Assembly: GCA_963698625.1 (NCBI GenBank)
Contig: CAVORK010000003.1
Span: 411,317-475,316 of the forward strand
Direction of reading: 5' to 3'
DNA length: 64,000 nt
Source of the DNA: an uncultured Solirubrobacterales bacterium
Lineage (GTDB): Bacteria > Actinomycetota > Thermoleophilia > Solirubrobacterales > 70-9
In this document: one piece after another, positions 1 through 64,000 of the stretch
How the letters are laid out: each line of letters starts with the position of its first letter
Position numbering within the stretch: the first letter of the stretch is position 1
Position numbers and translations under genes: made by a program
Notes under the pieces: generated by a model
The model's database searches: none
What the model was told of the DNA's origin: nothing
The model's input: only the letters and a program-made list of their open reading frames with translations

Positions 1-711
1 GGGGTCTCCCCGATCGAAGGCGCCCGAGTCCTGGCGGTACTCGGCGACTCGATCACCACCGACCACATCTCGCCCGCCGGCGCGATCAAGAAGGACAGCC
101 CGGCCGGTGCCTGGCTGATCGAACAGGGCGTGGGCCCGGCCGAGTTCAACTCCTACGGCTCCCGTCGAGGCAACCACGAGGTAATGGTGCGCGGCACTTT
201 CGCGAACATCCGGCTGCGAAACCAGCTGGTGGAGCGCTCCGGCGGCTACACACTTCACTTCCCCGAAGGCGAAGAGACCAGCATCTACGAAGCCGCGATG
301 AGCTACGCCGCCGACGGAATCCCGCTGGTCGTGCTGGCCGGCAAGGAGTACGGGTCGGGCTCATCACGCGACTGGGCAGCCAAGGGGACCAAGCTGCTCG
401 GGGTTCGCGCCGTGATCGCCGAGAGCTACGAGCGCATCCACCGTTCAAACCTGATCGGCATGGGCGTGCTGCCACTTCAGTTCCCGGAAGGCGAGAGCGC
501 CGAGTCACTCGGCTTCAACGGCGAAGAGCTGTTCACCGTCGGCGACCTTCGGGACGGCCAGGCCAAGTCGGTGACCGTGACCGCCGAACGTGACGGGGCT
601 GAACCGGTCAGCTTCGAAGCGACCGTCCGGCTGGACACCCCGAACGAGGTCCGGTACTTCCTCAACGGTGGCATCCTCCAAACGGTCCTGCGCGACATCA
701 ACGCCCGCTGA
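1..711 (+). CDS. acnA: aconitate hydratase (aconitase A), C-terminal fragment; the gene starts upstream of the window
   Basis: Frame 1 is open from base 1 to the stop at 709-711. The translation (..[89 protein letters not shown]..) is the conserved C-terminal swivel domain of aconitase A. Confidence 0.9.
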
Positions 712-763
712 ATATCGCGCGAAACAAGCGGTTTCCGGGAGAACAGCCGGACGCCGGACGCTG

Positions 764-1876
764 ATGCCCGCCGCTGACGGACCGGGCAGGGGCGACTTCA
801 AGGAGCGCATTTCGAAGGATTCCGTGGTCGGGCTGGCCGCAGATCTTCGATCGGCGTGGCCCGCTTTTCCGGAGCAGGAGTTCATCCGGCAGGCGAGCGA
901 CGGCCTTGCCGATCTGGAAATGAAGGCCCGGGTCAGCCGGGTCGCTGAATCGCTGGGACAGGCCCTGCCTCCGGATTTCGACGAAGCGGCTGCGATCATC
1001 GACAGGGCGATCGAGCAGCCGACCTTCGACGGCTGGATCGTCTTTCCTGTCAACGACTGGGTTGCCCGCTACGGCATCGACCACCCGGAAACTGCTCTGC
1101 CACTGCTCGGCCGCCTGACCTCCCGCTGGACCGCCGAGTACGCGATCCGGCCCTTCATCGAGGCCGATCAGGCTCGCACCTTCGGGCAGTTCGACGGGTG
1201 GATCGGGAGCGATGACGAGCACCGCCGGAGGCTGGTCTCGGAGGGCTCCCGACCCCGACTGCCCTGGGCGTCGCATCTGCGCCGATTCATCGAGGATCCG
1301 ACACCGACGATCACGTTGCTCGACCGGCTTGTGGACGATCCGTCGGCCTACGTGCGCAAGTCGGTGGCCAACCATCTCAATGACATCAGCAAGGACCACC
1401 CGCAGATCGCGACAGCGACTGCCTCACGCTGGCTTGGGGAAGACCCGGAATCCGAGCGTCGGCGCTGGGTTGTCTCCCACGGTCTGAGAAGCCTGGTCAA
1501 AGCAGGCGATCCGGAGGCCCTGAAACTGCTCGGCTTCGACCCCGATGCCCCGGTGTCTCTCAGTGCGTTCGAAGTCACCCCACCGACGATCCGGATCGGA
1601 GAAGCGTTGACGATGCAGTTCGCGCTCACCGCAACTGAAAGGACCCCGGTGATGGTCGACTACGCCATCCACCATGCGGGAGCCACCGGCAGGCGCTCGG
1701 CGAAGGTGTTCAAGCTGAAGCGCACCGTCCTGGAGCCAGGCATCGAGACCGCTTTCCGTCGAGAACACAGAATCCGGGAGGTCTCCGTCCGCCGAATCCA
1801 CCCGGGTCCCCACCTGATGGAGATCCAGGTGAACGGAAAAGTCCTCGCCGAAGCGACCGTAGAAGTTCTCCCCTGA
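764..1876 (+). CDS. DNA alkylation repair protein, AlkC/AlkD-like HEAT-repeat family, with a beta-rich C-terminal extension
   Basis: ORF 590..1876. The first ATG after the acnA stop is at 764. The motifs ..RRLVSEGSRPRLPWA.. and ..YVRKSVANHLNDISKDHP.. are, from memory, characteristic of the DNA_alkylation (AlkC/AlkD) family. The last ~100 aa resemble the Ig-like tail described for AlkC. Confidence 0.65.
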   Translation: MPAADGPGRGDFKERISKDSVVGLAADLRSAWPAFPEQEFIRQASDGLADLEMKARVSRVAESLGQALPPDFDEAAAIIDRAIEQPTFDGWIVFPVNDWVARYGIDHPETALPLLGRLTSRWTAEYAIRPFIEADQARTFGQFDGWIGSDDEHRRRLVSEGSRPRLPWASHLRRFIEDPTPTITLLDRLVDDPSAYVRKSVANHLNDISKDHPQIATATASRWLGEDPESERRRWVVSHGLRSLVKAGDPEALKLLGFDPDAPVSLSAFEVTPPTIRIGEALTMQFALTATERTPVMVDYAIHHAGATGRRSAKVFKLKRTVLEPGIETAFRREHRIREVSVRRIHPGPHLMEIQVNGKVLAEATVEVLP

Positions 1877-1914
1877 AACCACGCAGCGAGACTGCTTCAA
1901 CAAAGGTGGCGGGC

Positions 1915-1950
1915 GAGGGTCGCGGGAGGCAGGGGGTCCGCGCGACCCTC
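1915..1950. terminator. perfect 10-bp inverted repeat between the convergent genes (possible bidirectional terminator, no U-tract)
   Basis: GAGGGTCGCG (1915-1924) and CGCGACCCTC (1941-1950) are exact reverse complements separated by a 16-nt loop. The repeat lies between the alkylation-repair gene stop (1876) and the kgd stop (2223). Confidence 0.3.
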
Positions 1951-2222
1951 ACCACGCCTGCGCGCCGGTAGCCAGGGAGGGATGCCGACGCGAGCGCTTC
2001 CGTGGACTCATCCAGCGGAAGCGGGCTTGGAAAGTATTTTGGGTATCTGACTGTGGAACCCCTGCGGGTACCCTGCAACTAGCGATTTTTCCCTTCTCCC
2101 TTTCCGTTCTCCCAGTCCTGCTCAACGGATTCCTGAGGATCTTATACACCCACATGCTCATCGCGTCAATAGCGCGCTGCGTCAACAAGTCTGATCAGAA
2201 AACCGCAGACGGCCCCAGGTGG

Positions 2223-5200
2223 TCAGACGGTGAGCGCCGTGAGCACGATCCGCTCCTGCTCGCGAACGTGTGCGACTGAATAGCCCTCGCTCGGGCTGGC
2301 CCGCTCCGGCCGTCCGATATAGCCAGGTACGACGCCGTCCGGGACGATCTCGGGCAGGCGCCGCGACATGACGCTCCAGGCGCCCATGTTCTTCGGTTCT
2401 TCCTGCACCCAGACGACTTCTTTGAGGTTGGGGTAGGACTCGATCAGGCTGGCAAGCTGGCCCCTGGGGAAGGGGTAGAGCAGCTCGACCCGGACGACAG
2501 CCACCTTCTCGGCGGCTTCGCGCCTCGCCGACCCGTCGAGGTCGTAGTAGACGCGGCCGGAGCACAGAACCAGACGCTCGACCGTTTCCCGGCGTTCGCC
2601 GGCGCGTGGGTCGTCGAGGATGAAGTGGAAGTGCTCGTCGGTCAGCTGCTCGAGCGTGGCCGCGGCCGCCGGCTGTCGCAACTGCCCCTTCGGCGTGAAG
2701 ACCACCATCGGGCGCGGTTTCTTGATCAGCGCCTGACGGCGCAGCAGGTGGAAGTACTGGGCTGCGGTAGACGGGTTGGCGATCCGCATGTTGCCTTCCG
2801 CTGCGAGTGACAGAAAGCGCTCGATGCGGGCGCTGGAGTGCTCCGGTCCGGCGCCTTCGTGTCCGTGCGGCAGCAGCAGGGTCATTCTTGAGGTGAGGCC
2901 CCACTTCGACTCACCCGAAGCGATGAAACTGTCGATGATCACCTGGCCGGAGTTGGCGAAATCGCCGAACTGGGCTTCCCAGAGGACCAGGGACTCGGGC
3001 TTTGACGAAGCGTAGCCGTACTCGAATCCGAGGCAGGCGTTCTCGGAAAGCGGGCTGTTGTGGAGTTCGAAAGGCGCTTTGGCGTCGTCGAGGTGCTGGA
3101 TCGGCGCGTACTTGAGGCCGGTCTTTTCGTCGTGCAGCACGAGGTGACGCTGGGAGAAGGTGCCGCGCTCGGTGTCCTGACCGGTCATCCTGATGTGAAC
3201 GCCGTCGGTCAGCAGGGATGCCAGGGCTAGAGATTCGGCGTGGGCGAACTCGATGCCGCCGTTTTCGAGTGCCTCTGTGCGGCGCCCGAGCGGTTTGCGC
3301 AGTTTGCGGTGGGTCGTAAACGATGCCGGCACTTCCAGCAGGGCCTCGTTCAGTTGCTTCAGGTGCTCCGCCTTGACCGCGGTCTGAACCGGAGGACTGG
3401 CCGAGCGGTCCATTTCCCCGGTGCCGACCTGGGTGACGGTCGGATCCTCGTAGACGCCCGTGTCCATCTTCTCCCGCAGCGCGTCAAGGGTTTGTTTCAG
3501 TTCGGTGCGAAGCTCCTCGGCACCGGCGTTGACGTCCTCGCGATCGACGACCCCCTGCTCGCTCAACTGCTCGGTGTAGAGCTCCGAAACCGGGCTGTGA
3601 TTCTTGATCGTCGCTGACATCAACGGCTGGGTGTAGGCCGGCTCGTCGGTCTCGTTGTGGCCGAAGCGGCGATACCCGACAACATCGATCACGATGTCGC
3701 GGTTCCACTTTTCGCGATAGGCAACCGCCAGACGCATCGCCTGAATGCAGGACTCGGGATCGTCGGCGTTGACGTGGATTATCGGAACGTTGAAGCCCTT
3801 GGCCATGTCGGCCGCATGCGGGGTCGATCGTCCCTCCATCGGGTCGGTGGTGAACCCGATCTGGTTGTTCTCGATGATGTGGATCGTGCCGCCGACCGAG
3901 TAGCCGTCGAGGCTCTGCATGTTGAAGGTTTCGGCAACCACTCCCTGACCCGGGAAAGCGGCATCGCCGTGCAGAACCAGAGGCACCGCCCGCTTGGTGT
4001 CCTGCTCGATCCTCGGCCCGTCGATCTCGCTCTGGGAGAACCGGGTCGCGCCGGTGATCACCGGGTCAACGAACTCCAGGTGGCTCGGATTGGGGTAAAG
4101 GTGGACGGCGATCGTCTCGCCCTCGTGGTCTTCGAACGAGCCCTCATGGCCGTAGTGGTACTTGACGTCGCCGGTACCACCGTGCGGGATCGCGGCGACC
4201 CGCTTGACGTCTTCGATCCGCTTGGAGCCTTCGAACTCGGCGAAGATCGATTCCGCCGGGCGGCCGACATTGTGGGTGAGCACGGCGAGCCGTCCCCGGT
4301 GAGCCATGCCGATCACGACTTCACGGGCGCCGCTGCGGCCGGAGAGCAGGCTCAGTTCGTCAATCATCGGCACGATCGAGTCAAGCCCTTCGATCGAGAA
4401 CATCTTCTGTCCGAGATAGGCCTTTTCGATGAAGCGCTCGAACTCGAAGACCTCGATCAGGCGGCCGAGCAGTCGCTTCTGCTCTTCGGCGTCGAGTGGC
4501 TTGCGGTGGGCACCGGTCTCGATCATCTCGCGCATCCAGACCCGCTGCTGATGGGAGGAAATGTGCTCGAACTGGTAGCCGATCGTGCCTGTGTAGGCGG
4601 TGCGCATCCGCGGCAGCGCTTCGAGCAGGGTCTCGCCCGGAACGCCGATCCGCAGGATCGAGGCCGGGATCTGCGACATCAGTTCCGGAGTGAGCGCGAC
4701 CGTTTCCGGATCGAGCGCCGGATCGCCCATCGAAGCCCGTCCAAGCGGGTCGAGGTCCGCCGCGAGATGGCCATGGGTACGGAAGGCCTTGAGCAGCGAG
4801 GTCGCCGCCTGAACCGCCTGGAGCAGTTCCGGATCGGGTGCGCCGGCGATCGCCGAAGGCTGTGCCGGAATGCCCGCGGCCAGTGGTGGTGCGAGTTCCG
4901 CCTTCGGGACCGACGCCGCCAGGACGGAAGGATCGAGCCCGAGGTCAGTGGCAACCGATTCATAGAACTCGTCGTTGCCGAACAGCAGGCCTTCAAGCGT
5001 CTTGAGGAAGTTGCCGGACTCGGCGCCCTGGATGATCCGGTGGTCGTAGGTCGAGGTCAGGGTCAGCACCTTCGACACACCAAGACTCTCGATCCGGGCC
5101 GGGTCGGCGTGGACCCACTCGGGCGGGTAGGCGATCGAACCGGCGGCGACGATGGTTCCCTGGCCGGCCATCAGGCGCGGCACCGAGGCGACCGTGCCGA

Positions 5201-6179
5201 TTCCGCCGGGGTTGGTCAGGGTGATGTTCGTGCCGGCGAAGTCATCCGGCGAGAGCCGGTTCTCGCGGGTCTTGGTGATCAGGTCTTCGTAGTAGGCATG
5301 GAAGGCGGCGAAGTCCATCTTGCCGGCGCCCTTCACGGCAGGCACCATCAGACTGCGTGAGCCGTCCTTGCGCTCGACGTCGACCGCGATGCCGAGGTTG
5401 ACCTCGCCGGAATCGACTGAGTAGAGCTTGCCGTCGCGCTCTTCGAAGTGGGTCGCCATCACCGGCCACTTGCGGGCGGCGAGCACGATCGCCCAGGCGA
5501 CGAGGTGAGTGAAAGAAACCTTCATGCCGCGCTCTGCCAGGGCGGCGTTCAGTCCCTTGCGCTTGGCGTCGAGGGTATCGACCGCGATCGTGCGGAAGGA
5601 AGTTGCGGTCGGGATCGAGCGGCTTTCGTCCATCGCCTTGGCCAGCATGCCGGCCGGACCGCGCAGCACCTTCTCGCTCGCGTCGGGCGAAGCGGCGCTG
5701 CCGTCAGAGGCGGCCAGCACGTCGGCCTTGGTCACCTTGCCGCCCGGCCCGGAGCCGGAGATCGAGTCCAGGGTCAGACCCTCTGCGGCCGCAACCCGGC
5801 GAGCGACCGGAGTCGCGCGGCCCTCGCCGACATCGACCGCGATGTCTTCCGCAACCGGGGCGGAATCGCTGCCGGCATCTGCTTTCGGAGCACCTTCGGC
5901 TGCGTCGCCGGAGGAACCTCCTTCAGTATCCGAAGGGTCCAGTTCGGCCAGTCCGGCACCGACCGCGACTTCATCGTCGGGTTCGGCCAGCAGTTTCGTG
6001 ATCCGCCCCGCCTTGGGAGACGGGACCTCGGCGTCGACCTTGTCGGTCGAGACCTCGACCAGGGTCTGGCCTTCCTCGACCACATCTCCGACCGCCACGT
6101 GCCACTCGAGCACGGTTCCCTCAGTGACCGATTCACCCATCTCCGGCATCGTGACTTCGATCATTGTTGGCTCGGCCAT
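2223..6179 (-). CDS. kgd: 2-oxoglutarate dehydrogenase E1 component fused to a complete E2 (lipoyl domain + E3-binding domain + succinyltransferase core); Kgd/OdhA-type multifunctional enzyme
   Basis: Uninterrupted 1318-aa ORF. It contains an N-terminal lipoyl domain (..VEVSTDKVDAEVPSP..), a peripheral-subunit-binding domain (..ATPVARRVAAAEGLTLDSISGSGPGGKVTKADV..), an E2 core (..STYDHRIIQGAESGNFL..), and then full-length E1o (..RTHGHLAADLDPLG.., ..GMAHRGRLAVL.., ..LHGDAAFPGQGVV.., ..LLLPHGHEGAGPEHSSAR..). Confidence 0.9.
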   Translation of the reverse strand: MAEPTMIEVTMPEMGESVTEGTVLEWHVAVGDVVEEGQTLVEVSTDKVDAEVPSPKAGRITKLLAEPDDEVAVGAGLAELDPSDTEGGSSGDAAEGAPKADAGSDSAPVAEDIAVDVGEGRATPVARRVAAAEGLTLDSISGSGPGGKVTKADVLAASDGSAASPDASEKVLRGPAGMLAKAMDESRSIPTATSFRTIAVDTLDAKRKGLNAALAERGMKVSFTHLVAWAIVLAARKWPVMATHFEERDGKLYSVDSGEVNLGIAVDVERKDGSRSLMVPAVKGAGKMDFAAFHAYYEDLITKTRENRLSPDDFAGTNITLTNPGGIGTVASVPRLMAGQGTIVAAGSIAYPPEWVHADPARIESLGVSKVLTLTSTYDHRIIQGAESGNFLKTLEGLLFGNDEFYESVATDLGLDPSVLAASVPKAELAPPLAAGIPAQPSAIAGAPDPELLQAVQAATSLLKAFRTHGHLAADLDPLGRASMGDPALDPETVALTPELMSQIPASILRIGVPGETLLEALPRMRTAYTGTIGYQFEHISSHQQRVWMREMIETGAHRKPLDAEEQKRLLGRLIEVFEFERFIEKAYLGQKMFSIEGLDSIVPMIDELSLLSGRSGAREVVIGMAHRGRLAVLTHNVGRPAESIFAEFEGSKRIEDVKRVAAIPHGGTGDVKYHYGHEGSFEDHEGETIAVHLYPNPSHLEFVDPVITGATRFSQSEIDGPRIEQDTKRAVPLVLHGDAAFPGQGVVAETFNMQSLDGYSVGGTIHIIENNQIGFTTDPMEGRSTPHAADMAKGFNVPIIHVNADDPESCIQAMRLAVAYREKWNRDIVIDVVGYRRFGHNETDEPAYTQPLMSATIKNHSPVSELYTEQLSEQGVVDREDVNAGAEELRTELKQTLDALREKMDTGVYEDPTVTQVGTGEMDRSASPPVQTAVKAEHLKQLNEALLEVPASFTTHRKLRKPLGRRTEALENGGIEFAHAESLALASLLTDGVHIRMTGQDTERGTFSQRHLVLHDEKTGLKYAPIQHLDDAKAPFELHNSPLSENACLGFEYGYASSKPESLVLWEAQFGDFANSGQVIIDSFIASGESKWGLTSRMTLLLPHGHEGAGPEHSSARIERFLSLAAEGNMRIANPSTAAQYFHLLRRQALIKKPRPMVVFTPKGQLRQPAAAATLEQLTDEHFHFILDDPRAGERRETVERLVLCSGRVYYDLDGSARREAAEKVAVVRVELLYPFPRGQLASLIESYPNLKEVVWVQEEPKNMGAWSVMSRRLPEIVPDGVVPGYIGRPERASPSEGYSVAHVREQERIVLTALTV

Positions 6180-6294
6180 TTCCGGTCAGTCTATGCAAAG
6201 TCCCGCCCTGGGCAAGGCCGACCCCCGGGGGGTGCAGGCTCGCCGCCGCGGCTGGCAATGTATGTTGCCCGGAAGCGAGTTCTGAGGAGGAGCT

Positions 6295-8292
6295 GTGGAG
6301 TACTTTGTAACCGGCGGGACCGGCTTTATCGGCCGTTATTTGATCGAACGACTGCTCAAGCGCGGGGGCACCGTGAACGTGCTCGTCCGCGAAGGCTCTC
6401 GCGGACGGCTCGAAGAGCTGATCGCCGGCTGGGGGGAAACCGACGGACGGGTGCAGCCCGTGGTCGGCGATCTGACCCAGCCCGGCTTCGGGATCGCCGA
6501 GGCCGACATCGAGCAGATGACCGGCAAGATCGACCATTTCTTCCACCTCGCCGCCGTCTATGACATGGAGGCCGACGGGGAGGCGATCCGCATCGCCAAC
6601 ATCGAAGGCACGATCCACGCGGTGGAGCTGGCCAACCGTATTGACGCCGGCTGCTTCCACCTGGCCAGCTCGATCGCCGCCGCCGGCCTGTTCAAGGGCA
6701 CCTGGCGCGAAGACATGTTCGAGGAGGCCGAGGATCTCGACCGCCACCCGTACTTCCGGACCAAGCACGAGTCCGAGCGCATCGCCCGCGACCAGCTCAC
6801 GGTTCCGCTGCGCGTCTACCGGCCCGGTGTCGTGGTCGGTGACTCCCGTACCGGCGAGATGGACAAGATCGACGGCCCGTACTACTTCTTCAAGGTGATT
6901 CAGCGCCTGCGCCGCACCCTGCCACCGTGGGTACCGGTGGTCGGCGTCGAGGGCAAGCAGATCAACGTGGTGCCGGTGGATTTCGTCGCCGACGCGATCG
7001 ACCACATCAGCCACGAACCCGATCTCGACGGCAAGGTTTTCCACCTGACCGACCCGAAACCGCTTCGCGCCGGCCAGATCATCAACCTGTTCGCGAAGTC
7101 GGCCCATGCGCCCGAAGCGTCGATGCGCCTGGATCCGGCAATGCTCGACATCGTGCCGCCCGCGGTGCGCGGCGGTCTGATGATGCTGCCTCCGGTCAAG
7201 CGCATTGCCGACACGGTGCTGAACGACCTCGGCATCCCGCGCGACGTGCTGGTTTACGTCAACTACCCGACCAAGTTCGACTGCACCAACACGCTTGAGG
7301 CACTTGAAGGCACGGGCATCGCGGTTCCGCCGCTCGCGACCTACTCGGACAAGCTGTGGGACTACTGGGAGCGCAACCTCGACCCCGACCTCTACAAAGA
7401 CCGCTCGCTCGGCGGTGCGATCGGTGGCAAGGTCGTGATGATCACAGGTGCCTCTTCAGGCATCGGCCAGGCCGCTGCGATGAGGGCCGGAGAAGCCGGA
7501 GCAACCGTCCTGCTGGTCGCGCGCTCCGCCGACAAGCTGGAGGAAACGAAGGTCGAGATCGAGGAGGCCGGCGGCACCGCCGCGATCTTCCCCTGCGACC
7601 TCTCCGACACCGAAGACGTGGAGCGCATGGGCAATGAGGTCCTGCTGGCCCACGGTCACGTCGACATCCTGGTCAACAACGCGGGCCGCTCGATCCGGCG
7701 CTCGGTCGGGCTCTCATACGACCGGTTCCACGACTACGAGCGCACCATGCAGCTCAACTACTTCGGTGCGCTGAAGCTGATCCTGACCCTGCTGCCGCGC
7801 ATGCGGGAGAGGAGAAGCGGTCACATCATCAACATCAGCTCGATCGGGGTCCAGACCAATACGCCGCGATTCTCGGCCTACGTCGCCTCCAAGGCGGCAT
7901 TGGACGCATTCAGCCGGACGATCGCCTCGGAGATCATCGACGACAAGGTTCATGTCACGACGATCCACATGCCGCTGGTCCGCACCCCGATGATCGCGCC
8001 GACCACCATGTACGACGCCTTCCCGACGATCAGTCCGGACCAGGCGGCCGAGATGATCACCGACGCGATGATCACCCGGCCGAAGAAGGTCGCGACCAGG
8101 CTCGGCAACTTCGGTGAGATGCTCTACGCGATCTCGCCCAAGGCCAGCGACGCGATCCTCAACACCGGCTACAAGCTTTTCCCCGAATCCAAGGCGGCCA
8201 AGGGCGAAAAGAAGGGCGAGGGCGAAGTCGAAGCTGCTCCGACGACCGAGGCCGTAGCCTTCGCGCACCTGCTCCGTGGGGTCCACTGGTAG
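6295..8292 (+). CDS. two-domain fatty acyl-CoA reductase (Acr1/FAR-like: extended-SDR reductase domain + classical SDR domain)
   Basis: 665-aa ORF with a GTG start at 6295, preceded by GAGGAGG (6284-6290). The N-terminus has VTGGTGFIGRYL (NAD-binding reductase). The C-terminus has VVMITGASSGIGQAAA plus ..SAYVASKAALDAF.. (classical SDR YxxxK). Layout and size resemble bacterial alcohol-forming acyl-CoA reductases (M. tuberculosis Rv3391, Marinobacter Maqu_2507), as I recall them. Confidence 0.7.
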   Translation: MEYFVTGGTGFIGRYLIERLLKRGGTVNVLVREGSRGRLEELIAGWGETDGRVQPVVGDLTQPGFGIAEADIEQMTGKIDHFFHLAAVYDMEADGEAIRIANIEGTIHAVELANRIDAGCFHLASSIAAAGLFKGTWREDMFEEAEDLDRHPYFRTKHESERIARDQLTVPLRVYRPGVVVGDSRTGEMDKIDGPYYFFKVIQRLRRTLPPWVPVVGVEGKQINVVPVDFVADAIDHISHEPDLDGKVFHLTDPKPLRAGQIINLFAKSAHAPEASMRLDPAMLDIVPPAVRGGLMMLPPVKRIADTVLNDLGIPRDVLVYVNYPTKFDCTNTLEALEGTGIAVPPLATYSDKLWDYWERNLDPDLYKDRSLGGAIGGKVVMITGASSGIGQAAAMRAGEAGATVLLVARSADKLEETKVEIEEAGGTAAIFPCDLSDTEDVERMGNEVLLAHGHVDILVNNAGRSIRRSVGLSYDRFHDYERTMQLNYFGALKLILTLLPRMRERRSGHIINISSIGVQTNTPRFSAYVASKAALDAFSRTIASEIIDDKVHVTTIHMPLVRTPMIAPTTMYDAFPTISPDQAAEMITDAMITRPKKVATRLGNFGEMLYAISPKASDAILNTGYKLFPESKAAKGEKKGEGEVEAAPTTEAVAFAHLLRGVHW

Positions 8293-8308
8293 CCGGAGGG
8301 CTATCACG

Positions 8309-9992
8309 ATGTCCCGCTCCAGGCGCAAACGGAAGCACTGGGGCTGGGGCTTCGAGGACCAGCAGCGCCCGCAGCATGAACTGGAAGAGGCCGCCGTCGG
8401 GATTCGCTCGATGCTCGGTTTCGGCGGCGAGCCGGTTCCCGCCCTGCCGCTCGAGCAGGTCGAGCTTTGCGAGCCGCGACTGACGCCCCCCGGGGGGAGC
8501 TCCGGGACCGAGCCTGATCAGGCGCTGTTCACGGCCGACCGGCATGAGCGCGCCGTTCACTCGCTCGGCAAGGCCTACCGGGACATCGTGCGTGGTCATC
8601 GGGGCGAGTTCACCTGCCCGCCAGACCTGGTCGCATTCCCCGAAGACGAAGCCGGAGTGCAGCAGGTCTTCGAACGCGCGGCGGAGTGGGGGGCGGCAGT
8701 CATCCCCTTCGGTGGCGGGACCAGCGTGGTCGGCGGCGTAGAGCCGAAGCTGAAGGACCAAGACCGCCCGGTGATCAGCCTCGACCTCACCCGGCTCGAC
8801 ACCGTTTTCGAACTTGACCGCGAATCCCTCGCCGCGCGAATCGGAGGGGGCATACTGGGTCCGGCCCTGGAGAACCGTCTCCGGGCCGAAGGCCTGACCC
8901 TCCGGCATTACCCGCAATCCTTCGAGTACTCGACCCTGGGCGGCTGGATCGCGACCCGGGCCGGTGGCCACTTCGCCACCGGCGAGACCCACATCGACGA
9001 CCTGGTCGAGTCGGTCCGGGCGATCACCCCGACCGGTGAGTGGCAGAGCAGGCGGCTGCCCGGCTCCGGCGCCGGTCCCTCGCCCGACCGCATGCTGATC
9101 GGCTCGGAGGGCATCCTCGGGGTAATTACTGAAGCCTGGATGCGTATCCGGCCGCGGCCCGTCTTCAAAGCGAGCGCGACGGTCGAGTTCCCGGACTTCG
9201 TTTCGGCCGCAACCGGCGCTGTGCGTGCGATCGCGCAGTCGCGACTGGGCCCGAGCAACTGCCGGCTGATCGACCCGCTCGAGGCGGTGACCATGGGGGC
9301 CGGCGACGGATCCGCCACGCTGCTGCTGCTCGGATTCGAGTCGGCGCACGTGCCGGTGGACGGGCTGCTCGACCAGGCGGTTTCGATCGCCCGCGAGCAC
9401 GGTGGCACGGTTGCCGCCCGCAAGGTCACAGAACCCGACGGCTCCGGCCGGTCCGGCTTCGACGGGGGAGACGGCTCCGGCGCCGACCTCTGGCGAAACG
9501 CGTTCCTGATGGCCCCCTACCTGCGGGACACCTTCGTCAGCTGCGGCGTCCTGTCGGAGACTTTCGAGAGCGCGGTCACCTGGGACCGCTTCGCCGAGTT
9601 CCATGGCGAGGTGAGCGACGCGACCCGCCGCGCGGTCGCCGAGGTCTGTGGCGCACCGGCCGAAGGCGAAGGCTCACCCCGGGTCAGCTGCCGGCTCACC
9701 CACGTCTACCCCGACGGGGCGGCACCGTATTTCACGGTGATAGCTCCGGCCATGCGCGGAGGCGAGGTCGAGCAGTGGGACGAAATCAAGGCCGCGGCTT
9801 CAGAGGCGATAATCCGACTGCGGCGGCACGATCACCCACCACCACGCGGTCGGCCGGGACCACCGGCCCTGGTACGACCGCCAGCGCCCCGACGCTTTCG
9901 CTGCTGCCCTCGAAGCGGCCAAAGCCCGTCTGGACCCGGCGGCGCTGCTGAATCCGGGCGTGCTGGTCGACCCGCGGCCCCTGCCCGGCTGA
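8309..9992 (+). CDS. agpS: FAD-linked oxidase, alkyldihydroxyacetonephosphate synthase family (AgpS-like); the frame is broken once near 9815-9820 in this sequence
   Basis: ATG at 8309, preceded by GGAGGG (8295-8300), 16 nt after the reductase stop. Family hallmarks are present: N-terminal ..KHWGWGFEDQ.., the FAD-binding ..VIPFGGGTSVVGG.., and ..RHYPQSFEYSTLGGWIATRAGGH... After ..EAIIR the conserved C-terminus continues in another frame (CGGTITHHHAVGRDHRPWYDRQRPDAF..LLNPGVLVDPRPLPG, stop 9990-9992). The ORF-track extension to 10153 is therefore a frameshift artefact. Confidence 0.75.
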
Positions 9993-10283
9993 GAGCCGCC
10001 CGGCCCGCGGGGTTCGCCCGACGTGTGCCCGCGGTTCGGGAGCGCTTATCGCGCGCGGCCGCCCGTGCGTGGCAACACTCCTGCTCAAGATCAACCCACG
10101 GTGAAGGCGCAGCAGGATCCTGGCCTGCGGCCCTGCGCCGGCCCGGCAATTGACGCCTGGACGGCAATATCGGGGTCATCGGCGCCTTCCCCGCTCCCGT
10201 AGCCTCCGGACTCGGTAGCCTGCTCCCGCTGCGACTTTCCGGCCCTGCCCGGTACCCGTGATGCCGCGGCACCCCCAGAACCC

Positions 10284-11192
10284 ATGGATACCCCCGCCTC
10301 CGAACAGACCGCTCCCGAACGCTCGCCGCTGCGGGCGGCAATCAAGACCGCGCGGCCGCACGAGTGGGTCAAGAACGTCCTGGTCTTCGCCGGGCTGCTC
10401 TTTTCCGGCCAGGTGGATGATCCCTGGGCCGTGGGTCAGGCACTGCTCACTTTTGTCGCCTTCTGTGCGATTTCCAGCGCCGGCTACTTCATAAACGACC
10501 TCAACGACGTCGAACTCGACCGGGCCCACCCGAAGAAGAGGTTCCGGCCGATTGCCGCCGGCCAGCTCTCGATCGGCTCTGCCTGGGTGATTTCTGCGTT
10601 TCTTGCACTTGGTGCCCTGGCCCTTGCTTTCGCTGCGGTCAACTGGAAGGTCGGTCTGATGGTCGCGGCCTACGGCGTGATCCAGGTCGCCTACAGCTTC
10701 GGACTCAAGCAGGTCGTGATCATCGACGTAATGACCCTGGCGACGCTGTTCGTACTGAGGGTCATGGCTGGCGCGGAAGCGGTCGAGACCGCCGCGTCGG
10801 AGTGGCTGATCCTCTGTACGGGAATGCTCGCGCTGTTCCTGGGCTTCACGAAACGGCGTCAGGAAGCCGTTTCCGAGCTCCACGAAGGAACCAGCAGTAG
10901 GCCGGTCCTCGAGCACTACTCCCTCCCTTTTCTCGACCAGATGGTGGCAATGGTCACCACCGGCACCGTGATCAGCTACGCGATCTACACGGTCTACTCA
11001 CCCCTGGTCGGTAGCCGCATGATGCTGACCCTGCCACCCGTCGTATACGGGATATTCCGCTACCTGTATTTGATCTACGACCGCTCCGACGACCGCTCGA
11101 CTGCAGCAATCGTGGCCGAAGACCGCGGAGTGATCATCGCCGGAGCCGTCTTCGCCGCCACCGCATTCCTCATCTTGTACGTATTCAACTGA
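10284..11192 (+). CDS. UbiA-family prenyltransferase, decaprenyl-phosphate phosphoribosyltransferase-like (Rv3806c type)
   Basis: 302-aa polytopic membrane ORF. ..ARPHEWVKNVLVFAGLLFSG.. and ..YFINDLNDVELDRAHPKKRFRPIAAG.. match the N-terminal and first Asp-rich motifs of the DPPR synthase subfamily. Confidence 0.8.
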   Translation: MDTPASEQTAPERSPLRAAIKTARPHEWVKNVLVFAGLLFSGQVDDPWAVGQALLTFVAFCAISSAGYFINDLNDVELDRAHPKKRFRPIAAGQLSIGSAWVISAFLALGALALAFAAVNWKVGLMVAAYGVIQVAYSFGLKQVVIIDVMTLATLFVLRVMAGAEAVETAASEWLILCTGMLALFLGFTKRRQEAVSELHEGTSSRPVLEHYSLPFLDQMVAMVTTGTVISYAIYTVYSPLVGSRMMLTLPPVVYGIFRYLYLIYDRSDDRSTAAIVAEDRGVIIAGAVFAATAFLILYVFN

Positions 11193-11442
11193 GGCCGGAC
11201 GGCACCGTTTCCGGGCGGGCGACCGGTCGACCTCGATTTCGCAGCATGCCCGCCTGACGTCGAAAGTGCGCAAAATCCTGCGTCTTTTGAAAAAAAGCGC
11301 ACCCGGGATGGTCGTTTAGTACTACCCTTAGTAGTCAAATCTGTGAAGAAGGGGAACGGATGGGGGTCCTGAGAGATCCGGCAGCGCGCCGGAACGGACC
11401 TCGCAAAGCACCCCGACGGCTGTGAGTTCTCTCTGAGCAGAC

Positions 11443-11467
11443 GGACCGGACACACCGGTCTTTTCTT
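11443..11467 (+). terminator. rho-independent terminator-like hairpin with a T-tract, 250 nt downstream of ubiA and 92 nt upstream of giant gene A
   Basis: GACCGG (11444-11449), loop ACACA, CCGGTC (11455-11460), followed by TTTTCTT. Confidence 0.4.
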
Positions 11468-11558
11468 CGATTTACGGGTTGTTTAAGCAGCATGTTCGAA
11501 GCGAACGCGGAAGAGTTTTCGCGAAATTGAGAGCCGCAGACCAGCAAATGGAGACACG

Positions 11559-14500
11559 TTGAACAGAGCAGGACGAGCCGTAATCCGCTTCACAGCGCTT
11601 CTTTCCATCCTTGTTGCAGGGCTTTTCGCCGCCGCTACCGGGCCTGCGAACGCCGCCGAGCCGCCCGTGGCCTACGGGTCGGGATCGCTCGTGATCCCGA
11701 TGGATACGGATACGACGCTCAACCACACGGCCTACAACCAGAACAACGGCATGTGGAAGGCATACGGACTGCTCTACCGCCTGCTGGACAACGGCGTGCC
11801 GGTCTCCTGGGCCATAAACACGTCCAAGACCACGACCTCGACCACCGACTTCACGGTCTCCAGCGTCAAAGACCTGCAGGACGAATACCGCTCTCGGCGG
11901 CTGGGCCTACAAGGGCGGCGCCTTCGTGATCGACTCGGCCTACGCGACCCAGGCCAAATCACTGATCACCGCCTGGTGGGCCCAGAACTTGAACCTGCCT
12001 AACGTCCACGAGGCAAACACCGGCTTCACGGCTGAAGCGCCGGTGGTTCTTCGCTCACCGCCGAGGATCGCCAACGAAGAGACCAACTCCGGCATCTCGA
12101 TCGCGTACTACAACGCCGCGGGAATCCCGGATCTCCACTGGCGGTCCGTGGACCAGCAACTCGCCGAACATCCTCGACCAAGACGAAATCGCCGACGGCG
12201 GCCTGTTCACGCAGGGTGCCTGCCTCCAGAAGAGGTTCGACACCTTCGTAACGCCGCACAACGGCGGCTATTCCTACTCGCTGACCGACCCTTCGAACCT
12301 CGGCACGAGGACCTACTCACAGCTCGATACCTTCGTGAACCAGGGCGGCGGCTGGACGGCCCTCTGCCACTCGATCGAGAGCAACGAGAACGCAATGGCC
12401 GACCTGACCCGCAACGGCAGCGCTGCAGTCAAGGCACTCTTCAAGACCTCCGAGCCCGGCGGCAAGCCCGGCGGTCTGCTCACCGAGAACGGCTTCCCGG
12501 ACATCAATAACAACGGCGGCAACTGGGCCGTTCATGCTGCCGCGGCCAAGCTTCCGACGGCACAGCTCGTTCCGACCACCGGGGCCACCCAGAGTCTGCC
12601 GGGCGGTTCGGTCCAGACCTGGCCGGCACCCGGTCATCCCGGCGCCCCGACATACTGGTCCGAGACCGAACGCGTGGCTTCGTTTACCGATGGAGCCGAA
12701 GTCAGCGACCACATCATCGCCGGCACCTACCACGATGGCACCGGCGCAGGCAAGATCACCTTCGCCGGCGGCCACAGCTATTCGACCTCCGTTCCGTATT
12801 CAGGCAACGACGAGAGCCCTTACCTGCGGGCCTTCTACAACTCGCTGTTCTTCAACGGCACCGCCAAACCGCAGCTCGAGTTCTCGGCGCCGACGACGTA
12901 CCCGCAGAACGGTACCTCGACCATCCAGGCCGAGCTGAAGAACATCGGTGGCAGCACGGCTGTCAACGTGAACAACACGACTGTCGTCCTCGAGCCGGGA
13001 TTCAGCTACGTCAGCACCACCAGCGGCCCCACTCCGAGCGTCAGCGGTCAGACCCTGACTTGGCCGAACCTCGGGAACCTGCCCGGCGGCCAGACCGCCG
13101 TGACACTTGAACTCGCGGTCGCACCCTCCGTTTCTTCGACCATCGGCCAGAAGAAGATCGCCACGGTGAAAGCCGAGTACGGAGACGTATTCGGCGAGGG
13201 CTTCACCGGAGTCTTCTGCCGCGAGCTGACGATCACGCCGATCCCGGCCCCGAACGTCACCAAGACGCCCGGCAAGCCAGGGCCCCGTCGGTGCCGGAGC
13301 GCCGGTCACATGGACGATCAGCTACGGAAACACCGGTGCGGCTGCCCTGAGCGCCGCTCAGGTCGAAGATACGCTGCCCCCCGGCTTCACTTACATATCG
13401 AGCTCCTCTTCGCCTTCACTCGGCGCTCCGACTGTGATTCCGGGCCCGCAGGTCAAGGTTCGCTGGAATGCCGGCACGATTGCCGCGAACGCCCCGAATG
13501 CCGGCACCGTGACGATCACAGCCAGGGCGGGAGCAGTCACCAATGGCAGCGGGGATCCGCTCCAGCAGACCTTCACCAACACAGCCAAGCTGAGCGGTAC
13601 CGGCCCCGGCGGCCTGCCGTTCTCGGCTCAGGGCACGGCCACCGTGGTCGTCGAGCAAGGTGCCCTTTCACTGGGCAAGACCGCCGACAAGACCTCCGTC
13701 CAGACCCCGGGAACGTCACTTATACGCTGAAACCCGGCTTCAACTCCGGCGTTCAGCTCCAGAACGTCCGGGTCTTCGATCCCGCTGCCCACCGGCGTGA
13801 CTTCACCGCCGACCTCGATCGGCCAGGGCGGTACCTTCGGTCCTTACGTGCCGCTCGCCGCCGTGCCCGGCACCGATTCAGGCCCGCCGGTGCTCGATAC
13901 GGCGATGTCGGTGAGCAGCAACTTCCGCAATCAGGGCCAGTCGGTCACGGTCACGCTGAACGTCAAGAGCAGCACCGCCGTGACGACAGTATCTCCCGAT
14001 CTCAGCTCGACAGGCGGGAATGACGGCTGCGGCGCACCGGTACCCGCGACGGCCAACGTCCCGGCCGGCGGATCCGGCGTCAACTTCGTCTGGACCTGTA
14101 CCCCGGCGGACAGCGGCGAGTACGTCTTCTTCGGATCGGCCAGCAACGGCGTCGATACGGACTGGCCGCAGGCTCGCTCCTCCAGCGTGCTCGTGGCACC
14201 CGACGGTGGACCAAACGTGCGTCACCTGGAACCTCGGTTCGACCACCCAGGCCATTCCCGGCGAGACCATCATCACCGGCTACAAGGCCGGCGTTTTCGC
14301 TCTCCACGGGGACAAAGAGGTGACCTTCCGCAAGTACGAGCCCACCCCGGCCGCCTGGATCAACCGGGCCGACGCCCTGGCCGACGTCGGCAAGGGAGGC
14401 GCCCTGCCAGCGACGGAGCCGGCAAGGTCTACGCCCTGCGCGGCGACAAGACCCAGGCCTTCTGGGTCTACGACGTGACCACGAACGCCTGGACTTCGAG

Positions 14501-17500
14501 GGCCAACGTGGGCGAGCAACGTCGACGAAGGCGGTGCTCTCGTCTATCTGAACGGCTTCGTCTACGCCCTGACCGGCAAGGGAGACGGCTTCCGGCGCTA
14601 CGACCCGGGAGCCAACTCCTGGACTGCCCGGGCGGCGACCCCCGACGAACATCAAGTGGGGCGGCGCTCTGACCACCGACGGCACTTACATTTATGCCCT
14701 TCGCGGCGACGGCAAGCCCGATTTTTACCGCTACAACACGGTTTCCAATACCTGGACCTCGATGGCGAGCGCGCCGGCCAACGTCAAGGCCGGCGGCTCG
14801 CTGACCCGGATCGGCAACTACATCTACGCGGTGCAGGGCGACGGCAAGACCGGCTTCTACAGGTACGACATCTCCGCCAACACCTGGTCCACGATGGCGG
14901 TGACGCCCGGCAAAGGTCAAGGCACGGCGGAGCCCTGACGACCGACGGCACGGTGATTTACGCGCTCCAGGGCAACGGCAACGACCGGCTACTGGAAGTA
15001 CACCCCGGCCACGAACACGTGGTCGACGCTGGCGCCGACTTCGACCGACGTCAAGGACGGCGGCGCGCTCGCCTACGTGCCGGCCTCGAACCTGACCGGG
15101 CGTTTCTCCGACCTCACGCTGAACAAGTCCCTGACGTCCTCGGGCGACTCGCTGAAGATCACGATGGAATTCGCCGCGGACCCGCCGGTCAACAACATTT
15201 CACCGGGTACGCTGACGACGACAGCCACCGGCGGCGCGTCCTGTTCGAGCCTGACCGGCCCGGTCCTGGTCTCCGCCGATGACGACTCCGCCGGCACCAA
15301 CGACCCCGTGCGCTACGAGTGGACCTGCGTGGTCGCCGCCGGTACGAACCCGGGAAGTCTCAAGTTCAGCGCCAACGGCACCGGCGCCGGTCCGGCCACG
15401 TTCCCGACCGCGACCTCGAACAGCTCGATCGTCTCGCCGCTGTTGACCTTCACCGTCGGGATTCCCAATGGAGCACCGGATCCGGTGGTCAACGCCGGCG
15501 TAACCGCCTCGAAGAACTACTCGGCCGTCTCGCCGACCGTCGAAGTCGCCACCGGCAGCCCGAACCTCTCGATCGTCAAGTCGAACCACCCGACCGTCGC
15601 CACGGTGCTGAGGCCCGGCGACCAGATCGACTACACGATGGTCGTCGAGAACTCCGGAACCGCTCCGGCCACGAACGTCACTGTCTCCGACCTGGTTCCC
15701 GCGCAGGTCAGCTACGTCAGCTGCACCGGGGGCGTTTCCTGCAGCGAGTCGGCAGGCACGGTGACCTGGAACCTCGGAACGATCAACCCGGGTGACTCGC
15801 AGACGGTCACGTTCTCGGTCATCACCAAGCAGGACCTGGCCGTATCCGACACGGACTACACGGTTCGCAACAAGGCCAGCGTCGACTCGAACGAAACCGC
15901 GCCGAAGGACAGCAATGAAGTCACCAACCGGCTGCGGGTGCTGCCGACGGTGATCAAGGACGTTTCCGAGGTCGACGCGGTGGTCGGAGCAGACGCTCAC
16001 CTACACCGTCCAGGTGAACAACCCCGGTGCCGCCTTCGTCGCCAACGTCACTGACGCAATCCCGGCCGGAGCCAGCTTCAACGGAACCGGTACCTGTTCG
16101 CCGGCCTGCACTTTCGGCTCCGGGACTGTCACCTGGGCCTCGCAGAACATTCCGCCCGGAGGACCGACGACCTTCACCTTCGACGTCACCGTCACCGGAA
16201 CCCCGGGCAGTTCGATCCTCAACGAAGCCGTACTCGATCCCTCGACGCCGAACCTGGATCCGATCACCAGCAACGAGACCGAAACCGAGATCCTGGACCC
16301 GAACCTGGCCATCGACAAGTCCCACACCGGCAACTTCGCCCAGCGGCCAGATCGGCGCGACCTACACGATCGCTGGTCACCAACACCGGACCCGACGACA
16401 CGATCGGGCACGGTCACCGTCACCGACACCCTGCCCGCAGGCCTGACCGCCACCGCGATCGGCGGAGCCGGCTGGAACTGCGTGCTCGCCACTCTGACCT
16501 GCACCCGCAGCGACGTCCTGGCCAGCGGCGCCAGCTACCCGCCGATCACGCTGACGGTCAACGTCGCCAACAACGCACCGGCTCTCGGTCATCAACTCGG
16601 CGACCGCCTCCGGCGGCGGCGACCCGACCCCGGTCACCGACAACGACCCGACGATCATCGATCCGGCCAACCTGGCGATCAACAAGTCCCATACCGGCGA
16701 CTTCAGCCAGGGCCAGATCGGCGCGACCTACACGATCGCGGTGAGCAACAACGGTCCGAGCGCCACCACCGGCACCGTCACCGTCACCGACACCCTGCCC
16801 GCAGGCCTGACCGCCACCGCGATCAGCGGAGGCGGCTGGAGCTGCACGCTCGTCACCCTGACCTGCACCAGGAGCGACACCCTCGCTTCCGGATCCAGCT
16901 ACCCGGACATCACCCTGACGGTCAACGTCGCCAACAACGCCGGCAGCCCGCTGGTCAACTCGGCGACCGCTTCCGGCGGCGGCGATCCGACCCCGGTCAC
17001 CGATACCGACCCGACGGTCATCCGCTCGGTCAACCTGGCCATAGACAAGTCCCACAACGGCAACTTCGCCCGCGGCCAAAACGGAGCGACCTACAACATC
17101 GTGGTCACCAACAACGGACCTGACGCCACATCCGGCACGGTCTCGGTCACCGACTCCCTGCCGGCAGGCCTGACCGCAACCGCGATCAGCGGAGGCGGCT
17201 GGAGCTGCGTGCTCGCCACTCTGACCTGCACCAGAAGCGACGTCCTGGCCAGCGGCTCGAGCTACCCGCCGATCACCCTGACGGTCAACGTCGCCAACAA
17301 CGCACCGCTCTCGGTCATCAACTCGGCCACCGCCTCCGGCGGCGGCGATCCGACCCCGATCACCGACAACGACCCGACGGACATCGATCCGGCCAGCCTG
17401 GCGATCAACAAGTCCCATACGGGCAACTTCGCCCGCGGCCAGATCGGCGCGACCTACACGATCGCGGTCTCCAACCAGGGCCCCGGCGCCACCACCGGAC

Positions 17501-20398
17501 CGTCACCGTCACCGACACCCTGCCCGCAGGCCTGACCGCCACCGCGATCGGCGGAACCGGCTGGAGCTGCGTGCTCGGCTCCCTGACCTGCACCAGGAGC
17601 GACACCCTCGCTTCCGGATCCAGCTACCCGGACATCACCCTGACGGTCAACGTCGCCAACAACGCGCCGCGCATCGGTCATCAACTCGGCGACCGCCTCC
17701 GGCGGCGGCGACCCGACCCCGGTCACCGACGACGACCCGACGGTCATCCGCTCGGTCAACCTGGCCATCGACAAGTCCCACACCGGCAACTTCGCCCGCG
17801 GCCAAAACGGAGCGACCTACAACATCGTGGTCACCAACAACGGACCTGACGCCACATCCGGCACGGTCTCGGTCACCGACACCCTGCCGGCAGGCCTGAC
17901 CGCGACCGCGATCAGCGGCGGCGGCTGGAACTGCCTGCTCGGCACTTTGACCTGCACCAGAAGCGACGTCCTGGCCAGCGGCTCGAGCTACCCGCCGATC
18001 ACGCTGACGGTCAACGTCGCCAACAACGCGCCGGCATCGGTTATCAACTCGGCGACCGTGTGCGGCGGCGGCGATCCGACCCCGGTCACCGACAACGACC
18101 CGACAGACATCGATCCGGCCAACCTGGCGATCAACAAGTCCCATACGGGCAACTTCGCCCGCGGCCAGATCGGTGCGCACCTACACGATCGCGGTCAGCA
18201 ATACCGGTCCGGAGCCACAACCGGACCGGTCACAGTCACCGACACCCTGCCCGCAGGCCTGACCGCAACCGCGATCAGCGGACGGCTGGACCTGCGTCGC
18301 TCGGCACGCTGACCTGCACCCGTAGCGACACCCTGGCCGCCGACTCCAGCTACCCGCCGATCACGCTGACGGTCAACGTGGCCAACAACGCCGGCACTCG
18401 GCTGGTCAACTCGGCGACCGCCTCCGGCGGCGGCGATCCGACCCCGGTCACCGACGACGACCCGACCGTCGTCCGCTCGGTCAACCTGGCCATCGACAAG
18501 TCCCATACCGGCAACTTCACCCAGGGCCAGAGCGGCGCCACCTACACGATCTCGGTGACCAACAACGGTCCCGACGCCACCAGCGGCACCGTGACCGTCA
18601 CCGACACCCTGCCGGCAGGCCTGACCGCAACCGCGATCAGCGGCGGCGGCTGGAGCTGCGTGCTCGGCAACGCTGACCTGCACCCGCAGCGACTCGCTCG
18701 CCTCAGGCGCCAGCTACCCGCCGATCACGCTGACGGTCAACGTCGCCAACGACGCACCGGCATCGGTCATCAACCGCGCCACCGTCTCCGGCGGCGGCGA
18801 TCCGACCCCGGTCACCGACGACGACCCGACCACGATCGAAGAATCGGTGGCCGACGTTGCAGATCACCAAGACCGCAAGCCCCAGCGTCGTTTCTTACGG
18901 AGATACCGTCACCTACACACTGACCGCCAGGAATAACGGTCCCGGAGTGGCGAGAAACGTCGTCGTCAGCGACCCGATCCCGGCAGGTCTGACCTTTGTA
19001 TCGGCTGACGCACCGTGTGGCTTCGCCGCCGGAACCGTCAGCTGCGACCTCGGAGCCCTCAACCCGGGTCAGGAAGTAGTCCTCGAGGTCAAGGTCAAGG
19101 TCGACCCGCCGACGCCGACCGACCCGAACCTGGAACACCTGCTGGACGTCCAGAAGGTGGAGGCCCAGATCGATCTCGAAGCCGGCCAGGAGCGCACAGT
19201 CTCGGTCACCTGCCCGAGCGGATACTTCGTCTCTGACGGCTCGGTCCGGATCGACCAGATCGACCACGGCACCGGAGACTGGACCGCAGCCCAGGTTCTG
19301 TCTTCCGAAGCGAGCTCCCAGGACACCTGGCGAGGCGTCGTCAGGAACACCGCGACCGGTCGCGCCCAGGCGAAGATCTTCGCGGTCTGCATCAAGCGCA
19401 CAACCAACCAGATCGACGGCCATACGCATGATCTGACCATTTCCGGCCCGGTAGTAGTCGCCGAGACGGTCACCGCCGGTCCGCGCGAGGCGATCCTGCC
19501 CTGCCCCGCAGGCACGGTCGCAATCCAGCCCGGGTTCTCCTCCACGGCTCCCGCCGACCTGGTCTACTCGCAGCCCGAGGGCGACGGCTGGAAGTTCGTT
19601 CTCGACGTCTCGGCACCGGCTGACGTGACCTTCTCGATCCGCTGCATGTCGAGGCAGACCACCTCAAGCAACAGCCACGACCACAACCTCGACCTCAAGA
19701 GGATCTGGACCGAAGTCACGGTCCAGGGCGGCACTGTCAACGAGGCGCAGCTCACCTGCCCCGACGGCAGCAAGGGCATCGTCGCCGGCTGGGATCTCGA
19801 TCCCGGGCTGGTCAGCCTCGGAAACGACCCGCGTCCGGTTACCAGGGCCTTCAAGCTCTACAACCCGACCATGGGACCGCTTACCGCCAGGCTCAGCCTG
19901 CTTTGTCTCGGCAACATGACCAGCGGCCACAACGTCGGTCCGACCCAGATCGTCAACACGGCATACGTGTCGACTACGTCCAACGACGACAACAACGCCA
20001 ACAACCAGTCCTCCGCGACCATCACGGTCAACGCTTCGGGTACCAATAACCCCATTCCAGAGCCGGATCCGGACAAGCCGGTGGTCAACAACCCGATCGG
20101 GATGAGCCTCGGCGGCGACGTCATCTTCCGTCGCAACCGACTCACGGCAACAGTGACATGCGCGGGTGCCTGCTCGGGCAAGGCGAAGCTGTTCTCCGCC
20201 AGGACGGTCAAGGTCGGCAAGAAGAAGGTCCGCAAGGGCACCCTGCTTGCCAAAGGCACCTTCCGCTTCAACTCGGCCGGCAAGCGCCAGCTGAAGCTCA
20301 AGGTCAACCGGATCGGCCGCAAGGTCCTGAAGAAGAACGGCAAGGCCGTCCTGAAGCTCTCGTCGGGCGAGAAGAAGCTGGTCCGGGTCAGGCGCTGA
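11559..20398 (+). pseudogene. giant secreted surface protein A (~2940 aa if the frames are joined). Order: signal peptide, head type 1, Kelch-like propeller, DUF11 domains, 7 x 121-aa repeats, shared C-terminal module. The reading frame is broken at least ~20 times in this sequence.
   Basis: TTG start at 11559 with GGAGA 5 nt upstream. Signal peptide MNRAGRAVIRFTALLSILVAGLFAAATGPANA. ORF-track pieces 11559..12002, 11926..12510, 12335..14023, 13797..14672, 14656..15282, 15077..16054, 16014..17123, 16741..17535, 17827..18312, 18060..18923 and 18857..20398 are collinear with gene B and gene C protein sequence. Each break is a 1-2 nt indel, and I saw no in-frame nonsense codon. The breaks may be assembly errors rather than true decay. 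Confidence 0.6.
16302..18845 (+). repeat. tandem array of 7 x 363-bp coding repeats (121-aa CX6C unit) inside gene A
   Basis: Unit starts (the AAC/AGC CTG GCx ATx codons of N-L-A-I-[ND]-K-S-H) are at 16302, 16669, 17032, 17395, 17758, 18121 and 18483. Spacing is 363 bp, except 367 for the first unit (four 1-nt insertions) and 362 for the sixth (net -1). Confidence 0.9.
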
Positions 20399-20421
20399 TC
20401 GAGGCCGACCCCGGCCGGTTC

Positions 20422-20450
20422 CTGAAATTTGTCCCGCAATGGGTTATAAT
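20422..20450 (+). promoter_or_regulatory. candidate sigma-70-type promoter for giant gene B
   Basis: Perfect TATAAT at 20445-20450 in an AT-rich intergenic patch, with CTGAAA (20422-20427) 17 bp upstream as a weak -35. It implies a ~250-nt 5' leader. Confidence 0.35.
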
Positions 20451-20452
20451 TA

Positions 20453-20461
20453 CCGATTCAG
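20453..20461 (+). promoter_or_regulatory. conserved CCGATTCAG motif, copy upstream of gene B
   Basis: Exact 9-mer located 2 nt after the TATAAT box. A second CGATTCA occurs 18 nt downstream (20472-20478). The same 9-mer is present upstream of genes C and D. Confidence 0.45.
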
Positions 20462-20709
20462 CAGGAAATAACGATTCACTAAAGGTGGAGATGGGCAGCG
20501 ATTCGGCTCGGGTTGGCGGTGACGCCACAGACGAATCGCCATAGTGGCCCTGAGAACGGGTCGAGCCCAAGACCGTGTCTCCGAGTCTGTTGCCGGCTTT
20601 CCATGTTCATTTCATCGGCAACCGAACACTGGCAAGGATTTACTGAAACAAGCGAGAAAGCAATGAGTCAGGCACAGACTGCCATCGACTCGTGGGGGAT
20701 ACTGAAATT

Positions 20710-23700
20710 TTGAAATCTGGGAATCGTCTTGTCGTTCGTTTCACTGCGTTCATAGCCGTACTGGTCGCTGTGGCTGCCTTTGCGTTCGGTACCCAGTCGG
20801 CCACGGCCGACACGCCGGTCAGCTACGCCTCGGGATCCCTGATCATCCCGATGGACACCGATACGACGCTCAACCACACCGCTTACAACCAGAACCTGGG
20901 CATGTGGAAGGCGTTCGGACTGGTCAACCGGCTTCTTTCCAACGGCGTTCCGGTCAGATGGACCATCGATACGACCAAGACCACGACCACGACCGTGGAT
21001 TTCACGGCCAGCAGCGTCAAGGACCTGCGTACCAATACAGCGCTGGGCGGCTGGTCCTATAGAGGCGGACCGTTCGTCATCGACGCGGCCCACGCGACCG
21101 CGGCCAAGGCCCTCATAACAGCCTGGTGGGCCCAGAATTCAAACCTGCCCAACGTCCACGAGGCAAACAGCGCCTTCACCGCGGATTCTCCGGTCATTTT
21201 GCGCTCTCCGCCTCGCATTGCACAGGATGAAGCGAACGCCGGCATTACGATCGACTACTACAACGCTGCCGGGATCCCGGACTCCAACGGCAATGTCTGG
21301 ACAACCGACTCTCCCGGCGTGCTCGACGAAGCCGAGATCGCCAACGGAGACCTCTTCACCCAGGGTGCCTGCCTCGAGAAGCGCTTCGACACCTACGTAA
21401 CCCCGCACAACGGCGGATTCGGCTACTCGCTGACCGATACTGCCAACCTCGGCACCAGGGCTTACGCGCAGCTGGATACCTTCGTACATCAGGGCGGCGG
21501 CTGGACGGCTCTGTGCGCATCCATCGAAAACAACGAGAACGCTATCGCCGACCTCACTCTCAACGGCAACGCTGCCGTCAAGGCGCTTTTCAAGACATCG
21601 CTGCCCGGTGGCAAGCCCGGCGGCATGCTCACCCAGACCGGCTTCCCTGACATCAGCAACGGCGATGGCACGTGGGAGGTCAATCCTGCCAATGCCGACC
21701 TGCCTACCGCGCAGTTGGTCCCGACCACCGCGCCCAACGATCTGCCTGGCGGTTCGGTCCAGACCTGGCCTTCGCCCGGAAATCCGGACGCCCCGACCTA
21801 CTGGCCTGATACGGAAAGGGTCGCCTGGTTTGACGACGCCGGGGTCGAGAGCGATCACATCATCGCCGGCTCGTATCACGATGCAACCGGCCAGGGCAAG
21901 CTCACTTTCCTCGGCGGCCACCAGTACGACACGGACGTCCCGTATCTGGACAACGGAGAGGCTCCCTACCTGCGAGCTTTCTACAACTCGCTGTTCTTCA
22001 ACGGCACTGCGAAGCCGAAACTCGAGTTCTCCGCACCCACGACCTATCCGCAGAACGGCACCGGCAACATCCAGGCCAGCCTCAAGAACGTCGGTGGCAG
22101 CGTTGCCAACAACGTCAACAACACTACCGTCGTGCTGGAGCCCGGATTCACCTACGTAGGCACCACAAGCGGGCCGGCGCCCAGTGTCAGCGGTCAGACA
22201 CTGACCTGGTCCAGCCTTCCGGACATCCCCAGTGACGGCGAAGCAGTAACCGTCGAGCTCAGCGTCGGCCCCTCGATTTCTTCGACCACCGGCCAGAAGA
22301 AGATCGCCACGGTCAAGTCCGAGTACGGCGACCTCTTCGGCGAAGGCTTCACGGGCGTCTTCTGCCGTGAACTCACGGTCACGCCCACGCCGGTACCGAC
22401 CGTCACCAAGACGCCGCCCACCCAGGGTCCGGTTTCGCCGGGAACCCCGGTGACATGGACGATCAGCTACGGAAACACGGGTGCCGCGGCGCTGCTCAAC
22501 TCCGTGGTCGAAGACACCCTGCCCCCGGGATTCACTTACGTCTCCAGCTCCTCGTCGCCATCTCTCGGCGCTCCGACTGTGATTCCGGGCAGCCAGGTCA
22601 AGGTTCGCTGGAACAAAGGCACGATCAACGCAAATACGCCGAATTCCGGCACGGTGACGATCACCGCCAGGGCGGGCGCAGTGACCAACGGCAGCGGTGA
22701 CCCGCTTGCAGCAGACCTTCACCAATACCGGCGAGCTCCGCGGAATCGGTGCCGGAGATTTCACCTACTCGGATGAAGACACAGCGACCGTCGTCGTCGA
22801 GCAGGGAGCGCTCTCGCTCGGCAAGACGGCGAACAAGGCCTTCGTCACCCCGCCGGGTGACATCACCTACACACTGAGCCCGGACTTCAACTCGTCTGTA
22901 CAGCTCGACAACGTGCGTGTATTCGACCCGATTCCGGCCGGCGTGACTTCACCTCCGACCTCGATCGGCCAGGGCGGGACCTTCGGTCCTTACGTGCCGC
23001 TGCCAGCGGTTCCCGGAAACGACGCCGGACCACCGGTCCTTGATACGGCGATGAGCGTCAGCACCAATTTCCGCAACCAGGGCCAGTCGGTCACCGTCAC
23101 CCTGAACGTCAAGAGCAGTGTCGCGGTCCCGAACGTCACACCCAACATCACCGCCACCGGTGGCAATGAAGGTTGCGGTGCGCCGACGCCCGCCACCGCG
23201 AATGTCCCGGCGGGCGGCGTGGGAGTCAACTTCGTCTGGACCTGTACACCCGTCGACAACGGCGAATACACGTTCATCGGCGGAGCCGACGACGGCGTCG
23301 CCACGACCTGGCCTGCTGCGAGATCTTCGAGTGTTCTGGTGGTGCCGACCGGCGGCCCCGACGGAGTCCGCTGGAGCCTCGGCAGTACGACTGCGGAGAT
23401 CCCCGGCGAGATCATCAATTCCGGCTCCACCGAAGGCGTCTTCTCCTTCATCGGCGACGGAACCCAGACCTTCCGCAAGTTCGCTATCGGTACCAACAGC
23501 TGGGTCAACCGCACGAACGTGCCGTTGGCGGTCGATGCGGGCGGTGCGCTGGCCAGCGATGGAGTCGACACGGTCTACGGTATTCCAGGCGACAAAACGC
23601 AGAACTTCTACGCGTACAACGCGATCACCAACACCTGGACCGCCAGGGCGAATACCGGCGTGGACATGGACAATGGTGCCGCGCTCGTATACCTCAACGG

Positions 23701-26700
23701 ATTCGTCTATGCCACCGTTGGCAACAGCGACGAATTCCGGCGCTACAACGTCGGTACAAACAGCTGGGCGGCGCTGGCCGTAACGCCGGAGAACATCAAG
23801 GCCGGCGGAGCGCTCACGACCGACGGAACCTATGTCTACGCGCTGCGAGGAGACGGCAAGCCGGACATGTATCGGTACGACCCGGGAACGGACGCCTGGA
23901 CGACGATGGCGCCGCTGCCGCAGAATGTCAAGGACGGCGGAGCGATCACCCGGATCGGCGGCAACCTGTACGCGTGGACCGGTAACGGCAAGCAGTTCTT
24001 CTACCGCTACAGCATCTCCGGCAACAGCTGGACTGCTCTGGCCTCCACTCCGGCCCAGGTCAAGGGCGGCGGCGCGCTGACGACCGACGGCACGAACATC
24101 TACGGACTCCAGGGCAACGGACAGACGGTTTTCTGGAAATACACGGTCGCCACTGATACCTGGAGCACCCTGCCGGCGACCTCCGCCCAGGTGAAGGAAG
24201 GCGGTGCGCTCACCCACCTGCCCGACGCGGCCGTGACCGGTCAGTTCACCGACCTCAAGGTGAACAAGTCGATGGTCTCGAGCGGTGGACCGCTCTCTGT
24301 GGTGATCGAATTCAACGCCGATCCCGGCGTCAATAACGTCGTTCCCGGCGCCCTGACCACGACGGCAACCGGCGGCGCTTCCTGCTCGAGTCTGGTCGGT
24401 CCGACGCTGCTCTCGGCAAACGACGACATCACCGGCCCCGGCGATCCGGTCCGGTACGGCTGGACGTGCACGGTGGCCGCCGGTACCAACCCCGGCAGCC
24501 TCAAGTTCAGTGCCAACGGCAGCGGTGACGGGCCGACGCCCTTCCCGACTTCGACCTCCAACAGCTCGATCATCACCCCGCTGCTGACCTTCACCGTCGG
24601 CGTACCGAACGGTGCGCCGGACCCGGTTGACAATACGGCCGTGATCGGGGCAGTCGGGGTATCGGCTGCGTCGCCGACAGTCAGCGTCAACACCGGAAAC
24701 CCGGTCCTGTCGGTTACCAAGTCCAACAACCCCGGCCCACTCGCCATCCTGCGCCCGGGCGACGGCATCCAGTACACGATGGTCGTCGAGAACACCGGCA
24801 CAACGCCGGCCACCAACGCGACACTCACCGACCTCGTTCCCGCCCAGGTCAACTACGTCAACTGCACGGGAGGCACCTCCTGCAGCGAATCTGCCGGCAC
24901 GGTCACCTGGAACCTCGGAACGATCAATCCCGGCGGGTCCCAGACCGTCACCTTCACCGTGATCGCCAAGAGCGGTCTGGCCGTATCCGATACCGATTAC
25001 ACGATTTCCAACAAGGCCGTTATCGATTCCGATCAGACTTCTCCGGTCGACAGCAATACGGTGACCAACAAACTGCGTGTCCTGCCTACGGTGACTAAGG
25101 GAGTCTCCGATGTGGACGCCGTGGTCGGCCAGGTTCTGACCTACACGGTCAACGTCAACAACCCCGGCGCGGCATTCACCGCCACCGTGACCGATGCCAT
25201 CCCGGCGGGCGCCAGCTTCAACGGCACTGGCACGTGTTCCCCGGCCTGCACGTTCGGTTCAGGCACCGTCACCTGGGCCGCCCAGAACATTCCGGCCGGA
25301 GGACCGACCTCCTTCTCCTTCGACGTCACCGTGACCGGTGCTCCGGGGACCTCGGTCTTCAACGAAGCCGTACTCGACCCCTCGACGCCGAACCTCACCC
25401 CGATCACCAGCAACGAGACCGAGACCACGATCCTCGACCCGAACCTGGCGATCAACAAGTCCCATACCGGCAACTTCACCCAGGGCCAGACCGGTGCTAC
25501 CTACAACATCGAGGTCAGCAACAACGGCCCCGACCAGACCGAAGGACTTGTAACCGTCACCGACACCCTGCCGGCCGGCCTGACCGCCACCGCGATCAAC
25601 GGCACCGGCTGGACCTGCGTGCTCGGAACCCTGACCTGCACCCGCAGCGACCAGCTGAGCTCCGGCGACAGCTACCCGCCGATCACCCTGACAGTGGATG
25701 TCGCGGCCAACGCGCCGGCATCGGTGATCAACTCGGCCGCGGCAAGCGGCGGCGGCGATCCCACCCCGGTAACCGACAACGACCCCACCACCATCGACGG
25801 AGTCAACCTGGCGATCAACAAGTCCCACACCGGCGACTTCCGCCAGGGCCAGACCGGAGCCACCTACACGATCGAAGTCAGCAATAGCGGCCCGAGCGCG
25901 ACTTCGGGCACCGTCACCGTCACTGACGCCCTGCCGGCAGGCCTGACCGCCACGGCGATTGCCGGAACCGGCTGGACCTGCACCCTCGGCACCCTGACCT
26001 GTACGCGCAGCGATTCGCTGGCCAACGGTGCCAGCTACCCCGACATCACGCTGACGGTAAACGTGGCCAACAACGCCGGTACTCCGTTGACCAACTCGGC
26101 CACGGCCAGTGGCGGTGGAGATCCGACCCCGGTCACCGATGACGACCCGACCACTGTGCTCTCGACCAACCTGGCGATCAACAAGTCCCACACCGGCGAC
26201 TTCCGCCAGGGCCAGACCGGCGCCACCTACACGCTGGCCGTGACCAACAACGGCCCCGACGCCTCGACCGGACTGGTCACAGTCACCGACACCCTGCCGG
26301 CCGGTCTCACCGCCACCGCCATTTCCGGCACGGGCTGGACCTGTGTGCTCGGGACGCTGACCTGCACCCGCTCCGACGTCCTGGCCAACGGTGCCAGCTA
26401 CCCGGACATCACCCTGACCGTTGACGTCGCCAACAACGCCGGTACTCCGTTGACCAACTCGGCCACGGCCAGTGGCGGTGGAGATCCGACCCCGGTCACC
26501 GATGACGATCCGACCACTGTGCTCTCGACCAACCTGGCCATCAACAAGTCCCACACCGGCGACTTCCGCCAGGGCCAGACCGGTGCCCAGTACACGCTGG
26601 CCGTGACCAACAACGGCCCCGACGCCTCAACCGGCACGGTCACCGTCACCGACGCACTGCCAGTGGGTCTCACCGCCACCGCAATCAGCGGAACAGGCTG

Positions 26701-29700
26701 GACCTGTGTTCTCGGAACTCTCACCTGTACCCGTTCGGACTCCCTGGCCAACGGCGCCAGCTACCCCGATATCACGCTGACCGTTGACGTGGCAAACAAC
26801 GCCCCGGCCAGCGTCACCAACTCCGGCACCGTCTCCGGCGGTGGAGACCCGACGCCGAGCACCGCCAACGACCCGACGACCGTTCTGTCGACCAACCTGG
26901 TCATCAACAAGTCCCACACCGGAGACTTCCTCCAGGGCCAGACCGGCGCGCAGTACACGATCTCGGTCACCAACAACGGCCCCGACGCCTCAACCGGACT
27001 GGTCACGGTCACCGACGCCCTGCCGACCGGCCTCACCGCCACCGGCATCTCCGGTTCCGGCTGGAACTGTGTTCTCGGCACCCTGACTTGTACGCGCAGC
27101 GATTCGCTGGCCAACGGCGCCAGCTACCCCGACATCACGCTGACCGTCGACGTGGCTAACAACGCACCGGCCAGCGTCACCAACTCCGGCACCGTCTCCG
27201 GCGGCGGCGACCCGACACCGAGCACGGACGACGATCCGACCACCATCAAGAGCATCAACCTGGCGATTGCCAAGAGCCACACCGGCAACTTCCGTCAGGG
27301 CCAGACCGGTGCCACCTACATGATCGCCGTGACCAACAACGGCCCCGACGCAACCACCGGTCAGGTCACAGTCACCGACGCCCTGCCGGCCGGCCTCACC
27401 GCCACGGCAATCAGCGGCACCGGCTGGACCTGCAGCCTCGGAACCCTGACCTGTACGCGCAGCGATTCGCTGGCCAACGGCGCCAGCTACCCCGACATCA
27501 ACCTGACCGTCGACGTGGCGAACAACGCCCCGGCCAGCGTCACCAACTCGGCGACCGTCTCCGGCGGCGGCGACCCGACGCCCAGCACGGACGACGATCC
27601 GACCACCGTGCTCTCGACCAACCTGGCCATCAACAAGTCCCACACCGGCGACTTCCTCCAGGGCCAGACCGGCGCGCAGTACACGATCTCGGTCACCAAC
27701 AACGGTCCTGACGCCTCGACCGGCACGGTCACGGTCACCGACGCCCTGCCGACCGGCCTCACCGCCACGGCAATCAGCGGCACCGGCTGGACCTGTGTTC
27801 TCGGCACCCTGACTTGTACGCGCAGCGATTCGCTGGCCAACGGCGCCAGCTACCCCGACATCACCCTGACAGTTGACGTCGCCAACAATGCGCCGGCCAG
27901 CGTCACCAACTCCGGCACCGTCTCCGGCGGAGGAGACCCGACCCCGAGCACGGACGACGATCCGACCACCATCAAGAGCATCAACCTGGCGATTGCCAAG
28001 AGCCACACCGGCAACTTCCGACAGGGACAGACAGGCGCGCAGTACGCGGTGACAGTTACCAACAACGGCCCCGACGCAACTACCGGCCAGGTCTCTGTTA
28101 CCGACAGCCTGCCGACCGGCCTGACCGCCACCGCCATCGCCGGCACCGGCTGGAACTGTGTGCTCGGAACTCTCACATGTACCCGCTCGGATGTCCTGAC
28201 CAACGGTGCCAGCTACCCGAACATCGTCCTGACCGTCGACGTGGCCAACAACGCCCCGGCTTCGGTGACCAACTCCGCGACGGTCACCGGTGGCGGCGAC
28301 CCGACGCCGAGCACCGCCAACGACCCGACGACCGTTCTGTCGACCAACCTGGTCATCAACAAGTCCCACACCGGAGACTTCCTCCAGGGCCAGACCGGCG
28401 CGCAGTACACGATCTCGGTCACCAACAACGGCCCCGACGCCTCAACCGGACTGGTCACGGTCACCGACGCCCTGCCGACCGGCCTCACCGCCACCGGCAT
28501 CTCCGGTTCCGGCTGGAACTGTGTTCTCGGAACACTGACCTGTACCCGCTCGGACTCGCTGGCCAACGGCGCCAGCTACCCGGACATCATCCTGACGGTC
28601 AACGTTGCCAACAACGCCCCTGCCTCGGTTATCAACAGCTCGACCGTAAGCGGCGGCGGCGATCCGACGCCGGCCACCGACAACGACCCGACCACGATCC
28701 GCTCGATCAACCTGGCCATCGACAAGTCTCATACGGGCAACTTCACTCGCGGCCAGACTGGCGCCACCTACACGATTGCCAGTCACCAACAACGGCCCCG
28801 ATGCGACCTCCGGCCTCGTGACTGTGACTGACAACCTGCCCGCCGGCCTGACCGCCACCGCCATCGGCGGCAGCGGTTGGAGCTGCAGCCTCGGCACCCT
28901 GACCTGCACCCGTTCCGACTCCCTCGCCAACGGTGCCAGCTACCCGGACATCACCCTGACGGTCGACGTCGCGTCCAACGCGCCCTCCTCGGTGACCAAC
29001 TCCTCCACAGTCGCGGGCGGTGGAGACCCGACCCCGAGCACCGATGACGATCCGACCACGGTGATCGACCCGGCCACCCCGAACCTGATCATCAACAAGT
29101 CGCATACCGGCGACTTCACCCGCGGCCAGACCGGCGCCACCTACACGCTCGCCGTGACCAACCAGGGACCGGCAGCAACCACCGGCACCGTCACAGTCAC
29201 CGACGCCCTGCCGAGTGGCCTGACCGCCACCGCGATCGCCGGTACCGGCTGGAACTGCACGCTCGGAACGCTGACCTGCACCCGCTCCGACGTCCTGGCC
29301 AACGGCGCCAGCTACCCGGACATCACCTTGACGGTTGACGTAGCGGCGAACGCCCCCGCATCGGTGACCAACACCGGAACGGTCAGCGGCGGCGGCGACC
29401 CGACCCCGGCCAGCGACGACGATCCGACCAATATCCTCACGGCCAACCTGGCCATCGACAAGGCTCACACCGGCAACTTCCGCCAGGGCCAGACCGGCGC
29501 TCAGTACACGCTGGCAGTAACCAACAACGGACCGGCCGCAACCACCGGCACCGTCACGGTCACGGACACCCTGCCGGCTGGCCTCACCGCAACCGCGATC
29601 AACGGAACCGGCTGGAGCTGCGTCCTCGGCACCCTGACCTGCACCCGCTCGGACTCCCTGGCCAACGGCGCCAGCTACCCCGACATCACCCTGACCGTTG

Positions 29701-32700
29701 ACGTGGCAAACAACGCCCCGGCCAGCGTCACCAACTCGGGCACCGTCTCCGGCGGTGGCGACCCGACCCCGAGCACGGACGACGACCCGACCACCGTCCT
29801 GTCGACGAACCTTGCCATCGACAAGTCACACATCGGCGACTTCCGCCAGGGCCAGACCGGCGCGCAGTACACGATCTCGGTCACCAACACCGGCCCCGAT
29901 CCGACTGCTGGTCAGGTTTCGGTCACCGACGCCCTGCCGGCCGGCCTGACCGCAACCGCGATCAACGGCACCGGCTGGACCTGTGTTCTCGGCACCCTGA
30001 CCTGTACCCGCAGCGACGTACTGGCTGCGAACGCCAGCTACCCGAACATCACCCTGACCGTGGACGTGGCGAACAATGCCCCGGCAACTGTGATCCAGAG
30101 CGCGACTGTCTCCGGCGGCGGCGATCCGACGCCGAGCACGGACGACGACCCGACCACCGTCAAGAGCATCAACCTGGCGATCAACAAGTCCCATACCGGC
30201 GACTTCCGCCAGGGCCAGACCGGCGCCACCTACACGCTGGCGGTAACCAATAACGGCCCCGACGCATCGACCGGCACGGTCACAGTCACCGACGCACTGC
30301 CCGCAGGCCTGACCGCCACCGCGATCGCCGGAACCGGCTGGACCTGCACCCTCGGCACACTTACCTGCACCCGTTCGGACTCCCTGGCCAACGGCGCCAG
30401 CTACCCGGACATCAACCTGACCGTCGACGTTGCCAACAACGCGCCGGCTTCAGTGACAAACAGCGGGACCGTCTCAGGCGGCGGCGACCCGACTCCGAGT
30501 ACGGACGACGACCCGACCACTGTGCTCTCAACCAACCTGGCCATCAACAAGTCCCACACCGGCGACTTCCGCCAGGGCCAGACCGGTGCCCAGTACACGC
30601 TGGCCGTGACCAACAACGGCCCCGACGCCTCAACCGGCACGGTCACAGTCACCGACGCACTGCCAGTGGGTCTCACCGCCACCGCAATCAGCGGAACAGG
30701 CTGGACCTGTGTTCTCGGAACGCTGACTTGTACCCGTTCCGACGTCTTGGCCAACGGCGCCAGTTACCCCGACATCACCCTGACCGTCGACGTGGCCAAC
30801 AACGCCCCGGCCAGCGTCACCAACTCGGGCACCGTCTCCGGCGGTGGAGACCCGACCCCGAGCACGGACGACGACCCGACCACCGTGCTCTCGACCAACC
30901 TGGCGATCAGCAAGTCCCACACCGGCGACTTCATCCAGGGCCAGACCGGCGCCACCTACACGCTGGCCGTGACCAACAACGGCCCCGACGCCTCGACCGG
31001 CACCGTCACCGTCACCGACGCACTGCCGGCCGGCCTGACCGCAACCGCGATCAGCGGCAACCGGCTGGACCTGTGTGCTCGGCACCCTGACCTGTACCCG
31101 CTCGGACTCGCTGGCCAACGGCGCCAGCTACCCCGACATCACGCTGACCGTTGACGTCGCCAACAACGCACCGGCCAGCGTCACCAACTCCGGCACCGTC
31201 TCCGGCGGTGGAGACCCGACCCCGAGCACGGACGACGATCCGACCGCGATCAAGAGCATCAACCTGGCGATCGACAAGTCCCACACCGGCAACTTCACAC
31301 AGGGCCAGACCGGCGCGCAGTACACGATTTCGGTCAGCAACACCGGCCCCGATCCGACTGTTGGTCAGGTTTCGGTCACCGATGCCCTGCCAGTAGGCCT
31401 CACCGCCACAGCCATTAACGGCAGCGGCTGGAACTGCACGCTCGGAACCCTGACCTGTACCCGTAGCGACGTACTGGCTGCGAACGCCAGCTACCCGAAC
31501 ATCACGCTGACGGTCAATGTCGCCAACAACGCCGGCAGCCCGCTGGTCAACTCGGCGACCGTTTCCGGCGGCGGCGACCCGACCCCGTCCACCGACGACG
31601 ACCCGACTGTCGTGCGCTCGGTCAACCTCGCAATCGACAAGTCCCACACCGGAGACTTCACGCAGGGCCAGGTCGGGGCCGAGTACACGATTTCGGTCAC
31701 CAACAATGGCCCTGACAGCACGTCAGGCCAGGTCTCTGTCACGGATGCGCTGCCGAGCGGCCTGATCGCAACCGCGATCAACGGCACCGGCTGGAACTGT
31801 GTACTTGGAACGCTGACCTGCACGCGCTCCGACGTCCTGCCGGCCAGCACCAGCTACCCGGATATCACCCTGACTGTGGACGTTGCCAACAACGCGCCGG
31901 CTTCAGTGATCCAGAGCGCGACCGTTTCCGGCGGCGGAGACCCGACCCCGAGCACCGACGACGATCCGACCACGATCAAGAGCATCAACCTGGCGATCAA
32001 CAAGTCGCACACCGGCAACTTCACCCGCGGCCAGACCGGCGCCACCTACACGATTGCCGTCACCAACAACGGCCCCGACGCAACCACCGGTCAGGTCACC
32101 GTCACCGACACCCTGCCGGCAGGCCTGACCGCAACCGCTATCAACGGAACCGGCTGGAGCTGCACGCTCGGAACGCTGACCTGCACCCGCTCGGACTCCC
32201 TGGCCAACGGTGCCAGCTACCCCGACATCACTCTGACCGTCGACGTCGCAGCCAACGCGCCTTCGAGTGTCATCAACTCCGCGACCGCCTCGGGCGGCGG
32301 CGATCCGACCCCGGTCACCGACAACGACCCGACCACGGTGATCGACCCGGCCACGCCGAACCTGATCATCAACAAGTCGCATACCGGCGACTTCACCCGC
32401 GGCCAGACCGGCGCCACGTACACGCTCGCCGTGACCAACAACGGCCCGCCCGCCACCAGCGGCACCGTGACCGTCACCGACACCCTGCCGAGCGGTCTGA
32501 CCGCCACCGCGATTGCCGGAACCGGCTGGAACTGCACGCTCGGAACGCTGACCTGCACCCGCAGCGACTCGCTCGCCGCCGGCAACAGCTACCCGGACAT
32601 CACCTTGACGGTTGACGTAGCGGCGAACGCCCCCGCATCGGTGACGAACACCGGAACGGTCAGCGGCGGCGGCGATCCGACCCCGGACAGCGATGATGAC

Positions 32701-35700
32701 CAGACCAACATTCTCACGGCCAACCTGGCCATCGACAAGGCTCACACCGGCAACTTCCGCCAGGGCCAGACCGGCGCTCAGTACACGCTGGCAGTAACCA
32801 ACAACGGGCCGGCCGCAACCACCGGCACCGTCACGGTCACGGACACCCTGCCGGCTGGCCTGACCGCAACCGCGATCAACGGCACCGGCTGGAACTGCGT
32901 GCTCGGCACCCTGACCTGCACCCGCTCGGACTCCCTGGCGAACGGTGCCAGCTACCCGAACATCGTTCTGACGGTCGACGTCGCCAACAACGCCCCGGCC
33001 AGCGTCACCAACTCCGCCACCGCTTCGGGCGGCGGCGATCCCACTCCGACCACCGATAACGATCCGACCATCATCCTGTCGACCAACCTGGCCATCGACA
33101 AGGCTCACACCGGCGACTTCATCCAGGGTCAGACCGGCGCGCAGTACACGATCTCGGTCACCAACAACGGCCCCGATCCGACCGTCGGACAGGTCTCGGT
33201 CACCGACAACCTGCCGACCGGCCTGACCGCCACCGCGATCAGCGGCACCGGCTGGACCTGTGTTCTCGGAACCCTGACCTGCACGCGCTCCGATGTGCTC
33301 GCCGCCAACGCCAGCTACCCGGACATCACCCTGACTGTGGATGTCGCCAACGACGCGCCGGCAACTGTGATCCAGAGCGCGACCGTCTCCGGCGGTGGCG
33401 ACCCGACCCCGAGCACCGACGACGACCCGACCACGGTCAAGAGCATCAACCTGGCCATCGACAAGTCGCACACCGGCGACTTCCGTCAGGGCCAGACGGG
33501 TGCCCAGTACACGATCTCCGTGACGAACAATGGTCCCGACGCCTCGACCGGCCTCGTGGCGGTCACGGATGCCCTGCCGCCCGGCCTGACCGCCACCGCG
33601 ATCACCGGAACCGGCTGGACCTGCACGCTCGGAACCCTGACCTGCACCCGCTCGGACTCGCTGGCCAACGGCGCCAGCTACCCGAACATCACCCTGACTG
33701 TGAACGTCGCCAACAACGCTCCGGCTTCGGTCATCAACTCCTCCACCGTCAGCGGCGGAGGAGACCCGACTCCGAGTACGGACAACGATCCGACCGTGGT
33801 CCGCTCGATCAACCTCGCGATCAACAAGAGCCATACCGGCAACTTCACCCAGGGCCAGACCGGCGCGCAGTACACGCTCTCGGTCACCAACAACGGCCCC
33901 GATTCCTCGACCGGACTGGTCACAGTCACCGACACCCTGCCGGCCGGCCTCACCGCAACCGCGATCAACGGAACCGGCTGGAGCTGCGTGCTCGCCACCC
34001 TGACCTGCACCCGCTCCGACGTCCTGGCCAACGGCGCCAGCTACCCCGACATCACCCTGACAGTCGACGTCGCCAACAACGCCCCGGCCAGCGTCACCAA
34101 CTCCGGCACCGTCTCCGGCGGCGGCGATCCGACTCCGAGCACCGACGACGATCCGACCACCATTGACACCGACGTCAATCTCGCCATCAACAAGAGCCAT
34201 ACAGGTGACTTCACCCAGGGACAGACCGGTGCCTCGTACACCCTGGCCGTCACCAACAACGGTCCGAGTGCGACAACCGGACTGGTCACAGTCACCGACA
34301 CCCTGCCGGCCGGCCTCACCGCAACCGCGATCAACGGAACCGGTTGGAGCTGCGTGCTCGCCACCCTGACCTGCACCCGCTCCGACGTCCTGGCCAACGG
34401 CGCCAGTTACCCGACGATCACCCTGACCGTCGACGTTGCCAACAACGCCCCGGCGTCAGTCACCAACTCCGGCACAGTCACCGGCGGTGGAGACCCGACC
34501 CCGAGCACAGACGACGACCCGACCACGGTCAAGAGCATCAACCTCGCGATCGACAAGTCCCACACCGGCAACTTCACCCGCGGCCAGACCGGCGCCACCT
34601 ACACAATCGCCGTCACCAACAACGGTCCCGACGCAACCACCGGTCAGGTCACAGTCACCGACACCCTGCCGGCCGGCCTGACCGCAACCGCGATCACCGG
34701 AACCGGCTGGAACTGCACGCTCGGAACACTGACCTGCACCCGCTCGGACTCCCTGGCCAACGGCGCCAGCTACCCGGACATCACGATGACCGTCAACGTC
34801 GCAGCCAACGCTCCGTCGAGCGTCATCAACTCCGCGACGGTCTCCGGCGGCGGCGACCCGACCCCGGCCACCGATAACGATCCGACCACGGTGATCGACC
34901 CGGCCACCCCGAACCTGACGATCAACAAGTCCCACACCGGCAACTTCCGCCAGGGCCAGACCGGAGCCACCTACACGCTGGCCGTGACCAACAACGGCCC
35001 GCCCGCCACCACCGGCACCGTCACAGTCACCGACACCCTGCCGGCCGGCCTCACCGCAACCGCGATCAACGGAACCGGCTGGAGCTGCGTCCTCGGCACC
35101 CTGACCTGCACCCGCTCGGACTCCCTGGCCAACGGCGCCAGCTACCCGCCGATCACCCTGACCGTCGACGTTGCCAACAACGCCCCGGCGTCAGTCACCA
35201 ACTCCGGCACAGTCACCGGAGGCGGCGACCCGACCCCGGATACCTCGGACGACCCGACCACGGTGCTCTCAACCAGCCTGGCGATCAACAAGTCCCATAG
35301 CGGTGACTTCACCCAGGGCCAGACCGGCGCGCACCTACACGCTCTCGGTCACCAACAACGGTCCCGATTCCTCGACCGGACTGGTCACAGTCACCGACAC
35401 CCTGCCGGCAGGCCTCACCGCAACCGCGATCAACGGAACCGGCTGGAACTGCGTGCTCGCAACCCTGACCTGCACCCGCTCCGACGTCCTGGCCAACGGC
35501 GCCAGCTACCCCGACATCACCCTGACCGTCGACGTCGCCAACAACGCCCCGGCTTCAGTCACCAACTCCGGCACAGTCACCGGCGGCGGAGACCCGACCC
35601 CGAGCACCGACGACGACCCGACCACGGTCAAGAGCATCAACCTCGCGATCGACAAGTCCCACACCGGCAACTTCACCCGCGGCCAGACCGGCGCCACCTA

Positions 35701-38700
35701 CACAATCGCCGTCACCAACAACGGTCCCGACGCAACCACCGGTCAGGTCACAGTCACCGACACCCTGCCGGCCGGCCTGACCGCAACCGCGATCACCGGA
35801 ACCGGCTGGAGCTGCACGCTCGGAACACTCACCTGCACCCGCTCGGACTCCCTGGCCAACGGCGCCAGCTACCCGGACATCACGATGACCGTCAACGTCG
35901 CAGCCAACGCTCCGTCGAGCGTCATCAACTCCGCGACGGTCTCCGGCGGCGGCGACCCGACCCCGGCCACCGATAACGATCCGACCACGGTGATCGACCC
36001 GGCCACCCCGAACCTGACGATCAACAAGTCCCACACCGGCAACTTCCGCCAGGGCCAGACCGGCGCCACCTACACGCTGGCGGTGACCAACAACGGCCCG
36101 CCCGCCACCACCGGCACCGTCACCGTCACCGACACCCTGCCGGCAGGCCTCACCGCAACCGCGATCAACGGAACCGGCTGGAGCTGCGTCCTCGGCACCC
36201 TGACCTGCACCCGCTCGGACTCCCTGGCCAACGGCGCCAGCTACCCCGACATCACCCTGACCGTCGACGTCGCCAACAACGCACCGGCCAGCCGTCACCA
36301 ACTCCGGCACAGTTACCGGAGGCGGCGATCCGACCCCGGATACCTCCGACGACCCGACCACGGTGCTCTCGACCAACCTGGCGATCAACAAGTCCCATAC
36401 CGGTGACTTCACCCAGGGCCAGACCGGCGCGCACCTACACGCTCTCGGTCACCAACAACGGCCCCGATTCCTCGACCGGACTGGTCACAGTCACCGACAC
36501 CCTGCCGGCCGGCCTCACCGCCACCGCGATCAACGGAACCGGCTGGAACTGCGTGCTCGGCACACTGACCTGCACCCGCTCCGACTCCCTGGCCAACGGC
36601 GCCAGCTACCCGCGACGATCACCCTGACGGTCGACGTCGCCAACAACGCCCCGGCGTCAGTCACCAACTCCGGCACAGTCACCGGCGGCGGAGACCCGAC
36701 CCCGAGCACCGACGACGACCCGACCACGGTCAAGAGCATCAACCTCGCGATCAACAAGTCCCACACCGGTGACTTCACCCAGGGCCAGACCGGTGCGCAC
36801 GTACACGATCACGGTTTCGAACAACGGGCCGGATTCGACTATCGGCCTCGTCACCGTGACCGACACCCTGCCCGCCGGCCTGACCGCCACCGCGATTGGC
36901 GGAACCGGCTGGAGCTGCACGCTGGCCACACTCACCTGCACCCGCTCCAACTCGCTGGGGATCGGCAACAACTACCCGACGATCACCATGACGGTCGATG
37001 TGGCGGCCAACGCTCCGGCATCGATCATCAACACCGCCACAGTCTCCGGCGGCGGCGATCCGACCCCGGCCACCGATGACGATCCGACGACTGTCATTCC
37101 GACAGCACCCGATGTGAACCTCTCGATCGAGAAGTCACACACCGGCAACTTCACCCAGGGCCAGGTCGGAGCCACCTACACGATCCAGGTCACGAACGAC
37201 GGGCCCGACGCCACCACCGGTCTGGTGACGGTGACGGACAACCTGCCCGCCGGCCTGACCGCGACAGCGATCACCGGAACCGGCTGGAACTGCGTGCTCG
37301 CCACCCTGACCTGCACCCGCTCCAACACCCTCGGCGCGGGCAACGACTACCCGCCGATCACCCTGACTGTGAACGTCGCGGCGAACGCACCGGCATCGGT
37401 CATCCAGCGGGCGACCGTCAGCGGAGGCGGCGATCCGACCGACAGCGAAGATGAGGATCCGACCACGATCGTGCCCACCGGCAGCGACGTCAACCTTGCG
37501 ATCGACAAGTCCCACACCGGCAACTTCACCCAGGGCCAGACCGGAGCCACCTACACGATCCAGGTCAGCAACAACGGACCTGACTCGACGAGCCGGTCAG
37601 GTATCGGTCACCGACTCCCTGCCCGCAGGCCTGACCGCAACCGCCATCGGCGGCAAGGGCTGGAGCTGTGCTCTGGCCACCCTGACCTGCACCCGCTCGA
37701 ACACGCTGGGGACCGGCAACAACTACCCGCCGATCACCCTCACGGTTGACGTGGCAGCCGATGCCCCGGCATCGGTGGTCAACAGCGCCACCGTCTCCGG
37801 CGGTGGCGATCCGACCCCGGCTACCGATAACGATCCGACCACGATCGAGCCCGAAACGCTGGACGTCAACCTCTCGATCGAGAAGTCACACACCGGCGAC
37901 TTCGCCCAGGGCGAGATCGGCGCGACCTACTCGATCGTCGTTTCCAACGACGGCCCCGACGCAACGGCCGGTCTGGTCACCGTGACCGACACCCTGCCGA
38001 CCGGCTTGACCGCGACGGCGATCACCGGTAGCGGTTGGAACTGTGTGCTCGCCACCCTGACCTGCACCCGTTCGAACACGCTCTCGGTCGGCAACGACTA
38101 CCCGACGATCACGCTGACCGTCGATGTTGCCGCTGACGCACCGGCCTCTGTGGTCCAGCGCGCCACTGTCACCGGTGGCGGCGATCCCGACCCGACCCCG
38201 GTAGACGACCCGACCACGATCATCCCCTCGGACCTCACCGCGGACCTGGCGCTGACGAAGTCGGCACCTGCCACCGCGAAGGTCGGAGACCAGTTCGCCT
38301 ACACGATGGTCGTCGAGAACAAGGGTCCGGCCACGGCGACCGATGTCGAGATCGCCGACCCGCTTCCGACGGGGCTCACCTTCGTCTCTTCGGCTGACTG
38401 CAACGCGGTCATGGTCTGCAACCTCGGATCCATTGCGTCGGGCGACAGCAGGACGGTTGAAGTGACCGTCGAAGCCACCGATGTGACAGCCGGCACGACG
38501 GTCGTCAACACGGCGGTTGTCAACGCCGAGGAGTTCGATCCGAACCCCGACGACAACACTGCCACTGCTGAGACCGACATCGATCCGTTGTCCGATCTCA
38601 AGGTGACCAAGACCGGTCCCGCGTCCATCCAGGCCGGCAGCACAATCGGCTGGGAAATCCTGGTTGAAAACGCCGGTCCGAGCGCGGCCGAGGACGTCGA

Positions 38701-39724
38701 AATGGACGACCCGCTGCCCGCCGGACTGACCAACCCCACGGTCACGACCGAACAGGGAACCTGCGATCTCACCGTCAGCTGCTCACTCGGCACGATCCCG
38801 GCGAACGGTTCGGTGCTCGTCCTCATTGAAGCTGACATCCCGGCCGACGCAGTTGTCGGAAGCACGGTCAGCAACACGGTCACGGTGACTACCACCACTG
38901 ATGACAAGGATCCTGATGACAACACGTCTACTTCGACCACGACTGTGTCGCCGCCCACTCCGGGCAAGGCGGAGATCGCGATCACCAAGAAGCTCAGCAA
39001 CCAGAAGGTCACCCTGGGTGACATCGTCACCTTCAAGCTGACCGCCAGAAACAGCGGCGACGCTGCGGCGAAGAACGTCGTGATCAAGGACACCCTGAGC
39101 TCCAAGCTGAAGTACGTCAGCTCGAAGATCCCGGGCGGCAACTGCTCGGTCCAGGGCGCAACCGTCACCTGCAAGGTGTCGAAGCTGGCCGCCGGCAAGT
39201 CAGTGACCGCGACGATCAAAGCGCGGGCGATCGAGCCTGGGCAGGTGGCCAATACCGGCACAATCCAGGCCGACGACAGCAAGATCACGAAGCGCAAGTC
39301 GACTATCAAGTTCCCGGTCGACAAGGGCCAGACGAAGATCGGCATCGTCAAGACCGCCCTACGCAAGAAGACCAGGGATGGCAGCCGGGTCTCGTTCCGT
39401 ATCGAGATCACCAACCTGACCAACCAGGCAGCTACGGATGTCGAGATCTGCGACATCCTGCCGGGCAAGACCACGATCATCCGGTCCAAGGAAGGACGCA
39501 AGATGTCCGGAGGCAAGCTCTGCTGGACAATCGACTACCTGCCCGGTGGAGCCGTGCGGGGTGCATGGGTGACCCTCAGGGTTGACAACTTCACCTCACT
39601 GGATGAGCTGACCAACATCGGAACGGTCACTGCCGGCAATACGAAGGGCAAGAAGAAGTCGTCGGCAAAGGTGAAGCTGGTCCAGCGGACCAGCTCGGCA
39701 CGAGGCGGCGGTGTCACCGGTTAG
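20710..39724 (+). CDS. giant secreted surface protein B (~6330 aa). Order: signal peptide, head type 1, Kelch-like propeller, DUF11 domains, 35 x 121-aa repeats, 4 DUF11 domains (the last two lysine-rich). About 9 frame breaks in this sequence.
   Basis: The ORF opens at 20692. TTG 20710 gives MKSGNRLVVRFTAFIAVLVAVAAFAFGTQSATA, which is residue-for-residue parallel to the gene A N-terminus. ORF pieces 20692..22776, 22697..28831 (2044 aa), 28776..31154, 31075..35976, 35171..36406, 36363..37079, 36769..37749 and 37451..39724 are contiguous in protein sequence. Indels lie at about 22708, 28781, 31060, 35332, 36292, 36432, 36612 (+2), 36798 and 37592. DUF11-like signatures include ..LSVTKSNNPGPLAILRPGDGIQYTMVVENTGTTPATNATLTDLVPAQV... 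Confidence 0.8.
23435..24216 (+). other. Kelch-like six-bladed beta-propeller region within gene B (the equivalent region in gene A is ~14270-15060)
   Basis: Six ~45-aa repeats of the pattern GGAL.TDG..[IV]YAL.G.G...F..Y.....W. Examples: GGALTTDGTYVYALRGDGKPDMYRYDPGTDAWTTMAPLPQNVKD and GGALTTDGTNIYGLQGNGQTVFWKYTVATDTWSTLPATSAQVKE. Confidence 0.65.
25442..38242 (+). repeat. tandem array of 35 x ~363-bp coding repeats (121-125-aa CX6C unit) inside gene B, with higher-order duplications
   Basis: Unit starts are at 25442, 25805, 26168, 26531, 26894, 27257, 27620, 27983, 28346, 28709, 29082, 29445, 29808, 30171, 30534, 30897, 31261, 31624, 31987, 32359, 32722, 33085, 33448, 33811, 34177, 34540, 34912, 35275, 35639, 36011, 36375, 36741, 37117, 37492 and 37868. 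The array ends where ..DLALTKSAP.. begins at 38243. Confidence 0.9.
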
Positions 39725-40445
39725 CAGGATTCTGAGCGCCGCCCTGGTCCTGTCAGCACTCTGGCTGGGCCCGGTCGGCGTGGCTTCAGCCGGCACCACG
39801 GCCAACTACACGGGCGTGACCGGCAAGAGCTCCTGGTCGGCGCGCATCATGATTCGGACGAAGGCCTGGAGCCGGCCGGGCAACCGGGGTCGTGTCCGGA
39901 CGACCCTGCAGACGCAGTCAACCTGGGCCAAGGGTCCCCAGCACCTTCTGGTTCTGAACTCGGCCCAGGTGAAAGGCAGGACCTGGATCAAGGTCCGCCT
40001 GGCCTCCCGGCCCAACGCCGCTTCGGCCTGGATCCCTGCGAACCGCGCCCGGGTGGTCCGGAATCCGTGGCGGGTTCTGATCTCGAGGGGGGACCGCAAG
40101 GTGACTGTTTTCAAGTCGGGCAAGCCGGTGGTCAGGTTCCGGTCCGTTATCGGTGCCCCTGAGACTCCGACGCCCAAGGGTCTCTTCGCGATCTACGAAA
40201 AGGTGAGGCAGGTGCCTTCAAACGGCTTCCTCGGCCCGTTCGCTCTACACCTGACCGCGCATTCGAACGTGCTCGACAATTACGGGGGAGGCCCCGGGCG
40301 GGTCGCAATCCATGGCCGCGACGGCCTGTCCCTGCTCGACCCGCTCGGCACGGCACGTTCCCACGGCTGCATTCGGGTCAACAACAGCAGGATCAGGTTC
40401 CTGGCGAAGAAGCTGCCACTCGGCACCCCGGTGAGGATCCGCTAG
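39711..40445 (+). CDS. secreted L,D-transpeptidase (YkuD domain) with an N-terminal SH3-like region, overlapping the end of gene B
   Basis: GTG at 39711 with GAGG at 39702-39705. It overlaps the gene B stop (39722-39724) by 14 nt. Signal peptide ..ILSAALVLSALWLGPVGVASA. Catalytic motif ..IHGRDGLSLLDPLGTARSHGCIRVNN.. (the SHGC[IV]R signature of YkuD enzymes). Confidence 0.85.
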   Translation: MSPVSRILSAALVLSALWLGPVGVASAGTTANYTGVTGKSSWSARIMIRTKAWSRPGNRGRVRTTLQTQSTWAKGPQHLLVLNSAQVKGRTWIKVRLASRPNAASAWIPANRARVVRNPWRVLISRGDRKVTVFKSGKPVVRFRSVIGAPETPTPKGLFAIYEKVRQVPSNGFLGPFALHLTAHSNVLDNYGGGPGRVAIHGRDGLSLLDPLGTARSHGCIRVNNSRIRFLAKKLPLGTPVRIR

Positions 40446-40516
40446 GCACTGCCGGAGGGCGGTACTCGGCTGGTCCGCGCAATTGGCCGGATTCCTGCCG
40501 TTTCGTCCGAGTCTTG

Positions 40517-40525
40517 CCGATTCAG
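40517..40525 (+). promoter_or_regulatory. conserved CCGATTCAG motif, copy upstream of gene C
   Basis: Exact 9-mer 213 nt upstream of ATG 40738. It is preceded by GAGTCT (40509-40514, an xAxxxT -10-like hexamer) with the same 2-nt gap seen upstream of gene B. Confidence 0.4.
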
Positions 40526-40737
40526 GGAAAATCCCGTACCTTCACTTGATTGGTGAAAAAGGGAGACGGGTGGGAATTCCGTGAGCACCGGCCTCAACGC
40601 CGGGATGGAATCCGCAAAAACGCCCTGAAGACTGCGAATGCTCACCGAGCAGTCATCCTGGCCCCTGAAGGCTTTCCCACTACTTTCGAGAATCCAAGGG
40701 TAATGTTGAGGTCTTTCGGAAGGTTTTGGCGTCTGTG

Positions 40738-43700
40738 ATGTCCAAAAGGAAAATCTCGGAGAACAAATTGAAGTCCGTCGCCCGTACTGCCATCCGTTTC
40801 GCGCCAGTCATTGCGGTTCTCGCCGCTGGCCTGGCGGCGGCTGCTCCCGCTCAGGCGGATCGTGCTTTCAGCTTGCGTTTCTCGGCTACTGAAGCCGGAA
40901 GCATCGGCGGCATCGCCAACAGCAACATGAGCTGCTCCACGGCCAGTGGCGATTTTGGAGCCAGCACCTGTGTGGATGCCCGCAACGCCGCCGTCACTGA
41001 CTCGGTCGACAGCTCTACCAACTGGCGGAACAACAACGCGCACACGATGACTTACGTCGATGTGGATGGCGTGGCTTCAACCTTCAACTCGTCGTCGGCG
41101 AATCAGTCGCTTCCTGCGGGCTCGACGATTCTCTATGCAGCCCTCTATTGGGGAGGGCACTATGCCGGTGCCACCAGCCCCGCCAATCAGAACATTCGCG
41201 ACCAGGTGAAGTTCAGGGTCCCCGGTGCTACGGGCTATCAGACAGTTACTGCTTCCACTGTTGATGACGGGGTCGGCGGCAATGCCGGGCGGTATCAGGC
41301 ATTCGCCAATGTGACCAGTCTGGTGCAAACGCTGCCGAATTCCGGCAACGGGACATACACCGTCGCCGACATTCAGTCTGCGGTCGGTAGCGACCGCTAC
41401 TCGGGATGGAGCCTGATCGTCTCCTACAAGAACCCCTCCGAGACCGTAAAGAACATGACGATCTATGACGGCCTGGTTTCGATTTCAGGAACGACGACGG
41501 CCGACATTCCGATTTCCGGCTTCCTCACTCCGCCAGCCGGTCCGGTCAACGCTGAGGTGGGCTTCGTGGCCTGGGAAGGTGACCTGGCCCTGATCGGTGA
41601 TCGGGCGCAGCTCAATGGTCAGTTCCTGTCTGACGCGCAGCATCCGTCGAACAACTTCTTCAATTCCAGAATCTCCCAGAACGGAGTCCTGTTCACCGAT
41701 CGAAATCCGTCGTACCCGAATTCACTCGGTATGGATGCGCTCCGTACTCCGGCCCCGGCGGGGTCGGTCACCAACTCGCAGACTTCGGCGACGGTGAGGG
41801 TCCGCAGTGACGGTGATTTCTACCTGCCAGGGGTCATCACTTTCCAGGTCGAGGTCTACTCACCGAAGGTTGACCAGCTGAAGTCGGTGGTCGATGACAA
41901 CGGCGGTGTTGTCGAGCAAGGCGACACCCTTACCTACAAGATCTCCGGCAAGAACAATGGCCTGGACGGCACGGCCAACTTCGTGCTGAGAGACCCGATC
42001 CCGCCGAACACGACTTACGTGCCCGGTTCGATCAACGTGGTCAAGAATACGAATGCTTCCACCGGAGTCCGGACTGACGCGTTCGCTGACGACATCGCCG
42101 AGTTCGACTCTCCCAACAACCGGATCATCGCTCGCCTCGGTGAAGGATCAAATGCCTCAACCGGAGGCAACGTCAAGCCAGGCAATGAATACGAGGTGAC
42201 CTTCAAGGTCAAGGTCAATGGACCGAGTCCGAACCCGGTGGCAAACGACACCGTCCTGACCAATACGGCGACCGCAAGCTTCCTGAGCCAGACGACGTCA
42301 AGCCCGCTGAACACAGCTTCGACGGTGGATGCGACCGTCAAGACTCCGGACTTGACGATCAACAAGTCGCATTCCGGAAACTTCCGCCAGGGCCAGACGG
42401 GCGCCCAGTACTCCCTCGCGGTGACCAACCAGGGCCCGGCCGGCACAAACGGCCAGGTCAGCGTCACCGACAACCTGCCGACCGGCCTGACCGCCACCGC
42501 CATTTCCGGCACCGGCTGGAACTGCGTGCTCGCATCTCTGACCTGCACCCGCTCGGACGTCCTGGCCGCCAACGCCAGCTACCCGCCGATCACGATGACC
42601 GTCAATGTGGCCAACAACGCGCCTGCTTCGGTGATCAACAGCGGAACGGTGAGCGGCGGTGGAGACCCCACCCCGAGCACGGCCAACGATCCGACCACCA
42701 TCCTCAGCACCAACCTGGTCATCGACAAGTCCCATACCGGTGACTTCCGCCAGGGACAGACGGGTGCCACCTACACGCTGGCCGTGACCAACAGCGGCCC
42801 GGACCCGACAACCGGAACCGTCACCGTCACCGACGCCCTGCCCGCAGGCCTCACAGCCACCGCGATCAGCGGAACCGGCTGGAACTGCGTGCTCGCAACT
42901 CTGACCTGCACCCGCTCGGACGTCCTGGCAGCCAACGCCAGCTACCCGCCGATCACGATGACCGTCAATGTGGCCAACAACGCGCCGGCATCGGTGATCA
43001 ACGGCGGAACGGTGAGCGGCGGCGGCGATCCGACCCCGAGCACCGACAACGATCCGACCACGATCAAGTCGATCAATCTCGTGATTGCCAAGAGCCATAC
43101 CGGCAACTTCCGCCAGAGCCAGACCGGCGCCCAGTACACGATCGCGGTCACCAATAGCGGACCCGATCCGACCCAGGGCCAGGTCTCAGTCACCGACACC
43201 CTGCCGACCGGCCTGACCGCCACCGCGATCAGCGGCACCGGCTGGAACTGCACGCTCGCAACCCTGACCTGCACCCGCTCGGACGTCCTGGCCGCCAACG
43301 CGAGTTACCCGAACATCACGATGACCGTGAACGTGGCCAACGACGCGCCGGCCAGCGTCGTCAACTCCGGCACCGTTACCGGCGGTGGAGACCCCACCCC
43401 GAGCACGGCCAACGATCCGACCACGATCCTCAGCACCAACCTGGTCATCGACAAGAGTCATAGCGGCAACTTCACCCAGGGCCAGACCGGGGCTCACGTA
43501 CACACTCTCGGTCACCAACAGCGGCCCCGACGCCTCGACCGGCCTCGTGACCGTGACGGACTCGCTGCCGGCCGGTCTGACCGCCACCGCAATAGGCGGC
43601 ACCGGCTGGAACTGCACCCTTGCCACGCTGACCTGCACCCGAAGCGACGCACTGGCCGCCAACGCCAGCTACCCGAACATCACCCTGACCGTCAACGTCG

Positions 43701-46700
43701 CGAACAACGCACCGGCCAACGTTGTCAACTCCGGAACCGTTACCGGCGGCGGAGACCCAACGCCTTCGACCGATGTCGATCCGACCGACATCGGTACCGA
43801 TGTGAATCTGGTCATCAACAAGTCCCACAGCGGCAACTTCCGCCAGGGCCAGACCGGCGCCCAGTACACGATCGCGGTGACCAACAACGGACCGAGCGCC
43901 ACAACCGGACAGGTCTCGGTCACCGATGCGCTTCCCACCGGGCTGACCGCAACTGCGATCAGCGGCACCGGCTGGAACTGCACCCTCGCCACACTCACCT
44001 GCACCCGTAGTGACGTGCTCGCAGGAAACGCCAGCTACCCGACGATCACGATGACCGTGGACGTGGCCAACGACGCCCCGGGCTCGGTTATCAACTCGGC
44101 CGCGGTCTCCGGCGGCGGAGACCCGACCCCGAGCACCGACAACGACCCGACCACGATCCTTTCGACCAACCTGGTCATCGACAAGGCCCACAGCGGCAAC
44201 TTCCGTCAGGGACAGACCGGCGCCCAGTACACACTCTCGGTCACCAGCAACGGCCCCGATGCCTCGACCGGACAGGTCTCGGTCACCGACGCCCTGCCCG
44301 CAGGGCTGACCGCCACCGCCATCTCAGGCTCTGGCTGGAACTGCGTGTTCGCAACCCTGACCTGCACCCGTTCGGACGTCCTGGCCGCCAACGCCAGCTA
44401 CCCACCGATCACGATGACCGTGAATGTGGCCAACAACGCGCCGGCGTCGGTGATCAACAGCGGAACTGTCTCCGGCGGCGGAGACCCGACCCCGAGCACC
44501 GACAACGACCCGACCACCATCCTTTCGACCAACCTGGTCATCGACAAGAGCCACAGCGGCGACTTCACCCAGGGCCAGACCGGGGCTCAGTACACGCTCG
44601 CGGTCACGAACAATGGCCCCGACCCCACCGTCGGCCAGGTCTCGGTCACCGACAACCTGCCGGCCGGTCTCAGCACAACCGCGATCAGCGGCACCGGCTG
44701 GAACTGCACGCTTGCCACGCTCACCTGCACCCGCTCTGACGTGCTCGCGGCAAACGCCAGCTACCCACCGATCACGCTAACCGTCAACGTCGCCAACAAC
44801 GCGCCGTCGTCAGTCATCAACTCCGGCACGGTCAGCGGAGGCGGAGACCCGACCCCGAGCACAGACGACGATCCGACCACGGTCAAGAGCGATCAACCTC
44901 GCGATCAACAAGTCCCACACCGGCAACTTCACCCAAGGCCAGACAGGTGCGACCTACACCCTGCTGGTGACCAATAGCGGCCCTGATGCCACAAACGCGC
45001 CGGTTGCCGTAACTGATGCCCTGCCCTCCGGCCTGACCGCGACCGACATCGCCGGCCCGGGCTGGAACTGCGTGCTCGCAACTCTGACCTGCACCCGAAG
45101 CGACGCCCTCGCGGCCAACGCCAGCTACCCGAACATCACCCTGACCGTCAACGTCGCCAACAACGCACCGGCGAACGTCATCAACTCCGGCACCGTTACC
45201 GGCGGTGGCGACCCGACGCCCAACACCGATGTCGATCCGACCGACATCGGTACTGACGTCAACCTCGCGATCGACAAGTCCCACAGCGGCAACTTCCGTC
45301 AGGGCCAGACCGGCGCCCAGTACACGATCGTCGGTGACCAACAACGGACCGAGCGCCACAACCGGCCAGGTGTCGGTCACCGACGCCCTGCCCACCGGGC
45401 TGACCGCAACTGCGATCAGCGGCACCGGCTGGAACTGCGTTTTCGCAACACTGACCTGCACCCGCAGTGACGTACTGGCTGCCAACGCGAGCTACCCGCC
45501 GATCACGATGACCGTGAACGTCGCGAACAACGCCCCGGCGTCGCTCGTCAATTCGGCGTCAGTTTCAGGCGGCGATGACCCCACCCCGAGCACGGACGTC
45601 GACCCGACCACGGTCCTGTCAACCAACCTGGTCATCAACAAGTCCCATAGCGGCGACTTCCGCCAGGGCCAGACCGGCGCTACTTACACGCTCTCTGTCA
45701 CCAACAGCGGCCCCGACGCCTCGACCGGACAGGTCACAGTCACCGACTCCCTGCCGTCGGGCCTCACCGCGACCAACATCGACGGCCCGGGCTGGAACTG
45801 CGTACTCGCAACCCTGACCTGCACCCGTTCGGACTCGCTGGCCGCCAACGCCAGCTACCCGCCGATCACCCTGACCGTCAACGTCGCCAACAACGCGCCG
45901 TCGTCAGTCACCAACTCCGGCACGGTCAGCGGAGGCGGCGACCCGACCCCCAACACCGATGACGACCCGACCACGATCCGCTCGATCAACCTCGCGATCA
46001 ACAAGTCCCACACCGGCAACTTCACCCAGGGCCAGAGCGGAGCGAGCTACACGATCTCGGTCACCAACAACGGCCCCGACCCCACCGTCGGCCAGGTCTC
46101 GGTCACCGACAACCTGCCGGCCGGTCTCAGCGCAACCGCAATCAGCGGCAGCGGCTGGAACTGCGTGCTGGCCACGCTCACCTGCACCCGGTCGGACTCG
46201 CTGGTCGCCAATGCCAGCTACCCGCCGGTCATCATCACTGTAGATGTCGCAGGCAACGCCCCGGCATCAGTGGTCAACAGCGCCACCGTCACAGGCGGTG
46301 GAGACCCGACGCCGAACACCGACGACGACCCGACCACGATCGAGGAATCGGTGGCCGACGTCGAGATCACCAAGACCGCCAACCCGACCACCGTCTCCTA
46401 CGGCGACACGGTCACCTACACGCTGAAAGCCAAGAACAACGGTCCCGGCAAGGCCAACAACGTCACCATCACCGACCCGCTGCCGTCCGGCGTCAGCTTC
46501 GTATCCGCCGACGCCCCATGCCTCAACGCTTCGGGCACGGTCACCTGCCAGCTTGGAACGCTCCAGCCCGGCGATGAGGTCACGCTTCAGGTCACGGTCA
46601 AGGTCGACCCGGCGGCGCCGAGCGACCCGAACCTCGAGCACCTGCTCGACGTCCAGAAGGCCGAAGCACAGATCGATCTGAATCCCGGCGAGCAGAAGAC

Positions 46701-47904
46701 CGTCTCGGTCACCTGCCCGAGTGGCTACTTTGCCTCCGACGGCTCGGTCCGGATCGACCAGATCGACCACGGAACCGGTGACTGGCCGACGCAGCAGGTA
46801 CTCGAGTCCAGGGCCAGTTCGCTCGACACCTGGCAGGGCACCGTAAAAAACACCGCCACCGGTCGCGCCCAGGCCAAGATCTTCGCCGTCTGCATCAAGC
46901 AGACGACCAACCAGATCGACGGACACACCCATGATCTGATCGTCTCGGCACCGGTTACGGTCACCGCGGCGGTTCCTGCCGGCCTCCACGAGGAGACCCT
47001 CGCCTGCCCCGCAGGTACGGTTGCGATCCAGCCCGGCTTCAGCTCGACCGCTCCCGCCGACCTCGTCTACAGCGAGCCTGAAGGCAGCGGCTGGAAGTTC
47101 AGGCTTGACGTGAGCGCCGATGCCGACGTCACCTTCTCGATCCGCTGCATGTCGAGGCAGACCACCTCAAGCAGCGGCCACGACCATAACCTCGATCTAC
47201 AGCACATCGTTGCCGAGGTCACGGTCGAAGGCATGACCGTCAACGAGGCCCAGCTCACCTGCTCCGATGGCTACAAGGGCATCGTCGCCGACATGGACCT
47301 CGACCCCGGACTGGTCAGCCTCGGTAGCGACCCGCGTCCGGTGACCAGGGCCTTCAAGCTCTACAACCCGACCATGGGCCCGCTCAAGGCACGCATCAGC
47401 CTGCTTTGCCTGGGCAACATGACGAGCGGCCACAACATCGGTCCGGTTCAGATCGTCAATACCGCCTACATCACGACCACCTCCAACGACGAGACCCCGG
47501 CCAACAACCAGTCCTCGGCGACCATCACGGTGAACGCCACCGGCACCAACAACCCGATTCCGAACCCGGACCCGGACAAGCCGGTCGTCAACAACCCGAT
47601 CGGCATGAGCATCGGCGGAAGCGATGTTGCCCTGCGTGGCAACCGCGCCCTGGTGACGGTGAACTGCTCAGGTGCCTGCTCCGGCAAGGCCAGGCTGTTC
47701 TCAGCCAGGACGGTCAAGGTCGGCAAGAAGAAGGTCGGCAAGGGCACTCTGCTCGCCAAAGGCACCTTCCGCTTCAACTCGGCCGGCAAGCGCAAGCTGA
47801 AGCTGAAGGTCAACCGGACCGGTCGCAAGGTCCTGAGCAGAGGCGGCAAGGCCCTGCTCAAGCTCTCCTCGGGAGAGAAGAAGCTGGTGCGCATCAAGCG
47901 CTGA
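40738..47904 (+). CDS. giant secreted surface protein C (~2385 aa). Order: signal peptide, head type 2, DUF11 domain, 11 x 121-aa repeats, shared C-terminal module. About 3 frame breaks.
   Basis: ATG at 40738 (the ORF track opens at TTG 40726). Signal peptide ..ARTAIRFAPVIAVLAAGLAAAAPAQA. ORF pieces 40726..44010, 43385..44977, 44967..45470 and 45205..47904 are contiguous in protein sequence, with indels at about 43495, 44891 and 45330. The C-terminal 515 aa are closely similar to the end of gene A. Confidence 0.8.
42349..46356 (+). repeat. tandem array of 11 x 363-bp coding repeats (121-aa CX6C unit) inside gene C
   Basis: Unit starts are at 42349, 42712, 43075, 43438, 43805, 44168, 44531, 44895, 45261, 45625 and 45988. 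Spacing is 363 bp, or 364-367 where there are indels or a 1-aa longer linker. Confidence 0.9.
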
Positions 47905-48007
47905 GCGTCTTCTGGCAGGTCTTTCTCACAGGCCTCACAGTCCTGGTCCGGTAACGGGACGGCTTAAAGCCGCTTTACCTGAGCTTGTTACCTTTAATAC
48001 TCGGCCG

Positions 48008-48031
48008 ACCGGCCTCGCAAGGCCGGTTTTT
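48008..48031 (+). terminator. rho-independent terminator after gene C
   Basis: ACCGGCC (48008-48014), loop TCGCAA, GGCCGGT (48021-48027), running into TTTTT (48027-48031). Confidence 0.6.
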
Positions 48032-48063
48032 CGCTTCTGTAAAGAAGAAAAGCGAATCTTCCG

Positions 48064-48083
48064 CCGATTCAGACTGTTGAATC
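48064..48083 (+). promoter_or_regulatory. conserved CCGATTCAG motif embedded in a perfect palindrome, 19 nt upstream of the gene D start
   Basis: CCGATTCAG at 48064-48072. GATTCA (48066-48071) and TGAATC (48078-48083) are exact inverted repeats separated by 6 nt, an operator-like architecture. Confidence 0.45.
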
Positions 48084-48101
48084 AACAGAAAGCTTTACAC
48101 C

Positions 48102-51100
48102 TTGAGCCCTGCGATCAAAACACCTCTGTCTCTTCTTGCGGCCATTTTGGCTCTGCTTATGGGCCTGGCCTTCGCGTCGACCGCTCAGGCAGCCGGTACG
48201 CCCGATGTCCAGCTGGCCGCGAACGCGGGCAGTCCTCTCTACGGCCAAGCCGGGACGTCTTCGTCTACCGCGGCTCTTGGAAACGGTCAGCCGAGCGGCT
48301 ACAACCTCAGCTTTCGTGCCGTCCTGCCGGCCGGCATCTCCTACACCGGCGGCGCTGTGTTCCCGCCCCAGGTGATCAACAACGCTCCTGCAACCGGTCA
48401 GACCACGCTGGTCTTCTCAAATGTCTCAGACCTGGTCGCGAATTCGCAGCAGGGCATCGCGCTGAACCTGGCGCATGACCAGAGCATCTACGGGGTCGGC
48501 GACAGTTACGCGATCACCTGGCAGGCCTTCGTCAACTCGGATCCGCGCACGCTGCCGAAATTCAGCGCGAGCGGGGTGCCGGACCCCGCCTCCTTCACCG
48601 GATCCGCCACCGCCTCCGCAACTGCTCAGATCCTCGCGATCAAACTCTCCAAGTCCGAGCCAAGCCGTGAAGGCGAGATCCTCCGTGGGGTTCACGACAA
48701 CCAGACCGTTTACACGCTGACCCTCCAGAACAATTCGGTCAACCCGACCGCGGCGACGACCATCGACGATTACCTGCCTGCCGGCCTCGAGTTCCTCGGC
48801 TGCACCGGTACCCCTGACAGCACGACCGATGCCCCGACCAACCCGGGCAGTTCGCAGGAGTACCCCGGTTCGGGTCCGATCGTGGTCAATGCCGTTCCGG
48901 ACTGCTTCTCCCCGGTGCTGGTCGAGACGGTCCAGACCGACCCCGACCTCGCCGGTCCGATGCCATTCGCCGTATATACGCATGTGCGCTGGAACACAGG
49001 AACCCTGGCGCCGTCCCAGCAGATCACCTACCGCTATCGCGCAGCAGTTCCGCTGGCCGCGAACACCCTCACCTGGAGCGGCTCCCAGCCGACCGCTGCC
49101 TCGGGCCTGCAGGCCGCCAACCTGGACAACAACTCCGGTCCCGAGATCACCGATGAGCAGGACCTGACCAACTACGCCGCGGCGGCCGGTACCTACCAGG
49201 GCACCGGGGGAGACCTGAGCGTCGCTTCGGACGCGAGGTTGAGCCGCACCGCCGAGGACCTGGTGGTCTACAAGAGCGGCAGTTCGGGCAGCCTCGGCCA
49301 GGGGAACATCACGCAGTGGGAGCTGAAGTTCCGGACCGGCGAGTACCGCTACAGCGATGACATCGTCGTCACCGACACCCTGCCCAGTGGTCTCTGCCCG
49401 CTCGGACCGGTCAACTACACGACCGGAAACGACCCCAGCGACAGCGAGTGCGCGCCGACCGGCGACGATCCCAGCGTCCCCTACCAGTCGGTGACCGAGA
49501 ACAGCGACGGCACTTTCACGATCACCTGGGACAAGAGCAAGCTCGCCAAGCTCGGCCACACCAATGTGAACGACGAGTTCGTAATCACTTTCCCGACCAG
49601 GACCCGCAACAGCTTCCAGAGCAACTTCCTGCCGACAACACCCATTCTCGCGATGGACTCGGTCTCGAACAAGGTCGATCTCACGGGAAACGCTTTCTCA
49701 AGGTGCGTCGCGCCCGGCACTCCCGACTGCTCGACCACCGGCCCGCGAATCTGGAGTGATGCCGGTCAGCCTGAACCGGTCGTGGACGCCTCTGCCGCCG
49801 GCCAGACCGCTCCGCAGGTGGTTCTCAAGAAGGAAGTCGCCGCCACCGGCACCAACTGCCAGGCGGTCACCTACGGCAACACCGTTCCGGTCTACCACCC
49901 CGGTGACAGGCTTTGCTGGCGACATCACGGTCGACTTCCCCGCGAAAGTCGATACGAAGGGTTTCGTAGCGACCGACTTCCTGCCGCTGAACTCGACCTA
50001 CGTTTCGGGGAGCGCACAGGATACGGCGGCCAATACGACCACGAACACGCTTGACGACAGCGCCGCTTCAGCCGGCCTGCTCAACTGGACGATCGACGGC
50101 GGGGTCGTTCCGACCGGCGGCCGGAAGTTCCAGGTCACCTTCGCCACCAACCTGATGCCGGTCGGCATCATCGACAGTTCCGACATCAAGGGCAATCTGC
50201 TCAAGTTCGGGATTCAGAACACTCCGGGGCAGGCCTTCCCGCTGCGTGATCAGGCGGAATTCGAGACAGTGCCGGTAACGGTCGGGATCAAGAAGGGCGT
50301 GCGCCAGGTAAACAGCGGCGCGATCCAGGATCCGCCGGCTGACGGCCTCACGGTGCGCGCGGGAGACATCGCGACCTACCAGGTTGACGTCAAGTCAACC
50401 GGTGACAGCAAGGAAGTTCAGGTCTGGGACCGGCTTCCCGCTGCCTTCGACTGCACTGCGGTGAGCGTGATCTCGGACGGCGGCGTCTGCGTCGACGGTG
50501 GCACCGGTCGCGACGTGATCAAATGGACCGTTCCGGCGATCAACGACGGCGCGACCAAGGTCTCTGACCTACAAGGTCCAGATCCCGTCCGACGTCGGGC
50601 CGGAGAACACCTACACCAACGAATCCGGTGTACGCGAGTACAAAGCGGAGACCAACATCGGCACGCTGTTCACCTACACGCCGGAAAACAACATCGACCC
50701 GGCGAACCCGAATACGCCGAACATCGCCCGGGTTGATGACCCGAGTGACGTCAACACTCCCGTCGTCGCGATCTCCAAGAGCCGCAGTACCTCGATCACC
50801 GAGGCCGGCAACAGCAATTCGCAGGCAACGATCGGGGAGACCATCAACTACACGGTCACGACCACGCTGCCCGCCGGCACGACGATGGGGACCAACGCGA
50901 GCATCGTCGACACTCCCAACTCGGCCGCCACCCAGCCGATCGTCGGCACGCCGACGGCGCTGCTCAACGGCAACCCGCTGCCCCCGGATTGGACCATCAC
51001 CACGTCTGGTCAGGTAGTCACCGTCCGCATGCCAGACAACTACGTCATCCCGAACGGCAGCAACCACGTCGTCACGATGTTTATCTCGACTCGCGTCGCC

Positions 51101-54100
51101 AACACGAGCAACAACGCCAACCGTCGCGGTCAAAGCCGGACCAACCAGGCCACGGTCAGCTGGACCGACGGAATCCCTTACAGCGCCGACTCGAATCAGG
51201 TGTCGACGACTATTGTCGAGCCGCTCATCTCCCAGAGCAAGACGAACTCGGTCCAGCCAGGCTCGGCCCTGCCCGGAGATACCGTCACCTACACGCTGGT
51301 CACCAGGAACTCCGGTTCTTCCAACGTCAGCATCGCTCACGACACGGTGATTCGCGACGTCGTACCCGTCGGAATGACGCCGGTCGATGCCGGTGGCAGT
51401 CCGCTGGCTGACGGAGTCCTCGTACCCGGAACCGGGGGCTCAACCTGGAACCTCGGCGAGCCGTACGATCACCTCACCGGCGGTTGACATCAATCCCGGT
51501 GCCAACGTGACCTGGAGCTACAAGGCGAAGATCGACAGCCCCGCCATCGCGGGCGCCAGCCTGGTCAACACGGCTGATGCGAAGACGACGTCGATCAGCG
51601 GCAGTGATCCGAACGAGCGCACCTCCGCCAGCCCATACAACACCGGTTACGTCGCGTCCTCGAGCAGCGCCGTGAAAGTCACCGGGGCAACGGTGGCCAA
51701 AGCGGTCGACCCGGCCTGGGCCACAATCGGCACGCCGCTGACCTACACGGTCGACCTGACCATCCCGAAGAATCTGACCATGTTCGACCTGACCGCGGTC
51801 GACACACTGCCGGACTCGCTCGACTTCGACAGTTACACCTCGGCGACCTGTGTTTCCGGCTGCCCGGCCAACCCCGCCCCGACAGTTCAGACCTACGACC
51901 CGGTGATCACGCCTTCGTCGACCACGATCGCCTGGGACCTCGGCAACATCACGCCGGGTACCACCGACCGCGTCATCCGCTTCACCTTCAGGGCGCATGT
52001 GCGTGACACGTACCGCTCCAGTGGTGCCAAGGTCAAGGCCGGGGACAACATCGTCAACGTGGTGCGCGCCCAGTCGAACCTGAGCGACAAGTTCACCTTC
52101 AACCCCGCCAGCCTGCCTGCCGTCAACACCTTTGACTACGTATCGCCGAACGCGACCGTGAGCACCCCGGTTCGCGAGCCGAACATCGCGCTCGACAAGA
52201 AGGTGAAGGTCAACTCCGGTTCCTTCGTGGACGGGCCGGTTCAGAGCCAGCCCGGCGACACGCTGACCTACAGCCTCGCCGTGAAGAACAACGGCTCCAG
52301 CGCCGCCTATGACATGGTCGTGACCGACAAGCCAGATACGAAGATCACGAACGTGGTTCTCGCTCAGGGCGCAGCTTTCAACACTGACGGATGGACCCAG
52401 GCCGACCCGACCATGAAGTGGACCATCCCCGGTCCGATCGCGCCCGGTGAGACGGTGACCCTGACCTACACCGCCGAGCCGCTGCCCTCAGCCCAGCTTC
52501 AGGCCGGCGACAGGGCGATCAACACCGCCGGCTCAAATTACTGGGGCCTGCCGTCTTCCGAGCGGAGCAACCCGTGGACCTACCGCAACTACGACAGCAA
52601 CAACGACACCGTGCGTGTCAACTTCGACTTCCCGGAGATCTCGGTCAACAAGACGACCACGGCCCCGGGTTTCCCGGACATCGCCGATGCTCCGGTGCTG
52701 CAGCCCTTCGGCTGGAGGATCGTCGTCAGGAACAACGCGACCACCGCCAGGGCGCTCGACACCGTGGTCAAGGACACTCTGCCGCCGGCATGGACCTATG
52801 ACGCCGGTTCGACCGCGATCACCGGAGCCGTCACCGCCGAGCCATCCGTCGTGACCAACCCGGCCGGCGACGCGCTGACCTGGGACTTCACAGGTCAGAC
52901 GATCCAGCCTGGTGCCAGCGTGACGATCACCTTCACTGCCACCCCGCAGCTCGCTGCGCGCCTGAACCCGCCGGTCCAGGTCAACGACGCGCACGCCGAC
53001 GCCAGGGACGCCAGCGGTAGCGACCGCAACCTCGACGGCCCCTACACCGACGAAGACGACGCCAGGGCGACACTGAAATTCCCGAAGAACGACCTCGAGA
53101 TCGACAAGAGCGCCCCGGCGGTCGTCGAGTCGCAGGCGACCTTCGACTACACGATGAAGGTGACCAACAACGGACCTGACCCTGCGACCGGCGTGGTCAT
53201 CAACGACCCGCTGCCCGCCGGCCTGACCTTCATCAGCTCCGGCGACTGCAGCCCGGCCATGGTCTGCAACCTCGGATCGCTCGCAGTCGGGGCCAGCAAG
53301 ACCGTCACCGCTCAGGTCAAGGCGACTTACGCCGTTGCCGGCACGATCGTGGTCAACACCGCGGTGGTCACCGGCAACGAGTTCGAGACCAACATCGACA
53401 ACAACACCGACACGGTCGAGACCAAGGTTCTCGGCGAGCCCGATGTCAAGATCACCAAGACCGCGATGCCGACCAACCCGCGTCCGGGCGACATCATCAC
53501 CTACAGGCTCAAGGCCGAGAACGTCGGTACCGCGATCGCCGAGAACGTGGTCGTCACCGACACCCTCCCGGTCGGAGTCACCTTCGTCTCCGCCGACTCG
53601 CCCTGTGTCGAGAACGCCGGCAACATCAGCTGTGAGACTCGGCTCGATGACCCCGGGTGACGTGATCTGGCTCGAAGTCAAGGTCAAGGTCGACACCTGG
53701 GGCAACGCCAACACCGACGGCCGACCACCTGATCGACGTCCAGAAGGTCGAAGCACAGATCGACCTCGAAGCCGGAGAACAGAAGACCGTCTCGGTCACC
53801 TGCCCGTCCGGATACTTCGTCTCCGACGGCTCGGTCCGGATCGACCACATCGATCAGGGCACCGGCGACTGGACCGCGCCGCAGGTTCTCGAATCGCGGG
53901 CATCGAGCCTCGATACCTGGCAGGGAACCGTGAAGAACACCGCCACGGGCCGCGCCCAGGCCAAGATCTTCGCGGTCTGCATCTCGAAGAAGACGGTCGA
54001 TGTACGACGACCACAGCCACGACCTGATCACGAGCGACCAGATCTTCGTCAATCACGAAGCCCTAGCCGGCAAGGACGAGGCTACGCTCCAGTGCGGACC

Positions 54101-54995
54101 CGGCCAGATCGCGATCCAGCCCGGCTTCAACTCGACCGCCCCGGCCGACCTCGTCTACAGCGAACCCGAGGGCAACGGCTGGAAGTTCATCCTCGACCTC
54201 AAGGCCGACGGCTGACGTCACCTACTCGATCCGCTGCATGACCCGCCAGGTCTCGGTTGTCAACGGCCATACCCATGACCTCAAGCTTGAGCACCTGGTC
54301 AACGAGGTCACGATCCAGGGCAACACGGTCAACGAGGCCCAGCTCACCTGCGCCGACGGCTACAAGGGCATCGTCGCCGACATGGACCTCGACCCCGGAC
54401 TGGTCAGCCTCGGCAACGATCCGCGTCCGGTGACCAGGGCCTTCAAGATCTACAACCCGACCGATCGGGCCCGCTCAACGCAAGGATCAGCCTGCTCTGC
54501 CTGGGCACGAGGACCGGTGGCGAGCACCTGCCGCCAAAGGTTCTGGTCAACAGCGCTCACATCACGACGACCACGTTCGAGACCGTCACGAGCAACAACA
54601 TGTACTCGGCCACGGTCATCGCGGAGGACACCGACAACCACACCCCGGTGACTCCGAAGCCTCCGGTCAAGCCGACCCCGAACAACCCGATCGGCATGAG
54701 CATCGGCGGAAGTGACGTCGCCTTCCGCGGCAGCGAGGGTCCTGGCCACGGTCAAGTGCACCGGAGCCTGCTCACGGCAAGGCCAGGCTGGTCTCGGTCA
54801 AGACGGTCAAGGTCGGCAGGAAGAAGTTCCGCAGGGGCACCGTGCTCGCCAAGGGCAGCTTCAGGTTCAACACGGCCGGCAGGCGCAAGCTGAACCTCAA
54901 GGTCAACGAAGAAGGGCCGCAAGGTCCTCAAGCAGACCCCCAAGGCCCTGCTGAAGCTCTCCTCAGGCAAGCAGAAGCTCGTCCGCATCCGGTAG
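48102..54995 (+). CDS. giant secreted surface protein D (~2295 aa). Order: signal peptide, multiple DUF11-type domains (no 121-aa repeats), shared C-terminal module. At least 10 frame breaks, concentrated after 53.6 kb.
   Basis: TTG at 48102. Signal peptide MSPAIKTPLSLLAAILALLMGLAFASTAQA. ORF pieces 48102..50054, 49756..50736, 50885..51487 and 51387..53660, plus short pieces to 54995, are contiguous in protein sequence. DUF11-like units include ..DLEIDKSAPAVVESQATFDYTMKVTNNGPDPATGVVINDPLPAGLTFISSGDC... The end, ..GRRKLNLKVNEEG / RKVLKQTPKALLKLSSGKQKLVRIR (stop 54993-54995), parallels the tails of genes A and C. Confidence 0.7.
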
Positions 54996-55020
54996 CCATC
55001 TGCGTCACATTCAGTTTGGA

Positions 55021-55051
55021 AGAGCCCCGGACTTCCGGGGCTCTTTCATTT
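55021..55051 (+). terminator. strong rho-independent terminator closing the giant-gene locus
   Basis: AGAGCCCCGG (55021-55030), loop ACTT, CCGGGGCTCT (55035-55044): a perfect 10-bp stem followed by TTCATTT. Confidence 0.8.
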
Positions 55052-55079
55052 CCGGATGTCGGACCGGAGCGGTCGGGGG

Positions 55080-55396
55080 CTACTCGTGGATTTCGAGTTC
55101 CGAGGCGAGTTCGGTCTTGCCGTCTCTGGTGAACTGGACGTCGACCGTTTCGTTCTTGCGGTAGGTGCCGAAGAAGCCGAGGTACATCGCCAGCCAGCGG
55201 GACATGCCGATCTCCTCCTTGATGATCTCGCGGGTGAAGACGATCTCGCTGCCTTCGAACGTTGTAGTCCTTGCCGGCGGTCTGGGTGACACCGTTGATG
55301 AAGACGATGATCGGTTCGGTCGCGCCCTGCGGCAGCCTGACCCGGCGGCCGGCCGCGTACGAGCCCTTGGGGACCTCTTTCTTCGGATTCGCTCAT
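55080..55396 (-). CDS. small hypothetical protein (~105 aa), frame broken twice
   Basis: ATG (complement of 55394-55396) overlaps the stop of the upstream small ORF in an ATGA arrangement. The joined translation is MSES/KKEVPKGSYAAGRRVRLPQGATEPIIVFINGVTQTAGKDYNV/FEGSEIVFTREIIKEEIGMSRWLAMYLGFFGTYRKNETVDVQFTRDGKTELASELEIHE. I do not recognise a family. Confidence 0.4.
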
Positions 55397-55739
55397 CGCT
55401 GGAGAGTCTCCCTCATCGATTCGACGATCTGCTTTGCCGTCTCACCTTCCAGCGGTTTGCGGCTGACCCCGCCGGAGAAGCCGAGCAGGGAATTGTCGCC
55501 GCGGATGTCGACCCCGGCGGTGGGCGGGGAGATGAATCCCTTGCCGGACATCTCGATCCTGGCTTTGACCAGCTGCTCCGGCTCGTAGTCGCGAATCGCG
55601 CTTGACCGAGTCCAGCGGGGCGTCAGCGGCGATCGCTTCGATGCTGACCCCGGGCCGCTTCGAGCGCGGAGTCGAGATCGTCGAACTTGACCCGGCTCAC
55701 GTCGGAGCCATTGCGGACTGTCAGCTTCCAGGCGGCCAA
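55393..55739 (-). CDS. small hypothetical protein (~115 aa), frame broken once
   Basis: Possible TTG start just after the citrate synthase stop. Joined translation: MAAWKLTVRNGSDVSRVKFDDLDSALEAARG/SIEAIAADAPLDSVKRAIRDYEPEQLVKARIEMSGKGFISPPTAGVDIRGDNSLLGFSGGVSRKPLEGETAKQIVESMRETLQR. The stop is coupled (ATGA) to the next ORF. Confidence 0.35.
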
Positions 55740-55757
55740 ACCGGTGGCAGGCGTTGC

Positions 55758-57180
55758 TCAGGGACTCGGGCGCCTGGCCGGCGGACCGTCGATCCGGTCA
55801 CCGCCGCTGCGCTCGCCGATCGGTACGTAGTCGGCCTCGCGGGCGCCGGTGTAGATCTGGCGTGGACGCGAGATCTTCTTCTCGGGATCGTCGGTCATCT
55901 CCATCCACTGGGAGATCCAGCCGGCGGTGCGGGGGATGGCGAAGATCACAGTGAACATTTCCGGCGGGATCTTCAGCGCTTCGTAGATGATGCCGGAGAA
56001 GAAGTCGACGTTCGGGAAGAGCTTGCGCGAGGTGAAGAAGTCGTCGTCGAGGGCGCGCTTCTCGAGTTCGGTCGCGATCTCGACCAGCGGGTTGTACTCG
56101 GTCGCTTCGAGCACACCGTCGGCATGCTCCTTGATGATCGCGGCGCGCGGGTCGTAGTTCTTGTAGACCCGGTGGCCGAAGCCCATCAGCTTCTCTTCGC
56201 GGTTCTTGACCTTCTCGAGGAAGTCGGGAATGTTCTCGACGGTGCCGATGTGGCGCAGCATCTTGAGCACGGCTTCGTTGGCACCGCCGTGAAGGCGGCC
56301 GTAGAGCGCGGCGATGCCGGCGGCGACCGCCGAGTACGGGTCGACGTCGGAGGAGCCGACTCCGCGCACGGCGCTGGTCGAGCAGTTCTGCTCGTGGTCG
56401 GCGTGGAGGATGAAGAGGACGTCGAGCGCCCGGGCCAGACGGGGATCCGGGTCGTACTTCGCCTCGGTCATCTTGAACATCATCGAGAGGAAGTTCTCCG
56501 AGTAGGAGAGGTCGTTGTCCGGGTAGACGTATGGCAGGCCCATGTTGTGGCGGTACGAGAAGGCCGCCAGGGTCGGCATCTTGGCGATCAGGCGGATCGT
56601 CGCCAGGTAGCGCTCGACCGGGTCGTTGATCTGGTTGGAGTCCGGGTAGAAGGTCGAGAGCGCACCGGTCGAGGCGAGCAGCATGCCCATCGGGTGGGCG
56701 TCGTAGCGGAAGCCGGTGAGGAACTTCTTGATGTCCTCGTGGACGAAGGTGTGGTGGGTGACGTCGTGGACCCAGGACTCGAGCTGCGGGCGGGTCGGCA
56801 GCTCGCCGAAGACCAGCAGGTAGGCGACTTCGAGGTAGGTCGACTGCTCGCAGAGCTGTTCGATCGGGATGCCGCGGTGCTCGAGGATCCCGGCCTCGCC
56901 GTCGATGTAGGTGATCGAGGAGCGGCAGGAGGCGGTATTGGTGAAGGCCGGGTCGTAGGCCATCATGCCGAAGTCGTCTTCTTTGACCTTGATCTGGCGG
57001 AGGTCCATCGCCCGGATCGTGTCGTCTTCGATCGGCAGTTCGTAAGATGCGGCCGGTGCGGTTGTCGGTGACGGTGAGCGAGTCGTTCGACACTTCGGGG
57101 CCGGCTCCGTTTCCGTCCGTTCCGGCTACATCGGCGACATCGCCCTCGGCAGCATCGTCAGTCTTTTCCTCGGTACCCAT
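55758..57180 (-). CDS. gltA: citrate synthase (type II), frame broken once near 57040
   Basis: ORF 55758..57008 carries canonical citrate synthase sequence (..ITYIDGEAGILEHRGIPIEQL.., ..LFILHADHEQNCSTSAVR.., ..GFGHRVYKNYDPRA..). The N-terminus (MGTEEKTDD..SLTVTDNRTGR) lies in the frame of ORF 55798..57180 and joins ..SYELPIEDDTIRAMDLRQIKV after a 1-nt indel. Confidence 0.9.
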
Positions 57181-57265
57181 CCAGCATCTCCTGAGATTCT
57201 CTTCGCTCTTTTTCTTTCCGGGTCAGTATCGCAGCTTGACGCTCTGCGTCGGCACTGCAGGCCGT

Positions 57266-58190
<925 letters not shown>

Positions 58191-58259
58191 GGTGGTCCCT
58201 TTCGGTGCGGGTTACGGACTCCGCCATCCTACGGACATTCGGAGTGCGAGAATGAGCCA

Positions 58260-59218
58260 GTGAAAGCAATCCAGATCACCGAATTCGGCGGACCGGAAGT
58301 GCTCGAGCTGGTCGAGCTCCCGGACCCGGAGCCCGGCGCGGGTGAAACCGTGGTCACGATCGCGCCGGACCGGGGTCAACTTCGCCGATACCCATGCGAC
58401 CCGCAACGACTACCTGGCCAAGCAGAGCTCTGCCGCTTCATCCCCGGGGTGGAACTGACCGGGGTGAACCGAAGACGGTCGCCGGGTCGCCGCGGTTGTT
58501 CCCAGCGGAGCCTACGCCGAGAAGGTCGCGGTGCCGAGTGAGCGCGCTGGTGCGAGGTCCCCGACGGGTCGATGACGACCAGGCCGCCGGCCTGCTGATC
58601 CAGGGCCTTACCGCCGATGCGATCCTGCGGATCTCGGCCAACATGCAGCCGGGCGAGAGCGTGGTGATCAACGCCGCCGCCGGTGGAACCGGCAGCCTCG
58701 CGGTCCAGATCGCGCGTTCGATGGGGGCCGGCCGGATCATCGCGCTGGCCTCGACGCGCCGACAAGCGGGCGCTGACCCTCGAGCTCGGGGCCGATGTCG
58801 CGCTCGATTCGCGCAGTGAGACCCTGAGCGAGGATCTGATCGAGGCCAACGGACGGTGAGCCGGTCGATGTGGTGCTCGAGATGGCCGGCGGCGCGGCCT
58901 TCGACCACTGCCTCAAAGCGCTCGCTCCGTTCGGACGACTGGTCACATTCGGGATCGCCTCGGCCGAGCAGAATACGGTCAGAACCGGCTCTCTGATGCG
59001 GAACAGCCGTTCCGTGGTCGGTTTCTGGATCAACCACCTTCTGGCCCGGCCGGACCTCGCGCGGGAGCTCGAGCGAGCGGGTTCTCGGGGCCGCGGCGCG
59101 GGGTGAGCTGAAGACGGTGATCGGCGGCACCTACCCGCTGGAAGAGGCCGCCGAGGTCCACCGGATGATGGCCGGGCGACGTACGATCGGGAAAATGCTG
59201 TTGGATCCCTCTCAGTGA
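58260..59218 (+). CDS. NADPH:quinone oxidoreductase / zeta-crystallin-type medium-chain dehydrogenase, frame broken at least 5 times
   Basis: GTG at 58260. Recognisable segments are spread over three frames: VKAIQITEFGGPEVLELVELPDPEPGAGETVV.., ..GLTADAILRISANMQPGESVVINAAAGGTGSLAVQIARSMGAGRIIALAS.., ..VDVVLEMAGGAAFDHCLKALAPFGRLVTFG.. and ..LKTVIGGTYPLEEAAEVHRMMAGRRTIGKMLLDPSQ (stop 59216-59218). Confidence 0.75.
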
Positions 59219-60822
59219 CTGAAAACAGCGTTACCTTCAAGGACCTCGGGCTCTCCCCGGAAATACAGCAGGCAATCGACGAACTCGGCTTCGAAGATCC
59301 GAGCCCGATCCAGGCGGAGGGCATCCCGCCGCTGCTCGCCGGCCATGACGTGATCGGCCAGGCGCAGACCGGGACCGGCAAGACTCTGGCCTTCGGCATC
59401 CCGATGCTCCAGTACCTCGACCCGGATAACGACGAGGTCCAGGCAGTCGTGCTCGACCCCGACCCGCGAGCTCTGCATCCAGGTCACCCAGGCGCTGCGC
59501 ACTTACGCCGAGCACCTCGACATCGAGATCGTCGCCGTCTTCGGTGGCGCCCCGATCCGGAGCCAGCAGTCCCAGCTGCGGTCTGGTGCACACGTGGTGG
59601 TCGCGACGGTCGGCCGGATGAAGGACCTGATCTCCCGCCGCTCGCTGGTACTGACCGCGGCCCGCTTCATCGTGCTCGACGAGGCTGACGAGATGCTCGA
59701 CCTCGGCTTCCTCGAAGACGTCGAGAAGATCCTGCGCATGTGCCCCAGCGGCCGCCAGACGGCGCTGTTCTCGGCGACCATGCCGCCGCCGATCCAGAAG
59801 CTGGCCGAGGGCTACATGTACGACCCGGTCACGGTCAAGATCACCCCGAAGACAGCTGACCGTCGACGCGATCCGCCAGGCCTACGTCGAGGTGCCCGGC
59901 CGAGGCAAGACCGAAAAGCTGATCGAGATCCTCAAGGCCGAGGACCCGGAGCAGGCGATCCTGTTCTGCCGCACCAAGATCGGTGCCTCGCGGCTCGAGC
60001 GCGACCTCAAGAATCGTGGACTGGACGTCAAGGCGCTCCACGGCGACCTCAGCCAGGGCGCCCGCGACGGCGTGATGATCGCCTTCAAGGGACACCGGGT
60101 GAAGCTGCTGGTCGCGACCGACATCGCCGCCCGCGGACTCGACATCGAGCACGTCACCCACATCATCAACTACGACCTGCCGAACTCCTCGGAGACCTAC
60201 GTCCACCGGATCGGCCGTACCGGCCGCGCCGGGCGCACCGGTCGGGCGATCACTTTCGTCACGCCGGAGCAGCGCAAGGACCTGGTCCAGATCGAGAAGG
60301 ACGCCAGCACGACGATCACCGCCTGGGAGTCGCCCGAGGAGCGGATCGAGCACGCCCCGCCGCCCCGCCGTCGCCGCCGCAGTGGCCACGATCCGGCACC
60401 GCTGGACAAGGAGGACGACGAGCAGCGAGATGCGAGGACCCGCAGCCACGGAAGCATCCGCAGGCTGCGGCCGGGCCTGAAGTCTGCAGCCGAAGCTGAA
60501 ACCACGCCGGACGCCCGAGGTTGACGAAGCCGAATCCGGTGAGGCCGGGGAGCGCAGCAGCGAGGTGCCCGAGGTCGCGGACGGCGATCGCCAAGCTGTT
60601 TCGTCAATCGCGGCAGCCGCAGCGGCATCGACCGAAGACGATCTGCGCTGGGCACTGCGCGAAGGCGCGGTGCTGCGCGACGAGAAGATCGTCTCGGTCC
60701 GTGTGCTCGACCGGTTTTCCTTCGTCGAGATCGACGCCGATCAGGCCGAGCGAACGGTCGAGTTCCTCGACGGCTCGAAGCTCAAGGGCTCCGAGATCAG
60801 GGTCGAGGTCGCTCGCCGGTAA
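59215..60822 (+). CDS. DEAD-box ATP-dependent RNA helicase with a DbpA/CsdA-like C-terminal RNA-binding domain, frame broken at least 4 times
   Basis: GTG at 59215 overlaps the preceding stop (GTGA). Motifs: Q-motif ..FEDPSPIQ.., AQTGTGKT, VLDEADEML, SAT, ..ARGLDI.., HRIGRTGRAG. The C-terminal ..EDDLRWALREGAVLRDEKIVSVRVLDRFSFVEIDADQAERTVEFLDGSKLKGSEIRVEVARR ends at 60822. Confidence 0.85.
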
Positions 60823-61174
60823 GCGCCTGATCGCGGCGAGCAGTTCGGAGAAGTCGATCGGCTTGGTCACGTAGCCGTCAGCCCGGCCGAACTCGTCGGA
60901 CTGGTCGAGGTCGGGAATGGCACTGACCACCAGGACCGGGGTCTCGGGGAGAATCAGACTTGACCTGTTCGAGGACCTCGGCGCCACTGCGACGCGGCAT
61001 CATCGCGTCGAGCAGCATCAGGTCCGGCCGCTCGTCGTCCTCGAGCGATTCGAATCGCTCGATCGCGTCGGCGCCGTCACGGGCTTCGATCACTTCGTGA
61101 CCGGCCATCTCCAGCCGTCGCCGGAGCAGCAGCCGGATCGAAGCCGAATCTTCCGCGACCATGACCAGGCTCAT
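60797..61174 (-). CDS. stand-alone response-regulator receiver protein (CheY-like); the 3' end is uncertain because of indels
   Basis: MSLVMVAEDSASIRLLLRRRLEMAGHEVIEARDGADAIERF..PDLMLLDAMMPRRSGAEVLEQVK.. continues in another frame as ..PETPVLVVSAIPD..ADGYVTKPIDFSELLAAIRRL. The start ATG (complement of 61172-61174) overlaps the kinase stop (ATGA). Confidence 0.75.
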
Positions 61175-62250
61175 GCCGGTCCCGGAGATATCAGGGTGTA
61201 CGTGTTGGCGCGATCGAGCGGCAGCCAGACCTCGAAACGGCTGCCCTCGCCCTCGCTGGACTGGACCGAGATCAGCCCGCGGTGAAGTTCGGTCACCCGC
61301 TTGGCCACGGTCAGGCCGATTCCAGATCCGGTGAATTCCTCGGGTTGACAGTGCCCGCGTGGCGGAAGCTCGAAAACGCGTCGTCAGGATTCTCGAAAGG
61401 CAGGCCGGGTCCGTCGTCGGCGACCACGATCGAGATGCCCTCGTCCCGGATCCGGGCCGACACACAGATCGTCGTACCGGGCTCGGTGTGAATGTTCGCG
61501 TTGTGGATGATGTTCTGGAGCACCTGCCTGAGACGGCGCCCGTCCGCCTCGATCTCGGGCAGATCCGGATCGACGTCGACCAGCAGCGTCTGGTCTCGGT
61601 CCTCGATCCTGCCGGAAAGCGATTCCGTCACTTCACGGACGACCGTCGACGATCGAAGTCGGGCCGAGTTCCAGCATCAGTTCCCCGAAGCTGTTGGCGG
61701 TCAGGTCGAGGATGTCGTTGACCAGGCTCTGCAGGTAGAGCGCATTGGTGCGGATCATCTCCGTCGCCTCCTCCTGGAACGGGGTCAGGTTGGCGCGCTC
61801 CATTTCGAGGATCTCGGTGAATCCGATAAGCGCGGTAAGGGGTGACTTCAGTTCATGCGCGGCGGCCATCGAAAAGGTCGCCCTGCGCTGAAGCATCTGG
61901 TCGGTTAGGCCGGGTCCCAGGCCATGATCAATCGGTCTCCGTTCGAGACCGTTTCGTCATGGACCACCCACTCGAGGATCGGATGCTGCGGACCCGGCGC
62001 TGAACATCACCTTTTCGCTCTTGAGCAGCAGCCGGTCGATCTTCTCCTCGTTGGCGAACGGGACCAGAGCGTCGTAGAGGTTCTTTCCGGGCGCAGCACC
62101 GGGCGCGTAGTGCTCTGCCGTACGGTTTCGCCAGGACACATCGAACTGCGGCGAGTAGGCGATCATCGCTCCGGGCTGCAGGTCCATTACCTCTTCGAGA
62201 TAGTCGGGCTCTCCATCAACCCTCACGTTATCGACGTTGCCCATGTCCAC
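61171..62250 (-). CDS. soluble sensor histidine kinase (PAS-like N-terminus, HisKA, HATPase_c), frame broken at least 3 times
   Basis: H-box ..FSMAAAHELKSPLTALIGFTEIL... ATPase segments ..LRQVLQNIIHNANIHTEPGTTICVSA..IVVADDGPGLP.. and ..EEFTGSGIGLTVAKRVTELHRGLISVQSSEGEGSRFEVWLPL... N-terminal piece MDMGNVDNVRVDGEPDYLEEV... No transmembrane segment is evident. Confidence 0.75.
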
Positions 62251-62288
62251 AGACCCCGATCCGCTCCGGCCGCATAAGCTGTCCAGCG

Positions 62289-63328
62289 ATGAATGCTGAA
62301 TCGGAGGGAATTTCGCGGGGACCTCTGGAAGAGTGGTTCCGCGACCGCGTGCCCGAGCTTGAGGCGCCTCTCGACTACGAGAAGATTCACGGTGGCCTGT
62401 CCAACCTGACTTTTCTGGTCACCGATCAGGCGGTTCCCGCTGGGTTCTGCGCCGGCCGCCACTGGGCGCGCGACTGGGCTCGGCCCACGACATGGGCCGC
62501 GAGGTCAAGGTCGTAACTGCGCTCGCCGGGACCCCGGTTCCGGTCCCGCCGGTAGTCGGCTTTTGCGATGACGAGTCCGTGACCGGTGCGCCCGTTCTAT
62601 GTGATGGAGTTCGTCGAGGGACCGGTCCTCCGCTCATCCGATGAGGCGGCGCTCTTTCCCGGTCCGGACCAGCGCCGGCGGATCGGCGAGGGCCTGGTCG
62701 AGACGATGGTCCGAGATCCACTCGCTCGACCCGGACGCGATCGGCCTGGGTGAGCTGGGACGTCGCGAGGGCTACGTCGCCCGACAGTTGAAGCGCTGGT
62801 CGGGACAGTGGGAGAAGTCGAAGACGCGTGAACTTGAAACAGTCGAGCAGGTACACGCGAAACTGCTCGCCTCGATTCCCGAGCAGACCGAGACGACGAT
62901 CGTGCATGGCGATTACCGGCTTGACAATGTGATCTACAGCCCGCTGGGCGAGGTTGCCGCGGTCGTCGACTGGGAGCTCTGCACTCTGGGCGATCCACTC
63001 GCCGACCTCGGCCTGCTGATGGTCTACTGGGCCGAGCCCGAGGATGACTCGATCCCGCTGCTTCGCCCGGCCACGGTTGAACCGGGCTTTCCGTCTCGCG
63101 CTGAACTTGCGGCCCACTACGCAGCGGTATCCGGCCGGGACATCTCGAAGCTCGACTACTTCGTCGCGCTCGGATACTGGAAGCTGGCGGTCATCCTCGA
63201 GGGCGTGCTCGCCAGGTTCCGCAACGGACAGTACGGCGAGGAGGCCCGCGATGGCGGCGAGGAATTCGCCTCAGCGGTCGAGCAACTCGCCGAGGCGGCT
63301 TCCGGGCGATCGGCCGATACGAAGGCTG
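62289..63328 (+). CDS. APH/choline-kinase-fold phosphotransferase (the type found beside acyl-CoA dehydrogenases), frame broken about 3 times; the true stop is probably ~63326-63328
   Basis: ..YEKIHGGLSNLTFLVTD.., ..FYVMEFVEGPVL.., and the catalytic ..IVHGDYRLDNVIYSP..AAVVDWELCTLGDPLADLG... The ORF-track extension to 63654 runs antisense into the convergent ACAD gene. An alternative frame gives ..RAIGRYEG followed by a stop at 63326-63328. Confidence 0.7.
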
Positions 63329-63336
63329 AAGCCGGC

Positions 63337-64000
63337 TCAGCCGGCTGCAGCTTCGCGCTTCTTCAGTTGCCTGCCGACCTCGCGGCGGGCGATCACCATC
63401 TTGTGAACTTCGTCGGGGCCGTCGACCAGCTTCAGCATCCGGCTGAAGCGCCACATCGCAGCCAGCGGCAGCTCGTCGGACATGCCGAGGCCGCCGTGAA
63501 CCTGAAGCGAGCGGTCGAGCACGTTCATCACCATGTTCGCGGCGACAACCTTGATCATCGAGATCTCCTGGCGGGCGGCGCGCTTGCCGACTGCGTCCAT
63601 TTTCCAGGCGGCGTTCAGGGTCAGCATCCTTGCCTGATCGATCTCCATGCGTGAAAGCGCGATGAAGTCCTGGACGAACTGCTTCTCTGCCAGCGGACCG
63701 CCGAAGGCCTCGCGGTCGGCGGCTCGCAGGCACATCATTTCCAGCGCCCGTTCAGCCGTGCCGATCGCCCTCATGCAGTGGTGGATTCGCCCGGGACCGA
63801 GGCGGTCCTGAGCGATCAGGAAGCCGGCGCCGCGGTGTCCGAGCAGGTTGGCCTGGGGTACCCGGCAGTTGTCGAAGCGCACCTCCCAGTGCCCCGGACC
63901 GGCCGAGTGTCCCATGACCGAGATCGGCCGCACCGGCACGAAGCCGGGGGCATCGGCCGGAACACAGATCATCGAGGCGCGCGCGTAGGGGTTGCCTTCG
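63337..64000 (-). CDS. acyl-CoA dehydrogenase, C-terminal part (the gene continues beyond the window end)
   Basis: ..GPGRIHHCMRAIGTAERALEMM..AADREAFGGPLAEKQFVQDFIA..EISMIKVVAANMVMNVLDRSLQVHGGLGMSDELPLAAMWR..RMLKLVDGPDEVH.. is typical of ACAD middle and C-terminal domains. Confidence 0.85.
   Translation of the reverse strand, partial: EGNPYARASMICVPADAPGFVPVRPISVMGHSAGPGHWEVRFDNCRVPQANLLGHRGAGFLIAQDRLGPGRIHHCMRAIGTAERALEMMCLRAADREAFGGPLAEKQFVQDFIALSRMEIDQARMLTLNAAWKMDAVGKRAARQEISMIKVVAANMVMNVLDRSLQVHGGLGMSDELPLAAMWRFSRMLKLVDGPDEVHKMVIARREVGRQLKKREAAAG

Follow-up and report, generated by a model that had tools for sequence, protein, structure and literature searches.

The cassette and its copies in the window

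The window, by which we mean the whole 64,000-nucleotide stretch analysed here, contains a cluster of several paralogous giant genes; three of them encode repeat-rich surface proteins of a soil actinobacterium that share the C-terminal block described here. Genes A-D, like their intact relatives, begin with signal-peptide-like N-termini, and a Pfam search of the N-terminal ORFs of the window's giant genes returned no adhesive domain. The first-pass annotation described genes A, C and D as ending in one shared module, here called the cassette, and all of the motifs it quoted are present. Copies A and C are intact: each is the 3' end of an open frame and encodes about 515 aa. Over all 515 aa the two are 80% identical in nucleotides and 79% in amino acids, far above the level expected by chance. 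The sharing of the module holds for these two copies, but copy D cannot be read in one frame.

18853-20398, forward strand: copy A, whole cassette, intact and in a single frame
19133-19924, forward strand: knob of copy A
20096-20395, forward strand: tail of copy A
39711-40445: YkuD (L,D-transpeptidase, LDT) gene, inside the gene cluster and adjoining gene B
46357-47904, forward strand: copy C, whole cassette, intact
53442-54995, forward strand: copy D, whole cassette, with eight frame-shifting insertions

Compared with A and C, copy D carries seven insertions of 1 nt and one of 2 nt (near 53637, 53695, 54004, 54209, 54464, 54735, 54774 and 54908). With these deleted it encodes a stop-free protein 67% identical to copy C, and its orthologue in L002, the closest syntenic relative, is intact in a single frame, 79% identical, and the terminal part of a 2269-aa gene. 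The frameshifts are most likely assembly errors, because the corrected frame is stop-free and well conserved, all eight events are insertions, and frame switches also occur in the adjoining housekeeping genes. The closest relatives, which come from the same long-read MAG project, are likewise broken, while Illumina MAGs and isolates are intact, which also argues for assembly error. Decay of copy D to a pseudogene was judged the less likely explanation.

A split CLIPPER domain with a three-repeat knob

The CLIPPER domain, formerly DUF11 (PF01345, TIGR01451), is a proven isopeptide stalk domain of fibrillar adhesins (PMC12617251, PDB 9IFR). In the cassette, DUF11 had been taken for a separate leading unit. 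It is in fact split: the three Cys-bracketed units stand between its first ~86 profile positions and its last strands (..IVNTAYITTTSNDETPANNQSSATITV). These units form an insert, the knob, placed in the last CLIPPER domain of the stalk before the final strands. The parts of copy C are as follows.

46357-46635, forward strand: N-terminal part of the CLIPPER domain (DVEITKTANP...VKVDPAAPSDPNL), matching positions ~1-86 of the 114 of Pfam DUF11 with 89.6 bits
46636-46917, forward strand: knob repeat 1 (EHLLDVQK...C27...C86...), six predicted strands, AF2 pLDDT mostly >85
46918-47175, forward strand: knob repeat 2 (GHTHDL...C124...C171), homologous to repeat 3 by hhalign
47176-47427, forward strand: knob repeat 3 (GHDHNLDL...C209...LGSDPRP...C258), from the AF2 model, hhalign and conservation
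47428-47538, forward strand: C-terminal strands of the CLIPPER domain (..QIVNTAYITTTSNDETPANNQSSATITVNA), with the putative isopeptide Asn, from the splice test
47539-47601, forward strand: Pro-rich linker (TGTNNPIPNPDPDKPVVNNP), model residues 295-322, pLDDT <50
47602-47904, forward strand: tail and stop codon, from the AF2 model (pLDDT 89.8, pTM 0.79) and Foldseek

When the knob is excised in silico, joining the N-terminal part to 47428-47538, the DUF11 match extends to positions 1-114 of 114 (107 bits, E 8.9e-31); the unexcised sequence reaches only the partial match given above. The N-terminal part holds a putative isopeptide Lys (ITK), which aligns with K715 of PDB 9IFR, and a putative catalytic Asp (TDPLP). 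The Lys/Asp/Asn triad around the knob is at least 95% conserved among 73 sequences, and copies A, C and corrected D all retain it. With the insert removed, the host domain is a bona fide CLIPPER domain with conserved Lys/Asp/Asn positions. The triad would form the usual CLIPPER isopeptide bond, from the first strand to a strand past the insert, and would lock the knob in a covalently closed loop. A search of passages of PMC12617251 brought up no mention of such an arrangement, in which a large folded domain (264 residues) is nested before the last strand of a CLIPPER/DUF11 isopeptide domain.

The knob, of about 264 residues, consists of three homologous repeats of ~85 residues, each with about six predicted strands (AF2 model, DSSP). 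The AlphaFold (AF2) model has a pLDDT of 82.5, and the Pro-rich linker is its sole disordered stretch. In hhalign comparisons over 80-82 columns, repeat 3 is matched by repeat 1 with a probability of 92.8% (E 4e-7) and by repeat 2 with 95.4% (E 1.8e-8). Every repeat has a first strand of the form (H)xHxL and one invariant Cys pair; the residues invariant in 17 diverse sequences are H2, C27 and C86 in repeat 1, H99, C124 and C171 in repeat 2, and H182, H184, C209 and C258 in repeat 3. The His motifs, previously counted as two and placed between the Cys-bracketed segments, are the opening strands of the repeats, and there is a further one in unit 1 (EHLL in copy C, DHDHLL in relatives). Since one invariant His stands at the equivalent position of each repeat (H2, H99, H184), a metal site in the knob is possible.

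Neither the knob nor the tail matches Pfam (E<=10), NCBIfam or PDB sequences; DUF11 alone is recognised, bearing out the claim that no described family covers what lies beyond DUF11. The cassette defines two new domain families, the Cys/His knob with its three repeats and the basic, Ig-like domain at the end. The cassette as a whole is an undescribed domain combination, a CLIPPER domain with an inserted knob followed by a small, highly basic domain.

A Foldseek search of the model against the PDB returned PCSK9 entries as all of its top 25 matches. The best domain-level match was the complete PCSK9 C-terminal domain of 7anq_A (E 9.6e-5, probability 1.0), with a TM score of 0.62 (target-normalised) over 265 columns and sequence identities to PCSK9 of 11-14%. 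At the sequence level, no PCSK9 family (Pfam PCSK9_C1-C3) was matched by the knob in a Pfam hmmscan at E<=10, and PDB sequences searched with a profile at the same threshold gave no PCSK9 chain. The Cys/His-rich C-terminal domain (CHRD) of PCSK9 comprises three structurally similar modules (M1-M3) with homology to resistin (PMC9515655, PMC9113161), each with six Cys in three disulfides (PMC9113161). As modelled, the knob would likewise be three tandem, roughly six-stranded β-modules in one chain with conserved Cys and His. It has one Cys pair per repeat in place of three disulfides, and it is bacterial and nested in a stalk domain, whereas the PCSK9 CHRD follows a subtilase. The predicted resemblance is at the level of fold only, homology being unproven; we regard the match to the PCSK9 CHRD/resistin fold as a curiosity that might inform the origin of the fold if homology were shown. 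Foldseek also listed the APCβ domain of apicomplexan perforins, a β-prism of three repeats (E 5e-3 to 1.4e-2, TM 0.23-0.35, rmsd >10 Å).

The basic terminal domain and the distribution of the cassette

The tail was originally described as the polybasic, β-rich end of a module with a possible sorting, retention or assembly function. It is strongly basic: its net charge is about +20 to +30, and copy C has +27, a pI of 12.0 and 28 K+R vs 1 D+E per 92 aa. It is predicted to be a folded Ig/Fn3-like β-sandwich of ~95 aa with a CxxxC turn, and no sorting peptide. Its closest structural matches in Foldseek are the Fn3-like domains of GH3 β-glucosidases (PF14310; E 3e-4 to 3e-3, TM 0.4-0.56, query-normalised). 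The tail model superposes on those of DesR (4I3G) and BglX (6R5I) as a small Ig/Fn3-type β-sandwich; it differs in its extreme basicity, its CxxxC turn and its position at the end of a fibre, whereas the GH3 domain packs on the enzyme.

The sequence of the tail is poorly conserved, and its charge is conserved: every branch of the family has a basic tail (net +10 to +39), even where divergence puts it beyond the reach of the HMM, while the remainder of each protein is acidic (pI 4.3-5.4). The last 100 residues form a K/R-rich β-domain without a hydrophobic stretch. C-termini vary (..IKR, ..VRR, ..RIR, ..LQG, ..VGH), the final residue usually being Arg, and no terminal Lys is conserved among the aligned tails. 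In agreement with the first-pass annotation, LPXTG, PEP-CTERM, GlyGly-CTERM, Por_Secre_tail and archaeosortase signals gave no match in Pfam or NCBIfam.

The tail always lies at the extreme C-terminus, after the Pro-rich linker, and 70 of the 72 tail-bearing ORFs also carry the knob module, the other two being edge or frameshift fragments. This lends no support to the suggestion that the tail is a generic C-terminal sorting signature. Word-indexed searches with the tail alone, and with a profile built from 21 tails, yielded nothing beyond fragments of this family, a weak negative given that only sequences with shared 5-mers pass the prefilter and that E-values refer to 5.8 billion sequences.

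The cassette is limited to the Thermoleophilia (Solirubrobacterales, Conexibacter, Capillimicrobium) and Nocardioides, with both of its new domains present at 127 or more genomic places. At 75 loci the knob module lies 128-170 aa before the stop, the ORFs reach 1,200-2,300 aa upstream, and the end of the tail is the end of the ORF. The hosts are always acidic CLIPPER-stalk proteins with signal peptides and tandem CLIPPER arrays, and the cassette is at their extreme C-terminus; likewise, a profile search with the tail alignment found intact giants with a terminal cassette, and DUF11 giants dominate its best 150 matches. The N-terminal parts differ, including an ice-binding-like adhesive domain, FG-GAP/VCBS repeats and an AgI/II domain (for example, pAdhesive_15 in P0119 and AgI_II_C2 in P0168), so the module is indeed common to otherwise different proteins, as had been proposed. 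Some relatives have tandem knob pairs, such as P0066, and others (P0014, P0015, P0017) are stand-alone secreted knobs without a tail, which shows that what the knob does is not tied to any anchoring. A lipobox in these stand-alone proteins was considered and rejected on inspection of the sequences.

We clustered 4,515 stop-to-stop ORFs from the 75 loci for an analysis of neighbouring genes. Conserved neighbours are lineage-specific only: the Solirubrobacterales have citrate synthase and UbiA, and Nocardioides has an ECF sigma/anti-sigma pair together with a helicase. At the 75 loci, no sortase, LDT or secretion partner is conserved next to the module, and no neighbour gene is conserved in both clades.

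These observations bear on two of the conceivable roles. A dedicated machinery for sorting or secretion could recognise the tail. Type IX secretion offers an analogy: the C-terminal domains of its substrates are likewise folded and situated at the extreme C-terminus, as the ~95-aa β-sandwich is here. We consider such recognition very unlikely: the tail is detected solely on knob-bearing proteins, a neighbour gene common to both clades is missing, and the hosts are monoderm Actinomycetota. Moreover, as charge is conserved and sequence is not, a physicochemical role fits better than specific recognition. The first-pass annotation also raised the prospect that the cassette serves as an LDT substrate. 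The neighbouring L,D-transpeptidase would then join it covalently to peptidoglycan, in the manner of Braun's lipoprotein. The YkuD gene within the cluster and the Lys-rich tail would suit such a role. However, a YkuD homologue is found within 10 kb of the module at only 2 of the 75 related loci and at that distance not in L002, the terminal residue is variable, usually Arg, and not a conserved Lys, and the LDT gene of the window adjoins gene B, itself cassette-free. Such a covalent linkage has very little to commend it.

A possible base for giant fibres

In the known CLIPPER adhesins, the anchor or sorting domain is at the C-terminus (PMC12617251). The cassette proteins resemble these adhesins in being long and acidic, with signal peptides and tandem CLIPPER stalks; they differ in lacking LPXTG, Por_secre_tail, CHU_C and OmpA-like anchors and in ending with a basic β-sandwich instead. 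From sequence and predicted structure, we tentatively prefer to view the cassette as the cell-proximal base of giant secreted CLIPPER-stalk fibres, fibrillar-adhesin-like, that may be retained non-covalently at the envelope.

After cleavage of the signal peptide, the adhesive domains would occupy the N-terminal end of the fibre. Non-covalent, electrostatic attraction between the basic terminal domain and the anionic envelope would keep the acidic fibre (pI about 4-5) on the cell, and the linker would span the wall; Pro-rich linkers ahead of a final domain are typical of wall-spanning segments. The knob, for its part, would sit at the base as a rigid platform for binding or spacing and may bind metal through its one invariant His per repeat. 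Electrostatic retention is consistent with the basic tail in every branch, the acidic remainder and the extreme C-terminal position. Gene B, which has no cassette, likewise ends in basic domains (net +17 in the last 150 aa), and this also points to retention. Charge-based, non-covalent wall retention occurs in Gram-positive bacteria, in the basic C-terminal regions of Lactobacillus S-layer proteins and in GW modules. By analogy, the cassette would provide secreted proteins that are acidic elsewhere, and that lack a covalent sorting motif, with a basic domain at their end, although it has no detectable sequence or family relation to those systems in Pfam or NCBIfam.

The basic domain could just as well have eDNA, an anionic substrate or the acidic stalks of adjacent fibres as its target.

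An alternative that we think unlikely, though worth weighing, is that the cassette is a ligand-binding end, in which the knob and the basic domain bind an anionic target outside the cell, such as extracellular DNA, polysaccharide, minerals or the surfaces of plants, while the proteins themselves are released or held otherwise. The stand-alone secreted knobs fit this role, as do the PCSK9 CHRD and the APCβ of apicomplexan perforins, structural neighbours that both act as binding modules, and the absence of a conserved anchoring partner gene near the module. However, adhesive domains can be recognised N-terminally in relatives, and the linker before the last domain resembles wall-spanning segments. 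The C-terminal anchors of characterised CLIPPER adhesins (PMC12617251) argue in the same direction.

The cassette could also be an assembly module, its tail docking on the acidic CLIPPER stalks of neighbours or its knobs oligomerising around metal to build a sheath or matrix. The extreme charge polarity (tail pI 12 against pI 4.3-5.4 for the remainder), the equivalent invariant His of each repeat, the clustering of paralogous giant genes in the window and the tandem knobs of relatives such as P0066 would all suit this role. Yet the knob is already an internal pseudo-trimer, in which three repeats per chain replace resistin-like trimerisation, so that oligomerisation is not required; we hold this role to be quite improbable.

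If the cassette does act as a retention base, it would explain how giant fibres are attached without LPXTG-type signals in abundant, little-studied soil actinobacteria. A more elaborate version, for which we hold out little expectation, is that it is an unrecognised non-covalent anchor of giant adhesins in Actinomycetota free of sortase motifs. Here a PCSK9/resistin-like pseudo-trimeric knob would be clamped in an isopeptide-bonded CLIPPER domain, and three His on the pseudo-threefold axis would act as a metal or pH switch for attachment or fibre assembly. Were both the anchor and the His switch to prove true, the knob would rank as the first relative of the PCSK9 CHRD fold in bacteria. Apart from its role in the cell, a predicted isopeptide-clamped scaffold that accepts a 264-residue insert is a possible part for protein engineering.

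A shared C-terminal cassette in three giant genes

The window has a G+C content of ~65% and carries, from ~11.5 to 55 kb, four very large plus-strand genes composed of DUF11 repeats (genes A-D). The final ~1.55 kb of three of the four (A, C, and D) is the same block, which we refer to as the cassette (~515 aa). The common block proposed in the first-pass annotation is borne out by copies A and C, which are intact and alike far beyond chance (80% nucleotide and 79% amino acid identity), but copy D is broken as written.

Cassette copies and an L,D-transpeptidase gene in the window
18853-20398, plus strand: copy A, a single open frame through the stop codon
46357-47904, plus strand: copy C, a single open frame through the stop codon
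53442-54995, plus strand: copy D, 76% DNA identity, no single translatable frame as written
39711-40445, plus strand: gene for a YkuD-type L,D-transpeptidase bearing a signal peptide; within the adhesin cluster, overlapping the end of gene B

In a three-way alignment with A and C, copy D contains eight insertions, all of 1 nt apart from one of 2 nt; their removal yields a stop-free protein that is 67% identical to C and keeps all motifs. A codon-usage three-frame Viterbi analysis recovered exactly these eight events, along with many further ones over all four giant genes, +1 shifts in nearly every case. The repeats of gene C, otherwise spaced 363 nt apart, have spacings of 367, 364, and 364 nt at the three affected units. 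These shifts most likely stem from assembly indel noise, because frame changes extend into the flanking housekeeping genes (at least three more; a FAD-oxidase homologue switches near 9812, as do two small genes at 55.1-55.8 kb (55080-55800)), genes are likewise shortened in the closest relatives, which derive from a long-read MAG project (records MFD...), Illumina MAGs and Nocardioides isolates have intact ORFs that continue upstream of the module for 1,200-2,300 aa, and the orthologue of copy D in L002, the closest syntenic relative, is intact and ends a 2,269-aa gene. Recent decay is a possible alternative. Frame changes in genes A-D (11900-54995) number in the dozens, with roughly 45 of the +1 type across 11.5-55 kb, and are nearly all +1, that is, single-base insertions; this bias is strong and their density uneven (eight in copy D, none in copies A and C), a pattern that assembly noise explains incompletely.

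The stalk of gene C (42375-46341) consists of ~11 tandem 363-nt (121-aa) repeats of the DUF11/DUF7933 type with 74-86% identity, immediately upstream of the cassette. The N-terminal third of gene A (14479-15280 and neighbouring frames) contains recurring ..GGALVYLNGFVYALTGKGDGFRRYDPGANSWTA.. motifs resembling Kelch or β-propeller blades; these have no Pfam match at E<=1e-3, and the region may be the functional head of the protein. The island between UbiA (10284-11192) and citrate synthase (55764-57047, minus strand) occupies ~43 kb in the window, whereas the same syntenic slot in the related MAG GCA_942491915.1 (L002, 7792-19005) holds two adhesin genes only, in ~11 kb; the island is therefore expanded or strongly different between close relatives.

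A three-repeat knob nested within a CLIPPER domain

DUF11 has been renamed CLIPPER, and crystallography (9IFR) showed that it is a stalk domain of CnaA-like type whose Lys and Asn are joined by an isopeptide bond under Asp catalysis (PMC12617251). The single DUF11 domain that the first-pass annotation assigned to the module is present but split: the match as encoded ends at profile position 85/86 of 114, and the canonical last strands (..IVNTAYITTTSNDETPANNQSSATITV) are placed after the third of three Cys-bracketed units. Joining the two parts in silico extends the match to 1-114 of 114 and raises its score from 89.6 to 107 bits. Judged from sequence, the three units, which we call the knob, are inserted inside the DUF11 domain. 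The putative isopeptide residues Lys (ITK), Asp (TDxLP), and Asn (VNTA) are found in A, C, and corrected D and are at least 95% conserved among 73 family members, and the cassette Lys is aligned to K715 of 9IFR. If formed, the bond would bridge the strands on either side of the insert, making the knob a covalent loop. The libraries and literature searched appear to contain no description of a large domain nested within a CLIPPER domain.

Profile-profile comparison indicates that the three units are true repeats: unit 1 matches unit 3 over 80 columns (probability 92.8%, E 4e-7) and unit 2 matches unit 3 over 82 columns (probability 95.4%, E 1.8e-8), with the His motif and the first and last Cys all in register. 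The His motifs, initially taken to lie between the units, each form the first strand of a repeat. In unit 1 the motif is EHLL in the window and DHDHLL or PDHDHQ in relatives; invariant positions in the 17-sequence, family-wide alignment are H2, H99, H182, H184, C27, C86, C124, C171, C209, and C258. The AlphaFold2 model of the 422 residues past the DUF11 N-terminal part (mean pLDDT 82.5) is all-β, with ~six strands per repeat and one disordered stretch (residues 295-322).

In a Foldseek search of the PDB with this model, the best 25 matches were all entries of PCSK9, with the apicomplexan perforins following more weakly through their three-repeat APCβ domain. The best domain-level match was 7anq_A, the complete PCSK9 C-terminal domain (E 9.6e-5, probability 1.0, target-normalised TM 0.62, 265 columns). 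This Cys/His-rich domain (CHRD) comprises three modules alike in structure and is structurally homologous to the resistin trimer (PMC9515655; PMC9113161). As modelled, the likeness is at the level of the fold only: identity is 11-14%, the Pfam PCSK9 families give no match at E<=10, and PCSK9 chains are absent from the results of a PDB sequence search with a profile. A repeat of the bacterial knob carries a single Cys pair, against three disulfides in a PCSK9 module. The libraries and literature searched likewise appear to lack this fold-level link to the CHRD.

The basic tail and the distribution of the cassette

A Pro-rich disordered linker, TGTNNPIPNPDPDKPVVNNP, separates the end of the split DUF11 domain from the tail. 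The tail had been read as polybasic and β-rich; the last ~95 residues are modelled confidently as a β-sandwich with one short helix (pLDDT 89.8, pTM 0.79), whose closest counterparts in structure are Fn3-like C-terminal domains from GH3 β-glucosidases (E 3e-4 to 3e-3, TM 0.4-0.56). The tail has no match in Pfam, NCBIfam, or PDB sequences, and no known sorting motif was found in the cassette, in agreement with the earlier view that it contains no named domain beyond DUF11. The knob and the tail both appear to be domain families new to the libraries and literature searched.

The tail has a net charge of +27 and a pI of 12.0, while the stalk repeats, CLIPPER parts, and knob have pI values of 4.1-4.9. 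Distant relatives show the same polarity (tails net +10 to +39, rest of the protein pI 4.3-5.4), as do tails beyond the reach of the tail HMM in being basic (net +21 to +27). Sequence identity among tails across branches is 20-35%; therefore, the charge of the tail is better conserved than its sequence.

A word-indexed search of 5.8 billion proteins returned only 32 relatives, those with a named source being from Solirubrobacterales, Actinomycetota, or Nocardioides. Scanning one genome per GTDB species identified 127 encoding stretches in MAGs of Solirubrobacterales, Conexibacter, Capillimicrobium, and Thermoleophilales and in many Nocardioides isolates. More than one copy is present in several of these genomes, and cultivable carriers include N. 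soli DSM 105498 and N. ferulae. In related loci, which have long ORFs, 128-170 aa separate the knob from the stop codon and the tail runs exactly to the ORF end; 70 of 72 tail-bearing ORFs also contain the knob, the other two being contig-edge or frameshift fragments. Intact proteins (e.g., 928, 1,520, 1,549, 2,290, 2,642, and 5,328 aa, the last with two knobs) have N-terminal signal peptides, and the N-terminal parts of relatives vary (pAdhesive_15, AgI_II_C2, FG-GAP/VCBS). Three related proteins (P0014, P0015, and P0017) consist of a signal peptide and the knob alone and are encoded amid housekeeping genes, which makes the knob a secreted domain in its own right. Such stand-alone knobs (~304 aa; P0014, P0017, and relatives at loci L022, L025, and L034) occur in the same genomes as the giant genes.

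Possible functions of the cassette

Characterised CLIPPER proteins have a signal peptide, adhesive domains, a CLIPPER stalk, and a C-terminal sorting or anchoring element (LPXTG, Por_secre_tail, CHU_C, or OmpA-like) (PMC12617251). Giant surface proteins that combine a CLIPPER stalk with a retention element at the C-terminus are of a known overall kind; here the nested knob, Pro-rich linker, and basic β-sandwich occupy the position of that element. In the best-supported reading, we infer that the cassette is the cell-proximal base of giant CLIPPER-stalk fibres: the basic tail would tether the acidic fibre to the anionic envelope by non-covalent contacts, and the knob would be a rigid, isopeptide-clamped platform, possibly binding metal or ligand. 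Gene B has neither knob nor tail at its end (39270-39724), and its last two DUF11/CLIPPER domains are atypically basic, with net +17 for the final 150 aa; it shares with genes A, C, and D the polarity of acidic stalk and basic end and provides independent support within the window for retention by a basic end.

Alternatively, the cassette could be a distal end that binds anionic targets such as eDNA or surfaces, a possibility for which the stand-alone knobs speak in favouring a binding role; an electrostatic or metal-mediated self-assembly module is also possible. A dedicated sorting signal, suggested earlier among the roles of the module, is disfavoured because the tail was detected only in the cassette family and a conserved partner gene did not turn up near the module. 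Nor is the proposal of an L,D-transpeptidase substrate supported: despite the YkuD-type gene in the window, only 2 of 75 loci have a homologue close to the module, none is annotated in L002, and a C-terminal Lys is not conserved.

At ~16 Nocardioides loci (e.g., L045 and L063), an ECF sigma factor/anti-sigma pair is encoded ~1.5 kb upstream of the module gene, a recurrence that may reflect plain synteny or a regulatory link.
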